48,135 bases of DNA from an uncultured Streptomyces sp. (lineage in GTDB: Bacteria > Pseudomonadota > Gammaproteobacteria > Burkholderiales > SG8-41), in assembly GCA_964510405.1 (NCBI GenBank), contig CAZEAX010000001.1:1-48135 (forward strand), in the 5' to 3' direction. Under the pieces are notes generated by a model. The model ran no database searches and was not told where the DNA came from. It worked only from the letters and a program-made list of their open reading frames with translations. Positions 1-48,135 of the stretch are shown one piece after another (position 1 is the first letter of the stretch; the number at the start of each line of letters is the position of its first letter). The position numbers and the translations under genes were made by a program.

Positions 1-142
1 CCGACTCGTTCACCGCCTGCGTGAGCAGGTCGGCGCGGCGGCCGGCAAGCGCGACGCTGTAGCCCGCATTCAGCAGCGCGAGCGCGGAGGCTTTGCCTAT
101 GCCGGTCCCGGCGCCGGTCACTACCGCGACTTTGTTTGCCAT
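1..142 (-). CDS. short-chain dehydrogenase/reductase (SDR) family oxidoreductase, N-terminal part only (3' part lies beyond the window edge)
   Basis: Reverse complement reads MANKVAVVTGAGTGIGKASALALLNAGYSVALAGRRADLLTQAVNES, with the TGxxxGIG Rossmann motif of classical SDRs. ATG at 142..140 is preceded by a G-rich SD-like run. Absent from the ORF track because it runs off the window. Confidence 0.75.
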   Translation of the reverse strand, partial: MANKVAVVTGAGTGIGKASALALLNAGYSVALAGRRADLLTQAVNES

Positions 143-277
143 GATTTCCCCCCTTGGTTGACAGCAGATTAACGCAATTTTACCGCGCGCAGCGAACCCA
201 CGCGCGCAAGCGGCGATCAAGCGCGCACTGGTTGCTTTGACAATCCGGAAATGGCGCGGCCGGGCGGGCCGCGGCGA

Positions 278-712
278 CTACGCGAGAATGTTCTCGACCT
301 GTTCCTGGCGCAGCAATTCGTAGACAAAGGCTTCGAGCTCGGGGCCCAGCGCATCGCGGGCGGAAATGATGCCGACGGGGCGTCCGTCTTCGACCACCGG
401 CACGTGACGGAACTTGCCGCCGTACATCATTTGCAGCGCAAACGAGAACTTCTGGTCCGGTTTGATAGTTTGCGGATTGCGCGTCATGACGTCCGCGAGG
501 CGCGTCGTTTTCACGTCGCGCCCCTCGGCGACCACGCGGAACAGCGCGTCGCGCTCGGTGAAAATGCCGGCGAGCCTGCCGTTTTCCACCACGATCACGG
601 CACCGATGTGATTGGCGCGCATCAGGCTCGCGGCGTCGCTGACCGTCGTGTCCGCGGTGGAGGTCACGATTTCCTGGCCTTTGATGATTTCCTTGATGAG
701 TCGGTCGGTCAT
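278..712 (-). CDS. CBS domain pair protein
   Basis: Internal ATG (712) of ORF 278..1015, preceded by GGAGG. The product MTDRLIKEIIKGQEIVT...HIGAVIVVENGRLAGIFTERD...FRHVPVVEDGRPVGIISARD shows two CBS-type repeats. The upstream ORF extension is Arg/Cys-rich junk. Confidence 0.85.
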   Translation of the reverse strand: MTDRLIKEIIKGQEIVTSTADTTVSDAASLMRANHIGAVIVVENGRLAGIFTERDALFRVVAEGRDVKTTRLADVMTRNPQTIKPDQKFSFALQMMYGGKFRHVPVVEDGRPVGIISARDALGPELEAFVYELLRQEQVENILA

Positions 713-881
713 GACAGGCCTCCTGCGGTGCTGCGATGAATAGGAACGAAGCGGGATCCAACGGCGGCGGCCGGCGCGCGGGACACCACATCCGATGTGC
801 GCTTGCCACCCAAACGATGCTACGCCGGTCGCCCCCCGCCGGTCAATTGCGAAATTATGACTGTCGTCCGGCGGCGACAGC

Positions 882-1382
882 TCACCGCGAGGTTGCTTCG
901 CGCAGGAATACCGGCAGGTCCATGGTAGGCGGCCGCGCGGGCACCTCGAAGAACATGTCGCACACGAAACCGCGGTGATAACTCGTGTGATTGACGACGT
1001 GCTGCAGGATTTCAAAGCGGGTCATCACCCCCGCATTGCCGCCGATCAGCGTGAAGGTCACCGGCTCGTCGACAGCGGCGGCGGTGAGACCGTCGCCCCA
1101 CGCGATGTACCACCGGTCCAGCGCCTGTTGTTTCGCCCACAGGTCGGCCAGCGGCGGGTAGTCGGCCGTGTTGCGCGCCGAATAGCCGTGCGCGCGGCCT
1201 TCGAGATGGGCCTGCCAGATCGTGTCGATTACGTAGTTGTGATTGAGCGTGTGCACCATGTTCTTGAACAGGCTCTTGCGCTCCTTGACCGCTTCACCCG
1301 CAGGCAGCGCGGCGACGGCGTCGAACATGAGCTTGTTGGACCAGGCGTTGTAGCGGGTCAGCATGCGGGCGTGGTTAAGCAC
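882..1382 (-). CDS. DinB-family (damage-inducible, metal-dependent four-helix bundle) protein
   Basis: 166 aa with His-containing segments HTLNHNYVIDTIW and VNHTSYHRG, typical of the DinB/YfiT-like superfamily. Confidence 0.75.
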   Translation of the reverse strand: MLNHARMLTRYNAWSNKLMFDAVAALPAGEAVKERKSLFKNMVHTLNHNYVIDTIWQAHLEGRAHGYSARNTADYPPLADLWAKQQALDRWYIAWGDGLTAAAVDEPVTFTLIGGNAGVMTRFEILQHVVNHTSYHRGFVCDMFFEVPARPPTMDLPVFLREATSR

Positions 1383-1481
1383 GATGGGCGCCTTTCATAT
1401 TGGGCCGGAGCGATTTCTGCTATTCTTTGAAACTGCGGCGGGGACCATGATACCCGCACGCTCGATACCAAAGGAATGGCA

Positions 1482-1931
1482 ATGCCAAAAGTTCTGATCG
1501 TGCACGGCGCCGGCATGAACATGCGCGGCAAGGCGCAGATCGACGTTTTCGGGCCGATGACGCTGCCCGAGTACGACGAGCACATCCGCAAGTACGCGGC
1601 GGAACTCGGCGTCGAGGTCGAGATATTCCACTCGAACATCGAAGGCGAAGTCATCAACAAGTTCTACGACGCGCACGAGCGCGGCGTCGACGCGGCGATC
1701 ATCAATCCGGCCGGCTATACGACCGGACACCCGGCCCTGATGGCCGCGATCGCACAGGTGCGATTCCCGACCATCGAGCTGCACATCTCGAATCCCGCGC
1801 GGCGCGGCCGTGAATCGGAAATCGCGCGCGTCGCCCGTGCCGTCGTGACCGGCTGCGGAATCTTCGGCTATCACCTCGCGATGCGCGGCATACTCGACAT
1901 GCTCGCGAACAAAGGCGCCGCGAAAAAATAA
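1482..1931 (+). CDS. type II 3-dehydroquinate dehydratase-like protein (AroQ family, atypical)
   Basis: AroQ-like segments VLIVHGAGMNMRG, FHSNIEGE, INPAGYT and ELHISNPARR. The second ATG (1482) is chosen because AAGGA at 1471..1475 abuts the first ATG (1476). The catalytic Tyr position reads Phe (see findings). Confidence 0.75.
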   Translation: MPKVLIVHGAGMNMRGKAQIDVFGPMTLPEYDEHIRKYAAELGVEVEIFHSNIEGEVINKFYDAHERGVDAAIINPAGYTTGHPALMAAIAQVRFPTIELHISNPARRGRESEIARVARAVVTGCGIFGYHLAMRGILDMLANKGAAKK

Positions 1932-2000
1932 TACGCCGCCGGCGCGGCGCGAGAGCGCGGCCGCGACTTGCCGTAACGGTCGGGACGAGGAGAAGAGGCC

Positions 2001-2969
2001 ATGCGTCGCATCACGCTGGTTGCGGGAATCCTGTCGGCGTTGCCGGCCGGCGTCATTGACGGCGCATTGGCGCAGACGTACCCCACGCGGCCGGTGCGGC
2101 TGGTGGTGCCGTTTCCGGCCGGCGGCAGCAACGACATCGTCGGCCGGGTGGTTGCGCAGGGGCTCGGCGACCGCCTCGGCAAGCAGGTCATCGTCGACAA
2201 CCGTGTCGGCGGCAATTCGATCATCGGTTCTGAAATCGTCGCCAACGCGCAGGCCGACGGCTATACGCTGCTCGTGATCTCGACGTCGTTCACGACCAAT
2301 CCGATCATTCATAAGCTGCCGTTCGATCCATTGAAGAGTTTCGCGTGGGTTGCGATGCTCGGCGTCGGCCCCAACGTGCTGGTTGTAAACCCAGGCCTGC
2401 CGGTCAATTCCGTGCAGGAACTGATCGCGCTGGCGAAAGCGAAGCCCGGCCAGTTGGTCTATGCGTCCACCGGCGTCGGCAGCAACGGACATTTCGGCAT
2501 GGAGCTCTTCAAGCACATGACGGCGACCAATATTCTGCACGTGCCGTACAAAGGCGGCCCGCCGGCGTTGATCGATACCGTAGGCGGCCAGGTGCAATTG
2601 ACCCTCGGCTCGCTCATCCAGACGACCACCTTCATCCGTTCCGGCAAGCTGCGCGCACTGGCGGTCAGCAGCGCCGCGCGCAGCGGCATACTGCCGAACG
2701 TGCCGACTATCAGCGAGGCGGGCGTGCCCGGGTACCAGACCGCGAATTGGTGGGGAGTCGCGGCGCCGCGCGGCACGCCGTCCGCCATCGTCAACCGGCT
2801 GAACCAGGAAATCAAAGTCGTGTTGCAAGCGCCGGACACCGAGAAGCGTTTCGTCAACGAAGGCGCCGAGCCTCAAGTCAAGGCACCGGCGGAACTCGGC
2901 AAGTACGTCGCCGACGAAATGACGAAGTGGGTCGAGCTCGCGCGCATCGCCGGGATACACGGCGAATAA
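2001..2969 (+). CDS. TctC/Bug-family tripartite tricarboxylate transporter substrate-binding protein
   Basis: Signal peptide, then AQTYPTRPVRLVVPFPAGGSNDIVGR, DNRVGGNS, ADGYTLLV and HVPYKGGPPA, the hallmark Bug/TctC motifs. GAGGAG SD lies upstream. Confidence 0.9.
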   Translation: MRRITLVAGILSALPAGVIDGALAQTYPTRPVRLVVPFPAGGSNDIVGRVVAQGLGDRLGKQVIVDNRVGGNSIIGSEIVANAQADGYTLLVISTSFTTNPIIHKLPFDPLKSFAWVAMLGVGPNVLVVNPGLPVNSVQELIALAKAKPGQLVYASTGVGSNGHFGMELFKHMTATNILHVPYKGGPPALIDTVGGQVQLTLGSLIQTTTFIRSGKLRALAVSSAARSGILPNVPTISEAGVPGYQTANWWGVAAPRGTPSAIVNRLNQEIKVVLQAPDTEKRFVNEGAEPQVKAPAELGKYVADEMTKWVELARIAGIHGE

Positions 2970-3001
2970 TCGCAAGACCAATCAATCGAGGGGAGCTGCG
3001 C

Positions 3002-3928
3002 ATGAAACTCGCCGTCGTCGCTTGCTTATTCGCGCTGGCGTCCGCCGCGGCGCTCGCGCAGCCCGCGAACGCGCAGGATCTCGGTTATGCGCCCGCCCCG
3101 GAATTTTTCCAGCTGCCCGCCGGGATGAATTTCGGTGCGGTGTCGGGCGTCGCGATCAACTCGCGAGGCAATATCTTCGTGTTGAACCGCGGACCGCAGC
3201 CGTTGATGGAATTCGACGCCGGCGGCCGTTTCGTGCGCGCGCTCGGTGCGGGCCTGCTCGAGCGCCCGCACGGGCTGCGCATCGACGCCGGGGACAATAT
3301 CTGGATCGCCGACGGCGGCGCGCACATCGTGCTGAAACTCAATCCGCAGGGGCGCATCGTCATGGTGCTCGGCACCAAAGGATCGCCCGGCGAATGGCAC
3401 GAAGCCGGTTTCCTGCGCCAGTTCAACGAACCGAATGATTTCGCGATCGGCGCGGGCGGTGAAATCCAGGTCACGCAGGGCCACGGCAAAGGCGACTCGC
3501 GCGTTTTGAAATTCGACCGCGAAGGACGATTCATCAAGACCTGGGGCGGCAAGGGCACGGCCGCCGGCCAGTTCAACGTGCCGCACTCGATCGCGCTCGA
3601 CGCCCACGGGCTCATTTATGTCGCCGACCGCGGCAACGAGCGCATCCAGATGTTCGACGCCGACGGCGCATTTATCAGGGAATGGCCGCTGTTCGGCACG
3701 CCCGCCGGCTTGTACATCGGGGCCGACCCGTACGGGTATCTTGCCAACGGCCACTACGGCCAGATCATCAAGCTCGACATGAGCAGCGGCATCGCCGGCA
3801 TGACCGGCAGAGTCGGCAAGGCGCCGGGCGAGTTCGGCGAAGCGCACTACCTGGCGGTCGGCGCGCAGGGCGAGATTTACGTCGCGGATACGCTGAACTG
3901 GCGCGTGCAGAAGTACGTCAAAAGGTAA
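3002..3928 (+). CDS. secreted NHL-repeat (six-bladed beta-propeller) protein
   Basis: Internal ATG of ORF 2345..3928. Signal peptide MKLAVVACLFALASAAALAQPANA. Repeated NHL-like units are present (NIFVLNRG, NIWIADGG, IYVADRGNERIQMFD, IYVADTLNWRVQKY). Confidence 0.85.
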   Translation: MKLAVVACLFALASAAALAQPANAQDLGYAPAPEFFQLPAGMNFGAVSGVAINSRGNIFVLNRGPQPLMEFDAGGRFVRALGAGLLERPHGLRIDAGDNIWIADGGAHIVLKLNPQGRIVMVLGTKGSPGEWHEAGFLRQFNEPNDFAIGAGGEIQVTQGHGKGDSRVLKFDREGRFIKTWGGKGTAAGQFNVPHSIALDAHGLIYVADRGNERIQMFDADGAFIREWPLFGTPAGLYIGADPYGYLANGHYGQIIKLDMSSGIAGMTGRVGKAPGEFGEAHYLAVGAQGEIYVADTLNWRVQKYVKR

Positions 3929-4170
3929 GCCGGCACCTTTGGTGCGGGCGTGGCTGCGCCGACGTGCACTTGCGGTGCGGCAGCGGGTTTTTCATTAAGT
4001 CCTTCCGCCCAATCGACCGCGAACGCGACGCCGTAGGCGATCAGCGCGGCCGCGCAGAAAGTGAGCGCGCTGCGCGTAAACCCCGGCGGGGCCTGCATTT
4101 CGTCGAGATACCGCTTGATATAGTGGCTCGCGATGAAATAAGCGACCGTCGACACGATTAAGCTCAACAC
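3877..4170 (-). CDS. hypothetical small two-TM membrane protein
   Basis: GTG at 4170 is preceded by AAAGGAA. The product has two hydrophobic helices (LSLIVSTVAYFIASHYI, ALTFCAAALIAYGVAFAV). Its 3' end overlaps the convergent NHL gene by about 50 nt. Start and authenticity are uncertain. Confidence 0.35.
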   Translation of the reverse strand: MLSLIVSTVAYFIASHYIKRYLDEMQAPPGFTRSALTFCAAALIAYGVAFAVDWAEGLNEKPAAAPQVHVGAATPAPKVPAYLLTYFCTRQFSVSAT

Positions 4171-4330
4171 TTTCAGCGGTTCCTTTCGCTTTGCGGGCCG
4201 CGCCGGCGGCTTATTTGTCCGCCCCCGCAGATTCACCCCGTGCCCCGCGTGGACAGGAGTAGACTGTGTCTCTGCGAGCCTGATTCGGCGACACGCCCAG
4301 GTTGGCATTTAACTACACTAGGAGACGTCT

Positions 4331-4537
4331 GTGGCCACAGGAACAGTGAAATGGTTTAACGCAACCAAGGGATTCGGATTCATTGAGGCCGATGACAAGT
4401 CAAAAGACGTGTTCGTGCACATTTCGGCCGTCGAAAAAGCCGGCATGAGCACGTTGAAAGACGGCCAGAAAGTCGAATACGAACTATCCAAAGGCAACGA
4501 CGGCAAATCGTCGGCAGCGAACCTCAAAGCGCTGTGA
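4331..4537 (+). CDS. cspA: cold-shock protein, CspA family
   Basis: GTG start with AGGAG at 4319..4323. The product [19 protein letters not shown]...DVFVHISAV contains the RNP1/RNP2 cold-shock domain motifs. Confidence 0.95.
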
Positions 4538-4549
4538 TTCGAATCGCTG

Positions 4550-4576
4550 CAGGTCTGGAGTACTCAAGACTGTTTT
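4550..4576 (+). terminator. probable Rho-independent terminator of cspA
   Basis: Imperfect hairpin CAGGTCTGGAGTACTCAAGACTG is followed by TTTT. Confidence 0.5.
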
Positions 4577-4729
4577 GACCGGCGCCTGGCGCGCAGCGCG
4601 CGCCACGCTTCCCGCGCAATTGTATTTTTCCGCACGGCCCTGATCCGTCAACGCCGGCGTCACGCTCCCCGTTAAACGATCATGCCCGCGAACGGGCCGT
4701 CGAAGTTCAATCCCTCTGGAGGAGTTGTC

Positions 4730-5005
4730 ATGCATAAATTACTTGCAGCGATCGTAGCTTCAACCTTTGCGTTGGGTGCGGTGTCAGGCGTTGCCGCCGA
4801 TGCCGCGAAACGGGACGAGCTGACCCAGGAACAACGCGCCGACATGCGCAACCGCGCGGACCAGTTGACGCGCGCGCGCGCCGCCGGGACGGAGCAGGTC
4901 AGCGTCAGGACGCAGCACGCGTCTGCGGTCAAAAAGATTCATCCCGCGGGGAAGGTCAAGAAAGTATCCCGGCATGCGGTGAAGAAAGCGCACCCGCAAT
5001 CGTAA
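4730..5005 (+). CDS. small secreted basic protein, unknown function
   Basis: ATG at 4730 with GGAGG 7 nt upstream. Signal peptide MHKLLAAIVASTFALGAVSGVAA is followed by a charged Lys/Arg-rich region. I recognise no family. Confidence 0.55.
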   Translation: MHKLLAAIVASTFALGAVSGVAADAAKRDELTQEQRADMRNRADQLTRARAAGTEQVSVRTQHASAVKKIHPAGKVKKVSRHAVKKAHPQS

Positions 5006-5023
5006 GCGCGGCTTGAGGCATGC

Positions 5024-5056
5024 AAAGGGCGGGGAATTTTCCCCCGCCCTTTTTTC
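5024..5056. terminator. bidirectional Rho-independent terminator between convergent genes
   Basis: AAAGGGCGGGG-aattttc-CCCCGCCCTTT forms an 11-bp stem, followed by TTTCTT on the + strand. It sits between the stops at 5005 (+) and 5065 (-). Confidence 0.7.
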
Positions 5057-5064
5057 TTGGCCGG

Positions 5065-6486
5065 TCAGTTTGCGCTGGTGCGCGTCACGTCGCGGCTTTT
5101 CAGGAATGCAATCGCCTGCGCGAGCTCGTAATCGCTTTTCGCGACGACCGCGCCCGGTTCGGGCCGCAGGTTTTTTTCATCAATGTCCTTCGGCCGCGCC
5201 GCCGGTTTGAAGCTAAACGTATTGCCCGCGACTGCCGGCGCATCCCCGGCCGCAGATTGGTCCTGGCGGTCGTTGATCAGGTGCTTGCTCAAATCGGCTT
5301 CGCGCATTTTCAGCGCGGCGTCGCCGCCCGAGCCGTCGTCGAGCGCGATATCCGGCACGATGCCGGTGACCTGGATCGAGCGGCCGTTCGGCGTGTAGTA
5401 GCGCGCGGTGGTGAGCTTGATCGCGGTGCCGTCGCCGAGCGGCAGCACGGTTTGCACCGAGGCTTTGCCGAACGTCTGCGTGCCCATGATGACGGCACGA
5501 TGGTGGTCCTGCAGCGCGCCCGCGACGATTTCAGACGCCGACGCCGAACCGCTGTTGACGAGCACGACCATCGGCACGTCCTTCACCGCCGCCGGCAGCG
5601 CGGACAAATAATCCCGCGTACGATTATTGTTCAGATAATTTTCCGGGCTGGCAGTGAGGCGCATCTTGGCGTCTTCCGTGCGGCCGTCCGTGTAGACCAC
5701 GAGGTCGTTTTTGGGCAGGAATGCCGCCGATACCGCGACCGCGCCGCTCAACAACCCGCCCGGGTCGTTGCGCAAATCGAGCACGACGCCTTTCATCGGG
5801 CCCTGGTTCTGCTTGAACACGGTCTGGATCGCATCGGCAAGCGCCTCGCCCGTCGGGCCCTGGAATTGCGTGACGCGGAAGTACGCATAGCCGGGTTCGA
5901 GCAGCGTCGATTTCACGCTCTGGATCTTGATGACGGCGCGCGTCAACGTGAACACGAGCGGCTTGGTTTCGCCCTTGCGCGCGATGGTCAGCGTAATCGG
6001 CGTATCGGGCTTGCCGCGCATCTGCTTTACCGCGTCGTTCAGGCTCATGCCTCTGACGAAGCTGTCGTCCAGCTTGACGATCAGGTCGCCCGCTTTGATG
6101 CCGGCGCGCGACGCGGGCGAATCGTCGATCGGAGAAACGACTTTGACGAGCCCGTCCTCCATGCCCACTTCGATGCCGAGACCGCCGAATTCGCCGCGCG
6201 TGCCGACCTGCATTTCGCGAAACGCTTCCTTGTCGAGATAGCTCGAATGCGGGTCGAGTCCGGCCAGCATGCCGGCGATCGCCTGGCTGATGAGCTTCTT
6301 GTCGTCGACCGGCTCGACGTAGTCGCTTTTGATTTTGCCGAACACTTCGGTGAAGGCGCGCAGTTCCGCGATCGGCAGCGGTGCGACCTTGTCGGGTTGC
6401 GCAATCGCCGGCAGTTCGACGGCGACCAGCACGCCCATGGAAACGCCGAGCGCAAGAATTCCCAGTTGCCGCAATTTACCGCGCAT
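5065..6486 (-). CDS. ctpA: S41-family carboxy-terminal processing peptidase
   Basis: 473 aa with an N-terminal membrane anchor and PDZ region (GGLGIEVGMEDGLVKVVSPIDDSPASRAGIKAGDLIVKLDD). The catalytic Ser context is NSGSASASEIVAGALQD and the Lys context is TFGKASVQ. Confidence 0.93.
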   Translation of the reverse strand: MRGKLRQLGILALGVSMGVLVAVELPAIAQPDKVAPLPIAELRAFTEVFGKIKSDYVEPVDDKKLISQAIAGMLAGLDPHSSYLDKEAFREMQVGTRGEFGGLGIEVGMEDGLVKVVSPIDDSPASRAGIKAGDLIVKLDDSFVRGMSLNDAVKQMRGKPDTPITLTIARKGETKPLVFTLTRAVIKIQSVKSTLLEPGYAYFRVTQFQGPTGEALADAIQTVFKQNQGPMKGVVLDLRNDPGGLLSGAVAVSAAFLPKNDLVVYTDGRTEDAKMRLTASPENYLNNNRTRDYLSALPAAVKDVPMVVLVNSGSASASEIVAGALQDHHRAVIMGTQTFGKASVQTVLPLGDGTAIKLTTARYYTPNGRSIQVTGIVPDIALDDGSGGDAALKMREADLSKHLINDRQDQSAAGDAPAVAGNTFSFKPAARPKDIDEKNLRPEPGAVVAKSDYELAQAIAFLKSRDVTRTSAN

Positions 6487-6500
6487 GGTCAGTCCCTAGT

Positions 6501-6535
6501 AAAAATCAAAAACGGCGTTGCCGAAAGTGGCAACG
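6501..6535 (-). terminator. Rho-independent terminator of the glycine-zipper gene
   Basis: On the - strand, hairpin CGTTGCC-acuuuc-GGCAACG is followed by CCGTTTTTGATTTTT. Confidence 0.6.
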
Positions 6536-6566
6536 GAACAAGCGAAATCCGGCGGCACGTCCGTGG

Positions 6567-7130
6567 TTAATACGGAGGGCCGCGGCGGCGCGGGGGACGG
6601 CTGTCGTAGCCGTCCGAACGGCCGTCGCGATCGCCATCCCGGCGCGCGTCCGCGCTGCGGTCGTCGAGTATCGCGGACACGCCGACCTTGATCGTGCTGC
6701 CCGGGTTGTACGGCAGCGCCACGCTTACGTCGCGGCCGTTGTAGCGATAAACAACGTCGTAGCCGTTGACGACTTCACGCGACGATTCGACGGTGCGGCA
6801 TTGCTGCTCCGGTTGCGAGTTGGCGCGGTTGGCGATCGCCGAGCCCGCCACCGCGCCGCCGGCTGCGCCGACGATGGTGGCTGCGGTCTGCCCGCTGCCT
6901 TGCCCGACCTGGTGGCCGAGCAGGCCGCCGACGACGCCGCCGATGATGGGGCCGGCGATGCTGCCGCTCTTCTGCGGCGCCGGCGCCGGGCTGCATTCCT
7001 GGCGCGAATCGGATACGCGTTCGATGATCGGTTTGGCCGAGATGACTTGCGCGGTGTCGACGAAATCGCTGGCAGCGTAAGCGCTGCCGCCGATCATGGC
7101 GACTGCGAGGGCAATGAGTGTGCGTTTCAT
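6567..7130 (-). CDS. glycine-zipper 2TM domain outer-membrane/periplasmic protein
   Basis: ATG at 7130 with GGAG upstream, then signal peptide MKRTLIALAVAMIGGSAYA. The Gly-zipper segment is GPIIGGVVGGLLGHQVGQGSGQTAATIVGAAGGAVAGSAI. The C-terminus is Arg/Asp-rich. Confidence 0.8.
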   Translation of the reverse strand: MKRTLIALAVAMIGGSAYAASDFVDTAQVISAKPIIERVSDSRQECSPAPAPQKSGSIAGPIIGGVVGGLLGHQVGQGSGQTAATIVGAAGGAVAGSAIANRANSQPEQQCRTVESSREVVNGYDVVYRYNGRDVSVALPYNPGSTIKVGVSAILDDRSADARRDGDRDGRSDGYDSRPPRRRGPPY

Positions 7131-7361
7131 AAAGTGCTCCCAAAATTGAATACGGCTCAATTAAACGCCCGCTACCGATGCTCCCATAGCGGAATTACAT
7201 ACCGTTACAAGTCGTAATACACCTGAAACCCGCGCTCCATGCGGGTTTCGGCCGGCCGCGTCGCGGAGTCGCTCATTCGCCGGCGGCTTCTAGATTGCGC
7301 CGGATTCCGCTACCATGTAGCGCTCGCGCCTGACCCATCCCAATACGAACGGAGAACGACA

Positions 7362-8333
7362 ATGCCTCACGCAATTCGCATGCACGAAACCGGCGGTCCT
7401 GAAGTGATGCACTGGGAAGAAGTCGAGATTGGACAGCCCGGGGCGGGCGAAGTTCGCGTGCGCAACACCGCGGTCGGGCTCAACTTTATCGATACCTATC
7501 ACCGCACCGGCCTGTATCCGATGCCGTTGCCCACGACGCTCGGCATGGAAGGTGCCGGCGTGGTCGAGGCCGTCGGGCCGAAAGTCAAAGGCTTCAAGGT
7601 CGGCGACCGCGTCGCTTATGCCAATCCGATCGGTTCCTACGCGGAAGTCTGCCTGCGCCCGGTCGCGCGGCTGGTGAAAATTCCCGCGGGCGTCGACGAC
7701 AGGATCGCCGCTGCGATCATGCTGAAAGGCATGACCGCGTGGTATCTGTGCAAGCGCACTTATAAAGTCGCCAAGGGCGATACGATACTGGTGCACGCGG
7801 CGGCGGGCGGCGTCGGCCAGATACTCTCCCAATGGTGCAAATATCTGGGCGCGACGGTCATCGGCACGGTCGGCAGCGATGAAAAAGCGGCACTCGCCAA
7901 AAAGGCCGGCTGCAAGCACGTAATCGTGACGTCGAAAGAGGATTTCGTCGCGCGCGTCAAGGAAATCACCAGGGGCAAAGGCGTGCCGGTCGTGTACGAC
8001 GGCGTCGGCAAGGACACGTTCATGGGCTCGCTCGATTGCCTGGCGCCGCGCGGCTACATGGTGAGTTTCGGCAACGCATCGGGCGCGGTGACCCAGTTCA
8101 ATCCGGGCGTGCTCGCAGCGAAGGGCTCGCTCTTTCTCACGCGGCCGACCTTGTTCAATTACACGGCGACGCCGGAAGATCTGGCGGCGGCGGCGCGCGA
8201 CCTCTTTGGGGTCGTCAAGAAAAAAGTCGTGAAAATCTCGATCAACCAGACTTACCCGCTGCGCGAAGCGGCGCAGGCGCATCGCGATCTCGAAGCGCGC
8301 AAGACGACGGGCTCGACGGTTTTATTGCCGTAG
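7362..8333 (+). CDS. qor: NADPH:quinone oxidoreductase (zeta-crystallin-type MDR)
   Basis: Internal ATG with GGAGAA SD. Motifs include VGLNFIDTYHRTGLYP and the Rossmann segment VHAAAGGVGQIL. Length is about 323 aa. Confidence 0.88.
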   Translation: MPHAIRMHETGGPEVMHWEEVEIGQPGAGEVRVRNTAVGLNFIDTYHRTGLYPMPLPTTLGMEGAGVVEAVGPKVKGFKVGDRVAYANPIGSYAEVCLRPVARLVKIPAGVDDRIAAAIMLKGMTAWYLCKRTYKVAKGDTILVHAAAGGVGQILSQWCKYLGATVIGTVGSDEKAALAKKAGCKHVIVTSKEDFVARVKEITRGKGVPVVYDGVGKDTFMGSLDCLAPRGYMVSFGNASGAVTQFNPGVLAAKGSLFLTRPTLFNYTATPEDLAAAARDLFGVVKKKVVKISINQTYPLREAAQAHRDLEARKTTGSTVLLP

Positions 8334-8509
8334 TCGTTCGGCGCCGGTGCGCGGGGCTGCATTCGCGCACTGCACCGGGGCGGGCCGCCGCGCAATTCTG
8401 CCGCCGGTCCCGGCCGGCGGGTCGGCTTGATTCTTGCGTCAGCCCCGGCGTGCCGGCATTAAAGTGAGATTGCCTTGAAGGCTGCTTCGTTTATTTCAGG
8501 ATCGGAGTC

Positions 8510-9478
8510 ATGATGAAGTCAGTATTGGTGCGCGTCGCCGTATTGTGGTCTGCGATCGTGATTGCCGCGATCGCCCAGGATTATCCAAGCAAGTCGGTGC
8601 GCGTGGTCGTGCCGTGGGCGGCGGGCGGTTCGACCGACTCGATCAGCCGCATACTCGCGGCGAAACTCACCGAATACACGGGCCAGCAGTTCATCATCGA
8701 TAACCGCGCCGGCGCCACGGGCACGATCGGGCACGCGCTCGTGTCGAAGTCGCCGCCGGACGGCTACACGCTGTTGATCGGCAGCAACAGCACGTTTGCA
8801 ATTGCGCCGCATCTCTACAAGACGCTGCAATATGACAACGACACGTCGTTCGCGCCGATCGAGCTGCTCGCGGTGAGTCCGCAGATCCTGTCGGTGCACC
8901 CGTCGATACCGGCAAAAAACGTGAAAGAGCTGATCGCGCTGGCCAAGGCGCAGCCCGGCTCGTTGATATTTTCGTCGGCGGGCCAGGGCAGCACGAGCCA
9001 TCTCGCGACCGAACTCCTGATGAACACCGCAGGCATCAGGATGATCCACGTGCCGTACAAAGGCGGCGGACCGTCGGCACAGGCGCTGCTCGGCGGCGAA
9101 ACGATGTTGTCTTTCGTCGACGTAATCACTGCGTTGCCGTTCGCGAAGGCCGGCCGGCTGCGGCCGCTCGCCGCCAGCACGACCAGGCGCTCGGCGATGA
9201 TGCCCGATCTGCCGACGATCTCCGAGTCGGGATTGAAAGGGTTCGACTCGGCGACTACCTTCGCCGTGTTCGTGCCGGCAGGCACGCCGCGCGAAGTGAT
9301 CGCAAAGCTCAACCGCGAAATCACGCGCGCGCTCGCCGCGCCCGACGTCAAGGAGAAGCTCTTCAATCAGGGCATCGAAACCGTCGGCGGCACGCCCGAG
9401 GAATTCATCGCCTATAACAAAGCGGAGTCCGCCAAGTGGGGCAAGGTGATCCGCGAGCAGGGCATCAAGATCGAATAG
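8510..9478 (+). CDS. TctC/Bug-family substrate-binding protein
   Basis: Signal peptide, then AQDYPSKSVRVVVPWAAGGSTD, DNRAGATGTIG, PDGYTLL and HVPYKGGGPSA. The start could instead be the second ATG at 8513. Confidence 0.9.
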   Translation: MMKSVLVRVAVLWSAIVIAAIAQDYPSKSVRVVVPWAAGGSTDSISRILAAKLTEYTGQQFIIDNRAGATGTIGHALVSKSPPDGYTLLIGSNSTFAIAPHLYKTLQYDNDTSFAPIELLAVSPQILSVHPSIPAKNVKELIALAKAQPGSLIFSSAGQGSTSHLATELLMNTAGIRMIHVPYKGGGPSAQALLGGETMLSFVDVITALPFAKAGRLRPLAASTTRRSAMMPDLPTISESGLKGFDSATTFAVFVPAGTPREVIAKLNREITRALAAPDVKEKLFNQGIETVGGTPEEFIAYNKAESAKWGKVIREQGIKIE

Positions 9479-9481
9479 CCG

Positions 9482-10687
9482 TTGAACGACGCCGCAATCA
9501 AGCCCGAAGTCGAAGCGGCGCGCCCGGCGCCGCTTTTGTTTACGCCCGCCGCGTTGCGCGGCGTGACCGCGCGCAACCGCGTGGTGGTGTCGCCGATGTG
9601 CCAGTACTCGTCGAACGACGGCGGGCCGACCGACTGGCACCTCGTGCATCTCGGCAAGTTCGCGCTCGGGGGTGCCGCCATCGTATATTGCGAAGAGACC
9701 GCGGTCGAGGAACGCGCGCGCAAGACCTACGGCTGCGCCGGTATTTACGCCGAACGCTTTACGCCGATGTATCACCGCATCACGAATTTTCTGCGCGAGA
9801 ACGGGTCGATTCCCGCCATCCAGCTCGGGCATGCAGGGCGCAAAGCGTCGTGCGGCCCGCCGTGGACGAATTTCAAGCCGCTGACGGCCGAAGACGCGAA
9901 GCACGGCATGCGGCCGTGGCGCGGCGTGTCGCCGAGCGCGATTGCGCCGCGCGCGGATGCGCCGGCGCCGCTGGAATTGTCGGTGGACGACATCAAGGCC
10001 GTGCTTGCCGCGTGGCGCGAGGCCGCACAGCGCAGCATCGACGCCGGTTTCGATATCTGCGAAATCCACGGCGCACACGGTTACCTGATCCACCAATTTC
10101 TGTCGCCGCTGGCAAACAAGCGCACCGATGCGTACGGCGGCGACCTCGACGGCCGCATGCGCTTCGCGCTCGAGGTCGCCGAAACCGTGCGCACCGTCTG
10201 GCCGCAGGACAAGCCGCTGTTCTTCCGCGTGTCGGCGGTCGACGGCGACGGCGGCGCGTGGGACATGGACGATACCGTCGCGCTCGCGCGCGAACTGAAA
10301 GCCCGCGGCGTCGATGTGATCACGTGTTCGTCGGGCGGCATCAACGGCCCGCTCAACATGGCGATAGTGCCGCGCACGCCCGGCTATCAGGTGCCGTATG
10401 CGGCGCGAGTCAAGCGCGAGGCGGACATGCCGACGTGCGCGGTCGGCCTGATTACCGAAGCGCACCAGGCGGAAGACATCCTGCGGCGCGGAGAGGCCGA
10501 CCTGATCGCGCTCGCGCGCGAACTCATGTACAACCCCAACTGGCCGGTGCATGCGGCGAAGGAACTCGGCTACCGCGATTATCTCGATCTGCTGCCGCCC
10601 GCGTATTCGTGGTGGTTGAAGCGGCGCGAGCAGATTCTGGCCCTGCGCCCCGACAACGAAACCGCAACCGCCCCGAAAAAAGGATGA
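9482..10687 (+). CDS. NADH:flavin oxidoreductase, Old Yellow Enzyme family (YqjM-like)
   Basis: TTG start 3 nt after the preceding stop. Motifs include VVSPMCQY, IQLGHAGRKAS and CEIHGAHGYLIHQFLSP. Confidence 0.9.
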   Translation: MNDAAIKPEVEAARPAPLLFTPAALRGVTARNRVVVSPMCQYSSNDGGPTDWHLVHLGKFALGGAAIVYCEETAVEERARKTYGCAGIYAERFTPMYHRITNFLRENGSIPAIQLGHAGRKASCGPPWTNFKPLTAEDAKHGMRPWRGVSPSAIAPRADAPAPLELSVDDIKAVLAAWREAAQRSIDAGFDICEIHGAHGYLIHQFLSPLANKRTDAYGGDLDGRMRFALEVAETVRTVWPQDKPLFFRVSAVDGDGGAWDMDDTVALARELKARGVDVITCSSGGINGPLNMAIVPRTPGYQVPYAARVKREADMPTCAVGLITEAHQAEDILRRGEADLIALARELMYNPNWPVHAAKELGYRDYLDLLPPAYSWWLKRREQILALRPDNETATAPKKG

Positions 10688-10689
10688 TC

Positions 10690-11160
10690 ATGCAAACGAA
10701 AAAAAGTTTTACCGTCAATTCCATCGGCACCGTCAAGTGCGCGGTGACCGAAATGTCGCAGGGCGGCTGGGCGAAGATCGACTCCGAGATTCATCTCAAT
10801 GCAGAGTTGACCGGCGGTCTGCAGGGCCTCGCGGGTTTCTCGCACATTCTCGTCATCTTCGCGCTCGACCGTGCGCTCGGGTTCGATCCCGCCAAGCAAT
10901 TGATGCGCAAGCCGCGCGGCCGCGAAGACATGCAGGCTGTCGGCGTGTTCGCGCAACGCACGAAGTACCGGCCGAATCCAATAGGCATCACGGCAGTGCA
11001 ATTGCTGGGCATCACGGGCAACGTCGTCAAAGTGCGCGGCCTCGACGCGCTCGACGGCACGCCGGTGCTCGACATCAAGCCGTATATGCCGCCGTTCGAC
11101 CGCATGGAGGACGTCAAGATGCCGGAGTGGGTGGGGCTGTTCATGGACGGGTATTTCTGA
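10690..11160 (+). CDS. TrmO/YaeB-family (UPF0066) domain protein, short form
   Basis: Motifs include FSHILVIFALD, RTKYRPNPIGIT and LDGTPVLDIKPY. AAGGA lies 6 nt upstream of ATG 10690. An alternative ATG at 10684 overlaps the OYE stop (ATGA). Confidence 0.8.
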   Translation: MQTKKSFTVNSIGTVKCAVTEMSQGGWAKIDSEIHLNAELTGGLQGLAGFSHILVIFALDRALGFDPAKQLMRKPRGREDMQAVGVFAQRTKYRPNPIGITAVQLLGITGNVVKVRGLDALDGTPVLDIKPYMPPFDRMEDVKMPEWVGLFMDGYF

Positions 11161-11170
11161 AGAGGGCTTT

Positions 11171-13300
11171 GTGAGCACAGCAAAACCAAAAAGATCCGCG
11201 CGTGAAAGCGTGCGCATCGCCGTCGACATCGGCGGCACTTTCACGGACGGTCTCGCCGTCATCGCGCCGGGCAACCGGATCTGGGTCGGCAAGACGCTGA
11301 CGACACCCGACGATCCGGGAGTGGCGGTGACCACCGTCATGGCGGACTTGCTGAAGCAGATCGCCGCGGCGCGCGGCGCAGGCAAGCGCGCAGTGACGGA
11401 TGTGGTGCACGGCACGACGCTCGTGACCAACACGCTGATCGAGCGCAAGGGCGCGCGCACCGGGCTCGTCGTCACGCAGGGCACGCGCGACGTGCTCACC
11501 ATCGCGCGCGAAATCCGCTACGACCTCTACGATCTGAATCTCGAGATTCCGCAACCGCTGGTGCCGGAAGACAAGCGCGTCGAAGCCGCCGAGCGGCTCG
11601 ACGTGAGCGGTGCGATCGTCAAGCCGCTTACCGCCGTGGAACTCGAAGGAGTGCTGGACCAGCTCCGCGCGCTCGATGTCGACGCGGTCGCCGTGTGCCT
11701 CTTGCATGCGTATGTGAACGACGTGCACGAAAAGCAGATTGCAGCCGCTGTAAAGAAACGATTTCCGAAGCTCGCGATTTCGATTTCGTCCGGCATTGCG
11801 CGCGAGATCCGCGAATACGAGCGCATGTCGACGACGGTCGCGAACGCGTACGTGCAGCCGCTGATGACCGAGTACCTGAACCGGCTCGATCAGCGCGTGC
11901 ACGATCTGGCGCCCGGCGCGCCGTTGAAGATCATGGTGTCGAGCGGCGGCTTCACGTCGGGCAAGGCTGCTGCAGACACGCCTATCCTGCTGCTCGAATC
12001 GGGGCCGGCCGGCGGCGTGCTGTCGGCGCTCAACACCGCGCGCAACACCGGCATCTCGGAAATCCTCGCGTTCGACATGGGCGGCACGACGGCGAAGGCA
12101 TGCGTCGCGGTCGGCGGCGAGCCGCTGATTGCGCACAGTTTCGAATGCGCGCGCGTGTCGCGTTTCAAGCGCGGCTCGGGACTGCCTATATTGATACCGA
12201 GCATCGACCTGATCGAGATCGGCGCCGGCGGCGGCTCGATCGCGCACGTCAACGATCTCGGCCTGCTCAACGTCGGGCCGGAATCCTCCGGCGCGGTGCC
12301 GGGGCCCGCGTGCTACGGGCTCGGCGGCGAGGGCGCAACGGTCACCGACGCCGATCTCGCGCTCGGTTATCTCAATCCGGATAATTTTCTCGGCGGCGAC
12401 ATGAAGCTGCGCACCGATCTCGCGCAGGCCGCGCTGCAAAAACTCGCGACCCAGCTCAAGTTGACGGCGACCGAAGTAGCGTGGGGCATCTGCAATATCG
12501 TCAACGAGAACATGGCCGCCGCGGCGCGCATCCACATCGCGGAGAAAGGCCACGACCCGCGCAGCTTCACGATGGTCGCGACCGGCGGCGCGGGGCCGGT
12601 GCACGTGGTCGAAGTCGCGCGCAAGTTGCAGATCCCGCGCGTGCTGGCGACGATCGCGGCGGGCGCCGGCTCGTGCCTGGGTTTGCTCGCGGCACCCGCG
12701 CGCGTCGATCGCTCGTGGTCGAATCCGACGCTGGTAGCCGCGATCGACTGGAAAAAAGTCGCCGGCGTTTACGCGGATCTCCGCGCCGATGCCGAAAAGG
12801 AACTGGATTCCGCCGGCGCGCGCGACGCGAACCTCAAGTGGTGGATAGGCGCCGAAATGCGCTATGCGGGCCAGGGCCATAACGTTTCCGTCAATCTGCC
12901 GTGGCGCAAGGTGAACGCCGCGATGGCGCCGGCGCTGATCCGCGAATTCGAGCGCTGCTACCGGCAGTTCTACGGGCACCTCGTGCCGGGCGCGGCGCCG
13001 CAGGTGATCACGTGGCGGCTGACCGGCCGCTCGGTGGTGAAGAGCCACCGCTTTGCGTGGGGTGACGCGCGCGTGAGTGCGAAGCCCGTGATGCGCGGCA
13101 AGCGCGCGATCTACCTGCCGCTCAAGCGGAAATTCCAGCCGGTGCCGGTGTACGACCGCTATTCGCTGAAGCCCGGCACCAAAATCGCCGGTCCGCTGAT
13201 ACTCGAGGAGCGCGAATCGACGCTGGTGGTGCCGGTCGCGGCCGAAGTGAAAATACTCGCCGATTACACGGTCGCGGTGACGATCAAGGAGTTCGAATGA
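11171..13300 (+). CDS. hyuA: hydantoinase/oxoprolinase family, A (HyuA-like) subunit
   Basis: GTG start. Contains RIAVDIGGTFTD near the N-terminus and a second ATPase-fold segment LAFDMGGTTAK. Length 709 aa. Confidence 0.9.
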   Translation: MSTAKPKRSARESVRIAVDIGGTFTDGLAVIAPGNRIWVGKTLTTPDDPGVAVTTVMADLLKQIAAARGAGKRAVTDVVHGTTLVTNTLIERKGARTGLVVTQGTRDVLTIAREIRYDLYDLNLEIPQPLVPEDKRVEAAERLDVSGAIVKPLTAVELEGVLDQLRALDVDAVAVCLLHAYVNDVHEKQIAAAVKKRFPKLAISISSGIAREIREYERMSTTVANAYVQPLMTEYLNRLDQRVHDLAPGAPLKIMVSSGGFTSGKAAADTPILLLESGPAGGVLSALNTARNTGISEILAFDMGGTTAKACVAVGGEPLIAHSFECARVSRFKRGSGLPILIPSIDLIEIGAGGGSIAHVNDLGLLNVGPESSGAVPGPACYGLGGEGATVTDADLALGYLNPDNFLGGDMKLRTDLAQAALQKLATQLKLTATEVAWGICNIVNENMAAAARIHIAEKGHDPRSFTMVATGGAGPVHVVEVARKLQIPRVLATIAAGAGSCLGLLAAPARVDRSWSNPTLVAAIDWKKVAGVYADLRADAEKELDSAGARDANLKWWIGAEMRYAGQGHNVSVNLPWRKVNAAMAPALIREFERCYRQFYGHLVPGAAPQVITWRLTGRSVVKSHRFAWGDARVSAKPVMRGKRAIYLPLKRKFQPVPVYDRYSLKPGTKIAGPLILEERESTLVVPVAAEVKILADYTVAVTIKEFE

Positions 13301-14832
13301 AAAAAATAAAGCTCGACCCCGTCACGCTCGAAATCCAGTGGAAGCGTTTGGTCAGCATGGTCGACGAGGCCTCGGCCGCGTTCGTGCGCACGTCGTTCTC
13401 GGTGCTGGTGCGCGAAGCGAACGATTTCGCCGTCGTATTGACCGACGCCGAAGGTCATTCGATCGCGCAGTCGGTGCTGTCGATCCCGTCGTTCATCGGC
13501 ACGCTGCCGGCGACGGTCAAGCATTTCCTCAGGAAGTTTCCGGCGCATACGCTGAAGCCCGGCGACGTGATGATCACCAACGATCCGTGGATGGGCACCG
13601 GCCACATCCACGACGTCAACATCGCGATGCCGATATTTCACAAGGGTAGGCTCGTCGCGTTCGCCGCGGTGGTGAGCCACATGCCCGACATCGGCGGGCG
13701 CATCCGCAACGCGGGCATCCGCGACATTTACGAAGAAGGCCTGCAGATCCCGCAGCTGAAACTGATCAACGCGGGCAAGCCCGACCAGAACCTGCTCGAC
13801 ATGATAGGGCAGAACGTGCGCGTGCCCGAGCAGACGCTGGGCGACATCTGGGCGCAGGTCGCCGCGTGCAAGATGCTCGAAGAACGCTTGCGGCCGCTCT
13901 TGCGCGATACCGATCTCAATGCGCTCGGCGCGGAAATCCGCCGCCGCTCGGAGGCCGCGATGCGCAAAAGCATCCGTGCGGTACCGGACGGCGTGTACCA
14001 CGCGCAAACGCGTCACGACGGGTTCGAGGAACCCATCCTCATCAACTGCACGATCACGGTCAAAGGCGAGAAGCTCGCGATCGATTACACGGGTTCCTCC
14101 GCGCAGGTGCCGCGCGCCGTCAACGTGGTGCCGATTTATACGTTCGCGTACTCGGCATTCGCGGTGAAGGCATTGCTGTGCCCCGACGTGCCGAACAACG
14201 AAGGCAGCTTCACGCCGATCACGACGTCGGCGCCGCTCGGCTCGATCTTCAATCCGCGCTATCCGGCGGCGAGCGGCGGGCGCGGCATGATAGGCCACAT
14301 GATGGTGCCGGCGATCATGATGGCGCTCGCTGACGTGCTGCCCGAGCGCGCGATCGCGGAAGGCTCGTCGAATTCGTCGATCACGGTCACGGGAGAACAT
14401 CAGGGCCGGCCGTACGCGGCAGTCAATTTCATGAACGCGGGACAGGGCGCGACCAGGCACCGCAACGGCTACACGATGCTGTCGTTCCCGTCGAACCTGT
14501 CGAACACGCCGATCGAAGTGTTCGAGCAGATGGCGCCGCTGCGCGTGGTCGAGCGCAGCATCCGGCGCGGCAGCGGCGGCGCCGGCAAGCATCGCGGCGG
14601 CGACGGATTGCGTTTCGAAGTCGAGGTCGTGGCGGACACGCCGATGATGGCGTCGATGATCATGACGCGCTTTCGCACCGCACCCCAGGGCATCTTCGGC
14701 GGCGCGCCGGGCAAAGTCGGCGCGCTGCTCCTGAACGGCAAGACCATCGATCCCGCCGACCACTGGGTGTTGAACAAGGGCGACCGCGTGGTGATGGAAA
14801 CCGCGGGCGGCGGCGGATACGGAAAAGCTTAG
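13297..14832 (+). CDS. hyuB: hydantoinase/oxoprolinase family, B (HyuB-like) subunit
   Basis: ATGA overlap with hyuA. Motifs include DPVTLEIQWKRLVSMVDE, ITNDPWMGTGHIHD and GGGGYG near the C-terminus. Confidence 0.9.
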   Translation: MKKIKLDPVTLEIQWKRLVSMVDEASAAFVRTSFSVLVREANDFAVVLTDAEGHSIAQSVLSIPSFIGTLPATVKHFLRKFPAHTLKPGDVMITNDPWMGTGHIHDVNIAMPIFHKGRLVAFAAVVSHMPDIGGRIRNAGIRDIYEEGLQIPQLKLINAGKPDQNLLDMIGQNVRVPEQTLGDIWAQVAACKMLEERLRPLLRDTDLNALGAEIRRRSEAAMRKSIRAVPDGVYHAQTRHDGFEEPILINCTITVKGEKLAIDYTGSSAQVPRAVNVVPIYTFAYSAFAVKALLCPDVPNNEGSFTPITTSAPLGSIFNPRYPAASGGRGMIGHMMVPAIMMALADVLPERAIAEGSSNSSITVTGEHQGRPYAAVNFMNAGQGATRHRNGYTMLSFPSNLSNTPIEVFEQMAPLRVVERSIRRGSGGAGKHRGGDGLRFEVEVVADTPMMASMIMTRFRTAPQGIFGGAPGKVGALLLNGKTIDPADHWVLNKGDRVVMETAGGGGYGKA

Positions 14833-14840
14833 CAATTGCT

Positions 14841-14925
14841 CCGTCACTCCCGCGCAGGCGGGAGTCCGGAGAAGTCACACGGTTAAATCAAATTCGCCTG
14901 GATACCCGCCTGCGCGGGTATGACG
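14841..14925. repeat. REP/MITE-like element: two inverted copies of a CCCGCGCAGGCGGG hairpin unit
   Basis: The left arm CCGTCACTCCCGCGCAGGCGGGAGTCC contains hairpin 14846..14865. The right arm CTGGATACCCGCCTGCGCGGGTATGACG contains hairpin 14902..14921. The two arms are inverted relative to each other. Confidence 0.6.
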
Positions 14926-14936
14926 AGCAAGACACA

Positions 14937-14972
14937 CCTTCGTCCGCTTGCGGGGGAAGGCCGGGATGGGGG
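14937..14972. repeat. decayed copy of the REP-like unit found at 45161..45199 (opposite orientation)
   Basis: CCTTCGTCCGCTTGCGGGGGAAGGCCGGGATGGGGG compares with the reverse complement of CCCCCATCCCTAGCCCTTCCCCCGCAAGCGGGGGAAGGG. Confidence 0.55.
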
Positions 14973-14979
14973 TGCAGGC

Positions 14980-15876
14980 TTACTTCAGCAAGCCGATTTC
15001 CCGCAGATACTTTTGCACGCCCGGATGTATAAGTTCGACCCGCGGCGTCGCGGCGAGCGTGTTGGCGAGCGTTGATTCGCGCGCCTGTTCGAGGCGCTTG
15101 CCGATCGCCGCTTCGCCTTTGTGCAGCGCGCGTGCGAGGCGATAAGCGGTATCGTCCGGCAGCGTCGTGCGCGCAAGCACGAACGACCACGAGCCCACGG
15201 TGGCAACGTCCGCCTTCTGCCCGGGATAACTGCCGGCGGGCAGCGTGATCGGTTTGATGAACGTGTGCCTGGCGGTGATGCGCTTGATTTCGTCCGCAGT
15301 CGGCGCGATGAAACGCGCGCCCGCGGGGCCGTTGGATATCGCGGTGAAACCGGGCCAGCCGACCCCGCCGCCCCACAGCGTGGCGGCGCGCCCGTCGAGC
15401 ACCATCGCCGGGCCGTCGCCGGCTTTCTCGAGGAGATGCGCCTCGAAATCCTTGTGCATGTCGAGACCCAGTCCATCCATCACGTAGCGCGCGAGCACGA
15501 TGAAGCCCGAGCCCGCCGCACCCCACGCGATCGGTTTGCCTTTCAGGTCCGCAATCGATTTATACGGGCTGTCGCCGCGCACGATGAACATGCCCGAGTT
15601 CGAATACATCGCGTTCAATATGCGCACGTCGGCGGGCGCGCGGCCGATGCCGGAAATCGCCTCGTAGAAAACTTCGCCGGTGACCTGTCCTGTATCGAGC
15701 TTGTCCGCTTCGAGCAGCGGCACGTTTTCGGTGCTGCCCTTGGTGTTCTTCGGCTGCACGGATAACGTCGGGTCCATTTCGTTCAGCGTCGCGGCAAAGG
15801 CGTCGCCGTAAACCGGAAAGCCGCCGCCCGGCGTGGCGGTGCCGTGCAGCACGATCGTTTTGTCAGCCGCGCTCAT
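14980..15876 (-). CDS. TAXI-family TRAP-type solute receptor-like protein (no signal peptide)
   Basis: 298 aa. Segments PKNTKGSTENVPLLEADKLD, IADLKGKPIAWGAAGSG and LPAGSYPGQ resemble TAXI/NMT1-fold binding proteins. The ORF begins directly at the mature domain. Confidence 0.75.
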   Translation of the reverse strand: MSAADKTIVLHGTATPGGGFPVYGDAFAATLNEMDPTLSVQPKNTKGSTENVPLLEADKLDTGQVTGEVFYEAISGIGRAPADVRILNAMYSNSGMFIVRGDSPYKSIADLKGKPIAWGAAGSGFIVLARYVMDGLGLDMHKDFEAHLLEKAGDGPAMVLDGRAATLWGGGVGWPGFTAISNGPAGARFIAPTADEIKRITARHTFIKPITLPAGSYPGQKADVATVGSWSFVLARTTLPDDTAYRLARALHKGEAAIGKRLEQARESTLANTLAATPRVELIHPGVQKYLREIGLLK

Positions 15877-15995
15877 GATGGCCGCTTCGCGCGGGAGTGC
15901 GCGGCACGCATATGGCCGGTATGTCGCGATGTATGGGCTTGCAATTCATTGCTCCTCGTGGCCGCATGAGTGCGTAAGCCGCTCTCACGGCGCGC

Positions 15996-16691
15996 CTAGT
16001 TGATAATTTTGTAGAGCCGCTCGTCGTAGAGGCTGCCGCTCAGCGGCGTCAACTTCTCGCGGAATTGCTTCGTGTTCGCGTTCATGCCATGCGTGTCGAC
16101 GGCCTTCTGGTTGCGCCATACTTCCACCACCGTCATGTGATTGGGGCGGCTGGTCTGCTGGAGCACGTCGAAACGAAGGTTGCCGTCGTCCTGGCGGCTC
16201 GCCTCGCTCAGTTCTTTCACGAAGCCGATGCCCCTGTCTTTCTCCGTCGGCACGATGTCGACGTGCGTGACGGCGTAAATTTCGGCGCCCTTGGCCTCGG
16301 GGCCCGCGGGCATCGCACCTGTCGACAGTCCCGTGTGAGGACGCTCGTCGTACGGGCTGCGCAGCAGCGGCTGCAGTTTCTCGCGAAACTGCTGCGTATG
16401 CGCCGCCGCCGCATGGGCCGCCTGCGCGTCCTTGTCCTTCCACGCTTCGAGGATTGCGAAGTGGTTGCGCTGGTTGCGGCGCTGGAGCACCTCGAAACGA
16501 ATGTTGCCCGCGTCCTTGCCGCTCGCCTTGCCGAACCCGCGGATGAGGCCGAGGGCCTTGCCCGAGTCCGGAGGCATGACCTCGAAATAGGTCACGACGT
16601 AAGCGGTGGCGGCATCGTCCGCGCGCGCGGGCTGCATCGAGCCAAACGCGATTACCGCAATGCAAAGCAGGAAACGAACCGGCAGCTTCAT
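15996..16691 (-). CDS. secreted protein with two tandem ABM (antibiotic-biosynthesis-monooxygenase-like, ferredoxin-fold) domains
   Basis: Signal peptide MKLPVRFLLCIAVIAFGSMQPARA. An internal duplication is clear: YVVTYFEVMP...FEVLQRRNQRNHFAILEAWKDKDAQAAH...FREKLQPLL..PYDERPH versus YAVTHVDIVP...FDVLQQTSRPNHMTVVEVWRNQKAVDTH...FREKLTPLS..LYDERLY. Confidence 0.8.
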   Translation of the reverse strand: MKLPVRFLLCIAVIAFGSMQPARADDAATAYVVTYFEVMPPDSGKALGLIRGFGKASGKDAGNIRFEVLQRRNQRNHFAILEAWKDKDAQAAHAAAAHTQQFREKLQPLLRSPYDERPHTGLSTGAMPAGPEAKGAEIYAVTHVDIVPTEKDRGIGFVKELSEASRQDDGNLRFDVLQQTSRPNHMTVVEVWRNQKAVDTHGMNANTKQFREKLTPLSGSLYDERLYKIIN

Positions 16692-16787
16692 ATCATCCTC
16701 CCCAGGTTAACCGTCAGTAAGCAAAATACGAACGTACTTTCATTCAGCCGCAGCCATTTCGTCAAGCCGGCGCGCGGCTATGCGCGT

Positions 16788-17840
16788 TCAACGCCCCGCC
16801 GGCAACGGCGGCAGGTCGCTGAAGTACTCCGGATTGGATTTTTGCGCGTCGGCCATGAACGAGGCGGCGAACTGGTCCGGCACGTTCAGGCGCGCGGCGC
16901 CTTTGAGCGTATTGCTGAGCACGTCGTCTTCGGCCGCCTCGAATGCCTGGATCACCGCGGCCGAAACGCGCGGATCGTAGCTGATGTGCTGGATCGCTTT
17001 TTTACCGACCGCCGGATCGAGCCCGGGCACCCATTTCGCGAAAATCTCGACCGCTTCGTCGCGGTGCTGGCGCGTATATTGCGAGGCCGCGGCAAGACCG
17101 GCCACGAATTTCCGCACGACGTCCGGGCTCGTTTTCAACGTAGGCTCGTGCGTGGTGGCCACCATGATGTACGACATGTGGCCGCCGCCGCGCACGACGA
17201 CGTAGGATTCCGCCGCCTGGTCGAGCACCATGGTATTGAACGGCTCCCAGCACACCGACGCGTCGGCCTTGCCTTCTTTCAAGAGCGTCGCGAGTTGCGT
17301 CTGGCTACCGTTGCCGATGTCGATGATCTCGACGTCTTCGTACTTCATGTTGCGGCGCGCGAGGACCATCTTGAGGTATTCGTCGGAGGTTTGTCCCCTA
17401 GACAGCGCGATACGCTTGCCTTTCAGGTCCTCGATATTGCCCGCGCGGATGCCGGACCCCTTGCGCGCGACGATCGCGAGCGGCTCGTCCGCGTTCGCGC
17501 GCGTCGCGTCGCTCTGGATGACGCCGATCACGCGGAACGGGTCGCCGCCGTGGCGCGCTTTCAGAAAGGTGGTCACGCTCATGTCGCCCATCTGAACTTC
17601 GTTCTTCTGCATCGAGGTCACCATCTGCGATCCGATGTTGACGACCTTCAACTTGACGTCGACGCCGTGTTTCCTGAAGAGACCCTTCTCGACGCCGACG
17701 AACATCGGCAGATGGCCGAAATTATTGCCCACCACGACTTCCATGACGGGCATGCTCTGCGCCGACGCGGCACCGGCACCCCATGGTGAAACTGCCGAGA
17801 GCAGAACGGCAAAGAGCCACTTGCAACGGTCGTATCTCAT
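16788..17840 (-). CDS. ABC-type (NitT/TauT, NMT1/THI5-like) periplasmic substrate-binding protein
   Basis: 350 aa with a signal peptide and an SsuA/NMT1-like layout (LPMFVGVEKGLFRKHGVDVKLKVV, DLKGKRIALSRGQTSDEY). No permease or ATPase gene is adjacent. Confidence 0.8.
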   Translation of the reverse strand: MRYDRCKWLFAVLLSAVSPWGAGAASAQSMPVMEVVVGNNFGHLPMFVGVEKGLFRKHGVDVKLKVVNIGSQMVTSMQKNEVQMGDMSVTTFLKARHGGDPFRVIGVIQSDATRANADEPLAIVARKGSGIRAGNIEDLKGKRIALSRGQTSDEYLKMVLARRNMKYEDVEIIDIGNGSQTQLATLLKEGKADASVCWEPFNTMVLDQAAESYVVVRGGGHMSYIMVATTHEPTLKTSPDVVRKFVAGLAAASQYTRQHRDEAVEIFAKWVPGLDPAVGKKAIQHISYDPRVSAAVIQAFEAAEDDVLSNTLKGAARLNVPDQFAASFMADAQKSNPEYFSDLPPLPAGR

Positions 17841-17878
17841 GATGCTGCCTCCCCTGGTTATGACCCACTGCGTTACGA

Positions 17879-18406
17879 TTATTTTTGCGGTTCGAATTTC
17901 GTCATCAGGTCGAAGCCCAGCGCGCCGCGCGCGATGCCGATGCGCACCTGCTTCTCGCTTTTCAGCGCGTCCGCGGCCTCTTTCGAAATCAGGTAGCGCT
18001 GGAAACGGCCGTCGGACATTTTCACCGTGACGTGCCAGCGGTCGGCTTTACCCTCGTCGAGGGATTCGATGTTCGTCGTAATCGAGCGCTCAGGCGGCGC
18101 GGCGAACGTGCGGTTTATATAGGAGACCGATACCGTCGTCAGCAGTCCCATGACGAGCGCCGCGAGCCACGGTTGCCGGTACGAGCCGGTAAACTTGAGC
18201 GACGGTGCGACGCCGAACGTGAACGACCAGCATGCAAATCCGAGCAGAGTGCCCACGAAGAACGCGCCCGCGAAAAAAGGCCAGCCGTCGATCACGTTGT
18301 CGAAGTGCGGTCCTTCGCGCACCATCAGGACCCCGGCAATGAACAGCGCCGCGAGCAGCAGGCTGTTCAACGCTTTGTCTTCGCGCTGAAGCGCGGTCTC
18401 GCTCAT
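17879..18406 (-). CDS. hypothetical membrane protein (3 predicted TM helices plus a soluble C-terminal domain)
   Basis: Internal ATG at 18406 forms an ATGA overlap with the metC-like stop (18403..18405). The hydrophobic helices are LLLAALFIAGVLMV, FFAGAFFVGTLLGFACWSF and WLAALVMGLLTTVSVSY. Confidence 0.6.
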   Translation of the reverse strand: MSETALQREDKALNSLLLAALFIAGVLMVREGPHFDNVIDGWPFFAGAFFVGTLLGFACWSFTFGVAPSLKFTGSYRQPWLAALVMGLLTTVSVSYINRTFAAPPERSITTNIESLDEGKADRWHVTVKMSDGRFQRYLISKEAADALKSEKQVRIGIARGALGFDLMTKFEPQK

Positions 18407-19581
18407 GCGTTCAGTCGTGCGAAGCCGCGCTCGAGATCGGCGATCAGATCGGCGGTGTCTTCGAGCCCGATATGCAGGCGGATCAGCGGCCCGCCGGGAC
18501 TCCATTTCGTGGCCGTGCGGCCCTTGGCCGGGTTCGCGCGGATGCACAGGCTTTCGAAGCCGCCCCAGCTCGAGCCGATGCCGAAGAGTTTCAGTTCGTC
18601 GATCATGTCGGCGACCGCGTCATCGGGGACCGGTTTCAAAATCACGCCGAACAGCGACGCGGCGCCGGTGAAGTCGCGCTTCCACAGCGCGTGACCGGGG
18701 TCGCTCTCCAGCGCCGGATACAGCACGCGCAACACTTCCGGCCGCGCCTGCAGCCAGCGCGCGACGGTCAGCGCGCTCTGCTGCTGATGGCGCATGCGGA
18801 CACCTATCGTGCGCAATCCGCGGAGCGCCAGGTAGCAGTCGTCGGGGCTCACGCAAAAACCGTAATCGGCGACCGCGTGCCGCACCGGCAGCCAGTATTT
18901 CTCGTTGGTGACGACGAGTCCCATCAGCGCGTCGGAGTGGCCGACGATGTACTTGGTGCCGGCGTGGATCGACACGTCGACGCCGTGCTCGAACGAGCGG
19001 AAAAAATACGGCGTGCCCCAGGTATTGTCGGCGAGCACCGGAACGTTCTTCGCGTGCGCGGCGGCGGCGATCGCGGGCAGGTCCTGCATCTCGAACGTGA
19101 GCGAGCCGGGAGCTTCGCAATAGATTGCGGTGGTGTTGGGCCGGATCAGTTTCGCAATGGTGCCGCCCATCAGCGGATCGAAATACTCGATTTCGACGCC
19201 GAACGGCTTTAAACGCTTTTCGCAGAAGTTGCGCGCCGGCCCGTAGACCGAGTCGACCATCAGCAGATGCGCGCCTTGTCTGGCGAAGGGCGCGAGTGCG
19301 GCGACGATCGCGGCGAGGCCCGACGGCAACGCAACCGCGGCATGGCCGCCTTCGAGTTGCGCGATCGCCTCTTCGAGCGCGAACGTGGTCGGCGTGCCGT
19401 GGATGCCGTAACGCATCGTCTTGAAATTGTCGGGGTCGCGGTGCTCGTACGATTCGACGTCGGGAAACAGCACGGTCGAGCCGCGGAACACCGGCGTGTT
19501 GACGAGTCCGGCGTAGCGTTGCGGGTCGCGTCCGGCGTGCGTGGTGAGCGTGTCGCGGCGCATGTTTTTTTTGTCGATCAT
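18403..19581 (-). CDS. metC: cystathionine beta-lyase-like PLP enzyme (Cys/Met metabolism family)
   Basis: 392 aa. Motifs include THAGRDP, NTPVFRGSTV and the PLP-lysine context SIHAGTKYIVGHSDALMG. Confidence 0.88.
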   Translation of the reverse strand: MIDKKNMRRDTLTTHAGRDPQRYAGLVNTPVFRGSTVLFPDVESYEHRDPDNFKTMRYGIHGTPTTFALEEAIAQLEGGHAAVALPSGLAAIVAALAPFARQGAHLLMVDSVYGPARNFCEKRLKPFGVEIEYFDPLMGGTIAKLIRPNTTAIYCEAPGSLTFEMQDLPAIAAAAHAKNVPVLADNTWGTPYFFRSFEHGVDVSIHAGTKYIVGHSDALMGLVVTNEKYWLPVRHAVADYGFCVSPDDCYLALRGLRTIGVRMRHQQQSALTVARWLQARPEVLRVLYPALESDPGHALWKRDFTGAASLFGVILKPVPDDAVADMIDELKLFGIGSSWGGFESLCIRANPAKGRTATKWSPGGPLIRLHIGLEDTADLIADLERGFARLNA

Positions 19582-19599
19582 AGGAGCTTTCGCTGAAAT

Positions 19600-20559
19600 T
19601 TACTCGGCCTGGATATTGGCGGCTTTCACCACTTCGGCCCATTTTTTGAGTTCGGAATCGAGGACCTTTTTGAATTCGCCGGGCGTAGACGGAATGGCTT
19701 CAAGCGAAAGCGCGGCGAGCCGTTCCCGCACCTGCGGTTGGTTGACCGCCTTCACAATCTCGCGGTTGAGCATCGCGATGATCGCCTGCGGCACGCCGGC
19801 CGGCGCCAGCACGCCGTTCCAGTTTTCGCCTTCGACGCCTTTGACGCCGGCTTCGGCCATGGTCGGTACATCGGGTATCGCCGCGGAGCGTTTTTTTCCG
19901 GCAATCGCGAGTCCGCGCAGGCGTCCGGATTGAATATGCGGCACAGCGGCGGGCATGGTGCTGATCGCGGATTGCACCTGGCCGGCGACCGTGTCCGCGA
20001 CGGCGGGGCCGGTGCCCTTGTAAGGCACGGGATTTAGCTTGATGCCGGCGCGCAATTGAAAAAGCTCGCCGACCACGTGCGTCGTCGCGCCGACGCCGCC
20101 GTGGCCGAGCGTGATTTTGCCCGGCTGAGCTTTGGCGAGCGCGATGAATTCCGCGAGGTTCACAGCCGGCACCGACGGATGCATGACGAGAATCGCCGGC
20201 GAAGTCGCGACCATGGATACCGGCACGAAATCCCTGGCGAGATCGTAGCCGACATTCTTGCTGACCGCGGGATTGATCGTGACCGGCAGGTCCGTGAACA
20301 GCAGCGTGTAGCCGTCGGGCTGTGCGTGCGCGGCGAGCTGGGTGCCGAGCATGCTCGCGGCGCCCGGCCGCGTGTCGATGACGATGGTGGTGCCGAGGTA
20401 TTCACCGAGCTTCTGGCCGAGGATGCGCGCGGAGATTTCGGAGCCGCCGCCCGGCGCCCACGGTACTATCATGCGGATCGGGCGATTTGGGTAGTCGCTG
20501 GCGAGTGCTGCACCCGCGGTCAACGCGCAGGCGATCGATATGGTTCGGCAAATTTTCAT
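19600..20559 (-). CDS. TctC/Bug-family substrate-binding protein
   Basis: Signal peptide, then SDYPNRPIRMIVPWAPGGGSE, PDGYTLLF and PVPYKGTGPAV. Its start overlaps the upstream stop (ATGA at 20556..20559). Confidence 0.9.
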   Translation of the reverse strand: MKICRTISIACALTAGAALASDYPNRPIRMIVPWAPGGGSEISARILGQKLGEYLGTTIVIDTRPGAASMLGTQLAAHAQPDGYTLLFTDLPVTINPAVSKNVGYDLARDFVPVSMVATSPAILVMHPSVPAVNLAEFIALAKAQPGKITLGHGGVGATTHVVGELFQLRAGIKLNPVPYKGTGPAVADTVAGQVQSAISTMPAAVPHIQSGRLRGLAIAGKKRSAAIPDVPTMAEAGVKGVEGENWNGVLAPAGVPQAIIAMLNREIVKAVNQPQVRERLAALSLEAIPSTPGEFKKVLDSELKKWAEVVKAANIQAE

Positions 20560-21488
20560 TGCGGCCTCTGCGCAAAAAGCAGCATGCCTTCCAGCATCAC
20601 GTTCGCCGCGAGCAGCGCCGACATGCCGCCGACGTCATGCGGCGGGCTGATCGTATTGACGTCCACCGCCACGATATTGAGGCCGCCGATGCCGCGCAGT
20701 ATCGCGAGCCCTTCGCGCGCCGAGAGCCCGCCCCATGACGGCGCGCATACGCCCGGCGCGCACGAAGGGTCGAACACGTCCATGTCGAAGCAAAGGTACA
20801 CCGGCCGGCTGCCGCATCTTGCGCGGATGCGCGCCACGAGGCCCGCGATGCCAATCGATTCGATCTCGCGCATCAGTATCGTTTCGTAACCGAGCTTGTC
20901 CGAGTGCTCGAGGCTGCCCTGCATGCGAAACGTGCCGCGGATTCCTGCGTGCAATGAATGCGCGACGTCGACGAGGCCCTCCTGCGCCGCGCGCGTGAAC
21001 GCGGTGCCGGTGTCGTGTCCCGTTTCGGGAAACGGATTGCTGTCCGCGTGCGAGTCGAGATGCAGCGCGACGAGGTCGGGAAACTTGCGATGCGCCGCGC
21101 GGATCTGCGGCAGCGTGCCCGCGCCGTCGCCGCCCATCGTCAGCGGCAGCGCGCCGCTTGCATATACCGCATCGAGCACGCATTCGATTTTCGCGAACGC
21201 GTCTTCGATCTGGCCGGGCACGACGTCGACGTCGCCCCAGTCGGCGACCTGCAATCTCGCGAGCGGATCGAAATCGAAATCGGGCGGATTGAACGGACGC
21301 AGCAACTGCGACTGTTCGCGTATCGCGGACGGGCCCAGTCGCGCGCCGACCCGGAGCGGATGCGCGCCGCAATCGAACGGTATGCCGACTATGCCGACGC
21401 GCGATGCCGTGCGCTCCTGCGGACCGGGTGCGCGCATGAACGGCAGCGTGCGGCGCAACGGCAGATCGGCAATATCAACGCGCGGCAA
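20556..21488 (-). CDS. arginase/agmatinase/formiminoglutamase-fold (ureohydrolase family) protein, atypical metal motif
   Basis: Ureohydrolase motifs are LHLDSHADS (DxHxD), CFDMDVFDP (DxDxxDP) and VDVNTISPPHD. The first motif reads MGGDGAG instead of GGDHS. Confidence 0.8.
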   Translation of the reverse strand: MPRVDIADLPLRRTLPFMRAPGPQERTASRVGIVGIPFDCGAHPLRVGARLGPSAIREQSQLLRPFNPPDFDFDPLARLQVADWGDVDVVPGQIEDAFAKIECVLDAVYASGALPLTMGGDGAGTLPQIRAAHRKFPDLVALHLDSHADSNPFPETGHDTGTAFTRAAQEGLVDVAHSLHAGIRGTFRMQGSLEHSDKLGYETILMREIESIGIAGLVARIRARCGSRPVYLCFDMDVFDPSCAPGVCAPSWGGLSAREGLAILRGIGGLNIVAVDVNTISPPHDVGGMSALLAANVMLEGMLLFAQRPQ

Positions 21489-21576
21489 GCAGGGTCTCCC
21501 GGAGAATGAATACGGACGGCGGCGGGCGAAAAACTACTGCGGCAAATATACCATGCTGCGGCGGCGGCCCGGACGC

Positions 21577-22770
21577 CTAGACGACCTTGGCGCGCAGCAA
21601 GGCGAGTACTTTTTCAACTTCGTTCTGCGTGTTGTAGAAATGGAACGCGAAACGCAGACGGCCGTGGCGGATCGACGCCTTCACGCGGTTTTCGAGCAGG
21701 CTCGCATGCAGCTTTTGCAGCAGCGCCTCGGTTGCCGCGTCGGCGCCGGGCTTGCCGACGATCACGACCTGGGAGAAATGCCGGTCGACCTTGCCGCTCA
21801 TGACCGGCAGGCCCGCCTTCAACAAGCCGGCGGTGAATGCGCGCGCGAGCGCCAGGACATGTTGCTCGATGGCCGGCACGCCGACGCCGGCAATCAGGTC
21901 GAGCGAGACGTCGACCGCGTTGGCGCCCGCATAGTTATAGCTGCCGATTTCGAAGCGCCGCGCGGCGGGCATGAGTTTGTACTGGTCGCCGCCTTTTTCG
22001 CCTTCGTGCGCGTCGCCCAGATCGATGCCGTAGCGCGCGAGGTTGCCCGGCTGCATGCGCTCGGCGCGTTCGCGTCTTACATACAGGAAGCCGAAGCCAT
22101 AAGGGCCGCACAAGTACTTGGACGCGCCGACCGTCATCGCGTCGAGCGGCGTTTTTTTCACGTTGAGTTCGAGCGCGCCGACCGATTGCGCGCCGTCGAC
22201 CAGCAGCACGACGTCGCGCGCGCGGCACAGCGTGGCGAGCGCGTCGAGATCCGTGCGCGCGCCGGTCGTGTACGTGACGGTCGACGCGATGACCATGCGC
22301 GTTTTGTCATCGATCGTGCTGGCAATCGCATCGATCGGCGTGGCGAAATCGGCGGTCGCCGGCACCGTGCGCACTTCGATGCCGTGGCGGTCGCGCATGT
22401 TGTAAAGCGCGTAGATGCTGTTCGGATGTTCGATGTCCGTGCATAAAACGGCGTTGTCGCCGCGCCGCCACGGCAATGACGTCACGATCGCATTGATGCC
22501 TTCCGACACGTTCTTGACGATGGCGATCTCGTCGGCCTCGGCGCCGATCAGGCGCGCGAACTTGCCGCGCACGCGCTCCAGCACGTCGAGCATGGTCGCC
22601 TTGCTGCCGCCTTCGAGTATGCGGTCGTCAAGGTAGCGCGCCACCGCCTCGCGTGCGCCGGCCGGCATCAGGCCGCGCGCGGACGTCTCGAAATAAATCC
22701 ACTTGTCGGTGCCCGGAAATTCGCGGCGTATCGCGGCGAGCGGCTGGGGCGGGGCGGACAGGTCGTTCAT
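21577..22770 (-). CDS. class-V aminotransferase-fold PLP enzyme (cysteine desulfurase/epimerase-like)
   Basis: 397 aa. Motifs include IYFETSARG, VLLVDGAQSVG and the PLP-lysine context VGASKYLCGPYGFGFLYV. Confidence 0.88.
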   Translation of the reverse strand: MNDLSAPPQPLAAIRREFPGTDKWIYFETSARGLMPAGAREAVARYLDDRILEGGSKATMLDVLERVRGKFARLIGAEADEIAIVKNVSEGINAIVTSLPWRRGDNAVLCTDIEHPNSIYALYNMRDRHGIEVRTVPATADFATPIDAIASTIDDKTRMVIASTVTYTTGARTDLDALATLCRARDVVLLVDGAQSVGALELNVKKTPLDAMTVGASKYLCGPYGFGFLYVRRERAERMQPGNLARYGIDLGDAHEGEKGGDQYKLMPAARRFEIGSYNYAGANAVDVSLDLIAGVGVPAIEQHVLALARAFTAGLLKAGLPVMSGKVDRHFSQVVIVGKPGADAATEALLQKLHASLLENRVKASIRHGRLRFAFHFYNTQNEVEKVLALLRAKVV

Positions 22771-22781
22771 GTAAGGCGCTC

Positions 22782-23738
22782 TTAATTCAGTTTGATGTCG
22801 GCGGCTTTGACGACTTTGGCCCAGCGTTCGTAGTCTTCGCGGATGAACTGGCCGAGCTCGTCGGGCGACATCGGTGCGGGAATGAGGCCCTGCGCCATCA
22901 ATTTTTCGCGCACGTCGGGCGAGTTCAGCGCTTTGACTGCGTCGGCGTTGAGGCGTGCGACGAGTTCTTTCGGCGTGCCGGCGGGCGCCATCAGCGGATA
23001 CCAGTTGAGCACGTCGAAGCCGGGCAGCCCGGATTCGTCCACGGTCGGCACGCTCGCCAGCGGCGGATAACGCTTCCTGCCGGACACGCCGAGGACTTTG
23101 AGCCGGCCCGCCTGCAATTGCGGCAGCACCGAGGGATCGGAGAACGTGAGGTCCGCGTGGCCGCCCATGATGTCGGCGATCGCGGGCGCCGTGCCTTTGT
23201 ACGGAATGTGAATCATGTGGATGCCGGCCATCACGTTGAAGAGTTCGCCGGCGAGATGCTGGCCGGTGCCGGCGCCGCCGGACGCCATGTTGAGTTTGCC
23301 GGGATTGGCTTTCGCGAGCTTGATCAGCTCGGCGGCGTTTTTCGCGGGCACCGAAGGATGCGCGACGATGATGTACGGCATGGTCACGAGCATCGTGATC
23401 GGCGCGAGATCCTTGAGCGGGTTGTAGCCGAGCTTCGGAAACAGCAGCGGCGCGACCGCGACCGAGCCCGGTCCCGCGACGAGCAGCGTGTAGCCGTCGG
23501 GCGCGGACTTTGCGACGTGTTCGGCGCCGATGGTGCCGGCCGCGCCCGCGCGGTTGTCGATCACGACCTGCTGGCCCAGATATTCGGTGAGTTTCTGGCC
23601 GACCGTGCGCGCGGTGAGATCGACGCCGCCGCCGGCGGGAAACGGCACCACGATGCGCACGGGTTTGTTCGGATAACCCTGCGCGCCGGCCGCCAGGGCG
23701 TACGCGATGCTCAGTGCCGCGATGAGGAGTTTCGTCAT
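22782..23738 (-). CDS. TctC/Bug-family substrate-binding protein
   Basis: Internal ATG 23738. Signal peptide MTKLLIAALSIAYALAAGAQGYPNKPVRIVVPFPAGGGVD, then DNRAGAAGTIGAEHVAKSAPDGYTLLV and HIPYKGTAPAI. Confidence 0.9.
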   Translation of the reverse strand: MTKLLIAALSIAYALAAGAQGYPNKPVRIVVPFPAGGGVDLTARTVGQKLTEYLGQQVVIDNRAGAAGTIGAEHVAKSAPDGYTLLVAGPGSVAVAPLLFPKLGYNPLKDLAPITMLVTMPYIIVAHPSVPAKNAAELIKLAKANPGKLNMASGGAGTGQHLAGELFNVMAGIHMIHIPYKGTAPAIADIMGGHADLTFSDPSVLPQLQAGRLKVLGVSGRKRYPPLASVPTVDESGLPGFDVLNWYPLMAPAGTPKELVARLNADAVKALNSPDVREKLMAQGLIPAPMSPDELGQFIREDYERWAKVVKAADIKLN

Positions 23739-23760
23739 GGTGAATGAATAATACCTCACG

Positions 23761-24954
23761 CTACGTGTGCTCCTTCTGCAGAAAGAAATCGCCCGACAGC
23801 TCGGTGCCGAGGCCCATGCGGCGCGCATTTCCGAGTATCCGGGCGCCGGCAGCGGCGAACTGCATGCCGCAGCCGTTGTTGTTCAGGTGGTGCGTGATTT
23901 CGTCCGCGCTATTGCGTCCTGTCGCGCGCCCGTTCAGGAGGTCTCCCAGCTCGACATAGGAGTCCCAGTCGAATTCCTGCGCCTTCTGGTTGATCAGTTG
24001 GCCGAAGGTCGCGCCGCGTTTTTTTTCACCCATCACGAAATTCTGCACGAAATCGCTGGTGTCGCCGAACGGCTTCAGGCTGACCACGATCTGGCGGCTC
24101 GATTTGAACGTGCGCACATCGTCTTCCAGCAGCGTGCCGATGCCCAGGTGCATGCCGGGCAGAAGCCACTCGGCGTCGTATACGGGCTCGTACGAACTCG
24201 TCGCGGCAAGCACGATGTCGGCGTTCTCGAACGCGCGTTGTGCGGAATCGACTGCGATGACCTCGACGCCGATGCGCTCGCTCATCGTGCGCGCAAACCG
24301 TTCGCGGTTTGCCTGCGTAGGACTGTAGATGCGCACGCGCCTCAACTTCATGATCGCGGCCGTGCATTCGAGCGCGGCTTCGGCCTGTGCACCGCTGCCG
24401 AGCACGCCGACCGTTTCGGACTCCGGGCGCGCAAGCAGTTTCACGCCGAGTGCCGTGGTACCGCCGACGCGCATTTTCTGGATGTGCGAATCGGGCAGCA
24501 TGCCGAGCACTTCGCCGGTCTCGAGCGACAGCAGCACGATCATGCTCATGAACTGCCAGCCGGGCGCCAGCGGCAGCTTCACGCGGCGCAATACGCCGGC
24601 GATTTCGGGTTGCGTATCGAAGTGCGTCGAGATGCGCACCGCCATCATGCCGCACGCGGGCAATCCGCCGGTCACGGTTTTCAGGCGATAGACGACGTCG
24701 CCCGCTTTCTTGGCGGCCTCTATCGTCGGCGCGGCGTAGACGGGATCGGCGTCCAGCGGCAGCGCGTCGATGCGCGCCGCCGTCGCGCGCTTGATGTCCG
24801 GCGTGTAGCCGTCGAACGGCACGCACGTGTCGACGCGCAGCGAATTGACGGCGCGGCCGGCGCCGAGTTCGCGAAACGCCTGCTCCATCGTTTCGACGTA
24901 TTCGTCCGCGCGCATGGCGGCGGCGACTTCGCGGTTGTCGAGCAGAAGAGGCAT
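23761..24954 (-). CDS. ornithine cyclodeaminase/mu-crystallin family protein (long form)
   Basis: Internal ATG 24954. The Rossmann segment is VGVLGSGAQAEAALE, with an OCD-like N-terminus (MPLLLDNREVAAAM). It is about 397 aa, longer than typical family members. Confidence 0.8.
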   Translation of the reverse strand: MPLLLDNREVAAAMRADEYVETMEQAFRELGAGRAVNSLRVDTCVPFDGYTPDIKRATAARIDALPLDADPVYAAPTIEAAKKAGDVVYRLKTVTGGLPACGMMAVRISTHFDTQPEIAGVLRRVKLPLAPGWQFMSMIVLLSLETGEVLGMLPDSHIQKMRVGGTTALGVKLLARPESETVGVLGSGAQAEAALECTAAIMKLRRVRIYSPTQANRERFARTMSERIGVEVIAVDSAQRAFENADIVLAATSSYEPVYDAEWLLPGMHLGIGTLLEDDVRTFKSSRQIVVSLKPFGDTSDFVQNFVMGEKKRGATFGQLINQKAQEFDWDSYVELGDLLNGRATGRNSADEITHHLNNNGCGMQFAAAGARILGNARRMGLGTELSGDFFLQKEHT

Positions 24955-25077
24955 AACGGAATTGAAAACCGGCAGGAGGAAAATCTGCGTTGCATCATAT
25001 CGACCGCCGCGCGCGGGTGTCAAACGCGGCGGATGCGCGATGCTATACTCGATTCATCAATTTTCAGAGCGCTCGCC

Positions 25078-26061
25078 ATGCGGATACGCACGTTATTTTT
25101 TGCCGCACTCGCGCTCGGCGTCATCATCGGCGCGAACGAATCGCGCGCGCAGCCGTGGAAGCCCGCGCGCGGCATTGAAATCATCGTCGGTTCCGCGCCG
25201 GGCGGCGGCGCCGATTTGACCGGCCGGCTTATGCAGAAGCTGTTCCAGGAAAAGCTGATCGCCGACGTCGCAAGCAGCGTCGTCAACAAGACGGGCGGCG
25301 GCAGCACGCTGAGTTTCGTCTATCTGAACCAGCATCCGGGCGACGCGCATTACATCGCGCTGACGCTGCAGCCGATGATCACCGGGCCGTTGATGATCGC
25401 GGGCCAGATCAGTTACACGGAGATGACTCCGCTCGCGCACCTGATCAACGAGTACGTCGGTTTCGCGGTGCGGCCCGACGGCGCCATCAAATCCGGCCGC
25501 GACGTGCTCGAGCGGCTGAAGAAAGACCCTGCTTCGCTCACGATCGCGTTGTCCACCGCGCTCGCGGGCTCCAACCATCTGGCGACGGTGCTCGCGCTCA
25601 AGGCCGCGGGTGTCGACATCAAGCGCCTGCGCGTGATCGTGGTGAAAGGCGCGGGTGATGCGATTACCGGCGTGATGGGCGGCCACTACGATATCGCCGC
25701 CGCGAGCGCGGCGAGCCTCATTCCATTTCTGGAATCCGGCAAGCTGCGTGGCATCGCGGTGTCGGGGCCCAAGCGGCTGCACGGCGCGTTTGCAAACGTG
25801 CCGACGTGGAAAGAGCAGGGGGTCGATTCCGTATATGCGAACTGGCGCGGCGTCGTCGGCCCCAGGGGCCTGACCGCGCCGCAGATTGCATACTGGGACG
25901 GCGTGTTCGCGCAGCTCGCGCAACTGCCGGAATGGCGCGACGAGCTCGCGCGCCTGTTGCAGGACCCTGTTTATCTCAACAGCCGCGAAACGAAAAGTTA
26001 TCTCGATTCGCAGCACCAGGAATTGCGCGCCGTGCTGGTCGATCTGGGCCTGGCGAAATAG
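25078..26061 (+). CDS. TctC-family substrate-binding protein (divergent subgroup)
   Basis: Only the last third of ORF 23767..26061 is coding. ATG at 25078, then signal peptide MRIRTLFFAALALGVIIGANESRAQ. It continues PWKPARGIEIIVGSAPGGGADLTGR and has a TctC-like C-terminus. Confidence 0.82.
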   Translation: MRIRTLFFAALALGVIIGANESRAQPWKPARGIEIIVGSAPGGGADLTGRLMQKLFQEKLIADVASSVVNKTGGGSTLSFVYLNQHPGDAHYIALTLQPMITGPLMIAGQISYTEMTPLAHLINEYVGFAVRPDGAIKSGRDVLERLKKDPASLTIALSTALAGSNHLATVLALKAAGVDIKRLRVIVVKGAGDAITGVMGGHYDIAAASAASLIPFLESGKLRGIAVSGPKRLHGAFANVPTWKEQGVDSVYANWRGVVGPRGLTAPQIAYWDGVFAQLAQLPEWRDELARLLQDPVYLNSRETKSYLDSQHQELRAVLVDLGLAK

Positions 26062-26080
26062 CCGCTCTTACGGCCGCCGA

Positions 26081-27301
26081 TCAGGCCCGCGCCTGCTCTG
26101 CATCCGGCGGTTCGTCCGGCAGCAGCAGCACGATGGCGGACCGGATCGCGGCGATACCGGCCATTATCCACAGCGCGGCGGTGAATCCGATGCTTTTCAC
26201 CAGCGGCCCTAGCAGCCACACGGCGAACGAGCTGATGCCGAACGCGACCGTAAGCCGCATGCCCGCTACGCGCGAGCGTAACCGGTCGTCAACGTAGCGC
26301 ACGATCATCGCGTCGGTAAACGGTATCGAGCCGAACACGAACACCATGACGGCGAGCAGCGCGACAAAGAGCCACCAGTCATGCGCGTGCGCCGCGAGGA
26401 TCAAGAGCGGGATCTGCGCGATCGACATCCAGAGCTGCAGCGGCTTGAACGGCATGCTGTCGATCAACCGGCCGACCACGATTTGCGCGAGCGAGGCGAT
26501 TGCGTAGACGAGCGCCAGCATCGCGCCCAGCAACGCGGGGTCCTCGACGACGCCGCGAAACCGTGCCGTCAATAATTGCGCGTTGCCGTTGGTCGTGAAG
26601 TTGAAGATCAGGCTGCTCGCGACCGCCGCGACGGTCATGACCGCAAATGCACGCGCGAGCATCGCCGGAGTCAGCACCACTTTCGCCTTCCCGCCTTTGC
26701 GCCTGGACGGCGCTTCGTCTTCTTTCGGGCACAGCAGCGCGAAGGCAATGCCGCACCCGATCGCGAGCAGGCCGGGTATCGCAAACGCGGCGCGCCAGCC
26801 GATCCACTTGACGAGAAAACCGGTCACCAGCGCGGCAACGGCGATGCCGAGATTGCCGGCGAGCCCGTTGATGCCGATCACCGCGCCCGGGTTCGGCGCG
26901 TGCTGCACGAGCATCGGAATGCCGACCGGATGATAGATCGCGGCGAACGCGCCCATCAGCGTCAACGCCGCTGCGAGCTGCCAGGCATTTTGCGTAGCCG
27001 CTACCACCAGTGCTGCAACGCCGATGCCGACGAAGAAAACGATCATCATGATGCGGCGGCCCCACAAGTCGCCGAGGCGGCCGGCGGGCAGCGCGCCGAG
27101 TCCGAACAGCGCGAACGCGCCGACGCTGTACGGCATCAGGTCGGTCCAGTTCGAATAGCCGAATTCCACGGCAATCGTCGCGACGGCCGTCGCGAATATC
27201 AGCAGGAACATATGGTCGATGCCGTGGGCGATGTTGAGCAGCAGGCTGACGGCGCGCGGAAACGCGGCGGGGTGGGGCAGTGCGGGGGTGGGAGTATTCA
27301 C
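26081..27301 (-). CDS. MFS transporter
   Basis: 406 aa with about 12 hydrophobic segments and the MFS loop motif GRLGDLWGRR. Confidence 0.9.
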   Translation of the reverse strand: MNTPTPALPHPAAFPRAVSLLLNIAHGIDHMFLLIFATAVATIAVEFGYSNWTDLMPYSVGAFALFGLGALPAGRLGDLWGRRIMMIVFFVGIGVAALVVAATQNAWQLAAALTLMGAFAAIYHPVGIPMLVQHAPNPGAVIGINGLAGNLGIAVAALVTGFLVKWIGWRAAFAIPGLLAIGCGIAFALLCPKEDEAPSRRKGGKAKVVLTPAMLARAFAVMTVAAVASSLIFNFTTNGNAQLLTARFRGVVEDPALLGAMLALVYAIASLAQIVVGRLIDSMPFKPLQLWMSIAQIPLLILAAHAHDWWLFVALLAVMVFVFGSIPFTDAMIVRYVDDRLRSRVAGMRLTVAFGISSFAVWLLGPLVKSIGFTAALWIMAGIAAIRSAIVLLLPDEPPDAEQARA

Positions 27302-27366
27302 AGCGCGACAGTTTGCTTGATTTAGAATAGGCTGTCTTGCGCAGTTTTTCGTGTGAGTATCGAGAA

Positions 27367-28185
27367 ATGGACAAACCTTCCGCGCACTGCCCGGGCACCG
27401 CCCGGATGGCCGCGCCCGAAAGCCCGGTGCAGGGCGACCTTGCGCGCGCGGTCGTCACGCGGCGCACCACGTACGCCAACGGCCATTGCATCAAGCCGCA
27501 CTGGCACGCGCGCGCCCAGTTCATATTTGCGGTCGCCGGCACGATGCGCGTGCGCACGGCGCGGCGCGTGTGGATAGTCCCGCCGACGCGTGCACTGTGG
27601 GTGCCCGCGCGCACCGTGCACGAAGTGCAGATGTACGGCGTCGTGCAAATGCGCAGTCTCTATGTCGACGACGTCTGCGGCGCCGGCATGCCGTCCTCGT
27701 GCGCCGTGCTGAACGTGACGCCTCTGCTCAAGGAACTCATCGTGCGCGCCGTCGCGCTGCCGGCGGGCTACGACGAGCACGGCGACGACGGGCTGCTGAT
27801 GCAATTGCTGATGGCCGAAGTGCGGCGCCTGCCGCACTGCGCACTCGATCTGCCGCTGCCGGAGAGCGCCGATCTCACGCGATTGTGCGAGCGGTTGCTC
27901 GACGACCTGTCCGCGCGGCGGCCGTGCGATCTCGACGCGCTCGATTTGAAGACCAGCACGCGCACGCTCTACCGGCGCTTCCTGCGGGAAACCGGCATCA
28001 CATTTGCGCGCTGGAAGCACCAGGCGCGCCTGCTTGAATCGATCCGCCGTCTCGCCGAGGGCGTGCCGGTCACGACGGTTGCGCTCGATCTCGGCTATGC
28101 CAGCCCGAGCGCGTTTTCGTCGATGTTCCGGCGCGCGGTCGGGACGCCGCCGCGCATATTTACTACGGCGGGCAGCAGCGGTTAG
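27367..28185 (+). CDS. AraC-family transcriptional regulator (cupin sensor plus HTH)
   Basis: The N-terminal cupin-like region is HWHARAQFIFAVAGTMRV. The C-terminal AraC HTH is TLYRRFLRETGITFARWKHQARL...LDLGYASPSAFSSMFRRAVGTPP. The gene is divergent from the MFS gene. An alternative TTG start lies at 27337. Confidence 0.87.
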   Translation: MDKPSAHCPGTARMAAPESPVQGDLARAVVTRRTTYANGHCIKPHWHARAQFIFAVAGTMRVRTARRVWIVPPTRALWVPARTVHEVQMYGVVQMRSLYVDDVCGAGMPSSCAVLNVTPLLKELIVRAVALPAGYDEHGDDGLLMQLLMAEVRRLPHCALDLPLPESADLTRLCERLLDDLSARRPCDLDALDLKTSTRTLYRRFLRETGITFARWKHQARLLESIRRLAEGVPVTTVALDLGYASPSAFSSMFRRAVGTPPRIFTTAGSSG

Positions 28186-28282
28186 TCGATCGCCCGCCGC
28201 GCACGCTGCAGATATGTGCTTTTTTGCTTCTGCCTGGAATAAACCCGCGGTGGGGCCCGTTTGCCCGGAATGGTTCAAACGC

Positions 28283-28311
28283 TTGTGAGCAAGCGGGCAG
28301 TCTGCTATGTT
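28283..28311 (+). promoter_or_regulatory. candidate sigma70-type promoter of the selenoprotein operon, overlapping a palindrome
   Basis: TTGTGA (28283..28288), a 17-nt spacer, then TATGTT (28306..28311), about 30 nt upstream of ATG 28341. The palindrome CGCTTG-tgag-CAAGCG (28280..28295) overlaps the -35 element. This is pattern match only. Confidence 0.25.
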
Positions 28312-28340
28312 GCCCGCAATCAACGATTCCCGGAGCAGGC

Positions 28341-28886
28341 ATGACTAAATTTGGATTTCGCACGCTGGCAGTCGTGGCGCTCGCAGCGCTGGCATTTTCC
28401 ACCGCGGCCGCCGAGCTTCCGCCCTTGCCCGCGGGACTTACCGCGGTGACCAAGCCCGTTCACCTGCCCGCATTCACGCTCGCGACGCCCGCCGGCGGCA
28501 AAGTGCACGCGGATGAATTCAAGGGCAAGGTGCTGATCGCCCGCTTCTGGGCCACCTGGTGAGACATCTGCGTAGGTGAAATGCCCTCCGTGCAGAGGGC
28601 ACATGATGAATACAAGAAGAGCGGCGTGCCGGTGATCGCGATTTCGATCGACGGCGACGGCGAAAAATCGGTCAAGCCTTTCCTGGCCGAGCACAAGTAC
28701 ACTTTGCCAACGCCGCTCGATCCCGACATGGCGGTGGCGCGCGCCGTCGGCGTGCGGGTAACGCCGTGGACCGTGATCGTCGACCGCAGCGGCGCGGTGG
28801 TGGCCGGTGGTTACGGCAAGATCGACATGCAGAGCGCGGAATTCCGCAATTACGTGAAGGCGCTTGCCGCAAGGCCGCCGGGATAA
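28341..28886 (+). CDS. exported TlpA/ResA-like thioredoxin-fold thiol:disulfide oxidoreductase with in-frame TGA (predicted selenocysteine) at 28560..28562, active site W-U-D-I-C
   Basis: ORFs 28224..28562 and 28581..28886 are in the same frame and separated only by one TGA. Read-through gives FKGKVLIARFWATW[TGA]DICVGEMPSVQ...VIAISIDG...TPWTVIVDRSG, matching the TlpA/ResA pattern FWATWCxxCxxEMP. GGAG lies 5 nt before ATG 28341, followed by signal peptide MTKFGFRTLAVVALAALAFSTAAA. Confidence 0.8.
28565..28608 (+). promoter_or_regulatory. candidate bacterial SECIS stem-loop downstream of TGA 28560
   Basis: The upper stem pairs TGCCCTC (28582..28588) with GAGGGCA (28595..28601), with loop CGTGCA containing G and U. 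The lower stem pairs CATC (28565..28568) with GATG (28605..28608). The apical loop lies about 27-32 nt after the UGA. Confidence 0.5.
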
Positions 28887-28933
28887 CGACACCGTCGATT
28901 TTTTTTCGCAGCACCACAACAAGGGAGGCTCGC

Positions 28934-29500
28934 ATGAAGTCGAAACGATGGAGAAATCTGTGGCTGGGAATGTTGTTCGCCGGATCGGCCCTCGCGGGCG
29001 GTGCCGCGCATGCAATAGATGTCGGCGCGAAAGCGCCGGACTTCGCGCTGATGTCCTCGACCGGCAAGGAAATCAAGCTCGCCGATTTCGCCGGCAAGAA
29101 GGCGGCGGTGCTCTTTTTCTACATAGGCGCGTTCACCAACACTTGAACGCAGGAAGCGCTGGCCTTCCAACTTGATCTTCCCAAGTTCGAGGCCGCGAAT
29201 GCCCAGGTCCTGGGCATCAGTGTCGACTTCAACGACGCTAACAAGGCATGGGGCGAGAAACTCGGCCTCAAGTATCCGCTGCTGTCCGATCTGCGCCGCG
29301 AGATGTCACGCGCTTACGGCGTGCTGAACGACGACGCGACCGCGGCAGGCGACACCAAGCGTATCGCGACGTATCTGCGCTCCAAACGCGCGTGGTTCAT
29401 CGTCGACAAGAACGGCGTCGTGGTCTACGCGCGGGTCACGGATCCGCGCGGGCTCGTGCCCAACGACGAGATGCTGGAAGTGCTCGAGAAATTGAAATAG
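28934..29500 (+). CDS. exported BCP/peroxiredoxin-like protein with in-frame TGA (predicted selenocysteine) at 29144..29146 in the peroxidatic position
   Basis: ORFs 28766..29146 and 29303..29500 are in the same frame (difference 537 nt), with no other stop between them. Read-through gives KAAVLFFYIGAFTNT[TGA]TQEALAFQ...VLGISVDFNDANKAWGEKLGLKYPLLSD...AWFIVDKNGVV, the AhpC/TSA-BCP pattern FFYPxxFTxxCTxE. AAGGGAGG lies 5 nt before ATG 28934, followed by signal peptide MKSKRWRNLWLGMLFAGSALAGGAAHA. Confidence 0.8.
29152..29187 (+). promoter_or_regulatory. candidate SECIS region downstream of TGA 29144 (two alternative small hairpins)
   Basis: Hairpin A pairs GGAAG (29152..29156) with CTTCC (29164..29168), with loop CGCTGGC. 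Hairpin B pairs AACTTG (29169..29174) with CAAGTT (29182..29187), with loop ATCTTCC. Which of them, if either, is functional cannot be decided by eye. Confidence 0.35.
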
Positions 29501-29506
29501 CCTGAA

Positions 29507-29533
29507 GCGCCCGCGCGCCGCAGGCGCGGGCGC
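29507..29533 (+). terminator. GC-rich hairpin after the peroxiredoxin-like gene (possible terminator, no U-tract)
   Basis: GCGCCCGCGC-gccgcag-GCGCGGGCGC forms a 10-bp perfect stem 7 nt after stop 29500. It lacks a T-run. Confidence 0.35.
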
Positions 29534-29612
29534 ATCGCGCGTTCGCAATCTTGCCGGCATCGAGCCGCGGTAGCAGGCTCGATGCCGTTTCAGTTTGGAC
29601 GACGCTTACGCC

Positions 29613-30584
29613 ATGAGTTATCGCAATGCTTCCCGCTGGCTGCTCGCGGCGCTGCTCGTATCGGTTCAATCGGCGCATCCGGCGGAAAATTTCCCCGCGA
29701 AGACCGTGCGGTTGATTGTGCCTTTTGCGGCGGGCGGCGGCGGCGACGGCGCGGCGCGTCCGCTTGCCCAGGCGTTGTCCGCGCGGCTCGCGCAGCAGGT
29801 GGTCATCGATAACCGCGGCGGCGCAGGCGGAATCATCGGCATCGAGACCGCGGCGAACGCGGCGCCCGACGGCTATACGCTGTTGCTCTCCACCGCGGGT
29901 TTTGCCGCGCTGCCCGCGCTGCATCGTACGCTGCCTTTCGACCCTGTGCGCGATTTCACCGGTGTCATCGTCGCGCAATCCGGCATTTACATACTCGTCG
30001 TAAATCCGGCGGGCAATATCACGTCGGTGAACGGCTTGATTTCGTACGCGAAGGCGAATCCGCGCAAGCTTGATTTTGCATCGGCGGGCATCGGTTCGAC
30101 GATCCATCTCGCAGGCGAGCTCTTCAAAAGCATGGCGCAGATCGACATGGTCCACGTGCCGTACAAGGGCGCCGGACCCGCGATTACCGACGTAATCGGC
30201 GGACAGGTGCAGACGATGTTCGCATCCGCTCTGAACGCACTGCCGCTGGTCAAATCGGGAAAGTTGCGCGCGCTGGCGGTGACTTCGGCGCAGCGTTCCG
30301 CACTCGTTCCGGAGTTGCCGACTGTGGCGGAAAGCGGCATGCCGGGCTTTGAAGCGACGGGTTGGTACGGGCTTGCCGCACCGGCGCGCACGCCGAAGCC
30401 GATCGTGCGCAAACTCAATGCGGATGCGAACAGCGCGCTGCGTTCGCCTGAGCTTGTTGATTTGCTAAAAGCGCAGGGGCTTGAACCCGTCGGCGGAACG
30501 CCGGAAGCCGCGACTGAACTCATCCGCAAGGACGTGGAGCGCTGGACGCGATTGATCCGCGATGCCGGCATCAAACAGCAATAG
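29613..30584 (+). CDS. TctC/Bug-family substrate-binding protein
   Basis: ATG 29613 (alternative TTG at 29595). Signal peptide, then AENFPAKTVRLIVPFAAGGGGD, DNRGGAGGIIG, PDGYTLLL and HVPYKGAGPAI. Confidence 0.9.
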   Translation: MSYRNASRWLLAALLVSVQSAHPAENFPAKTVRLIVPFAAGGGGDGAARPLAQALSARLAQQVVIDNRGGAGGIIGIETAANAAPDGYTLLLSTAGFAALPALHRTLPFDPVRDFTGVIVAQSGIYILVVNPAGNITSVNGLISYAKANPRKLDFASAGIGSTIHLAGELFKSMAQIDMVHVPYKGAGPAITDVIGGQVQTMFASALNALPLVKSGKLRALAVTSAQRSALVPELPTVAESGMPGFEATGWYGLAAPARTPKPIVRKLNADANSALRSPELVDLLKAQGLEPVGGTPEAATELIRKDVERWTRLIRDAGIKQQ

Positions 30585-30591
30585 GAAACCC

Positions 30592-31947
30592 ATGGACCAG
30601 TCACTCGACACCAAAGCCGAAACTTTGACCAAGGAGTTATGCGGCCATCTCGCCGCTGCGACGTTCGCCGATTTGTCGGCGACCGCCGCCAGTGAAGCGC
30701 GCCGCGGCGTGCTCGACTGGATCGGCTGCGCCCTCGCCGCCAGCGCGCATCCGACGATCGCCAAACTCATCGCGGTGCTGCAGGAGGCGGGCGGCAAACC
30801 GCAGGCCGCGGTTTTGGCGCGCAATCTGAAACTCGGATTGCTGGAGGCGCCGCTGGTGAACGGGCAGATGGGACACTTGCTCGACTATGACGATACGCAT
30901 ATGGGCGGCGTGCTGTTGCACACGAGTTCGCCGGTGCTCGCCGCGTTGTTTGCGCTTGCCGAACGCGCGCCGGTCGGCGGCCGCGAATTCATGCTCGCAT
31001 ATGCGGTCGGTTTCGAGGCGGGCGTACGCAGCGGGCGCGCCGCGCCGCGCCATCACGACGGCGGCTGGCATTTGACGGGGACGCTGGGCAGCATCGCGGC
31101 CGGCGTCGCGGCGGGAAAATTGCTGGGGCTCGACAAACAGCGTCTCACGTACGCAATGGGCATCGCCGCGACGCAGGCCGGCGGCATGCAGCAGAACCGC
31201 GGCACGATGTGCAAGTCGTTCCACGCGGGCAAAGCCGCCGCCAACGGCGTGCTCGCCGCGCTGCTTGCGGAAAAAGGTTTCGACAGCACGCAGGAAATCA
31301 TCGAGGGCAAAAAAGGCTTTTGCCGTATTTACAGCACCGAGGCCGCGCCAGAGCGGCTCGTCGCCGATCTGGGCCGGACCTGGCTCATCGAAACCAACGG
31401 GCATAAACCGTACGCCTGCGGGGTGGTCCTGCATCCATTGATCGATGCGGTGATCGCTTTGCGCGACAAGACGGCTCTCGACCCGGCGCGCATCGATGAA
31501 ATCACGCTGCGCGTGCACCCGCTCGTTTTGTCGATCACCGGCGTCGTCGAGCCGTCGACCGGATTGCAATCGAAGTTCAGCGTGTATCATTCGGCTGCCG
31601 TTGCCTATGCCGACGGCAACGCCGGCGTCCCGCAATACACGGACGCCAAAGCGAACGATCCCGTGATCGTTGCGCTTCGGCGCAAGGTGAAAGCGGTTGC
31701 CGATCCGACGTTGCGCAATGATGAGGCCCGCGCGAGCCTGGGCGCCGGCGCTATCCGCGCCGAAGCCCACGTGCCGCATGCGAGCGGATCTGCGCAAAAT
31801 CCTATGAGTGACGCTGCGATTGAAGCGAAGTTCATGGCGAATGCAATACCGGTCATCGGCACGGCGCGCGCCCAACGCACGCGCGCCATGGTGTGGGAAC
31901 TGGATGAGCTTGACGACATGCGCGAGCTGATTGCGCTCGTCGCCTGA
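30592..31947 (+). CDS. MmgE/PrpD-family protein (2-methylcitrate dehydratase-like)
   Basis: ATG 30592 with AGGAAA upstream. The family segment LLDYDDTHMGG and the WHLTGTLGSIAAG context are present. Length about 451 aa. Confidence 0.88.
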   Translation: MDQSLDTKAETLTKELCGHLAAATFADLSATAASEARRGVLDWIGCALAASAHPTIAKLIAVLQEAGGKPQAAVLARNLKLGLLEAPLVNGQMGHLLDYDDTHMGGVLLHTSSPVLAALFALAERAPVGGREFMLAYAVGFEAGVRSGRAAPRHHDGGWHLTGTLGSIAAGVAAGKLLGLDKQRLTYAMGIAATQAGGMQQNRGTMCKSFHAGKAAANGVLAALLAEKGFDSTQEIIEGKKGFCRIYSTEAAPERLVADLGRTWLIETNGHKPYACGVVLHPLIDAVIALRDKTALDPARIDEITLRVHPLVLSITGVVEPSTGLQSKFSVYHSAAVAYADGNAGVPQYTDAKANDPVIVALRRKVKAVADPTLRNDEARASLGAGAIRAEAHVPHASGSAQNPMSDAAIEAKFMANAIPVIGTARAQRTRAMVWELDELDDMRELIALVA

Positions 31948-31956
31948 CCGGTAAAT

Positions 31957-32172
31957 CTACAGGCGGCCCGCCGGTTTGCCGCCGGCTTCCTCGTCGCACA
32001 TTTTGCAGTCGAGTTCGTGGCCCAGCGCGCGCGCGCGTCCTTCGGGTGTCACGACCCACGGCCGGTTGATCCACGGCGGTTGATGCCGCACGTGCTGCGC
32101 GTGGCCGCATTCGAGATCGGCGACCCAGTGATTCTCTTCGTCCCGACGAAAACCGGCGATGCGCTTTTTCAT
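31957..32172 (-). CDS. DUF3565-like small protein
   Basis: 71 aa. HWVADLECGHAQHVRHQPPWINRPWV matches my recollection of the DUF3565 signature. A C-terminal CKMC is present. Confidence 0.65.
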   Translation of the reverse strand: MKKRIAGFRRDEENHWVADLECGHAQHVRHQPPWINRPWVVTPEGRARALGHELDCKMCDEEAGGKPAGRL

Positions 32173-32179
32173 GCGGGAT

Positions 32180-32614
32180 TCATCGTTCGCGCGATTTCGC
32201 TTCGAGCTCGGCGACGCGCTGCTTCAACGCGCGCTCTTCTTGCCAGCGCGCCGTTTCGTCGCGAATCGTCGCCGCGATGATCCACGACGACTCGTCCGGC
32301 GCGCGCATGAGCGCAACGGTAAACGCGACCGACAGCGCCCGGCCGTCTTTGTGCACCGCCGGCACGCGCAGCACGTCGTTGCCATAGCGCGTCTTGCCGG
32401 TTTTCATCGTCTGATTGAAGCCATGCGCGTGACGCTCGCGCAGACGCCCGGGAATGATGACATCGAGCGATTCGCCGAGGACTTCCTCTGCCCTGTAGCC
32501 GAAGATGCGCGCGGCGGCGGGGTTCCAGTAAACGATCACCCCGTCGGCGTCGGCCGCAATGACGGCATCGCCGGTTGTGTGCAGAAATTGCGCGGGATCG
32601 AAAAGTGTACCCAT
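32180..32614 (-). CDS. stand-alone PAS domain protein
   Basis: Internal ATG 32614. The PAS core is GDAVIAADADGVIVYWNPAAARIFGYRAEEVLGESLDVIIP...KDGRALSVAFTV. There is no output domain. The gene ends 7 nt before the DUF3565 gene start. Confidence 0.8.
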   Translation of the reverse strand: MGTLFDPAQFLHTTGDAVIAADADGVIVYWNPAAARIFGYRAEEVLGESLDVIIPGRLRERHAHGFNQTMKTGKTRYGNDVLRVPAVHKDGRALSVAFTVALMRAPDESSWIIAATIRDETARWQEERALKQRVAELEAKSRER

Positions 32615-32682
32615 GAAGAAAGGCCTGCTCCTGCGTATTGGACTACGATTGGAACAAAAAGTGCCGGGCAATTTTTCGCCGA

Positions 32683-33797
32683 CTAATTGAGCTGTATTCC
32701 CGTCGCCTTCACCAGCGTGTTGAGCCTTTCGTAATCCGCTTTGATGTTCGCCGCAAGCTGCTCCGGCGTGCCCGGTGTCGCGATCAAGCCCTGAGCCAGC
32801 AGCTTTGATTTCGCTTCGGGCTGCGCGAGAGCTCGCGCGATTTCCGCATTGAGACGCGCAATGACTTCGCGCGGCGTGCCCGCGGGTGCGAAGAGCGCGT
32901 ACCACGTGATCGAGACGAATCCCGGCAGCCCCGATTCGGCGATCGTCGGCACGTTCGGCAAAGGTTCGTAGCGCGTCGTACCCGAAACACCCAGGGCTTT
33001 CAACCTTCCGGAAATAATTTGCGGCAACACCGCGGCGTCGAGAAATCCCTGATTGGCGTGGCCGCCGATCAGGTCGGTGATCGCCGGCGCGGTGCCTTTG
33101 TACGGCACATGCGTCATGCGCGTGCCGGCGAGCAGGTTGAATTCTTCTTCCGCGATATGCTGGCCGCCGCCGGCGCCGCCCGATACTACATTGAGCCGGC
33201 CCGGGTGCGCTTTCGCGAGCGCGATCAGCTCACGCGCATTACGCGCCGGCACCGCCGGATGCGCAGAGAGAATATAAGGCGCCGTCACGAGGTTGCCGAC
33301 CGCAGCGATGTCGCGCGTTGGCACGTAGGGCAGATTGGGATTCGTCAGCGCCGCGGCGACGAGCGGGCCGCGTCCGCTCACGAGCAGCGTGTAACCGTCG
33401 GGCGCCGACTTCGCGACGTGATCGGTGCCGATACGCCGTTGCAGGGCGGAGCAGGGGACCCCTTCAGGGGATGCGACCCCGGAAACGTGCGCCGCGGACG
33501 CGTTTAATTCCACGGCGTCGTCTTCCGACTCGCGGACGTTCACATCCCGCAAGCGGGAGCCCTGTTCACTGCTCGCGTCCGGCCGCCCGCACCGGGGCGG
33601 TTATCGACGATCGCCGACACGTTCAAAGACGGCGCAAGCTGTTGTGCGATCGCGTGGCCGGTAATGTCGACACCGCCGCCGGCGGGATAGGGAACGACGA
33701 TGCGGACGGGTTTGGACGGATAAGCTTGCGCGTATAACGGCGACCCGTTCAGCACCAACGCAGCGCACACCAGCGGGCGGGCGTGACGCATCATCAT
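32683..33797 (-). pseudogene. TctC/Bug-family substrate-binding protein gene disrupted by a ~149-nt insertion
   Basis: The N-terminal piece (33797..33582) reads MMMRHARPLVCAALVLNGSPLYAQAYPSKPVRIVVPYPAGGGVD...VDNRPGAGG. The C-terminal piece (33432..32683) reads IGTDHVAKSAPDGYTLLV...HVPYKGTAPAI... The two pieces are in different frames, and a stop lies inside the intervening sequence. Confidence 0.8.
33433..33581. repeat. structured ~149-nt insertion interrupting the TctC gene (REP/MITE-like, identity unknown)
   Basis: The boundaries are inferred from where TctC homology stops and resumes. Nested hairpin: GGGG (33454..33457) pairs with CCCC (33477..33480), enclosing CCCC-ttca-GGGG. A second hairpin is TCCCGC-aa-GCGGGA (33545..33558). 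The inverted 8-mers are CGGACGCG (33495..33502) and CGCGTCCG (33574..33581). Confidence 0.45.
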
Positions 33798-34978
33798 CGC
33801 TGGCGCAAAAGTTGAATGCCGACCAGCAGCGCCGGCACGCCGCATACGACGAAGCCGATGCCGTAGCTGCCGGTCGTGTCGAGCAGGCCCGAATACATGA
33901 CGGGCAACGCCAATGCACCGACTTGGCCGAACGACAGGACGCCGCCCGTAACGCCGCCGCGCATGTCTTCAGGCGAGGCGCGCGCGGTTTCGGCCAGCAG
34001 AATGCCGTGCCACGACAAGGCGGTGACGCTGATCAGGCAGGAAACCATGCCGACGAGCAGCGCCGGCCAGCCGGCATCGCACAGCGCGAGCAGCGCAGCG
34101 CTTCCCGCCATGCCGAGCGAGAGCCCCGCCATCACGGCGCGCGGCGACACGTAGCGGCTGCCGATCCAGCCCCACAGGATGCGGCCGGGAATGGCGACCG
34201 CGACGGCAATGGAAAACATGAAGCCCGCAGCGACGGGCGTGTAGCCGATGGTCGTGAGATAGACGACGAAGTACGCGGTCACCACGGTCTGCGCGCCGTT
34301 GAACGCAAGGCAGGCGAACGACAGCGCGCGCAGGCGCGGCGTGGCGAGCACCGCATTCAGCGTCGATTTGAAGTCCGACAGCTTGAACACGCGCGTCGGC
34401 ACGCGATCGTCGTCGAAGATTCCGCGCAGCGGCTGCAGCATCACGGCGAAAACGAGGCAGGCTGCCGCGCTGAGCAGCATCGTCGTGCGCCAGCCGGTCC
34501 ACTCGGTGAATTGCGGCGCGAGCACGCCGGCAAGCAACAGGCCCACGGGCACCGCGGTTTGCTTGATCGAGAACACGAGCGGCAGATATTGCGGCGGCGA
34601 GCAGCGGGAGAGCAAATGCGAGCTCGTCGGCGTCGATACCGCGGCGCCGCCGCCGCCGACAATCGCTGACAGGACGAGAAACGCGGGCGAACCGAGCGTG
34701 AGGAGTGCGATGCCGGCGGCGAGCAGCAGCAGCGCAACCTGGCTCATGCGCAAAGCGCCGTGGCGCACGATAAAGCTGCCGCAGCCGAGTTGCGAGAAGA
34801 GCGCGGCGACGGCCGTGAGTCCGAAATAGATGCCGATCCACGACGGCGCCAGGTTCAGGTCCACGATGATCGCCGGCGCGATCACCGCAGGCAGCGATTT
34901 GCCGAGCGAGACGAAAGTCTGCTGCAGGAACATCGCGCCCAGGGCAAGCATCAGGTGATTCGCGGGGCGCTCGGTCAA
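33794..34978 (-). CDS. MFS transporter
   Basis: 394 aa, highly hydrophobic, with about 12 TM segments. Its stop overlaps the ATG of the disrupted TctC gene (ATGA at 33794..33797). Confidence 0.88.
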   Translation of the reverse strand: MTERPANHLMLALGAMFLQQTFVSLGKSLPAVIAPAIIVDLNLAPSWIGIYFGLTAVAALFSQLGCGSFIVRHGALRMSQVALLLLAAGIALLTLGSPAFLVLSAIVGGGGAAVSTPTSSHLLSRCSPPQYLPLVFSIKQTAVPVGLLLAGVLAPQFTEWTGWRTTMLLSAAACLVFAVMLQPLRGIFDDDRVPTRVFKLSDFKSTLNAVLATPRLRALSFACLAFNGAQTVVTAYFVVYLTTIGYTPVAAGFMFSIAVAVAIPGRILWGWIGSRYVSPRAVMAGLSLGMAGSAALLALCDAGWPALLVGMVSCLISVTALSWHGILLAETARASPEDMRGGVTGGVLSFGQVGALALPVMYSGLLDTTGSYGIGFVVCGVPALLVGIQLLRQR

Positions 34979-35020
34979 TTCACTCCTTCCATCCGCCGTA
35001 AAGTCCGGCGACGCTGCCGG

Positions 35021-36709
35021 TTATTTTTGCTCTGTCCCGTTCGTTGCGCGGTATCCGTAAACCGCTTGTGCTTCGTCCGCCGACACCAGTCCGTACTCGA
35101 CATCTCGCGCAACTTTTTCGCGCGTGCGTTTTTTCGGATCGCCGATGCCCCCGCCGCCGGGCGTCTCCACGACCACGCGATCGCCGGCCGGTATCACCTG
35201 GCGGCCGAAACCGCGCAGGGTCGCGCCGGATTTCAATGACAACCGTCCGGCGCCGCCGCTTTTGCCGCCGGCGCTGCCGCGCGCCGCGTGCACGATGCGG
35301 TCGAAAGTCGCGGAGATGATCATCGGCGCGTCGTCGCCGTTGGCGATTTCCATGATCTGCCCGAGGCCGCCGCGGTGCTCGCCGGCGCCGCCGGAATCGG
35401 GCCGGTACTCTTTCTTCCAGTACACGACGGGCGACAGCGTCTCCATAATCTCCACCGCGACGTTGCGGATGCCGCTCGGAAACGACGTGACGGACAGCCC
35501 GTCCTTGCCGGGGCGCGCGCCGGTGCCGCCGGTGTTGAAGCCCACGACGTTGAAGCGCGTCTTGCCTTTGAGTTGTTCGGGATCGACGCCCTTGAACGTC
35601 TGGCCGCCGGCGAGCCGCACGTTCCACAACGACGACGTGCCTTCCGCCGGCACCTGGTCGGGCCGCGCCTGGTGCAGGCAGCCGAACACGACGTCGGGCA
35701 GCATCTGGCCGATGGTCGAGCGCGCCGCGACCGCGAGCGGGAAGGGCGCGTTGACGATCGAGCCTTCGGGCGCGGTTACGCGCACGACGGACAACGAGCC
35801 CGCGTTGTTCGGAATATGGCCGCCGATGATGCAGCGCACGCCGAACGACGTGTACGCGTCGGTGTACGACTTCGGCACGTTGATGCCGTTGGTGACGCAC
35901 GGGCTGGTGCCGGTGAAATCGATGTCGATGCCGGATTTCGCAATCGTGAGCCTGCCTTTGAGCGTGATCGGCGCGTCGTAGCCGTCGATCGTCATCGAGT
36001 AAGACCAGCTTCCCCGCGGCCACTCGCGCGCCGCGGCCAGCATCGCCGCGCGCGAGCGCTGGATGATGTGCGCGCCGAGTTTTTCGATGCCCTGCAATTT
36101 ATACTCGTCCATCATCGCAAGCAGGCGGCGGCCGCCGATTTCGTTGCACGCGACGAGCGCGTACAAATCACCTTCGACCTGCACCGGTTCGCGCACGTTC
36201 GCGCGCACGACGCGCAGCATCGTGTCGCTCACGACGCCGCGGTCGACGAGTTTCAGCGGCGGCAGGAACAGGCCTTCGTGATATACCTGCGTGCCGTCGG
36301 CGGAGAGCCCGAGCCCGCCGATGTCGACCACGTGCACGGTAGACGCGAACAGCGCGACCATGCGCCGGCCTTTGAAAACCGGCGTCACCATCGTCATGTC
36401 GTTGAGATGACCCGTGCCTTTCCACGGATCGTTGGTCAGGAACACGTCGCCCGGATACATCGTGCCCGCCGGATATTCGTTGAGGAAATGCCTGACGGAT
36501 TCCGCCATCGAGTTCACGTGTCCCGGCGTGCCGGTCACCGCCTGCGCGACCATGCGGCCGTCGGGCAGGAAGACACCGGCGGAAAGATCGCCGGCTTCGC
36601 GCGTCGCCGCGCCGAACGCAGTGCGCACCAGCGTCTGCGCCTGCTCTTCGACGACCGAGATCAGACGGTTCCACATCACCTGCATGTGAAGGTCGGCGAG
36701 TTTGCTCAC
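35021..36709 (-). CDS. hyuB: hydantoinase/oxoprolinase family, B (HyuB-like) subunit
   Basis: A GTG at 36709 overlaps the hyuA stop (GTGA); an alternative ATG lies at 36685. Motifs include MQVMWNRLISVVEEQ and FLTNDPWKGTGHLND, with GGGGIGDP near the C-terminus. Confidence 0.88.
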   Translation of the reverse strand: MSKLADLHMQVMWNRLISVVEEQAQTLVRTAFGAATREAGDLSAGVFLPDGRMVAQAVTGTPGHVNSMAESVRHFLNEYPAGTMYPGDVFLTNDPWKGTGHLNDMTMVTPVFKGRRMVALFASTVHVVDIGGLGLSADGTQVYHEGLFLPPLKLVDRGVVSDTMLRVVRANVREPVQVEGDLYALVACNEIGGRRLLAMMDEYKLQGIEKLGAHIIQRSRAAMLAAAREWPRGSWSYSMTIDGYDAPITLKGRLTIAKSGIDIDFTGTSPCVTNGINVPKSYTDAYTSFGVRCIIGGHIPNNAGSLSVVRVTAPEGSIVNAPFPLAVAARSTIGQMLPDVVFGCLHQARPDQVPAEGTSSLWNVRLAGGQTFKGVDPEQLKGKTRFNVVGFNTGGTGARPGKDGLSVTSFPSGIRNVAVEIMETLSPVVYWKKEYRPDSGGAGEHRGGLGQIMEIANGDDAPMIISATFDRIVHAARGSAGGKSGGAGRLSLKSGATLRGFGRQVIPAGDRVVVETPGGGGIGDPKKRTREKVARDVEYGLVSADEAQAVYGYRATNGTEQK

Positions 36710-38802
36710 GATCGTTTCCCTTTGCGCTTGTCGAGCACGATGTGTCCGGCGCTGTTGACCGCCGCGTCGAAATTCGCGGTGACGATCACGGTGGTCTGGT
36801 CTTCGACGATCAGCGCGGGACCGGTGGCGCGCGCACCGCCGGCGAGCGCCGCGCGTTCGTATACGGGAACCGTGCGCCATTGCGCGAGCGTGGGCTCGAA
36901 GATGCGCCGCTTCCCTGCCGGACGCGCGCTTTTGCGCGGCAGCGCGCGCGCTTTCGCTGCGCGCTTAACCCTGGTCGACACGGTAACCGACCAGCTCATG
37001 ATCTCGACGTCCATGTTGGGCACGGTGCGCCCGTAGAGCACGCGATAGGCTTCATCGAAGCGGCGTTTCAGGTTCGCGGTGTCTTTGGCGGCGAGCTTGC
37101 CGGATGGCAGCATCACCGCGATTTCGTGGCCCTGGCCCGCGTAGCGCATGTAGGCAACGCGCGTCGCCGCCAGCGGTGCGTTGCCCGCGGCAGTGCGCAC
37201 GACCGCGGTCGCCTGCTTCGTCATTTCGTCGAGCAGCCGGTTCGCGTGCGCGACGTCGAGTTTCGCGATGAACTGGTACCAGCTGCGCACCGCCTGAAAT
37301 GCGACCGGTGCGGTGAGGAATCCGAGCGCCGAGCCCACGCTCGCGCCGACCGGGATGACTACGCGCGTAACACCCAGCTTGTCCGCGAGCCGCGCGGCAT
37401 GCAAGGGCGCGGCGCCGCCGAATGCGATCACGGTGTAGTTCTCGACCGTCTTGCCGAGTTCCATTGCGTGCACGCGCGCGGCATTCGCCATGTTCTCGGT
37501 GACGATTTCGGTGATGGCGAGCGCGCCTAACGCGGTATCGACTTTGAGCGGCTTCGCAATGTCGCGGGTGACCGCCGCCTCCGCCAGCCCGGTTTCGAGC
37601 GCGACGCGGCCGCCGGCAAAGCGTTGCGGGTCGAGCAAACCCATCGCGCAATCGGCATCGGTCACGGTTGCGTGGTCGCCGCCGCGCGCGTAACACGCGG
37701 GACCCGGCTCGGAGCCCGCGCTGTCGGGCCCGACCTGCACGCGTTCGAGATCGTCGACGCGCGCGATCGAGCCGCCGCCCGCGCCGATTTCGACCATCTC
37801 GATCACCGGGATGCGGATCGGCAGCCCGCTGCCTTTGAGAAAACGGTACATGCGCCCGAATTCGAAGCTGCGTGAAATTTCCGGTTCGTATTCGTCGATG
37901 AAGCAGATCTTCGCGGTGGTGCCGCCCATGTCGAACGACAACGCGCAATGCGCGCCGCAACTCTCGGCGACGGTGCGCGCGAGGATCGCGCCGCCGGCGG
38001 GGCCCGATTCGACGAGGCGCACGGGCTCCGCCGCGCCCATCGCGAGCGTGCACAGCGCGCCGCCTGACGTCATCAGGTAAACCGGGCAGCGGATGCCCAT
38101 CGTGTTGAGACGCGTCTGCAGCCGGTTCAGATAGCCCGCCATCACCGGTTGCACGTAGGCGTTCGCGCACGTGGTCGAGATGCGCTCGTATTCGCGGATT
38201 TCCGGGCACACGTCCGACGACAGCGTGACCCACAGTTCGGGCAGCGCGCGCTTCAGAATGTCTTTCGCGCGCTGCTCGTGAAGCGGGTTCGTGAAACTCT
38301 GCAGAAACGCGATGGCGACGCTTTCGATGCCCTGGCGCTTGAGCGTCGGCGCCAGCGCTGCGACCGCGGCTTCGTCGAGCGGCAGCAGCACGCGGCCTTT
38401 GGCATCGATGCGTTCGGGCACCGGCAGGCGCAGATGACGCGGCACCAGCGGCGCCGGCTTGTCGATAAAAATATCGTACTGCGCGAAGCGGTGCTCCCAG
38501 CCGATTTCGACGAGATCGCGGAAGCCTTCGGTGGTCACGAGCGCGGTCCTCGCACCCTTGCGCTCGATCAACGCGTTGGTCGCGAGCGTGGTGCCGAGGA
38601 TGAAGAGATCGAGCGCGTCGGGGGCCAGCGCGGCCTCGGCGAGAATTTCGCGCACGGCGGCGATCACCGCATCTTCCGGCGCGCGCGGCGTGGTGAGCAC
38701 TTTGCCGGTCCACTGCCGGCCGCGCGCCTCGAGCACGATGTCGGTGAAAGTGCCGCCGATATCGACGGCGAGACGCGCACCCGCTGGTTTTGCTGCTGAC
38801 AT
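36706..38802 (-). CDS. hyuA: hydantoinase/oxoprolinase family, A (HyuA-like) subunit
   Basis: Contains RLAVDIGGTFTD near the N-terminus and LSFDMGGTTAK. The start is taken at ATG 38802 (MSAAKPAG...), and an alternative ATG at 38829 is possible. The SD is weak for both. Confidence 0.88.
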   Translation of the reverse strand: MSAAKPAGARLAVDIGGTFTDIVLEARGRQWTGKVLTTPRAPEDAVIAAVREILAEAALAPDALDLFILGTTLATNALIERKGARTALVTTEGFRDLVEIGWEHRFAQYDIFIDKPAPLVPRHLRLPVPERIDAKGRVLLPLDEAAVAALAPTLKRQGIESVAIAFLQSFTNPLHEQRAKDILKRALPELWVTLSSDVCPEIREYERISTTCANAYVQPVMAGYLNRLQTRLNTMGIRCPVYLMTSGGALCTLAMGAAEPVRLVESGPAGGAILARTVAESCGAHCALSFDMGGTTAKICFIDEYEPEISRSFEFGRMYRFLKGSGLPIRIPVIEMVEIGAGGGSIARVDDLERVQVGPDSAGSEPGPACYARGGDHATVTDADCAMGLLDPQRFAGGRVALETGLAEAAVTRDIAKPLKVDTALGALAITEIVTENMANAARVHAMELGKTVENYTVIAFGGAAPLHAARLADKLGVTRVVIPVGASVGSALGFLTAPVAFQAVRSWYQFIAKLDVAHANRLLDEMTKQATAVVRTAAGNAPLAATRVAYMRYAGQGHEIAVMLPSGKLAAKDTANLKRRFDEAYRVLYGRTVPNMDVEIMSWSVTVSTRVKRAAKARALPRKSARPAGKRRIFEPTLAQWRTVPVYERAALAGGARATGPALIVEDQTTVIVTANFDAAVNSAGHIVLDKRKGKRS

Positions 38803-38936
38803 TCGGAGGGATCCCGGGGAATGTGCCATGCGCCATGGCATGGCTTCATTAATGGAACGATTATAATCAATCGGCGATTCAGCGCACATGCGCGAGGCGC
38901 GTGCAAGCTGCAGGAGAACATGTGTCACTCGTGAAA

Positions 38937-39947
38937 ATGGTCGAAGTCCGGCGCGGCGAACTCGTCGAAAGCGTGCATCACGGCGTGGCGGCGGTCGCCA
39001 ACGCCGCGGGCGAAATCGTCGAAGGCTGGGGCGATATATCGCTCGTCACGTATCCGCGTTCGGCGTTGAAACCGGTCCAGGCGATCGCGCTCATCGAGAC
39101 CGGCGCCTATCACGCGCGCGGATTGACGCCGCGCCATTTGGCGCTGGCGTGCGCTTCGCACCGCGGCGAACCGTTCCACACGGAGTTGGCGAGCGGCTGG
39201 CTGGCGGATCTCGGGCTCGATCAAAGCGCGCTCGCTTGCGGCCCCGATCACCCGGCCGACGAAGCCAGCGCCACCGCGGCGATCCTCGCCGGGCATCCCG
39301 TGCAACGCATTTATCACAACTGCTCGGGCAAGCATTGCGGGTTTCTGACCGTCGCCAAACATCGCGGCTGGGAGGTCGCAGGTTACGACCGGCTCGAGCA
39401 CCCGACCCAGCAGCTCTACCTGGACGCCTTGTCCGAACTCGCCGGCCGCGACGCGCGCGCGCTGCCATTCGGCGTCGACGGCTGCGCGCTGCCGGCGGCG
39501 GCGTTGCCGGTGAAGGAGATGGCGGTAATGATGGCGCGGTTCGCGGCCGCGCGGGTTGCCTCGGCTGCGCGCAGGGCAGCGATCCTCGCGATCCACGAGG
39601 CGATGCGCGGGCATCCCGAATATATTTCCGGCACGGATCAAGCCGGCGTGCACCTCGCGCGCGTAACCAAGGGCCGTATCATTATGAAGACCGGCGCCGA
39701 GGGATTTCTCACGGCGTACGTGCCGCAACAGGGCGTGGCCGCCGTCTTGAAGATTGCCGACGGCGAAGCGCGCGCCCGCGTGCCCGCGTTGATTGCACTG
39801 CTGTCGGCGGTCGGGCTGCTCGACGCTGACGAGCAGCGCGAGCTCGGGCGGTTCGCCGAGCCGCCGGTCTTGAATAGTGTGGGGGCACAGGTCGGCGGCA
39901 TCTGCGCGTGCGATCTGGCGGATTCTCGGCGCAGCGTTCAGTCCTGA
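38937..39947 (+). CDS. asparaginase-II-like (PF06089-type) protein
   Basis: Motifs include MVEVRRGELVESVHHG, YPRSALKPVQA, the signature YHNCSGKHCGFL and MKTGAEG. An alternative GTG start lies at 38922. Confidence 0.82.
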   Translation: MVEVRRGELVESVHHGVAAVANAAGEIVEGWGDISLVTYPRSALKPVQAIALIETGAYHARGLTPRHLALACASHRGEPFHTELASGWLADLGLDQSALACGPDHPADEASATAAILAGHPVQRIYHNCSGKHCGFLTVAKHRGWEVAGYDRLEHPTQQLYLDALSELAGRDARALPFGVDGCALPAAALPVKEMAVMMARFAAARVASAARRAAILAIHEAMRGHPEYISGTDQAGVHLARVTKGRIIMKTGAEGFLTAYVPQQGVAAVLKIADGEARARVPALIALLSAVGLLDADEQRELGRFAEPPVLNSVGAQVGGICACDLADSRRSVQS

Positions 39948-39958
39948 AAGATGCCGCC

Positions 39959-40765
39959 ATGCCATTCATGACGACCGGCGATGGCTTACGCATCGCCTAT
40001 ACGGTCGACGATTACACCGATCCGTGGACTGCGCCGCCGACGTTGATTCTGCTGCATTCGGCGATGAGCAGCTCGCGGCGGCTGTACGCGATGGTGCCGC
40101 ATCTTGCGCGCAAGTATCGCGTCGTGCGCATGGATTTGAGAGGTCACGGCGATTCCGCAGTGCCGCGCGCCGATCAGCCGCTGACGCTGGCGCGCCTCAC
40201 GCAGGACTTGCTCGAATTGCTCGATCACTTGAAGGTCGACGCCGCGCATTTGCTCGGCGTGTCGGGCGGCGGCTATGTCGCGCAGCAGGTCGCGATCCAT
40301 CACCCGGCGCGGGCGCTGAGCATACTCTTGTTCGCGTCGCGGCCGGGCTTCAAGGACAGCAAGGGTGCAACGTGGATTCCGGAAATGGAGCGCATAGGCC
40401 TGCGCGCTTTTATCGAGAAGACCCTCGAAGAGCGCCTGCCCGTGCATGAGCTCGATGCGGCGCAGATCGAATGGTTTCTCGACGAGATCGCGCGCAACGA
40501 CGAAGCGTTCGTCAAGCGCTTCGTGCTCTACATGACGACGCAGTACTGGATGGACGACGTCGCGCGCATAACCTGCCCGACGCTGCTGGTCGCGCCGGCC
40601 GGCGACGCGATCGGCAACGCGGGTGCGTATTCGCAGATGCAAAAACTGATCAAAGGCAGCGAGCTCGTCACATACGACGCCGCGAACCACAATATCTGCG
40701 ACTATCTGCCCGACCGCTGCGCGCGGGACGCGCTCGCTTTTCTGCAGCGTAAATTTCCGCGGTGA
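39959..40765 (+). CDS. alpha/beta-fold hydrolase
   Basis: Motifs include LILLHSAMSS and DLRGHGDS. The nucleophile elbow is LGVSGGGYVA (GxSxG). Length 268 aa. Confidence 0.87.
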   Translation: MPFMTTGDGLRIAYTVDDYTDPWTAPPTLILLHSAMSSSRRLYAMVPHLARKYRVVRMDLRGHGDSAVPRADQPLTLARLTQDLLELLDHLKVDAAHLLGVSGGGYVAQQVAIHHPARALSILLFASRPGFKDSKGATWIPEMERIGLRAFIEKTLEERLPVHELDAAQIEWFLDEIARNDEAFVKRFVLYMTTQYWMDDVARITCPTLLVAPAGDAIGNAGAYSQMQKLIKGSELVTYDAANHNICDYLPDRCARDALAFLQRKFPR

Positions 40766-40766
40766 T

Positions 40767-41726
40767 TCAGTCCATGGTCACGTTCGCCGTCTTCGCGACG
40801 CGAAACCACTTCTCCGACTCGGCGGCGTAGTAAGCGGCGAATTGCTCCGGCGTATTCCCCACGGCGACGCCGCCGAGTTCGAGCACTCTTTCCCGCAGCG
40901 CAGGAGTCTTCAGCGCTTTGGCGAGTTCGTCGCTGACGTGGCGCCGCTGTTCGAGCGGCACGCCGGCCGGCATCGAAATGCCCTGCCATGAACTCGCGTC
41001 GTAACCTTTCAATCCCGATTCGGCTACGGTCGGCACCTTCGGCAAAACGGGAAAGCGGTCCTTCGTCGAGACGGCGATCGCGCGCAGCCGGCCTTCTTTC
41101 ACGAAAGGCATGACGCCGACCGCGGGCGCGAACGCAACTTCGACGCGGCCCGCGAGATGATCGACCATCTGCGCGCCGGCGCCCTTGTAGGTGATCAGCG
41201 CGACGTCGACGCCCGCCTGCTGTTTCAGGAGCTCCATTGCGAGATGCGGGCTCGCGCCGCCGCCGCTCGATGCGTAGTTGAGCGCGCCGGGCCGGCGTTT
41301 GGCGAGCGCGATCAATTCGCCGAGGTTTTTTACCGGCAGCGCAGGATGCACAAGCAGCAGCATCGGCACGGTGGCGACCAGCGTCACGTGCGAGAAATCC
41401 TTCAGCGAATCGTAGCCGGCGTTGTTCGACAGGCGCGATGCGATCGTTTGCGCCGGCGCCACCATGCACATCGTGTAGCCGTCGGGCGGCGCTTTGGTGC
41501 ACAGCGCGGTCCCGATGTTGCCGCTCGCACCCGGGCGGTTGTCGGCGATCACGTTGACGCCCCACGCGTCGGTCAGCGCTTTCGCGACGATGCGGCCCAG
41601 CGTGTCGGTCGCGCCGCCGGGCGGGTAGGAGAGGATGAAGCGAACAGGTTTTGCCGGATAACTCTGTGCATGCGCGGCGGCCGTAAAAGTTGACGCAATC
41701 AGACAGCTAATGAAGAAGTGCTTCAT
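40767..41726 (-). CDS. TctC/Bug-family substrate-binding protein
   Basis: Signal peptide, then AQSYPAKPVRFILSYPPGGATD, DNRPGASGNIG, PDGYTMCM and TYKGAGAQM. Confidence 0.9.
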   Translation of the reverse strand: MKHFFISCLIASTFTAAAHAQSYPAKPVRFILSYPPGGATDTLGRIVAKALTDAWGVNVIADNRPGASGNIGTALCTKAPPDGYTMCMVAPAQTIASRLSNNAGYDSLKDFSHVTLVATVPMLLLVHPALPVKNLGELIALAKRRPGALNYASSGGGASPHLAMELLKQQAGVDVALITYKGAGAQMVDHLAGRVEVAFAPAVGVMPFVKEGRLRAIAVSTKDRFPVLPKVPTVAESGLKGYDASSWQGISMPAGVPLEQRRHVSDELAKALKTPALRERVLELGGVAVGNTPEQFAAYYAAESEKWFRVAKTANVTMD

Positions 41727-41732
41727 CGGTGA

Positions 41733-42719
41733 TTACGGCAGCTCGACGAACGTGCCGCGCCCCGTGCGTTCGGCTTCGCGCAGCGCGTAGGCGGAGAAAG
41801 CGACGTCGCCGGTTGCGATGCCCTGCACGATCGCGAGCACGCGATCGGATGCGGCGAGGCGGCCGGGCTTTTTGCCCGCGACCACATCGCAGGTCAGGGC
41901 GTCGATCCGCGCGGCAAAAGTTGCGCGCGACAAATGGCCCTGCGCGATCCACGCGCCGCCGTCGCCGACCTCGGAGGCGAAATCGGGATCGTCGACGACC
42001 AGCCGTTCGCATTCCTGGAAAACGCCGAATTCGAGTTCGTTGCCGCCGCCCATCGAGCACACGACGGCGCCGCGCTTGACTGAGCCGGCGGCGACGAATG
42101 GTTCGCGCGCGGCGGTGACGGTGATGACGACGTCGGCGCCGTCGATCGCGCGCGCGGCGGCAGGCTCCTCGCGCACCGGGAACGCAACGCGCGGTGCGTG
42201 TGCGGACACGAAAGCGCTCACGCTTTCGCCGCGCCGCGAATAGACGCGCAGTTCGCGGATTGCCAGCGCCGAGGCGAGCATCGGCACCAGCTCGTGCGCG
42301 ATCTTGCCCGTGCCGCAGAGCGCGACGGCGAGCGGCCCCGGATTGACGAGCGCTTCGAGCGTTGCCGTGCCGAAGGCGGCGGTGCGAATGCGGCTGATCC
42401 ACAGTTCCGGCACGAGTCCCGACAGCGCGAGGCTCTCGTGTTGGTAAACGGCGGTGTAGTTGAAAGCGTCGGGATCGGTCGCCGAGCGCCGCGAGATCAG
42501 GCGAATTCCCGACGCGCCGAGATGGCCGACGGTTGCCGCCTTGAATTTGAAACGGCCGGCGCCAAAGCGCGTCGCGTCGAGCGCCATCGACGACGGAGCC
42601 GACAGCTCGCTGGCGCCGGCCGCCTGATCGCGCAAGGTTGCGCGCGCAAGGTCGAGCGCACGCGCGCTGTCGATCGCGGCGCGTACATCATGTTCGCTCA
42701 ATATGCGGATGCCGGGCAT
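41733..42719 (-). CDS. ornithine cyclodeaminase/mu-crystallin family protein
   Basis: 328 aa. The N-terminus MPGIRILSEHDVRAAID is OCD-like. The Rossmann segment is VALCGTGKIAHELV. Confidence 0.85.
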   Translation of the reverse strand: MPGIRILSEHDVRAAIDSARALDLARATLRDQAAGASELSAPSSMALDATRFGAGRFKFKAATVGHLGASGIRLISRRSATDPDAFNYTAVYQHESLALSGLVPELWISRIRTAAFGTATLEALVNPGPLAVALCGTGKIAHELVPMLASALAIRELRVYSRRGESVSAFVSAHAPRVAFPVREEPAAARAIDGADVVITVTAAREPFVAAGSVKRGAVVCSMGGGNELEFGVFQECERLVVDDPDFASEVGDGGAWIAQGHLSRATFAARIDALTCDVVAGKKPGRLAASDRVLAIVQGIATGDVAFSAYALREAERTGRGTFVELP

Positions 42720-42886
42720 GCGGCGTGATTATCACATCATCGAGGCCGCGAATGAAGATTGCACGTTTCGGTGCATGCTTTGCACGCTGCCGGTGCGCGC
42801 GAATGCATTGCCGCGCATGCGTGCTTGTGCGATCATCGATCACGCTTCAACTCGTTCAATTCCACTTCGGCGCCCGCACTGTCCCC

Positions 42887-43849
42887 ATGATTCGCTGTTG
42901 TTCCGCTTTGCTGGTTTGCGCGTCGCTCTCCGCTTCATTCGCCCACGCGCAAAACTATCCGGCCAAGCCGGTGCGCATACTCATGGGTTTCCCCGCGGGC
43001 AGCACCGTCGACGTGCTGGTGCGGCCGCTCGCGCAGCGCCTGACCGAAACGTTCGGCCAGCAATTCATCGTCGACAACCGCGCGGGCGCGACCGGCGTGA
43101 TCGCTTCCGAACTGGTGGCCAGGGCCGCGCCCGACGGCTATACGCTGCTCGGCACGCCGAGCTCCGCGATCACCAGCACGCCGCATCTGAATCGCATGCC
43201 CTTCGATCCGCTGCGCGATTTCGTGAGCGTCGCCCAGATCAACTGGTTTTCTTACGTATTGATCACCCACCCGTCGGTGCCCGCCAATAACGTGGCCGAG
43301 CTCATCGCGCTCGCAAAGGCGAAGCCCGGCGTGCTGACCTACGGTTCATCGGGCATCGGCAGCGCGTTTCATCTGGCGGGCGAGCTGTTCCGCCTGATGG
43401 CGAAGATCGACATCGTGCATGTGCCGTACAAGGGCGGTCCGCCCGCGGTCACCGACATGATGGGCGGACGACTCGATCTCATGTTTTATTCGCTCGCCGT
43501 CGTGCGCCAGCAGATCGACGCGGGCCGGCTGCGCGCGCTTGCCGTGACCGGCGATCGGCGTGATCCGTTGCTGCCCAATGTGCCGACGGTCGCCGAGTCC
43601 GGATTGCGCGGCTACGAAATGAGCGGCGGCCACGTGATACTCGCGCCGGCCGCAACGCCGCGCGATACGCTCGTCAAACTCAACGCGGCGATACTCAAAG
43701 CGCTGGCGACGCCGGAGATGAAGGAACTGTGGGCGCGGCAGGGCATGGAGATTTACCTGACGACGCTCGACCAGGCGGCGGCGCGCCTGCGCGGCGATTA
43801 CGAGCGCTATGGCAAGCTCATCAAAGATGCGGGCATCAAGGCTGAATAA
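42887..43849 (+). CDS. TctC/Bug-family substrate-binding protein
   Basis: Internal ATG 42887. Signal peptide, then AQNYPAKPVRILMGFPAGSTVD, DNRAGATGVIA, PDGYTLLG and HVPYKGGPPAV. Confidence 0.9.
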   Translation: MIRCCSALLVCASLSASFAHAQNYPAKPVRILMGFPAGSTVDVLVRPLAQRLTETFGQQFIVDNRAGATGVIASELVARAAPDGYTLLGTPSSAITSTPHLNRMPFDPLRDFVSVAQINWFSYVLITHPSVPANNVAELIALAKAKPGVLTYGSSGIGSAFHLAGELFRLMAKIDIVHVPYKGGPPAVTDMMGGRLDLMFYSLAVVRQQIDAGRLRALAVTGDRRDPLLPNVPTVAESGLRGYEMSGGHVILAPAATPRDTLVKLNAAILKALATPEMKELWARQGMEIYLTTLDQAAARLRGDYERYGKLIKDAGIKAE

Positions 43850-43867
43850 GAAAATAGAAGGATTGAC

Positions 43868-45028
43868 GTGACTCAACCGCAATACGAACACTGGTTCCAG
43901 TATTTCCCGAAAAGCTTCATGTGGTCGCAAGGGTTCATGTCGGCGATCGAGATGATCCCGTATGGCGCAGCGGCGATGGGCGAGATCGATCAGGTCGGCC
44001 AGCGCCTGAAAGGCCGCGAGGGCGACAACGAAGCGTGGTGCGACGAATGGTCGAAGATGGCGGAAAAAATGGAGCGGCGCGCGGCTGAAGCCGCCGCCGC
44101 CCATCATGGGCTGACCGCCGGCACTTACTATCTGCACGCCTGGACGTACTACGGTTACGGCGAGCGCTTCCTGCATCTGGGCGAGAAGAAAATCGCCGTC
44201 TACCAAAAAAGTCTCGCGTGCTTCAGCGAAGGCATCAAGCGCCGCTATCCGAACATCGAACGCGTCGAAGTGCCGTACGAGGGCAAGATGTTGCCCGCAT
44301 GGTTCATGAAAGCGAGTAATGCAAAAGGGCCGGCACCGACCGTGGTGTTCTTCAACGGGCTCGACGGCACCAAGGAAGTCGGCGTGCTTTATGGAGGTGT
44401 CGAACTGGCGGCGCGCGGCATCAATCTGCTCGCGGTCGACGGGCCAGGCCAGGGCGAAGCACTGCGGCTGAACGAAATTCCGAGCCGCTACGATTATGAG
44501 GTCGCCGGCACCGCTGCTTACGAGTGCGTGGCGGCGCGGCCCGACGTCGATCCGAAGCGCGTGGCGATCATGGGCATCAGCATGGGCGGCTACTACGCGC
44601 CGCGCGTCGCCGCATTCGAGAAACGCTATGCCGCGTGCGTTGCGTGGGGCGGCCACTTCGACTACCACGCGTCATGGATACGCCGGCGCAAGGAGATCGA
44701 GTCGGGCGGCACCAAGGTGTCGGCGCCGTACTTTCATTTGATGTGGGTGCTCGGCGTGCCGGACATGGACGCCGCAATGACGAAGTTGAAGCAATACAAT
44801 CTCGCCGGCGTCGCCGGGAAAATCACCTGCCCGTTCCTGGTGACGCACGGCGAGAACGACACCATCGTTCCCGCCGATTACGGCCGCCTGCTGTACGAAG
44901 CCGTGGGTTCGAAAAACAAGACCCTCAAGATTTTTACCGCCGATGAAGGCGGCAGCGAACACGTGCAGGGCGACAACCGCGTGCTCGGGTCTAATTACGT
45001 TGCGGATTGGCTCGCCGACAATCTTTAA
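43868..45028 (+). CDS. alpha/beta hydrolase, dihydroxypseudooxynicotine-hydrolase-like C-C hydrolase/dienelactone-hydrolase type
   Basis: GTG start, 386 aa. A helical N-terminal domain is followed by an alpha/beta core with nucleophile elbow MGISMGGYYA and late THGENDTIVP and SEH segments. Confidence 0.8.
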   Translation: MTQPQYEHWFQYFPKSFMWSQGFMSAIEMIPYGAAAMGEIDQVGQRLKGREGDNEAWCDEWSKMAEKMERRAAEAAAAHHGLTAGTYYLHAWTYYGYGERFLHLGEKKIAVYQKSLACFSEGIKRRYPNIERVEVPYEGKMLPAWFMKASNAKGPAPTVVFFNGLDGTKEVGVLYGGVELAARGINLLAVDGPGQGEALRLNEIPSRYDYEVAGTAAYECVAARPDVDPKRVAIMGISMGGYYAPRVAAFEKRYAACVAWGGHFDYHASWIRRRKEIESGGTKVSAPYFHLMWVLGVPDMDAAMTKLKQYNLAGVAGKITCPFLVTHGENDTIVPADYGRLLYEAVGSKNKTLKIFTADEGGSEHVQGDNRVLGSNYVADWLADNL

Positions 45029-45146
45029 CAATCGGCGGCGAGCCGAGTTTTTCACGGCGCTGCTTGGCGCCGCAGCGCGGACAAAACAAATCGCGGGCGC
45101 CAACCGGGAAGTTGCATTCGTGACAGCGCCGCAGCCGGCACGCCAT
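44991..45146 (-). CDS. possible 51-aa zinc-ribbon protein (below the ORF-track size cutoff)
   Basis: The - strand reads MACRLRRCHECNFPVGARDLFCPRCGAKQRREKLGSPPIVKDCRRANPQRN. CxxC-x10-CxxCGAK matches the zinc_ribbon_2-type pattern CxxCGxxxxxxxxFCxxCG. There is no obvious SD, and the 3' end overlaps the convergent hydrolase gene by 38 nt. Confidence 0.3.
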   Translation of the reverse strand: MACRLRRCHECNFPVGARDLFCPRCGAKQRREKLGSPPIVKDCRRANPQRN

Positions 45147-45155
45147 GGGATTGGA

Positions 45156-45206
45156 CTACGCCCCCATCCCTAGCCCTTCCCCCGCAAGCGGGGGAAGGGA
45201 ACGTAG
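45156..45206. repeat. REP-like extragenic palindrome between convergent hydrolase genes
   Basis: An 11-bp stem pairs CCCTTCCCCCG (45174..45184) with CGGGGGAAGGG (45189..45199), with loop CAAG. It is flanked by CTACG (45156..45160) and CGTAG (45202..45206). A related decayed copy lies at 14937..14972. Confidence 0.6.
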
Positions 45207-45239
45207 AGTGCGCCGTACGCTTCGCTGACAGCGCATTTG

Positions 45240-46415
45240 CTATAACTGGCGCACCAGTTTGTCTTCGAACCAGTTCCACATGTCGGCGACGACCAGCGTC
45301 AGGTAATCGCGCTGGCAGTGTTGCGAGCCGCCTTCTTCGGCCGTATAGACGCGGAACGTTTTGTCTTTCGACCCGCACGCATCGAACTGCTTCTGCGCGT
45401 CGGCGAGCGGGATCTGCTCGTCCTCCGCGCCATGCACGAGCAGGAACGGGCAGCGCATTTTCTGCATCACGCCGTCGAGCTTGAACGGTTCGAGCGTTTT
45501 CAATGCCGCATCGAGCGTATCGACGCCGAGGATCCACGTGATGTGGTGGCCGGGCACGGACAGCGACGTCTTGAACTGCGCGTCGATGCGCTTCTTCCAC
45601 GTCGCGTGGTAATCCCACTGCGCGCCCCACGCGATGCAGGCGGCGTAGCGCGGGTCCATCGCGGCGCAGCGCGGCGAGTAATAGCCGCCGAGGCTGATCG
45701 CGACGATGCCGACTTTTTTCGCGTCGACGTCGGCGCGCTTTTCGAGGAAGTCGAGGCACGCGCTGCCGGCGACTTCGTAGTCGTAGCGCAGGTAATGGCC
45801 GCGGAAGCGGATCGCCTCGCCGGTGCCCGGGCCGTCCATCACCAGCACGGAAATGCCGCGCTTGATGAGATCGGGCACGCCGCGCATGTACTGGATCTCT
45901 TTCGTCACGTCGAGGCCGTCGAAGAAGACGACGCAGGGCTTCTTCTCCGCGACCGTGTTCTGCGCGTGCACGAAATAGCCGGGCAGGCTGCCGTCCTTGA
46001 ACGGCACTTCGACGATGTCGATCTTGACGTCGGTGAGCTCGGCATGGCGGTGAAAGCATTCGACGCCGGTGCGAAACGCGTCGAGCGCCTTCTTGTCCTT
46101 GGGCGTGCGGAAGCGTTCCGCCATCTGGTAGTAGTTGCACGCGCGCAGGTAGGCGTGCGCGGCGGAAAAGCGGTGCTCGCCATGGTCGAATTTCTGCGCG
46201 TGGGCGCGCACGCCGTCGGCGACTTTCACGCAGGCGTCGAACCACGCTTCGTCGTCCTCGGGCGCCTTGCCCTTGAGCATCGTGCCGATCTTGTGCAGCT
46301 CGCCGATTTCGGAGCCGCCGTACGGCGCCGAACTGAGCATGTTGATGAAGCCGGCCGACCAGCGGTAGTTGCCGGGGAAGTACATGAAGTAGGGGGGATC
46401 TTTCTTTTCAGCCAT
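45240..46415 (-). CDS. alpha/beta hydrolase, paralog of 43868..45028
   Basis: Internal ATG 46415 (MAEKKDPPYFMYFPGNYRW...). The architecture is collinear with the neighbour: PYGG.EIGE, FF[ND]GLD.TKE, MDGPGTGEA, the elbow VAISLGGYYS, and VHGAEDEQIP. Confidence 0.82.
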   Translation of the reverse strand: MAEKKDPPYFMYFPGNYRWSAGFINMLSSAPYGGSEIGELHKIGTMLKGKAPEDDEAWFDACVKVADGVRAHAQKFDHGEHRFSAAHAYLRACNYYQMAERFRTPKDKKALDAFRTGVECFHRHAELTDVKIDIVEVPFKDGSLPGYFVHAQNTVAEKKPCVVFFDGLDVTKEIQYMRGVPDLIKRGISVLVMDGPGTGEAIRFRGHYLRYDYEVAGSACLDFLEKRADVDAKKVGIVAISLGGYYSPRCAAMDPRYAACIAWGAQWDYHATWKKRIDAQFKTSLSVPGHHITWILGVDTLDAALKTLEPFKLDGVMQKMRCPFLLVHGAEDEQIPLADAQKQFDACGSKDKTFRVYTAEEGGSQHCQRDYLTLVVADMWNWFEDKLVRQL

Positions 46416-46431
46416 GGTGTTCTTTCGTGGT

Positions 46432-46520
46432 GGGTGATGGGTACCGGGTGATGAGTGATGAGTGATGGGCAATGGGTGAAGGGTTATCCCATTGCTCATC
46501 GCCCATTACCCATTACCGGT
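46432..46520. repeat. heptanucleotide tandem-repeat array forming a long imperfect palindrome
   Basis: In 7-nt register the array reads GGGTGAT GGGTACC GGGTGAT GAGTGAT GAGTGAT GGGCAAT GGGTGAA GGGTTAT | CCCATTG CTCATCG CCCATTA CCCATTA CCGGT. The left arm (46443..46476) can pair with the right arm (46488..46520), with several G-U or A-C positions. Confidence 0.65.
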
Positions 46521-46524
46521 TTGT

Positions 46525-47538
46525 TCATTGCTCCCGAATATCCGCCGCTTTCGCGACCTTCGACCATTTCCGGGTCTCGGCGCGGATGAAGGCGGCATAT
46601 TCTTCCGGCGTGTCGCCGCCGGGCTCGTGGCCCTGGCCGATGAACATTTGCTGGTTCTCGGGCGTGGCGAGCTGCTTCGACAGGATTTCATGAATGCGCG
46701 CGGTGATGGCTTTCGGCGTCGCGGCGGGCGCCAGCACGCCGTTCCAGTTGTAGCTTTCGAAGCCGGGCATGCCCTGCTCGGCAATGGTCGGCAGATCGGG
46801 CAGAAGCGGCGTGCGCTTTTGCGACGTCGCGCCGAGCGCGCGCAATTTGCCCTGCTGCAGGAGCGGCGCGCAGCCGGCGAACTGGATGACGGCAAGCTCG
46901 ATGTGGCCGGCGATAAGATCGATCGTATAGAGCGCGGCGCCTTTGTACGGGATGTGATTGAGCTTCACGCCCGCCTGCGACGCGAACAATTCGGTCGCGA
47001 GATGGCCGACGGTGCCGACGCCGGGCGAGCCGTAGTTGATTTTTCCCGGGCGCGCCCTGGCGAACGCGATGAAATCCTTGACGCCTTTGACCGGCAGGCT
47101 CGGATGGATGCCGATGCAGCTGGCACTGCGCGCGATCAGCATGATGGGCGCCAGGTCGCGCAATGTGTCGTACGGCATTTGCGCGCGCACCGCCGCCGCG
47201 ATGGTCAGCGGCCCCGGGTTGCCGGCGAGCAGCGTGTAGCCGTCGGGCGCGGCCTTCACCACCATTTCGGTGCCGGGCACGCCGCCCGCGCCGCCGCGAT
47301 TGTCGATGATGAACGCCTGGCCGAGCGCCGCATTCAATTGCTGCCCGGCCCAGCGCGCCTGAATATCGGTGGGGCCACCCGGGGCGAACGGCACGATCAC
47401 GCGCACGGGCTTCGTGGGATACGTTTGCGCGAGCGCGTGCGCTGCGCAAATGCACAACGCGGCGAGCACGGACCAGCGGCAGATTGGAACTATCACGGAC
47501 TTCCTCCAGTGCGCGGATGCGGCGCGAACGGTCCGCAT
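46525..47538 (-). CDS. TctC/Bug-family substrate-binding protein
   Basis: AQTYPTKPVRVIVPFAPGGPTD, DNRGGAGGVPG, PDGYTLLA and HIPYKGAALYT. The start is uncertain; ATG 47538 gives a long signal region, and the ORF extends to 47580. Confidence 0.85.
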   Translation of the reverse strand: MRTVRAASAHWRKSVIVPICRWSVLAALCICAAHALAQTYPTKPVRVIVPFAPGGPTDIQARWAGQQLNAALGQAFIIDNRGGAGGVPGTEMVVKAAPDGYTLLAGNPGPLTIAAAVRAQMPYDTLRDLAPIMLIARSASCIGIHPSLPVKGVKDFIAFARARPGKINYGSPGVGTVGHLATELFASQAGVKLNHIPYKGAALYTIDLIAGHIELAVIQFAGCAPLLQQGKLRALGATSQKRTPLLPDLPTIAEQGMPGFESYNWNGVLAPAATPKAITARIHEILSKQLATPENQQMFIGQGHEPGGDTPEEYAAFIRAETRKWSKVAKAADIREQ

Positions 47539-47662
47539 GCGCACCTGGCGAAGATAGTGGAGTCGCGTGCGTGCTGTCAATCAATCCCTGCGCGCACTCT
47601 GGTAAACTTGCGGCTCGAAAATCGAGCCGTACGTCAAATTACCCATCCCGGAGAAGAGAGTC

Positions 47663-48135
47663 ATGGCAGTCAGCCGCAGGAAGGCCGCGAAGGCAAAGCA
47701 GTACTCGGACATTCTGTACGAAGTCAAAGACCAGGTCGCGTGGGTGACGATCAACCGGCCGCGCGTGCTGAACTCGTTTCGCGAGCAGACGCTCGATGAA
47801 ATGATCGACGCGCTGAAATCCACGCGCGAAGACCCGACGATCGTCTGCGCGGTCGTGACCGGTGCCGGCACCAAGTCCTTCTCCGCGGGCGGCGACTTCT
47901 TCGCGATGAAGCGGTTGAATTTCACCAACGCCTACATGTGGAACGACCGCATGCTGGGCCTCGCGATGACGATACGCGGCCTGCCGATCCCGGTGATCGC
48001 GATGGTCAACGGCTGGTGCATGGGCGGCGGCCACGAGTTGGCACTGTGGTGCGACGTGGTGATCGCCTCCGAAAACGCGGTGCTCGGCCAGACCGGCGCG
48101 AAAGTCGGCGCGTGCCCGACGGTGGGCGCGACGCA
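47663..48135 (+). CDS. enoyl-CoA hydratase/isomerase (crotonase) family protein, N-terminal part (continues past the window end)
   Basis: My own translation from ATG 47663 (GGAGAAGAG upstream) is MAVSRRKAAKAKQYSDILYEVKDQVAWVTINRPRVLNSF...VVTGAGTKSFSAGGDF...VIAMVNGWCMGGGHELALWCD. This is the crotonase oxyanion-hole signature. It is absent from the ORF track because there is no stop inside the window. Confidence 0.85.
   Translation, partial: MAVSRRKAAKAKQYSDILYEVKDQVAWVTINRPRVLNSFREQTLDEMIDALKSTREDPTIVCAVVTGAGTKSFSAGGDFFAMKRLNFTNAYMWNDRMLGLAMTIRGLPIPVIAMVNGWCMGGGHELALWCDVVIASENAVLGQTGAKVGACPTVGAT

Follow-up and report, generated by a model that had tools for sequence, protein, structure and literature searches.

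Adjacent genes with in-frame TGA codons for a TlpA/ResA-like redoxin and a peroxiredoxin: a predicted operon of two exported selenoproteins

Two neighbouring genes at 28341..28886 and 28934..29500, both on the forward strand of the window (by which we mean the whole 48,135-nt stretch of DNA analysed), are best explained as a two-gene operon for a pair of selenoproteins, both predicted to be exported. Judging from these genes and their relatives, we put the probability that both in-frame TGAs are genuine selenocysteine (Sec) codons at about 0.85. Redoxins of the UxxC type and peroxiredoxins (Prx) of the TxxU type are established families of predicted selenoproteins, and TlpA-like redoxins with Sec are as such already known; what is new in this analysis is the adjoining, putatively exported Bcp/PrxQ-type Prx with a TGA at the position of the peroxidatic Cys. 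The features read from the window are the following.

28332..28335, + strand: Shine-Dalgarno-like GGAG, 5 nt 5' of the ATG (28341) of the TlpA-like gene, from reading of the sequence
28341..28886, + strand: gene for a predicted TlpA/ResA-like thioredoxin-fold selenoprotein, 181 codons including Sec, stop TAA, active site W-U-D-I-C (Pfam, structures, orthologues)
28341..28412, + strand: predicted Sec-type signal peptide MTKFGFRTLAVVALAALAFSTAAA, cleavage site approximate, judged by eye and from hydrophobic N-termini in all orthologues
28560..28562, + strand: UGA probably read as Sec, in the first, nucleophilic position of UxxC (52/52 loci, structures, TGT in the Cys form)
28569..28571, + strand: TGC, putative resolving Cys in UxxC; the domain has no other Cys (one Cys in 50/50 orthologues)
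28582..28601, + strand: putative SECIS hairpin, stem UGCCCUC/GAGGGCA, loop CGUGCA (28589-28594), from invariance and frozen synonymous sites
28923..28928, + strand: Shine-Dalgarno-like GGGAGG 5' of the Prx gene, from reading of the sequence
28934..29500, + strand: gene for a predicted Bcp/PrxQ-type peroxiredoxin selenoprotein, 188 codons including Sec, stop TAG (PF00578, structures, orthologues)
29144..29146, + strand: UGA of the Prx gene, probably read as Sec at the peroxidatic position, TxxU (TGA in all 50 readable Prx neighbours, Bcp structures)
29160..29195, + strand: Prx hairpin 1, probable SECIS, made of two stacked helices, an internal loop and the apical loop AUCUUCC (29175-29181), from covariation
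29199..29217, + strand: Prx hairpin 2, 8 bp with loop G-U-N, which may belong to an extended SECIS, from compensatory pairs

An earlier note on this DNA had described two open reading frames, 28224..28562 and 28581..28886, as halves of one gene split by a TGA. Comparison of the ORFs places them in a common reading frame, and 28341..28886 (+) translates as a single 181-codon ORF whose sole internal stop is the TGA at 28560-28562, flanked by the residues ...GKVLIARFWATW*DICVGEMPSVQRAH...; the downstream fold motifs that the same note had pointed out, VIAISIDG and TPWTVIVDRSG, are both present in the translation. The protein scores well above the curated thresholds for a TlpA/ResA-like redoxin domain (PF08534/PF00578; cd02966), with 78.4 bits and 5.6e-22 against PF00578 (cut-off 26) and 77.5 bits and 1.2e-21 against PF08534 (cut-off 26.6). 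The placing of the TGA on the first Cys of a WCxxC motif is borne out by solved ResA/TlpA-like structures, which have a Cys opposite it: the best matches, Bacillus subtilis ResA and Bradyrhizobium TlpA (PDB 1st9, 1jfu, 4txo; ∼30–35% identity), carry Cys rather than Sec and align column for column over WCxxC, including the downstream Glu and Pro. In this alignment W-U-D-I-C-V-G-E-M-P lies against WCPPCREEIP and WCKPCEKEMP, with U replacing the first Cys and Glu and Pro kept, and the subfamily as a whole has the motif RFWA[TS]W-U-x-x-C-x-x-E-MPSVQR, with exactly one Cys in the domain in 50/50 orthologues. The protein is nonetheless a relative and not an equivalog of ResA or TlpA proper (NF047696, 63.6 versus a cut-off of 230; NF002854, 85 versus 170).

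That thioredoxin-fold oxidoreductases with Sec have been predicted in bacterial surveys, as the earlier note stated, is correct, and UxxC redoxins described as Prx-like or TlpA-like have been catalogued in surveys that include the Sargasso Sea and GOS data (PMC13188914 Table 1; PMC1088965; PMC2398784). Our gene resembles these in its thioredoxin/redoxin fold (PF00578/PF08534), in having Sec first in UxxC, in the order of in-frame UGA and coding-region SECIS, and in the wide occurrence of Cys homologues. It differs in belonging to a distinct, tightly conserved subfamily, members of which may already stand in the published lists, that always has a predicted signal peptide and is almost always followed by the gene for the Sec-Prx. 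The ResA-like WAxxUGC selenoprotein (NF041054) likewise shares the TlpA/ResA-like fold and a Sec in the active-site region; membership of that family was rejected, as its motif has U-G-C in adjacent residues rather than U-x-x-C and our protein scores 53.4 where the cut-off is 300.

The TGA is strictly conserved. Of the related loci fetched, which comprise 46 distinct sequences from two phyla with 42–88% protein identity, 52/52 have it at the corresponding codon, and TGC or TGT is never found there, so that the retention of TGA by orthologues, which the earlier note had proposed as a check, holds throughout. The carriers are uncultured Burkholderiales/Betaproteobacteria, metagenome-assembled genomes from soil and freshwater, and Ca. 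Entotheonella/Tectomicrobia. In P0133, the closest homologue of Cys type (47% identity), the motif is WCGFC and TGT stands at the Sec codon, as the same note had expected of a Cys-type relative, and the hairpin stem is destroyed. Apart from the TGA, the orthologous ORFs are uninterrupted, with no extra stops and no frameshifts, and among differing codons the synonymous share is 0.32 over the 30 codons before the TGA and 0.33 over the 40 codons after it; both halves evolve as coding sequence, in agreement with the earlier note's view that the gene is not decaying. A reassigned genetic code was considered and rejected: TGA ends 15/32 ordinary genes of the window, and TAA, TAG and TGA all occur among the orthologues' genuine stops.

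The adjacent Prx gene did not figure in the earlier note. Its product scores 119 bits (1.2e-34) against PF00578, Bcp structures put the peroxidatic Cys opposite its TGA, and the active site reads [I]GAFTNT-U behind a predicted signal peptide ending in AHA (by eye). Compared with the PxxxTxxC motif and the conserved Arg of the BCP/PrxQ subfamily, the T, the U (for C) and the Arg (..SKRAWFIVD..) are kept, and the Pro is Ile or Val in all Prx orthologues. The protein in the window contains no Cys, and neither does the domain in any of 46/46 orthologues; Sec would be its only redox residue. TxxU peroxiredoxins already described (Eubacterium acidaminophilum-type PrxU, NF040737; Prx-SUH, NF045827; marine sequences, PMC1088965) likewise have a peroxidatic Sec after T-x-x, an AhpC/TSA fold and the conserved Arg, but our Prx lies far below their cut-offs (54.6 versus 270 for NF040737; 38.9 versus 298 for NF045827) and is set apart by its predicted export, the replacement of the otherwise invariant Pro of PxxxTxxC by Ile/Val, and the lack of Cys.

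The two genes travel together. Counting the window, a TGA-bearing Prx gene adjoins the TlpA-like gene in 50/53 sequences, with the same orientation at practically all loci of both phyla; of the remaining three, two come from contigs that end too early (one still shows the start of the Prx gene) and one is a paralogue without a Prx. Positively charged, hydrophobic N-termini with AxA-like sites are present in both proteins at all loci (by eye). Scanning the window for further in-frame-TGA candidates gave none beyond these two genes. When neighbouring ORFs were clustered across loci, the only recurring neighbour identified, among the larger clusters, was TctC, whose family is hugely expanded and has seven copies within the window alone. 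Pfam analysis of 30 window genes returned ordinary metabolism.

By analogy with a known system, the pair most likely represents a Sec version of the envelope pathway for peroxide reduction that runs from TlpA to PprX. In Caulobacter crescentus, an exported TlpA, itself reduced by ScsB, reduces an exported PrxQ-type Prx (ScsB to TlpA to PprX; PMC3322552), and PprX homologues in Betaproteobacteria that use DsbD have been noted (PMC3322552). The likeness is that an exported TlpA-like protein serves an exported BCP/PrxQ-type Prx, predicted here from the genes alone; the differences are that both nucleophiles would here be Sec, that the two genes are adjacent, and that PprX has a resolving Cys, which our Prx lacks. 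Because there is no Cys to resolve an oxidised Sec, the Prx would need an external partner, and we lean toward a redox relay between the two proteins as their function. On comparative evidence, the UGA in each mRNA is probably recoded to Sec by the standard bacterial route, in which a SECIS hairpin within the coding sequence, 3' of the UGA, would recruit SelB-GTP-Sec-tRNA(Sec) to the ribosome; both products, with their predicted Sec-type signal peptides, would act in the cell envelope. The Prx selenolate would reduce H2O2 or an organic hydroperoxide and become a selenenic acid, which, since the Prx is without a resolving Cys, would be attacked by the Sec of the TlpA-like partner to give an intermolecular Se-Se intermediate; the partner's Cys would then resolve this to an intramolecular selenenylsulfide, and a membrane reductase of DsbD/ScsB/CcdA type, encoded elsewhere, would re-reduce the partner. 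No such reductase was found in the window (Pfam, 30 genes) or among the annotated recurring neighbours. In its fullest form, which we offer tentatively and with somewhat less than even odds, this would be an all-selenium envelope relay: a Cys-free, one-Sec Prx without the canonical Pro, recycled by a Sec-x-x-Cys partner via an intermolecular diselenide, both proteins being exported unfolded through SecYEG after recoding, and the whole being conserved in Burkholderiales and Tectomicrobia as a mobile module of two genes.

Alternatively, the TlpA-like protein could be a real selenoprotein with a classical TlpA/ResA/CcmG job, reducing apocytochrome c, Cu-centre assembly factors or a periplasmic Msr, with no exchange of electrons with the Prx implied. 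Cytochrome and Cu-centre maturation are the known roles of ResA and TlpA, and the best sequence matches to our protein are ResA and TlpA proteins with such roles. However, the constant company of a same-orientation Prx gene with its own TGA, in essentially every locus and in two phyla, speaks for a partnership, as does the dependence of a Cys-less Prx on an outside partner; no other neighbour stands out, TctC being the seven-copy family mentioned above, and in the Pfam analysis of the window genes nothing for cytochrome c maturation or Cu assembly turned up near the cassette. We consider this explanation unlikely, at roughly one chance in eight or less, and prefer the relay between the TlpA-like protein and the Prx.

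The RNA downstream of each TGA bears on how the codon is read. The stem-loop that the earlier note had placed after the TGA of the TlpA-like gene is found at 28582-28601, as a 7-bp stem within the coding region that begins 19 nt downstream of the UGA, and it is kept as RNA in the orthologues. Its folding energy is unremarkable by itself (z = −0.67), and its significance lies in conservation rather than thermodynamics: the hairpin is nucleotide-invariant among orthologues, the sole changes being G-U wobbles, and synonymous sites are frozen over P-S-V-Q-R, where S, V, Q and R each use one codon in 50/50 sequences. Other invariant residues of the protein use 3–5 codons, and the Arg in the hairpin is always AGG whereas other invariant Arg columns use 4–5 codons. 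The downstream hairpin is thus conserved at the RNA level. As it never varies, no compensatory double changes occur in it among the orthologues. A 3-bp extension of the lower helix (columns 17–19/43–45) had only 79% of cells paired and is not claimed. In the Prx gene, where the stem starts 13–14 nt after the UGA, covariation supports the hairpins: hairpin 1 has 98% of cells paired with 3 pairs compensatory, hairpin 2 has compensatory pairs at 57-73 (UA:24, CG:11), 58-72 and 63-67, and together they have 98.5% of cells paired and 5 compensatory pairs, the observed score being reached by 0/500 shuffles both for hairpin 1 and overall; RNAalifold independently predicts both. Rfam at the gathering threshold gave no match over the whole window, the only candidate from a permissive search of 28300-29550 being a chance match to radC (E = 0.96), and a promoter and terminator scan of 28100-29700 yielded nothing useful. 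The earlier prediction of a selenoprotein thus gains support from the TGA in 52/52 loci, the Sec/Cys pairing with homologues, coding sequence on both sides and the conserved hairpin, and each of the refuting conditions named in the earlier note that could be examined turned out in its favour. The two putative SECIS elements have dissimilar apical loops, and the Prx gene has a second conserved hairpin, so that in this gene either hairpin may be the one that binds SelB.

The dissimilarity of the loops, together with the absence of Sec machinery genes from the sequence searched, is what there is to say for a reading in which the protein is made without Sec, by near-cognate insertion of Trp or Cys at the UGA or in hosts devoid of Sec machinery, with the hairpin stimulating read-through or pausing instead of binding SelB. 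Using E. coli SelA, SelB and SelD (NC_000913.3) as tblastn queries, we found no match to selA, selB or selD in the window or in the ±10-kb flanks of 50 loci, and ARAGORN, searching for tRNA-Sec, detected no tRNA of any kind in either the 48-kb window or the 50 loci; the Sec machinery is accordingly not linked to the cassette. However, Entotheonella, one of the two lineages that carry the cassette, is reported to encode the full set on its chromosomes (PMC11703216). A UGA on the catalytic Cys position of two different enzymes is a signature of Sec and not of generic read-through, Trp or Gly at these positions would kill both active sites, and strict TGA, never TGC or TGT in 46 distinct sequences, points to selection for Sec rather than Cys. 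We regard the reading without Sec as very improbable and retain Sec insertion at both UGAs. A pseudogene, or a sequencing or assembly artefact in which TGC or TGT became TGA by one substitution, as the fragments produced by automatic annotation might suggest, is effectively refuted already, since the same codon recurs in 52/52 related loci and the whole cassette is shared by five independent assemblies of this organism (0–5 mismatches over 1163 nt), with no other stops or frameshifts, equal substitution patterns on either side, a conserved RNA element downstream and a second gene with the same feature.

If the all-selenium relay proves true, it would be the first envelope pair of a Sec-Prx and a Sec-reductase and a natural example of diselenide-based Prx recycling. 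With this pair, selenium chemistry in the oxidising cell envelope could also be put to the test, and a Prx with neither a resolving residue nor the canonical Pro is a subject for the question of Sec versus Cys. The expectation that automatic annotation would miss the TlpA-like gene is confirmed, in that gene callers treat it as fragments and split the pair into four. No curated NCBIfam model captures either gene, scores being below the cut-offs, and because both are mis-annotated, selenoproteins are undercounted in soil and freshwater Burkholderiales and in Entotheonella; a two-gene model, with a UxxC redoxin and a TxxU Prx and their SECIS elements, would put dozens of genomes right. When the 107-aa C-terminal part of the TlpA-like protein was used to search a database of 5.8 billion protein clusters, more than 100 homologue clusters consisted of ∼101-aa fragments starting at MPSVQR, from which it follows that gene callers truncate this family everywhere, and the fragments were labelled 'peroxiredoxin'.

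Comparison of the window with related loci shows two predicted UGA-selenocysteine (Sec) codons with hairpins in the coding region, one at a UxxC redoxin site in a TlpA/ResA-like gene and one at the TxxU site of a Bcp/PrxQ-type peroxiredoxin (Prx) gene. We put the probability that both TGAs encode Sec at roughly 0.85 to 0.9. The features of this two-gene cassette are:

28341..28886, forward strand: TlpA-like gene, read as a continuous frame broken by one internal stop
28560-28562, forward strand: internal TGA of the TlpA-like gene, between GKVLIARFWATW and DICVGEMPSVQRAH
28582-28601, forward strand: TlpA-like hairpin, UGCCCUC-CGUGCA-GAGGGCA
28934..29500, forward strand: Prx gene, with one internal TGA, GGGAGG upstream and a predicted signal peptide ending in AHA
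29144-29146, forward strand: internal TGA of the Prx gene, conserved, between AAVLFFYIGAFTNT and TQEALAFQLDLPKFEA
29160-29195, forward strand: Prx hairpin 1, two stacked helices with apical loop AUCUUCC
29199-29217, forward strand: Prx hairpin 2, 8 bp with loop G-U-N

The earlier note had described two ORF fragments in one frame, interrupted by a TGA at the first Cys of a WCxxC motif, and both points hold: on translation of 28341..28886, fragments 28224..28562 and 28581..28886 share a frame, with just the TGA and six codons (D-I-C-V-G-E) between them, and the TGA lies opposite the first Cys of WCPPC/WCKPC in solved structures of a Geobacter thioredoxin-family protein and ResA. GGAG lies 5 nt upstream of the ATG (28341), the N-terminus (MTKFGFRTLAVVALAALAFSTAAA) reads like a signal peptide and the protein, read with Cys at the TGA, matches AhpC-TSA (PF00578, 5.6e-22) and Redoxin (PF08534, 1.2e-21); the redoxin domain holds exactly one Cys, that of UxxC, in 50/50 orthologues. 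The second TGA, absent from the earlier note, falls where solved structures of archaeal Bcp peroxiredoxins have their peroxidatic Cys (FTQVCTKE in 2ywn); its gene product matches AhpC-TSA at 1.2e-34. Adjacent genes thus each have a TGA exactly at the position of the catalytic chalcogen. This Prx domain is without any Cys in 46/46 orthologues, and the Pro of PxxxTxxC, otherwise absolutely conserved in peroxiredoxins, is replaced by Ile or Val in every Sec-Prx orthologue of the related loci (29123-29146 in the window, FFYIGAFTNT-U); the Thr, Sec and distal Arg are retained throughout the family. The N-termini of both proteins are predicted to be of export type.

A scan that took a single genome from each GTDB species found 48 loci, mostly from uncultured Betaproteobacteria/Burkholderiales MAGs with some from Ca. 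Entotheonella/Tectomicrobia, and four metagenomic loci brought the set to 52. The TlpA-like codon is TGA in all 52, with 46 distinct downstream sequences, and TGC, TGT, TAA or TAG in none. A Prx gene with a TGA at the same position follows the TlpA-like gene in 50 of 53 sequences, window included; at L019 the contig stops ahead of the Prx TGA with the Prx gene start visible, the contig of L031 is too short to judge, and L044, the additional paralogue of an Entotheonella genome, is the sole locus with sufficient flank and no adjacent Prx gene. Two TlpA-like selenoprotein gene copies occur per genome in MAG JAQGMI01 (L005 and L007) and in OX639990.1 (L020 and L044).

Other readings of the TGAs fare poorly. 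Gene decay would predict further lesions; orthologues have no additional stops, all have hydrophobic N-termini, their terminal stops mix TAA, TAG and TGA, and the synonymous share among differing codons is 0.32 over the 30 codons before the TlpA-like TGA vs 0.33 over the 40 after it, so that, judged by codon comparison, evolution is coding on both sides. Code reassignment is ruled out by the 15 of 32 ordinary window genes that terminate at TGA. Sequencing error is ruled out because five independent assemblies each contain the cassette, with 0-5 mismatches across 1163 nt and both TGAs in place. In a database of 5.8 billion protein clusters, the TlpA-like query retrieved more than 100 clusters (50-92% identity), all of about 101 aa with N-terminal MPSVQR and spanning the C-terminal 56% of the query alone; gene callers thus truncate this family everywhere, and no full-length entry was present among the protein-search hits examined.

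The hairpin that the earlier note placed downstream of the TlpA-like TGA is conserved as RNA, with its synonymous sites fixed. It is invariant except for changes yielding G-U pairs and has no compensatory changes because its sequence never varies; its folding energy by itself is unremarkable (z = -0.67). The decisive signal for this putative SECIS is the freezing of synonymous sites: in all 50 distinct sequences compared, the MPSVQR codons are TCC (S), GTG (V), CAG (Q) and AGG (R), with CCC for P in 96%, vs 3-5 codons for each other invariant residue of the same protein (the commonest with a share of about 0.5-0.7), and CGC is the usual codon at other invariant Arg columns. Cys-type homologues differ at these residues (EMPAVQRAY, EMPSIQALH, EMPALERMH, EIPSMMRLN). 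P0133, the closest Cys-form (47% identity; L060 391-440, on a forest-soil contig too short to reach a following Prx gene), has TGT at the Sec position followed by ATGCCGGCCGTGCAGAGGGCC, a SECIS sequence relic including the rare AGG Arg codon, in which the stem can no longer form; a relic kept with its stem destroyed suggests that P0133 arose by Sec-to-Cys conversion. Retention of the TGA, intact ORFs and the conserved hairpin together support the earlier note's selenoprotein reading. A weak match to the Rfam radC RNA inside the TlpA-like CDS (28394-28505; 17.4 bits, gathering score 40, E = 0.96) was judged to be chance.

For both Prx hairpins RNAalifold and pair counts concur. Over both hairpins, pairing holds in 98.5% of cells, compensatory double changes occur at five pairs (21 cells), and the observed covariation was reached by 0 of 500 shuffles; three pairs with compensatory changes belong to hairpin 2, whose loop lies about 61 nt from the UGA and whose stem top (CAGGUNCUG) resembles the apex of the E. 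coli fdhF SECIS. Stems start 19 nt (TlpA-like) and 13-14 nt (Prx hairpin 1) after the UGA, and the apical loops, which differ between the two genes' putative SECIS elements, start about 29-31 nt past the first UGA base, a distance that bacterial SECIS prediction allows for. The spacing is also close to the 12 nt reported for Entotheonella P450 selenoproteins (PMC11703216). Within the 47-nt intergenic spacer, a short hairpin (28889-28909, CGAC-ACC-GUCG, then eight T), too weak for detection in a terminator scan, might attenuate transcription between the two genes.

The window otherwise looks like an ordinary Burkholderiales-type chromosome:

2001-2969, 8510-9478, 19600-20559, 22782-23828, 29595-30584, 32683-33552: among seven TctC/Bug periplasmic receptors
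11171-14832 and 35021-38928: two separate hydantoinase/oxoprolinase A+B gene pairs
27337..28185: AraC-type regulator, directly upstream of the TlpA-like gene

The receptors and hydantoinase pairs, typical of such chromosomes, appear unrelated to the cassette; other window genes encode MFS transporters, PrpD, arginase and aminotransferases, and AraC-MFS-TctC-PrpD synteny is retained in the same species only. No tRNA was found in the window or 50 related loci, and no SelA, SelB or SelD homologue in the window or the +/-10 kb flanks of related loci; a full Sec gene set is reported in a preprint for chromosomes of Entotheonella, one of the two cassette-bearing lineages (PMC11703216).

One could envision the operon, with somewhat better than even odds, as a Sec-based envelope peroxide-reduction pair. 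The Prx selenolate would reduce peroxide, yielding a selenenic acid; lacking a resolving residue, the Prx would need an external nucleophile for recycling, and the UxxC protein encoded beside it is the obvious choice, acting via an Se-Se intermediate that would resolve to an intramolecular Se-S bond; the UxxC partner would in turn be re-reduced by a membrane reductase of the DsbD/ScsB type. Neighbour-ORF clustering across loci identified the two cassette genes and TctC as recurring families, and no DsbD/ScsB/CcdA gene was found in the window or seen among those recurring neighbours that were annotated. This relay, which we infer from the genes, mirrors the experimentally established Caulobacter ScsB-TlpA-PprX pathway, in which TlpA and the PrxQ-type Prx that it reduces are both exported; its authors noted, in Betaproteobacteria, PprX homologues that rely on DsbD (PMC3322552).

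The kind of protein is already known: prokaryotic selenoproteins listed either as known or as predicted with high confidence include TxxU Prx, "Prx-like thiol:disulfide oxidoreductase" (PF00578, UxxC), "thiol-disulfide isomerase-like" (cd02966, UxxC) and "UGC-containing TlpA family" (PMC13188914 Table 1; PMC1088965; PMC2398784), and the GOS study noted individual reads on which Prx/Prx-like selenoprotein genes lie side by side. To a selenoproteome specialist the result would come as no surprise. Neither cassette protein reached the cut-off of any NCBIfam model, selenoprotein models included (scores: WAxxUGC_long 53, cut-off 300; PrxU 55, cut-off 270; Prx-SUH 39, cut-off 298; TlpA 64, cut-off 230; ResA 85, cut-off 170). 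In open-access full text we found no description of the strict TlpA-like/Prx gene pairing, export signals on both selenoproteins, a Prx wholly without Cys, Ile/Val for the canonical Pro of PxxxTxxC, or a TlpA SECIS whose nucleotides are almost fully conserved in two phyla. The cassette is useful for annotation and offers a clean system for Sec-versus-Cys biochemistry. Several of the MAG records carrying it (L010, L013, L015, L036) have Streptomyces sp., Chitinophaga pinensis or Bordetella parapertussis as their title; on betaproteobacterial-type cassettes such names probably reflect mislabelled bins or placeholders.

Follow-up and report, generated by a model that had tools for sequence, protein, structure and literature searches.

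A conserved operon for two predicted exported selenoproteins, a TlpA-like oxidoreductase and a peroxiredoxin, as a candidate periplasmic peroxide-reduction pair

Periplasmic peroxide reduction has been shown experimentally for a cysteine-based pathway of Caulobacter crescentus that leads from ScsB or DsbD via TlpA to PprX (Cho et al., 2012; PMC3322552). In this pathway the exported BCP-type peroxiredoxin PprX is reduced by TlpA, which receives its electrons from ScsB or DsbD, and homologues of PprX have been noted in Betaproteobacteria (PMC3322552). Eubacterium acidaminophilum has a peroxiredoxin (Prx) with selenocysteine (Sec), PrxU (Sohling et al., 2001, as cited in PMC13188914; NCBIfam NF040737). 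In addition, "Prx" with a TxxU motif and "Prx-like thiol:disulfide oxidoreductase" with a UxxC motif are catalogued selenoprotein families (PMC13188914, PMC2398784). The latter contains the domain PF00578 and occurs in Geobacter, Syntrophus, and others (PMC1794560, PMC13188914). A pairing of this UxxC family with a Sec-containing Prx has not been described, and it is absent from the operon section of a 2026 review. In a survey of ocean metagenomes, Cys homologues far outnumbered the Sec forms of the Prx and Prx-like families (PMC2398784). Among Betaproteobacteria, Sec decoding is a common trait, and in an early survey formate dehydrogenase was the sole selenoprotein of Betaproteobacteria of the Burkholderiales type (PMC1794560).

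The window analysed here, a stretch of 48,135 nucleotides from an uncultured Streptomyces sp. (GCA_964510405.1 CAZEAX010000001.1:1-48135), contains two co-oriented genes on the plus strand that are separated by a gap of 47 nt. An earlier note on this DNA had read them as two exported selenoprotein genes, each with its own Shine-Dalgarno site, a cleavable-looking signal peptide, and exactly one TGA at the redox-active position, and at the level of the sequence all of these readings held. Gene 1 (28341-28886) extends from an ATG at 28341 to a TAA at 28884-28886 and its translation is a TlpA/ResA-like thiol-disulfide oxidoreductase selenoprotein of 181 amino acids, which is predicted to be exported and has the active site W-U-D-I-C-x-x-E-M-P. 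The Shine-Dalgarno site GGAG (28332-28335) is kept 5' of the start in relatives. The single in-frame TGA (28560-28562) forms the first position of the UxxC motif, in the context FWATW-U-DIC, and in alignments it lies opposite the Cys of ResA/TlpA as well as the Cys of the only Cys form of the pair, locus L087. The residues around the Sec are nearly invariant, with W at -1 and C at +3 in 76/76 sequences, and E/D at +6 and P at +8 in 75/76 each. Gene 1 carries the hallmark of TlpA and ResA, W-U-x-x-C followed by x-x-E-[MF]-P in a thioredoxin-like domain. The first 24 residues (28341-28412) are an extension relative to solved homologues and resemble a signal peptide: a basic n-region is followed by a hydrophobic core and by an AxA-type site with a predicted cleavage AAA|E after residue 24. 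By our own heuristic, 67 of 76 distinct homologues share such an N-terminus. Pfam assigned the protein to AhpC-TSA/Redoxin (E = 5.6e-22), and Thioredoxin_8 was matched too. The best NCBIfam models were ResA (85 bits, cut-off 170) and TlpA (63.6 bits, cut-off 230), both under their cut-offs, and DsbE (36.9 bits, cut-off 123) was not reached either. The nearest solved structures are 3kcm (a thioredoxin-family protein of Geobacter, the FWATWCPPCREEIP of which aligns with the active site of gene 1), ResA, and TlpA (1jfu). Nearly all database homologues of gene 1 are C-terminal fragments of 101 amino acids, because gene callers end at the TGA.

Gene 2 (28934-29500), from an ATG at 28934 to a TAG at 29498-29500, is preceded by the Shine-Dalgarno sequence GGGAGG (28923-28928). 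Its translation is a BCP/PrxQ-type peroxiredoxin selenoprotein of 188 amino acids, again with predicted export, which is characterized by I-x-x-x-T-x-x-U, Arg122, and the lack of any Cys. The only in-frame TGA (29144-29146) is located at the peroxidatic position in the context FTNT-U-TQEA. It is retained in 82/82 of the non-redundant loci that were analysed (80 are from species-representative genomes) and lies opposite the peroxidatic Cys of 2ywn (FTQVC) and the Cys of the homologues P0016, P0024, and P0025. The signal-peptide-like N-terminus of 27 residues (28934-29014) is built like that of gene 1, with a basic n-region before a hydrophobic core, and its AxA-type site has a predicted cleavage AHA|I after residue 27. 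The same heuristic detected it in 80 of 83 distinct homologues, and the alignment to cytoplasmic BCP structures begins at residue 28. The match to AhpC-TSA/Redoxin is pronounced (PF00578, E = 1.2e-34, 119 bits with a cut-off of 26 bits), and the nearest solved structures are Bcp4 of Sulfolobus (3hjp, E = 4e-25) and 2ywn/4g2e, with full-length phmmer alignments for 3hjp and 2ywn. The protein stays below the NCBIfam equivalog cut-offs for BCP (PRK09437, 63.7 versus 140 bits), PrxQ (57.3 versus 260 bits), and PrxU (54.6 versus 270 bits), and neither of the two proteins reached any NCBIfam cut-off, including those of the selenoprotein-specific PrxU, WAxxUGC, SelL-related, and Prx-SUH models. Its homologues in databases are fragments of 113 amino acids, JGI calls of full length in which W occupies the site, and three true Cys forms.

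The active site of gene 2 combines conserved and deviating features. The Sec and the Thr at -3 are present in 83/83 sequences, and the catalytic Arg (R122, codon 29297-29299) is invariant in the alignment A1 and is embedded in the context PLLSD-x-RR-x-x-x-x-YGV, which aligns with solved Prx structures. The Pro at -7, which has been termed absolutely conserved in Prx (PMC3322552), is retained in the three Cys forms and occurs in 0/83 Sec forms, which have I (66), V (13), F (2), or T (2) instead. As the canonical Pro is replaced in all Sec forms, peroxidase activity is not assured. The absence of any Cys, already claimed in the earlier note, was confirmed by the translation, and the mature part is Cys-free in 78 of 83 homologues. 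A Prx without a resolving Cys needs a protein or a small molecule as a reductant that attacks the selenenic acid directly.

The comparative test that had been proposed for the neighbourhood spoke for the earlier reading. The pair, in the same order and on the same strand and with TGA in both genes, was present at 76 of 76 non-redundant related loci whose upstream DNA sufficed for the test (74 species-representative genomes and two metagenome contigs), and 78 further metagenome contigs have the same gene order and a TGA in both genes, in gene 1 at the aligned codon throughout. This agrees with the former argument that two TGAs at exactly these codons are very unlikely to arise by chance. The pair is kept in uncultured bacteria, well over a hundred of them, and spans at least three phylum-level labels with differing flanking contexts. 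The two proteins diverge in a correlated manner (r = 0.93). Versions with Sec/Sec, Sec/Cys, and Cys/Cys had been anticipated; a single Cys/Cys version was indeed found (L087), and no mixed Sec/Cys pair was seen among the related loci. A degenerate motif retrieved at least 119 stretches with TGA and none with TGY from metagenomes, in which the scan for Cys forms gave zero matches. The association is not without exceptions: at three Prx loci (L102, L161, and L166), each with 400 nt or more of upstream DNA, the TlpA-like gene is absent upstream, and upstream of one Cys-form Prx there is a MerR gene instead. Therefore, the Prx can exist without its neighbour. Close cultured or plasmid-borne homologues were not found, and none among plasmids exceeded 37% identity. 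Together, these comparisons show two genes that are co-inherited as a unit and that use Sec almost exclusively.

Several features indicate that the locus is most likely a self-contained two-gene operon, with a promoter of its own, two Shine-Dalgarno sites, and terminal hairpins. A promoter-like element (28283-28311, plus strand) consists of a -35 box TTGTGA (28283-28288), a 17-nt spacer, and an extended -10 box TGcTATGTT (28303-28311). It was under the threshold of a generic promoter scan, and it is conserved across the aligned upstream regions of 17 relatives that differ in their upstream genes, with an AraC gene in the window and the 3' end of a TctC gene in other relatives. The intergenic spacer of the relatives is mostly 11-84 nt long, and two spacers reach 110 and 155 nt; a GGAG-type site is nearly always present in it. 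Downstream of the gene 2 stop codon there are two G+C-rich hairpins (29507-29533 and 29555-29587, plus strand), the second of which is followed by TTTCAGTTT. A consensus terminator scan called neither hairpin; these inverted repeats (I7 and I3) are candidate terminators. The flanking genes vary from lineage to lineage, and clustering of the neighbouring ORFs of 80 loci yielded only lineage-specific genes for TctC, crotonase, 2-hydroxyacid dehydrogenase, and hydrolase. We reject that the AraC and MFS genes are functionally linked to the pair, a point which the earlier note had left undecided: these genes are adjacent in the closest relatives only, and the pair has its own conserved promoter. 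In one sub-lineage (L153, L139, and L149), a gene for a periplasmic di-haem cytochrome c peroxidase (CCP_MauG) is located between the two genes, and this insertion connects the operon with envelope peroxide.

Judged from the comparative sequence data, both genes are genuine selenoprotein genes that are read through UGA, and not pseudogenes. Variation remains concentrated at third codon positions past each TGA, as is typical for selection on coding sequences. It is damped over the first 25 codons 3' of each TGA, which points to a constraint at the RNA level. In gene 1, this region contains a putative SECIS hairpin (28582-28601, plus strand) with a 7-bp stem and the loop CGUGCA with an invariant GU. 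Its folding energy is -12.3 kcal/mol (z = -3.8). In 76 distinct sequences 98.9% of the cells are paired, three pairs have compensatory changes (19 cells), and none of 500 shuffles equalled this covariation. The described criteria for bacterial SECIS elements (bSECIS) are a loop of 3-9 nt with a G at either of the first two positions, a stem of 4-16 bp, a distance of 16-37 nt from the UGA, and a minimum free energy of at most -7.5 kcal/mol (PMC13188914). The hairpin of gene 1 conforms to all four and resembles the consensus also in detail, with a 6-nt loop, G and U at loop positions 2-3, a 7-bp stem, and 26 nt from the UGA to the loop.

The situation is different for gene 2, which has two covarying hairpins that are a poor fit to the bSECIS model of Zhang and Gladyshev (PMC13188914). 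Helix 1 (29162-29194, plus strand) is an interrupted 11-bp stem with the loop AUCUUCC that begins 15 nt after the UGA (-14.9 kcal/mol, z = -3.6); 98.5% of the cells are paired in 72 sequences and one pair has compensatory changes. Helix 2 (29199-29217, plus strand) has an 8-bp stem, AUGCCCAG/CUGGGCAU, and the loop GUC with an invariant GU (-12.3 kcal/mol); 99.7% of the cells are paired and three pairs are compensatory (in 29, 4, and 4 sequences). Helix 1 has the right distance and lacks a G at the first two loop positions, and the loop of helix 2 is 60 nt away from the UGA, outside the range of 16-37 nt. Both helices are broken in the Cys forms, helix 1 by mismatches in three Cys forms that encode the same amino acids. 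Searches against Rfam, with gathering thresholds and with a permissive E-value, matched neither SECIS nor any other RNA family. The pattern TGCCC-N(5-12)-GGGCA retrieved the hairpins of both genes and one unrelated site, i.e., three matches versus 0.51 expected, and a covariance model built from the 76 gene 1 hairpins detected neither helix of gene 2 (helix 2 at E <= 10). Because the pattern was defined post hoc and the covariance model misses helix 2, a SECIS motif common to both genes is not claimed. A tRNA-Sec was found neither in the window nor in 60 loci, sel genes were found neither in the window nor among the fetched loci, and a scan of the window for further in-frame TGAs in coding-like flanks yielded only antisense shadows. 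Full sets of the Sec machinery have been reported on chromosomes of Entotheonella, a lineage that carries the pair (PMC11703216).

It is rather probable, by analogy with the described systems, that the two exported selenoproteins of the operon together reduce peroxide in the periplasm. In the proposed relay, the UGAs at 28560 and 29144 would be read as Sec by SelB and tRNA-Sec, steered by the hairpins just downstream. Hydrogen peroxide or an organic hydroperoxide would oxidise the Prx, with its I-x-x-x-T-x-x-U motif, Arg122, and no resolving Cys, to a selenenic acid, which would be attacked by the nucleophilic Sec of the U-x-x-C motif of the TlpA-like protein, yielding an intermolecular Se-Se bond. 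The Cys of the TlpA-like protein would then resolve this bond, so that a reduced Prx and an intramolecular selenenylsulfide in the TlpA-like protein would result. Finally, a membrane transporter of the DsbD/CcdA/ScsB type, encoded elsewhere, would re-reduce the TlpA-like protein. The export, the peroxide as substrate, and the donor are our inference, as are the Se-Se intermediate and the direction in which the electrons flow. Support for a role in periplasmic peroxide reduction comes from the signal-peptide-like N-termini, the conserved Thr and Arg of the Prx, the UxxCxxEMP motif as in ResA/TlpA, and the insertion of the CCP_MauG gene. Genes for DsbD/CcdA, thioredoxin reductase, or Sel proteins are absent among the 30 window ORFs scanned against Pfam (all but a few smaller ORFs), as the earlier note had stated for DsbD/CcdA and thioredoxin reductase, and also from the gene table of a contig of the same organism. 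None of 80 loci has a DsbD/CcdA/ScsB gene within about 4 kb of the pair. More tentatively, the system might be an obligately all-selenium envelope peroxidase, in which a 1-Sec Prx without the canonical Pro and a resolving Cys is turned over by a dedicated Sec-containing TlpA-like reductase via an intermolecular diselenide, and in which the Prx mRNA carries a composite SECIS element, the folded spacer helix moving the GU-loop hairpin, which is distal at 60 nt from the UGA, to an effective distance of 19 nt, the same as for the simple hairpin of the partner gene. We regard this extended version as possible and rather doubtful.

The relay presupposes that both TGAs are Sec codons. Pseudogenes, assembly errors, or a reassigned code, in which TGA is read as Trp or Gly, have to be weighed against this, as each gene is split into two ORFs by gene callers, JGI translations contain a W at the site, and tRNA-Sec and sel genes are absent from the window. 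In conflict with these readings, more than 150 independent contigs have the TGA at the same codon and both sides of it are under purifying selection, true Cys homologues exist, covarying hairpins are present 3' of both TGAs, and a Trp or Gly at the peroxidatic or the CxxC position would inactivate both enzymes. Furthermore, TGA closes 14 of the 30 long ORFs in the window and is their commonest ordinary stop; therefore, the genetic code is not reassigned. The comparative data refute the pseudogene and reassigned-code readings for practical purposes, and the probability that the TGAs are anything other than Sec codons is negligible.

A shared operon could also exist without a relay. Each selenoprotein might be reduced directly by a DsbD-type protein, or the TlpA-like protein might serve other clients, e.g., apocytochrome c, copper proteins of the Sco or CoxB type, or methionine sulfoxide reductase, and co-transcription would mean no more than that both need selenium or respond to the same stress. 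Judged by the names of the matches, the TlpA/ResA/CcmG family is best known for the maturation of cytochromes and copper centres, and the gene beside the TlpA-like gene in L153 and L139 encodes a c-type di-haem protein, the maturation of which needs CxxCH reduction. The Prx genes without a TlpA-like neighbour also fit. However, mere co-transcription does not readily explain the adjacency at 76/76 testable and 78 metagenome loci with varied flanks and at least three phylum-level labels, nor the joint switch to Sec in both proteins, the single Cys version being Cys/Cys, and the selenenic acid of a Prx without resolving Cys needs a direct reductant. Independent functions of the two proteins are thus unlikely in our view. 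A relay with the opposite purpose is still less probable. The Prx and peroxide would oxidise the TlpA-like protein, and via this protein further envelope proteins or a sensor, resulting in disulfide formation or signalling rather than detoxification, similar to Prx4-PDI of the endoplasmic reticulum or Orp1-Yap1 of yeast. The first chemical step would be identical to that of the reductive relay, and a 1-Sec Prx without a resolving residue is well suited to transfer oxidation to a partner; moreover, a reductant linked to the pair was not found. Yet the motif U-x-x-C-x-x-E-M-P and the overall similarity place the TlpA-like protein in the reducing TlpA/ResA class and not among the DsbA-type oxidases, the cytochrome c peroxidase with which the pair is associated hints at detoxification, and no candidate for a downstream client or sensor is conserved beside the pair. 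The reductive relay therefore remains the preferred reading.

If it is true, this would represent the first described case of a dedicated selenoprotein-to-selenoprotein redox pair in the bacterial envelope. Compared to Cys, Sec is the better nucleophile and leaving group and it resists irreversible over-oxidation. The case for Sec in a compartment without a repair system rests on this established chemistry of selenium. With at least 119 TGA versus 0 TGY stretches in one collection, the pair offers a natural test of the choice of Sec over Cys, and it widens the selenoproteomes of Betaproteobacteria of the Burkholderiales type beyond formate dehydrogenase. It also exposes a systematic annotation error, as in public databases the pair is broken into four fragments or has Trp in place of Sec, and the two-hairpin element of gene 2 represents a natural case for the distance rules of bacterial SECIS function.

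Compared to known systems, gene 1 shares the domain (PF00578/PF08534) and the UxxC motif with the Prx-like thiol:disulfide oxidoreductase family and with the GOS family "Prx-like 1", to which it is likened by domain and motif. It resembles TlpA of Bradyrhizobium and ResA of Bacillus in the W-C-x-x-C-x-x-E-[MF]-P context of the active site, in the cis-Pro loop, and in belonging to the thioredoxin-like fold family. In contrast to these proteins, the first Cys of the motif is replaced by Sec, the N-terminus seems to be a cleavable signal peptide and not a membrane anchor, and the neighbouring gene encodes a Prx instead of cytochrome-maturation functions. Gene 2 and PrxU both have Sec at the peroxidatic position (T-x-x-U). 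They differ in that gene 2 scores only 54.6 bits against the 270-bit cut-off, has a predicted signal peptide, has I/V in place of the Pro of the PxxxTxxU motif, which has been called highly conserved (PMC13188914), and stems from uncultured bacteria of the Burkholderiales type instead of a Firmicute anaerobe.

The closest parallel is the ScsB/DsbD-TlpA-PprX pathway. A BCP/PrxQ-type Prx with a signal sequence and an exported TlpA-type reductant are common to both systems, as far as the published description allows the comparison, and with export predicted for the present proteins they occur here as a conserved pair. In both, the electron source is a DsbD-family transporter that is encoded elsewhere, which is proposed for the present pair. 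However, the catalytic nucleophiles are both Sec instead of Cys as in TlpA and PprX. PprX has two redox-active Cys, the intramolecular disulfide of which is reduced by TlpA, whereas the Prx described here has no resolving Cys, and its active-site Pro is replaced, unlike in the Caulobacter pathway. Lastly, the two genes are adjacent and predicted to be co-transcribed, whereas CC1673 and CC2210 of Caulobacter are not neighbours. The earlier view that such a system had not been characterised thus has to be narrowed: the Cys-based route from ScsB via TlpA to PprX has been shown (PMC3322552) and both selenoprotein families had been listed, while the all-Sec conserved pair is new. New are the conserved operon, the predicted export, the near-exclusive use of Sec, the loss of the canonical active-site Pro, and the atypical two-hairpin element in gene 2. 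By analogy, the pair is most likely the Sec/Sec counterpart of the characterised ScsB-TlpA-PprX pathway.

The two genes are co-oriented on the plus strand, with 47 nt between them. Gene 1, which encodes a TlpA/ResA-like thiol-disulfide oxidoreductase, extends from the ATG at 28341 to the TAA at 28884-28886 and is preceded by the Shine-Dalgarno motif GGAG (28332-28335); gene 2, which encodes a BCP/PrxQ-type peroxiredoxin (Prx), extends from the ATG at 28934 to the TAG at 29498-29500 and is preceded by GGGAGG (28923-28928). Each contains a single in-frame TGA, at 28560-28562 in gene 1 (FWATW-U-DIC-VGEMP) and at 29144-29146 in gene 2 (FYIGAFTNT-U-TQEA), and read-through results in products of 181 and 188 residues, the latter devoid of cysteine. 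The sequence thus confirmed what an earlier note had described, two neighboring genes with their own Shine-Dalgarno motifs, one TGA at each redox position, and a Cys-free Prx. Both proteins matched the Pfam families AhpC-TSA/Redoxin, and the gene 1 product also matched thioredoxin-like families. Neither reached the cut-off of a curated NCBIfam model; below cut-off, gene 1 scored best with ResA and TlpA, and gene 2 with BCP, PrxQ, and PrxU. Among solved structures, the closest to gene 1 are the Geobacter thioredoxin-family protein 3kcm, ResA, and TlpA, and the closest to gene 2 are the archaeal BCP-type peroxiredoxins 3hjp and 2ywn; in both cases the catalytic Cys of the solved homologs aligns with the TGA.

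Public databases contain two other readings of these codons. Gene calls split each gene into two ORFs (about 73 + 101 aa, and 70 + 65 or 113 aa; protein entries P0001-P0240, loci L001-L006 and L090-L092), and nearly all matches in protein searches were C-terminal fragments of 101 aa (gene 1) or 113 aa (gene 2), named "redoxin domain-containing protein" by NCBI, because gene callers stop at TGA. JGI calls also included full-length proteins with Trp at the selenocysteine (Sec) site, apparently a translation-table artefact of contigs translated with TGA as Trp. Of 30 long ORFs in the window, 14 end in TGA, therefore the genetic code is standard. Variation weighted toward the third codon position persists past the TGAs (0.31-0.35 vs. 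0.10-0.18 at positions 1 and 2), and over the 25 codons immediately 3' of each TGA third-position variation drops to 0.19, as would result from an RNA structure that limits synonymous change at these codons. With one genome per species scanned, 159 Prx relatives were identified, and the peroxidatic codon was TGA in all of the best 80 of these 159 loci. Addition of three metagenome contigs and removal of one duplicate resulted in 82 non-redundant loci, of which 76 carry, immediately 5' of the Prx gene and on its strand, a TlpA-like gene that also has a TGA; in the other six, the available DNA 5' of the Prx gene is shorter than 225 nt. The conservation as neighbors, which the note had proposed to check, was therefore found. 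It had also proposed a search for Sec/Sec, Sec/Cys, and Cys/Cys versions; Sec/Sec is the version of the 76 loci, and the only Cys/Cys pair found is in locus L087 (1976-2527 and 2681-3247). Protein searches also yielded three genuine Cys forms of the Prx (FYPGAFTNACTQEA), probably from a single lineage. The JGI metagenome contigs were probed with the motif TGY-ACN-CAR-GAR-GCN...TTY-CAR-YTN-GAY-YTN-CCN-AAR-TTY-GA, which had zero matches, versus at least 119 stretches for the same motif with TGA. The 119 listed TGA loci comprise 78 Sec/Sec pairs, 13 pairs with the gene 1 site outside the alignment, 21 loci without upstream DNA, and seven exceptions. On this comparative sequence evidence, we read both TGAs as Sec codons. 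Support for Sec machinery in the source organism is indirect: a complete set is reported for Entotheonella chromosomes (PMC11703216), and the Sec-decoding trait is common in Betaproteobacteria (PMC1794560).

The gene 1 UGA is followed by a 7-bp hairpin with the loop CGUGCA (28582-28601, plus strand; UGA-to-loop gap 26 nt, -12.3 kcal/mol), which fits the consensus bSECIS model, as quoted in PMC13188914, in all four features. In 76 distinct sequences 98.9% of the cells are base-paired, with compensatory changes at three pairs, for example CCC/AGG to CCU/AAG, which keeps the base pair at the cost of an Arg-to-Lys replacement; none of 500 shuffles reached the observed values. The hairpin nucleotides are almost identical in Burkholderiales-type and Entotheonella-type loci (hairpin alignment A2; e.g., L060, L065, and L069 versus the window), with proteins only about 45% identical, which suggests horizontal spread of a cassette or very similar SelB recognition. 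Gene 1 of the Cys/Cys pair (WCSIC) has kept a 7-bp hairpin at the SECIS position (2226-2247, -11.5 kcal/mol), with the loop start CGUGCA as in the Sec forms and a different but compensated stem (GGACGC/GCGUCC). This hairpin may be the fossil of a SECIS or may serve a second role.

Gene 2 has two covarying stems 3' of its UGA, both on the plus strand. Helix 1 (29162-29194, loop AUCUUCC) has the right distance to the UGA and lacks the loop G, helix 2 (29199-29217, GUC loop with invariant GU) has the loop G and is 60 nt away. Compensatory changes occur at three pairs of helix 2 (29, 4, and 4 sequences), and both helices are disrupted by mismatches in the three Cys forms, which encode identical amino acids. 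When helix 1 is folded, 15 + 4 = 19 nt of single strand separate the UGA from helix 2, which equals the distance in gene 1, and both presumed SelB-binding hairpins share the base UGCCC...GGGCA. Helix 2 was not detected by a covariance model of the gene 1 hairpins, therefore a composite SECIS of folded helix 1 and distal helix 2 is put forward only as a hypothesis. The RNA elements had no match in Rfam at two thresholds. A third TGCCC-N(5-12)-GGGCA match in the window (24141-24161, TGCCCAGGTGCATGCCGGGCA) lies inside an ornithine cyclodeaminase-like gene of the opposite strand, and is probably due to chance, because it has no associated in-frame TGA.

In the relatives the intergenic spacer is mostly 11-84 nt long, with two longer cases, and nearly always contains a GGAG-type site. 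A promoter-like element upstream of gene 1 (TTGTGA, 17 nt, TGcTATGTT; 28283-28311, plus strand) is conserved in relatives with differing upstream genes, two G+C-rich hairpins lie 3' of gene 2, the flanking genes differ by lineage, and the protein divergences of genes 1 and 2 are correlated (r = 0.93). The pair is thus predicted to be one transcription unit and to move as a unit. In the window spacer (28887-28933), eight consecutive T follow a weak hairpin of 4 bp (CGAC-ACC-GTCG), an arrangement that resembles a terminator or attenuator and could lower the expression of gene 2 relative to gene 1; such T-runs are restricted to the closest relatives (L007-L011, L015-L022). Clustering of neighboring ORFs at 80 loci revealed just lineage-specific metabolic genes and ubiquitous TctC receptors, and no DsbD, CcdA, ScsB, thioredoxin reductase, or sel gene was among them, nor among the ORFs scanned in the window. 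The lack of a DsbD/CcdA-type conduit or thioredoxin reductase noted earlier for the window therefore extends to the 80 loci; linkage to the AraC and MFS genes, which the note had considered as possible, is not conserved, as these neighbors are common to the closest relatives only. The window contains at least nine genes for TctC, the Bug-type receptor of tripartite tricarboxylate transporters, in 48 kb (2001-2969, 8510-9478, 19600-20559, 22782-23828, 25084-26061, 29595-30584, 32683-33552, 40767-41726, 42638-43849) and two hydantoinase/oxoprolinase A+B pairs (11171-14832 and, on the minus strand, about 35021-38928). Such gene content is typical of Burkholderiales genomes in which Bug families are expanded. 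According to record titles, most loci are from uncultured Burkholderiales or Betaproteobacteria MAGs, about ten from Entotheonella/Tectomicrobia, and one from a Planctomycetota MAG; in a few titles (Streptomyces, Chitinophaga, Bordetella parapertussis) the name given by the submitter seems unreliable. Sequenced plasmids contained no close homolog.

Several loci depart from the plain pair. Three of the seven metagenome exceptions form one sub-lineage, with the order TlpA(U) - CCP - Prx(U) and a gene for a di-haem cytochrome c peroxidase (CCP_MauG, PF03150, E = 1.4e-44) inserted on the same strand (L153, 2641-3717; L139, 1288-2319, minus strand; L149, 3-362). This enzyme itself reduces H2O2 in the periplasm, which connects the operon with peroxide of the envelope. 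In L202, another of the seven, the genes of the pair are 287 nt apart, just beyond the adjacency limit of 250 nt, and in the remaining three, L102, L161, and L166, a TlpA-like gene upstream of the Prx gene was not detectable. About 1 kb downstream of its pair, L018 contains a second, divergent Prx-like gene (about 5493-6020) with an in-frame TGA (EFYGADFAPT-U-AANL), 36% identity to gene 2, and predicted export. L026, from the Planctomycetota-labelled MAG, has directly upstream of its Sec/Sec pair a gene (488-1165) for a membrane-anchored CcmG/DsbE-like protein whose motif, W-C-Y-P-A-C, is unusual.

The N-termini of both proteins extend beyond the cytoplasmic homologs of solved structure and resemble cleavable signal peptides of the Sec export pathway; by our heuristic they are conserved in the homologs, in agreement with the export proposed earlier. 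The Prx has retained the catalytic Thr and Arg, and 78 of 83 homologs lack a resolving Cys. At the position of the Pro of the PxxxTxxC motif, which is regarded as invariant, 83/83 Sec forms have Ile, Val, Phe, or Thr (Ile in the window, codons I64...U71 at 29123-29146), and the three Cys forms have Pro; this active-site substitution accompanies Sec. In the TlpA-like protein the ResA/TlpA context U-x-x-C-x-x-E-M-P is retained, and 72 of 76 homologs have exactly one Cys. In the relay that we infer, Prx-SeOH would be attacked by the Sec of the TlpA-like partner, the Se-Se bond would then be resolved by the partner's Cys, and the selenenylsulfide left in the partner would be re-reduced by an unlinked DsbD-family transporter. 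By general selenium chemistry, Sec allows faster exchange and protects from irreversible over-oxidation.

Both families are listed selenoproteins, as Sec-containing Prx (TxxU) and "Prx-like thiol:disulfide oxidoreductase" (UxxC) (PMC13188914, PMC1794560, PMC2398784), and an early survey reported formate dehydrogenase as the only selenoprotein of Betaproteobacteria (PMC1794560). The literature search retrieved no description of a selenoprotein pair of Prx and TlpA-like protein, and the operon section of a 2026 review does not mention one (PMC13188914). The novelty claimed earlier therefore stands for the pair, but not for its families, nor for the relay as such, which is known in a Cys-based form (PMC3322552). 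New are the conserved operon itself, the predicted export signals on both selenoproteins, the almost exclusive Sec usage, a Prx that has lost its active-site Pro, the atypical RNA element of gene 2, and the systematic mis-annotation of both genes in public databases. In Caulobacter, TlpA reduces PprX, an exported peroxiredoxin of the BCP type, and is itself supplied with electrons by ScsB; as donor, the E. coli DsbD thioredoxin-like domain can stand in (PMC3322552). The locus shares with this pathway a BCP-type Prx and a TlpA-type partner, here both with predicted export signals, but is Sec/Sec; given this precedent, we read it as a probable Sec/Sec counterpart of the Caulobacter ScsB-TlpA-PprX pathway, which does not imply orthology to PprX or TlpA.

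Follow-up and report, generated by a model that had tools for sequence, protein, structure and literature searches.

The locus at positions 28934-29500 of the window, which here denotes the whole 48,135-nt stretch of DNA that was analysed, raises the question of whether an in-frame TGA within a peroxiredoxin-like gene terminates translation or specifies selenocysteine (Sec), and what the resulting protein would do if the codon is decoded. A sequence-only reading had proposed an exported Sec-peroxiredoxin that lacks cysteine. Here, our comparison of the locus with its relatives argues, with considerable confidence, that positions 28341-29500 form a two-gene selenoprotein operon, in which an exported Sec-peroxidase would be reduced by a Sec-containing TlpA-like partner, resembling the TlpA-PprX pair of Caulobacter.

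The reading frame around codon 71

Translation of positions 28934-29500 on the plus strand revealed a single internal stop, the TGA at 29144-29146, which corresponds to codon 71. The two open fragments that the sequence-only reading had joined (28766..29146 and 29303..29500) indeed share one frame, and retranslation returned the identical read-through peptide with no further internal stop. The features of the gene are the following:

28934-29500, plus strand: putatively exported Sec-peroxiredoxin gene of 188 codons with a BCP-like AhpC/TSA domain, from the ATG at 28934 to the TAG at 29498-29500
28921-28928, plus strand: Shine-Dalgarno-like AAGGGAGG, 5 nt ahead of the peroxiredoxin ATG, read directly
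28934-29014, plus strand: predicted signal peptide MKSKRWRNLWLGMLFAGSALAGGAAHA, with cleavage predicted after AHA from its charge, hydrophobic core and AxA end
29144-29146, plus strand: putative Sec codon TGA at the peroxidatic position (I-x-x-x-T-x-x-U), placed by alignment with Cys homologues and with BCPs from the PDB
spanning codon 71, plus strand: predicted active-site peptide AFTNT-U-TQEALAFQLDLPK, where U is encoded by the TGA

GGAG-type motifs were found at the equivalent place in most peroxiredoxin orthologues, while a scan for promoters and terminators gave no signal above chance. The TGA at codon 71 was present in 41 of 41 related species-level genomes and thus, together with the window, in 42/42 sequences. 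These 41 genomes are all uncultured metagenome-assembled genomes from two phyla, comprising Betaproteobacteria/Burkholderiales and Entotheonellaceae. Among the orthologues, dN/dS was 0.16-0.41 upstream of the TGA (with dS near 1) and 0.08-0.37 downstream of it (with dS of 0.8-1.5), so that purifying selection acts on either side of the codon. Synonymous-site variation was reduced over the approximately 25 codons that follow the TGA. In the window, no in-frame ATG, GTG or TTG was found between 29147 and 29302, that is, for 52 codons past the TGA. Two counter-scenarios that the sequence-only reading had itself raised are therefore contradicted: production of only the 70-aa N-terminal fragment, by the downstream purifying selection and the lack of an in-frame start before 29303, and a loss of conservation after the TGA in orthologues, by the downstream dN/dS values.

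Across the 48-kb window, coding-like composition on both sides of an in-frame TGA was observed at two codons only, 29144 and 28560, and no further TGA with such a signal was found in the window. As TGA serves as the ordinary stop of approximately 19 of the 43 likely genes in the window, a reassigned genetic code was ruled out.

The encoded protein belongs to the AhpC/TSA fold with BCP-type enzymes as its nearest relatives, as previously proposed and now substantiated by Pfam and PDB sequence matches. With U entered as Cys, residues 30-165 matched AhpC-TSA (PF00578) at 119.3 bits against a cut-off of 26. The top full-length sequence matches were the 1-Cys BCPs, namely Bcp4 of Sulfolobus solfataricus (PDB 3hjp) and 2ywn/4g2e (E = 4e-25 and 2e-24), which have the active-site helix, catalytic Arg and a 'PLLSD'-type strand in common with the window protein. 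These archaeal proteins are, however, cytoplasmic and contain Cys together with the canonical Pro. Alignment to solved BCP-type peroxiredoxins also upheld the placement of the TGA on the peroxidatic Cys, since AFTNT-U-TQE lies opposite AFTQVCTKE of 2ywn, and the Cys of 2cx3 matches the TGA as well. The scores for the specific NCBIfam families were all below cut-off (BCP, NF006960, 63.7 bits against 140; PrxQ, NF053650, 57.3 against 260; PrxU, NF040737, 54.6 against 270).

The proposed absence of Cys proved correct and general: the full 188-residue product contains none, and neither does any of the 42 orthologous mature proteins. A leader with a positively charged start, a hydrophobic core and an AxA end, similar in 41/42 orthologues, agrees with the earlier suggestion of an exported protein, and we infer that the peroxiredoxin is exported. 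At the Pro column of PxxxTxxC, the 42 Sec orthologues carry Ile in 29 cases (including the window), Val in 12, Thr in one and Pro in none, while the Thr at -3 is kept in 42/42 main-clade orthologues and the catalytic Arg in 40/42, where the Arg of 'KRAWF' in the window aligns with that of 'AKRAVF' in the PDB BCPs. Two divergent Sec forms (L087 and L088) read AAFG[Q/R]A-U and have no Thr at -3. As the 'absolutely conserved' Pro is missing, and in L087 and L088 the Thr too, peroxidase chemistry of the Sec protein is not guaranteed; the activity is suggested by its relatives and catalytic residues.

Homologues with Cys at the TGA column were identified (P0016, P0024, P0025 and P0029), and all four kept the Pro. 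At the DNA level, TGC replaces TGA in three Cys homologues (L081, L082 and L083), and reversion of codon 71 led to Cys and to no other residue. In public databases, more than 80 sequence clusters represent this protein either as 113-aa C-terminal fragments named 'redoxin domain-containing protein' or with Trp at the TGA. Of two other proteins encoded in the window, a PrpD-like one was absent from the records, and a PLP enzyme pointed to JGI metagenomes alone.

The upstream TlpA/ResA-like gene and RNA structure after both TGAs

The second TGA with coding signal on both sides lies in the adjoining upstream gene:

28341-28886, plus strand: TlpA/ResA-like thioredoxin-fold gene with active site W-U-D-I-C, putatively exported and the proposed reductant of the peroxiredoxin
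28560-28562, plus strand: putative Sec codon TGA in the UxxC motif of the TlpA-like protein, present as TGA in 39/39 sequences
28582-28601, plus strand: canonical bacterial SECIS U-GCCCUC-[CGUGCA]-GAGGGC-A of the TlpA-like gene, with a UGA-to-loop distance of 26 nt

The protein, whose full motif is FWATW-U-DIC, carries a hydrophobic N-terminal leader suggestive of export and matched the Pfam families AhpC-TSA (78 bits), Redoxin (77 bits) and Thioredoxin_8 (36 bits), with 3kcm, ResA and TlpA as its top PDB matches. Its NCBIfam scores for ResA (85 against a cut-off of 170) and TlpA (64 against 230) were both below cut-off. The Sec TlpA-like gene adjoins the peroxiredoxin gene in 38/38 loci with upstream sequence, where its TGA lies 554-624 nt upstream of the peroxiredoxin TGA, and the intergenic gap is 20-75 nt in most loci. 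In L081, the sole Cys-type operon seen whole, both genes encode Cys, with TGC at the TlpA-like codon. In one divergent relative, L088, the TlpA-like gene is missing from the upstream side. One further locus (L012) contains a third TGA-containing AhpC-like gene, also with a canonical SECIS.

The published consensus for the bacterial SECIS (PMC13188914) describes a loop of 3-9 nt, a stem of 4-16 bp, a G in the first two loop positions, a UGA-to-loop distance of 16-37 nt and an MFE <= -7.5 kcal/mol. The hairpin of the TlpA-like gene agrees with 4/4 criteria of this consensus, and likewise with every criterion of the bSECISearch model of E. coli fdhF type. Its cells are paired in 98% of cases, with a CG-to-UA double change in L023, L024 and L032. 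Downstream of the peroxiredoxin TGA, RNAalifold identified two helices:

29161-29194, plus strand: hairpin 1, GGCCUU..AACUUG-[AUCUUCC]-CAAGUU.GAGGCC, starting 14 nt past the TGA
29199-29217, plus strand: hairpin 2, AUGCCCAG-[GUC]-CUGGGCAU, putative SelB-binding apex

Taken together, 92.9% of the cells of these two hairpins are paired, compared with 22-51% in slid controls. Three pairs of hairpin 1 displayed compensatory changes, which total 14 cells, and the hairpin persists in L087 and L088, the two divergent Sec forms. Hairpin 2 was 100% paired across 34 distinct sequences and showed a single double change, from UA to CG. Both hairpins are less stable in the three Cys homologues (L081, L082 and L083), although the peptide sequence is kept. 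The pattern ATGCCC-N7-10-GGGCA occurs at two sites in the 48-kb window, hairpin 2 and the SECIS of the neighbouring gene, against a chance expectation of 0.18. The Sec codon of the adjoining gene, the Pro loss and the two hairpins had not figured in the sequence-only reading.

Neither peroxiredoxin hairpin alone fits the published bacterial consensus. In hairpin 1, the loop lacks the initial G. Hairpin 2 resembles the consensus in its small G-U loop on a GC-rich stem, but lies 60 nt from the UGA, beyond the 16-37 nt range, and is preceded by a separate conserved hairpin of 34 nt; when these 34 nt are discounted, the distance becomes 26 nt. A search against Rfam gave no match at gathering thresholds anywhere in the window, and relaxing the limit to E = 10 over 28500-29300 brought up nothing but noise. 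The insertion signal of the peroxiredoxin is probably composite, and we propose that hairpin 1 may act as a structured spacer or as a non-canonical SECIS.

Relation to known systems and rival explanations

Sec-peroxiredoxins with a TxxU motif have been known as a family since 2001 (PMC13188914, PMC1794560) and UxxC redoxins are also already known; the operon in the window is an unannotated variant of these. The PrxU type (prototype from Eubacterium/Peptoclostridium acidaminophilum, NF040737) shares with the window protein the AhpC/TSA fold, the peroxidatic UGA, the Thr at -3, the existence of Cys homologues and a stem-loop within the coding region after the UGA. In contrast to that type, the window protein is BCP-like rather than AhpC/Prx1-like, has a predicted signal peptide, contains no Cys at all, and belongs to a clade with Ile, Val or Thr where the Pro of 'PxxxTxxU' stands (PMC13188914), whereas a classical Sec-Prx (L069) retains it. 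It is furthermore always paired, in the main clade, with a Sec-TlpA-like gene, and occurs in Betaproteobacteria, for which FdhA was the sole selenoprotein recorded in 2006 (PMC1794560). The upstream TlpA/ResA-like U-x-x-C redoxin resembles the UxxC selenoproteins of the Zhang and Gladyshev surveys (Prx-like thiol:disulfide oxidoreductase, Redoxin family and thiol-disulfide isomerase-like; PF00578, PF08534, cd02966), but differs from them in being fixed in an operon with a Sec-peroxiredoxin. It also falls outside the curated NCBIfam WAxxUGC model, scoring 53 bits where 300 are required. The selenoprotein operons listed in a 2026 review include no pairing of Sec-TlpA-like and Sec-peroxiredoxin genes, and the GOS survey recorded Prx/Prx-like 2 in a single read only.

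The closest functional parallel comes from the envelope of Caulobacter crescentus, where a pathway from ScsB (or DsbD) through TlpA to PprX was demonstrated experimentally (Cho et al. 2012, PMC3322552); the same study mentions homologues of PprX in Bordetella and Burkholderia, for which DsbD would be the donor. There, an exported thioredoxin-like protein of TlpA type reduces an exported PrxQ/BCP-type peroxiredoxin, PprX, the possible counterpart of the window protein. Caulobacter PprX and TlpA, however, are Cys proteins, and in PprX a resolving Cys accompanies the complete PxxxTxxC motif, whereas in the window Sec is predicted in both partners, the genes lie side by side and the putative peroxidase lacks any resolving residue. 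Genes for a membrane electron donor (DsbD, ScsB or CcdA) were not conserved near the operon in the 42 loci. An all-against-all clustering of open reading frames from the 42 loci returned the two selenoprotein genes as shared and no third conserved gene; what else was shared belonged to large multi-copy clusters such as the TctC family.

Regarding the decoding machinery, selA, selB, selC and selD were not seen in the window or in approximately 0.8 Mb of related loci, and no tRNA, including tRNA-Sec, was found in the window or the 41 loci. Likewise, tblastn with E. coli SelD and SelA sequences (the SelD probe agreed with its E. coli gene at 98.8% identity and the SelA probe at 100%) gave no match in the window and related loci. 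SelA and SelD genes are present on replicons of Burkholderia, Caballeronia and Cupriavidus; Sec decoding is common in Betaproteobacteria (PMC1794560), and Entotheonella genomes were reported with the full Sec machinery (PMC11703216).

These observations bear directly on whether the UGA is read as Sec. Read-through by a near-cognate or suppressor tRNA inserting Trp, Cys or Arg, with the hairpins only stimulating read-through or pausing, would be consistent with the lack of Sec machinery in the window and the approximately 0.8 Mb of related loci and with peroxiredoxin hairpins that individually lie outside the SECIS consensus. Nevertheless, the redox Cys of homologues stands at the exact place of both TGAs, the codon reverts to Cys alone, the hairpin of the neighbouring gene is fully within the consensus, as is that of the AhpC-like TGA gene of L012, and the lineages concerned are reported as Sec-decoding (PMC1794560, PMC11703216), all of which makes this reading very improbable. 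Still less credit is due to a pseudogene, a sequencing error or a split gene, where a 70-residue N-terminal fragment would be made alone or alongside a re-initiated C-terminal one, although public gene callers give only the 113-aa C-terminal fragment. The 52 codons past the TGA that offer no start in the window are conserved, a break just before the catalytic residue would ruin the fold, and the identical TGA in 41 independent assemblies from two phyla, together with strong purifying selection on both halves, effectively refutes a pseudogene or split gene. We infer, from comparative evidence, that Sec is inserted at UGA 29144.

A more substantial, albeit still improbable, alternative concerns the chemistry rather than the decoding. 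The product may be a Sec-containing redox protein of peroxiredoxin fold without being a peroxidase; it and the TlpA-like selenoprotein may jointly serve a different periplasmic substrate, the candidates being sulfenic acids or disulfides of proteins, methionine sulfoxide, and a metal or metalloid. The Pro column (Ile 29, Val 12, Thr 1, Pro 0), the missing Thr at -3 in L087 and L088, and BCP, PrxQ and PrxU scores that are all far under their NCBIfam cut-offs are compatible with this notion, as is the precedent of Caulobacter PrxL, which is reduced via the same pathway and displayed no detectable peroxidase activity (PMC3322552). On the other hand, the main clade keeps the Thr (42/42) and the catalytic Arg (40/42), the best full-length solved relatives are true BCP peroxidases (E = 4e-25) and Sec would be located exactly at the peroxidatic position. 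The Sec-peroxidase with its TlpA-like partner is the reading that we favour.

A possible selenium-based peroxide relay

In the mechanism that we propose for this operon, SelB and Sec-tRNA(Sec) would insert Sec at UGA 29144, directed by RNA structure within the next 75 nt. Hairpin 2, with its G-U loop and a stem resembling the SECIS of the neighbouring gene, would bind SelB, while hairpin 1, 34 nt long and covarying, would fold aside; the effective UGA-to-loop distance would therefore be 26 nt, equal to that of the neighbouring gene. Since the mature peroxiredoxin contains no Cys, it would operate in a '1-Sec' peroxidase mode, where the selenolate would attack the peroxide and yield a selenenic acid. 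The oxidised enzyme would then be reduced by an external partner, the obvious one being the putatively exported W-U-x-x-C product of the TlpA/ResA-like gene; two observations speak for this proposed partnership, the adjacency of the genes (38/38 loci) and their matched Sec/Cys state in L081. The Sec of the partner would attack the oxidised peroxiredoxin to form an intermolecular Se-Se bond. From this, the lone Cys of the partner would generate an internal Se-S bond, and the latter would be reduced by a DsbD/ScsB/CcdA-type membrane transporter encoded elsewhere. The complete model is more speculative and we offer it tentatively: a periplasmic peroxide relay that employs selenium at both steps via an intermolecular Se-Se bond, an active site remodelled for Sec by loss of the Pro, which is regained on reversion to Cys, and a previously undescribed composite SECIS with the 34-nt hairpin as a foldable spacer giving the 26-nt distance.

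As databases carry these proteins as fragments or Trp products, two selenoproteins that are very probably present go unrecorded in an entire clade of Betaproteobacteria and Entotheonellaceae from soil and freshwater. The operon would add an envelope antioxidant defence to the Betaproteobacteria, long thought to use Sec in formate dehydrogenase alone. The Pro, which never occurs in the Sec forms and always in the Cys revertants, provides a natural Sec-versus-Cys experiment, and the RNA after the peroxiredoxin TGA offers a concrete element that present bacterial SECIS search rules would overlook. Finally, the two predicted selenoproteins form a testable pair, whose chemistry may need Se-Se exchange.

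Translation through the peroxiredoxin TGA

The peroxiredoxin gene and the TlpA-like gene directly upstream of it each carry an in-frame TGA followed by predicted RNA structure.

Features of the two genes
28341-28886, + strand: TlpA-like gene, in-frame TGA at 28560-28562
28582-28601, + strand: SECIS hairpin of the TlpA-like gene, U-GCCCUC-[CGUGCA]-GAGGGC-A, 7 bp
28934-29500, + strand: peroxiredoxin gene, a single frame of 188 codons with one internal stop (TGA, 29144-29146) and a terminal TAG (29498-29500)
29161-29194, + strand: hairpin 1 of the peroxiredoxin gene, loop AUCUUCC
29199-29217, + strand: hairpin 2 of the peroxiredoxin gene, AUGCCCAG-[GUC]-CUGGGCAU

Our translation of 28934-29500 returned the same read-through sequence around the TGA, ...KKAAVLFFYIGAFTNT-[TGA]-TQEALAFQLDLPKFEAANAQVLGISVDF..., as the sequence-only reading had given. 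Scored on Pfam with Cys substituted at the TGA, the product reached 119 bits for AhpC-TSA (cut-off 26) and 85 bits for Redoxin, and its closest solved structures are BCP-type peroxiredoxins (3hjp, E = 4e-25; 2ywn/4g2e, 2e-24). The Arg of its 'KRAWF' segment aligns on the catalytic Arg of these structures and the TGA on their peroxidatic Cys, in agreement with the position first proposed for it. The translated window product contains no Cys, and the claim that the mature protein lacks this residue extends to every orthologue (the window and 41 relatives). The first 27 residues, MKSKRWRNLWLGMLFAGSALAGGAAHA, resemble a signal peptide, and the recurrence of such leaders is consistent with the predicted export of the protein.

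Active-site and leader features of the peroxiredoxin
Cys in the mature protein: 0 in 42/42
Active-site Thr: 42/42
Catalytic Arg: 40/42
Signal-peptide-like leader: 41/42
Pro column of PxxxTxxC, Sec forms: Ile 29, Val 12, Thr 1, Pro never
Pro column, Cys homologues: Pro in 4/4
Pro column, classical Sec-peroxiredoxin of locus L069: Pro kept

The relatives, recovered by a scan of GTDB with one genome per species, share 59-85% identity with the window protein, and all are metagenome-assembled genomes of Betaproteobacteria/Burkholderiales and Candidatus Entotheonellaceae. The active-site codon is TGA in 41 of 41, with the protein conserved on both sides. When the window was compared with ten divergent relatives, dN/dS was 0.16-0.41 upstream of the TGA and 0.08-0.37 downstream of it, beyond the RNA structures (dS ~0.8-1.5), and the downstream part is therefore translated in the peroxiredoxin frame. 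A loss of conservation 3' of the TGA in orthologues, which the sequence-only reading had considered, is thus contradicted. The earliest in-frame ATG, GTG or TTG past the TGA in the window lies at 29303, 52 codons on, so the conserved codons in between are reachable solely by read-through; this gap and the downstream selection likewise contradict production of the N-terminal fragment alone, also considered there.

Among the 43 likely genes of the window, ~19 end in TGA as an ordinary stop, and of all TGAs in these 48 kb just two are flanked by coding-like composition both upstream and downstream. Four Cys homologues of the peroxiredoxin (P0016, P0024, P0025 and P0029; ~60% identity) carry FFYPGAFTNACTQEAL. 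Together, the conservation of the TGA, the dN/dS values, the start-codon gap, the use of TGA as a stop and these Cys homologues rule out that the gene is a pseudogene or is split, that the assembly is in error or that the genetic code is a variant one. By the comparative criteria of the field (PMC13188914), the gene qualifies as a selenoprotein gene, and we regard it as very probably a true one; the original finding is real and its interpretation correct. TGA is also the most frequent stop among window ORFs. The peroxiredoxin gene itself ends in TAG at 27, TAA at 11 and TGA at just 4 of the 42 loci, and the terminal stops of the TlpA-like gene are TAA at 21, TGA at 9 and TAG at 9.

The search for selA, selB, selC and selD found none in the window or in ~0.8 Mb of flanks of related loci; the SelD and SelA probes were validated, and SelA and SelD were located on Burkholderia, Caballeronia and Cupriavidus replicons. 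Sec decoding is common in Betaproteobacteria (PMC1794560), and full Sec machinery together with Sec-ligated P450s has been reported for Entotheonella genomes (PMC11703216). The replicon hits and both reports give indirect support for Sec decoding.

RNA structures and a proposed insertion signal

Bacterial SECIS elements are described as having a loop of 3-9 nt, a stem of 4-16 bp, a G within the first two loop positions and a distance of 16-37 nt from the UGA (PMC13188914). The TlpA-like hairpin agrees on all four counts, with a spacing of 26 nt; it is nearly invariant (98% of cells paired), and three genomes share a CG-to-UA double change that also alters the amino acid.

For the peroxiredoxin gene, RNAalifold and separate pair counts were concordant on two helices, in which 92.9% of cells are paired, versus 22-51% with the partners slid. 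Hairpin 1 shows double changes at three pairs, namely 21-48 (CG to UA, six sequences), 30-40 (UA to GC or CG, six) and 18-51 (one), while hairpin 2 is always paired and shows one UA-to-CG double change. Synonymous variation is approximately halved over ~25 codons past the TGA, with a dS of 0.06-0.59 in the structured part versus 0.8-1.5 further downstream. Three Cys homologues retain the peptide FQLDLPKFEAANAQVLG but have weaker helices (hairpin 1, -14.9 kcal/mol in the Sec form and -10.5, +0.8 and -7.1 in the homologues; hairpin 2, -10.3 and -6.6, -0.6 and -7.3), which ties both helices to the TGA state. Both are also kept in two more divergent Sec forms, L087 and L088.

Neither peroxiredoxin hairpin alone matches the bacterial consensus. 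Hairpin 1 could itself be a non-canonical SECIS, its loop beginning 28 nt past the UGA and lacking a G; the loop of hairpin 2 begins with G-U, yet lies 60 nt from the UGA. With the 34 nt of hairpin 1 folded out, however, the distance from the UGA to the hairpin 2 loop becomes 14 + 6 nt plus a 6-nt stem arm, or 26 nt, identical to the TlpA-like spacing. Hairpin 2 and the TlpA-like SECIS also share ATGCCC-N7-10-GGGCA, found at no other site in the 48-kb window (0.18 expected by chance). Because of this motif and the effective spacing, we favour a composite arrangement in which hairpin 2 would bind SelB and hairpin 1 would serve as a structured spacer, and we hold it with less confidence than the selenoprotein call.

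One metagenome-assembled Burkholderiales genome encodes a third exported AhpC/TSA-like ORF (L012:5968-6498, +) ~1.1 kb downstream of the operon, with an in-frame TGA at L012:6163 (LLEFYGADFAPT-U-AANLL...) and a canonical SECIS-like hairpin (loop AGGAA) 18 nt past it. This hairpin suggests that SelB in such lineages obeys the usual G rule.

The TlpA-like neighbour and a proposed relay

The TGA of the TlpA-like gene lies in the motif FWATW-[TGA]-DIC, making its product a selenoprotein candidate. The read-through product (AhpC-TSA, 78 bits; Redoxin, 77 bits; Thioredoxin_8, 36 bits), whose nearest solved structures are 3kcm, ResA and TlpA, is predicted to be a TlpA/ResA-like thioredoxin-fold protein; it has a hydrophobic leader at the N terminus, and its sole Cys is that of U-x-x-C. 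The gene and its TGA lie 554-624 nt 5' of the peroxiredoxin TGA in all 38 loci with upstream sequence. In most loci the two genes are separated by 20-75 nt and a Shine-Dalgarno-like motif precedes the peroxiredoxin gene. ORF clustering across the 42 loci showed these two genes alone to form the conserved unit, the flanking genes varying by genome. The operon consists of two adjacent, co-oriented thioredoxin-fold genes, both predicted to be exported, each with a conserved UGA at the redox position and conserved RNA structure after it. The single Cys-type operon recovered whole, L081, encodes Cys in its TlpA-like gene (FWASW-C-SIC) and also in its peroxiredoxin gene (FFYPGAFTNA-C), and no mixed Sec/Cys operon was seen.

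An AraC regulator (27337-28185) lies directly upstream of the operon. The window also holds at least nine TctC/'Bug' periplasmic receptor genes, two hydantoinase A/B pairs, MFS transporters and a PrpD-like gene (examples of TctC/'Bug' and other genes: 19600-20559, 22782-23828, 29595-30584, 32683-33552, 40767-41726, 42638-43849 and 46525-47580), a content typical of Burkholderiales.

In the proposed mechanism, Sec would be inserted at both UGAs, and the peroxiredoxin selenolate would reduce a peroxide and become a selenenic acid. Since the peroxiredoxin has no resolving residue, its oxidised form would be attacked by the Sec of the TlpA-like protein; in CxxC proteins, the exposed nucleophile is the N-terminal position. 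The Se-Se bond between the partners would then be resolved by the lone Cys of the TlpA-like protein, and the resulting internal Se-S bond would be reduced by a DsbD, ScsB or CcdA-type transporter encoded elsewhere. In Caulobacter, a relay from ScsB or DsbD through TlpA to the periplasmic PrxQ-type PprX has been shown by experiment (PMC3322552), there in a Cys version, whereas both partners here carry UGA, predicted to encode Sec. The presence of Sec in both partners, and of Cys in both in the Cys-type operon, may fit a need for matched chemistry. Our confidence in this relay is lower than in the selenoprotein call.

Sec and Cys forms and relation to known families

The Cys forms sit within the Sec clade, beside L033 and L036, in a neighbour-joining tree built with no bootstrap, and this placement suggests a reversion from Sec to Cys with Pro regained. 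Such a reversion would explain the residual hairpins in Cys genes, including the L081 TlpA gene (L081:2150-2260, SRR31724235). Its 7-bp hairpin, UGGACGC-[CGUGCAAC]-GCGUCCA, occupies the exact columns of the Sec-form SECIS with a wholly different, fully compensated stem, and may be a relic of recent reversion.

Selenoprotein families already established include the Sec-peroxiredoxins (PF00578, TxxU) and the UxxC proteins of Prx-like, redoxin or TlpA-like type (PMC1794560, PMC2398784, PMC5029168, PMC13188914), so the basic claim is not new in kind. The Pro of PxxxTxxC has been termed 'absolutely conserved' (PMC3322552), and known Sec-peroxiredoxins retain it as 'PxxxTxxU' (PMC13188914), whereas the present clade has Ile, Val or Thr instead. 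A classical AhpC-type Sec-peroxiredoxin from a metagenome-assembled Dehalococcoidaceae genome (L069:10163, FYPADFTCV-U-PTE) likewise has the canonical Pro that this clade lacks. The divergent Sec forms on JGI metagenome contigs (L087:45-617 and L088:361-1101; AAFG[Q/R]A-U) have neither the Pro nor the Thr of the motif, and the gene upstream in L088 is amidohydrolase-like rather than TlpA-like. Loss of the Pro, and in these two forms of the Thr, leaves room for a Prx-fold protein with a non-peroxidase function, although the Thr and, in most orthologues, the catalytic Arg are kept.

The pairing of a Prx with a TlpA-like protein is absent from the selenoprotein operons of a 2026 review, the GOS survey notes just one Prx/Prx-like 2 read, and in 2006 FdhA was the sole selenoprotein on record for Betaproteobacteria (PMC1794560). 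The clade reached none of the curated NCBIfam selenoprotein and peroxiredoxin models. In public databases the peroxiredoxin is recorded solely as fragments of 113 residues or as products in which the TGA was translated as Trp, as in the JGI translations of L087 and L088. More than 80 clusters (P0035-P0120; 112-116 residues), named 'redoxin domain-containing protein' or 'peroxiredoxin', are its C-terminal fragments with the start called just past the TGA, and they represent a systematic annotation error. What sets the clade apart is its predicted export, a mature protein free of Cys and without the canonical Pro, a putative dedicated reductase that would itself contain Sec, and an insertion signal that, unusually, would comprise two hairpins; it is an unannotated, moderately surprising variant that brings no new principle.
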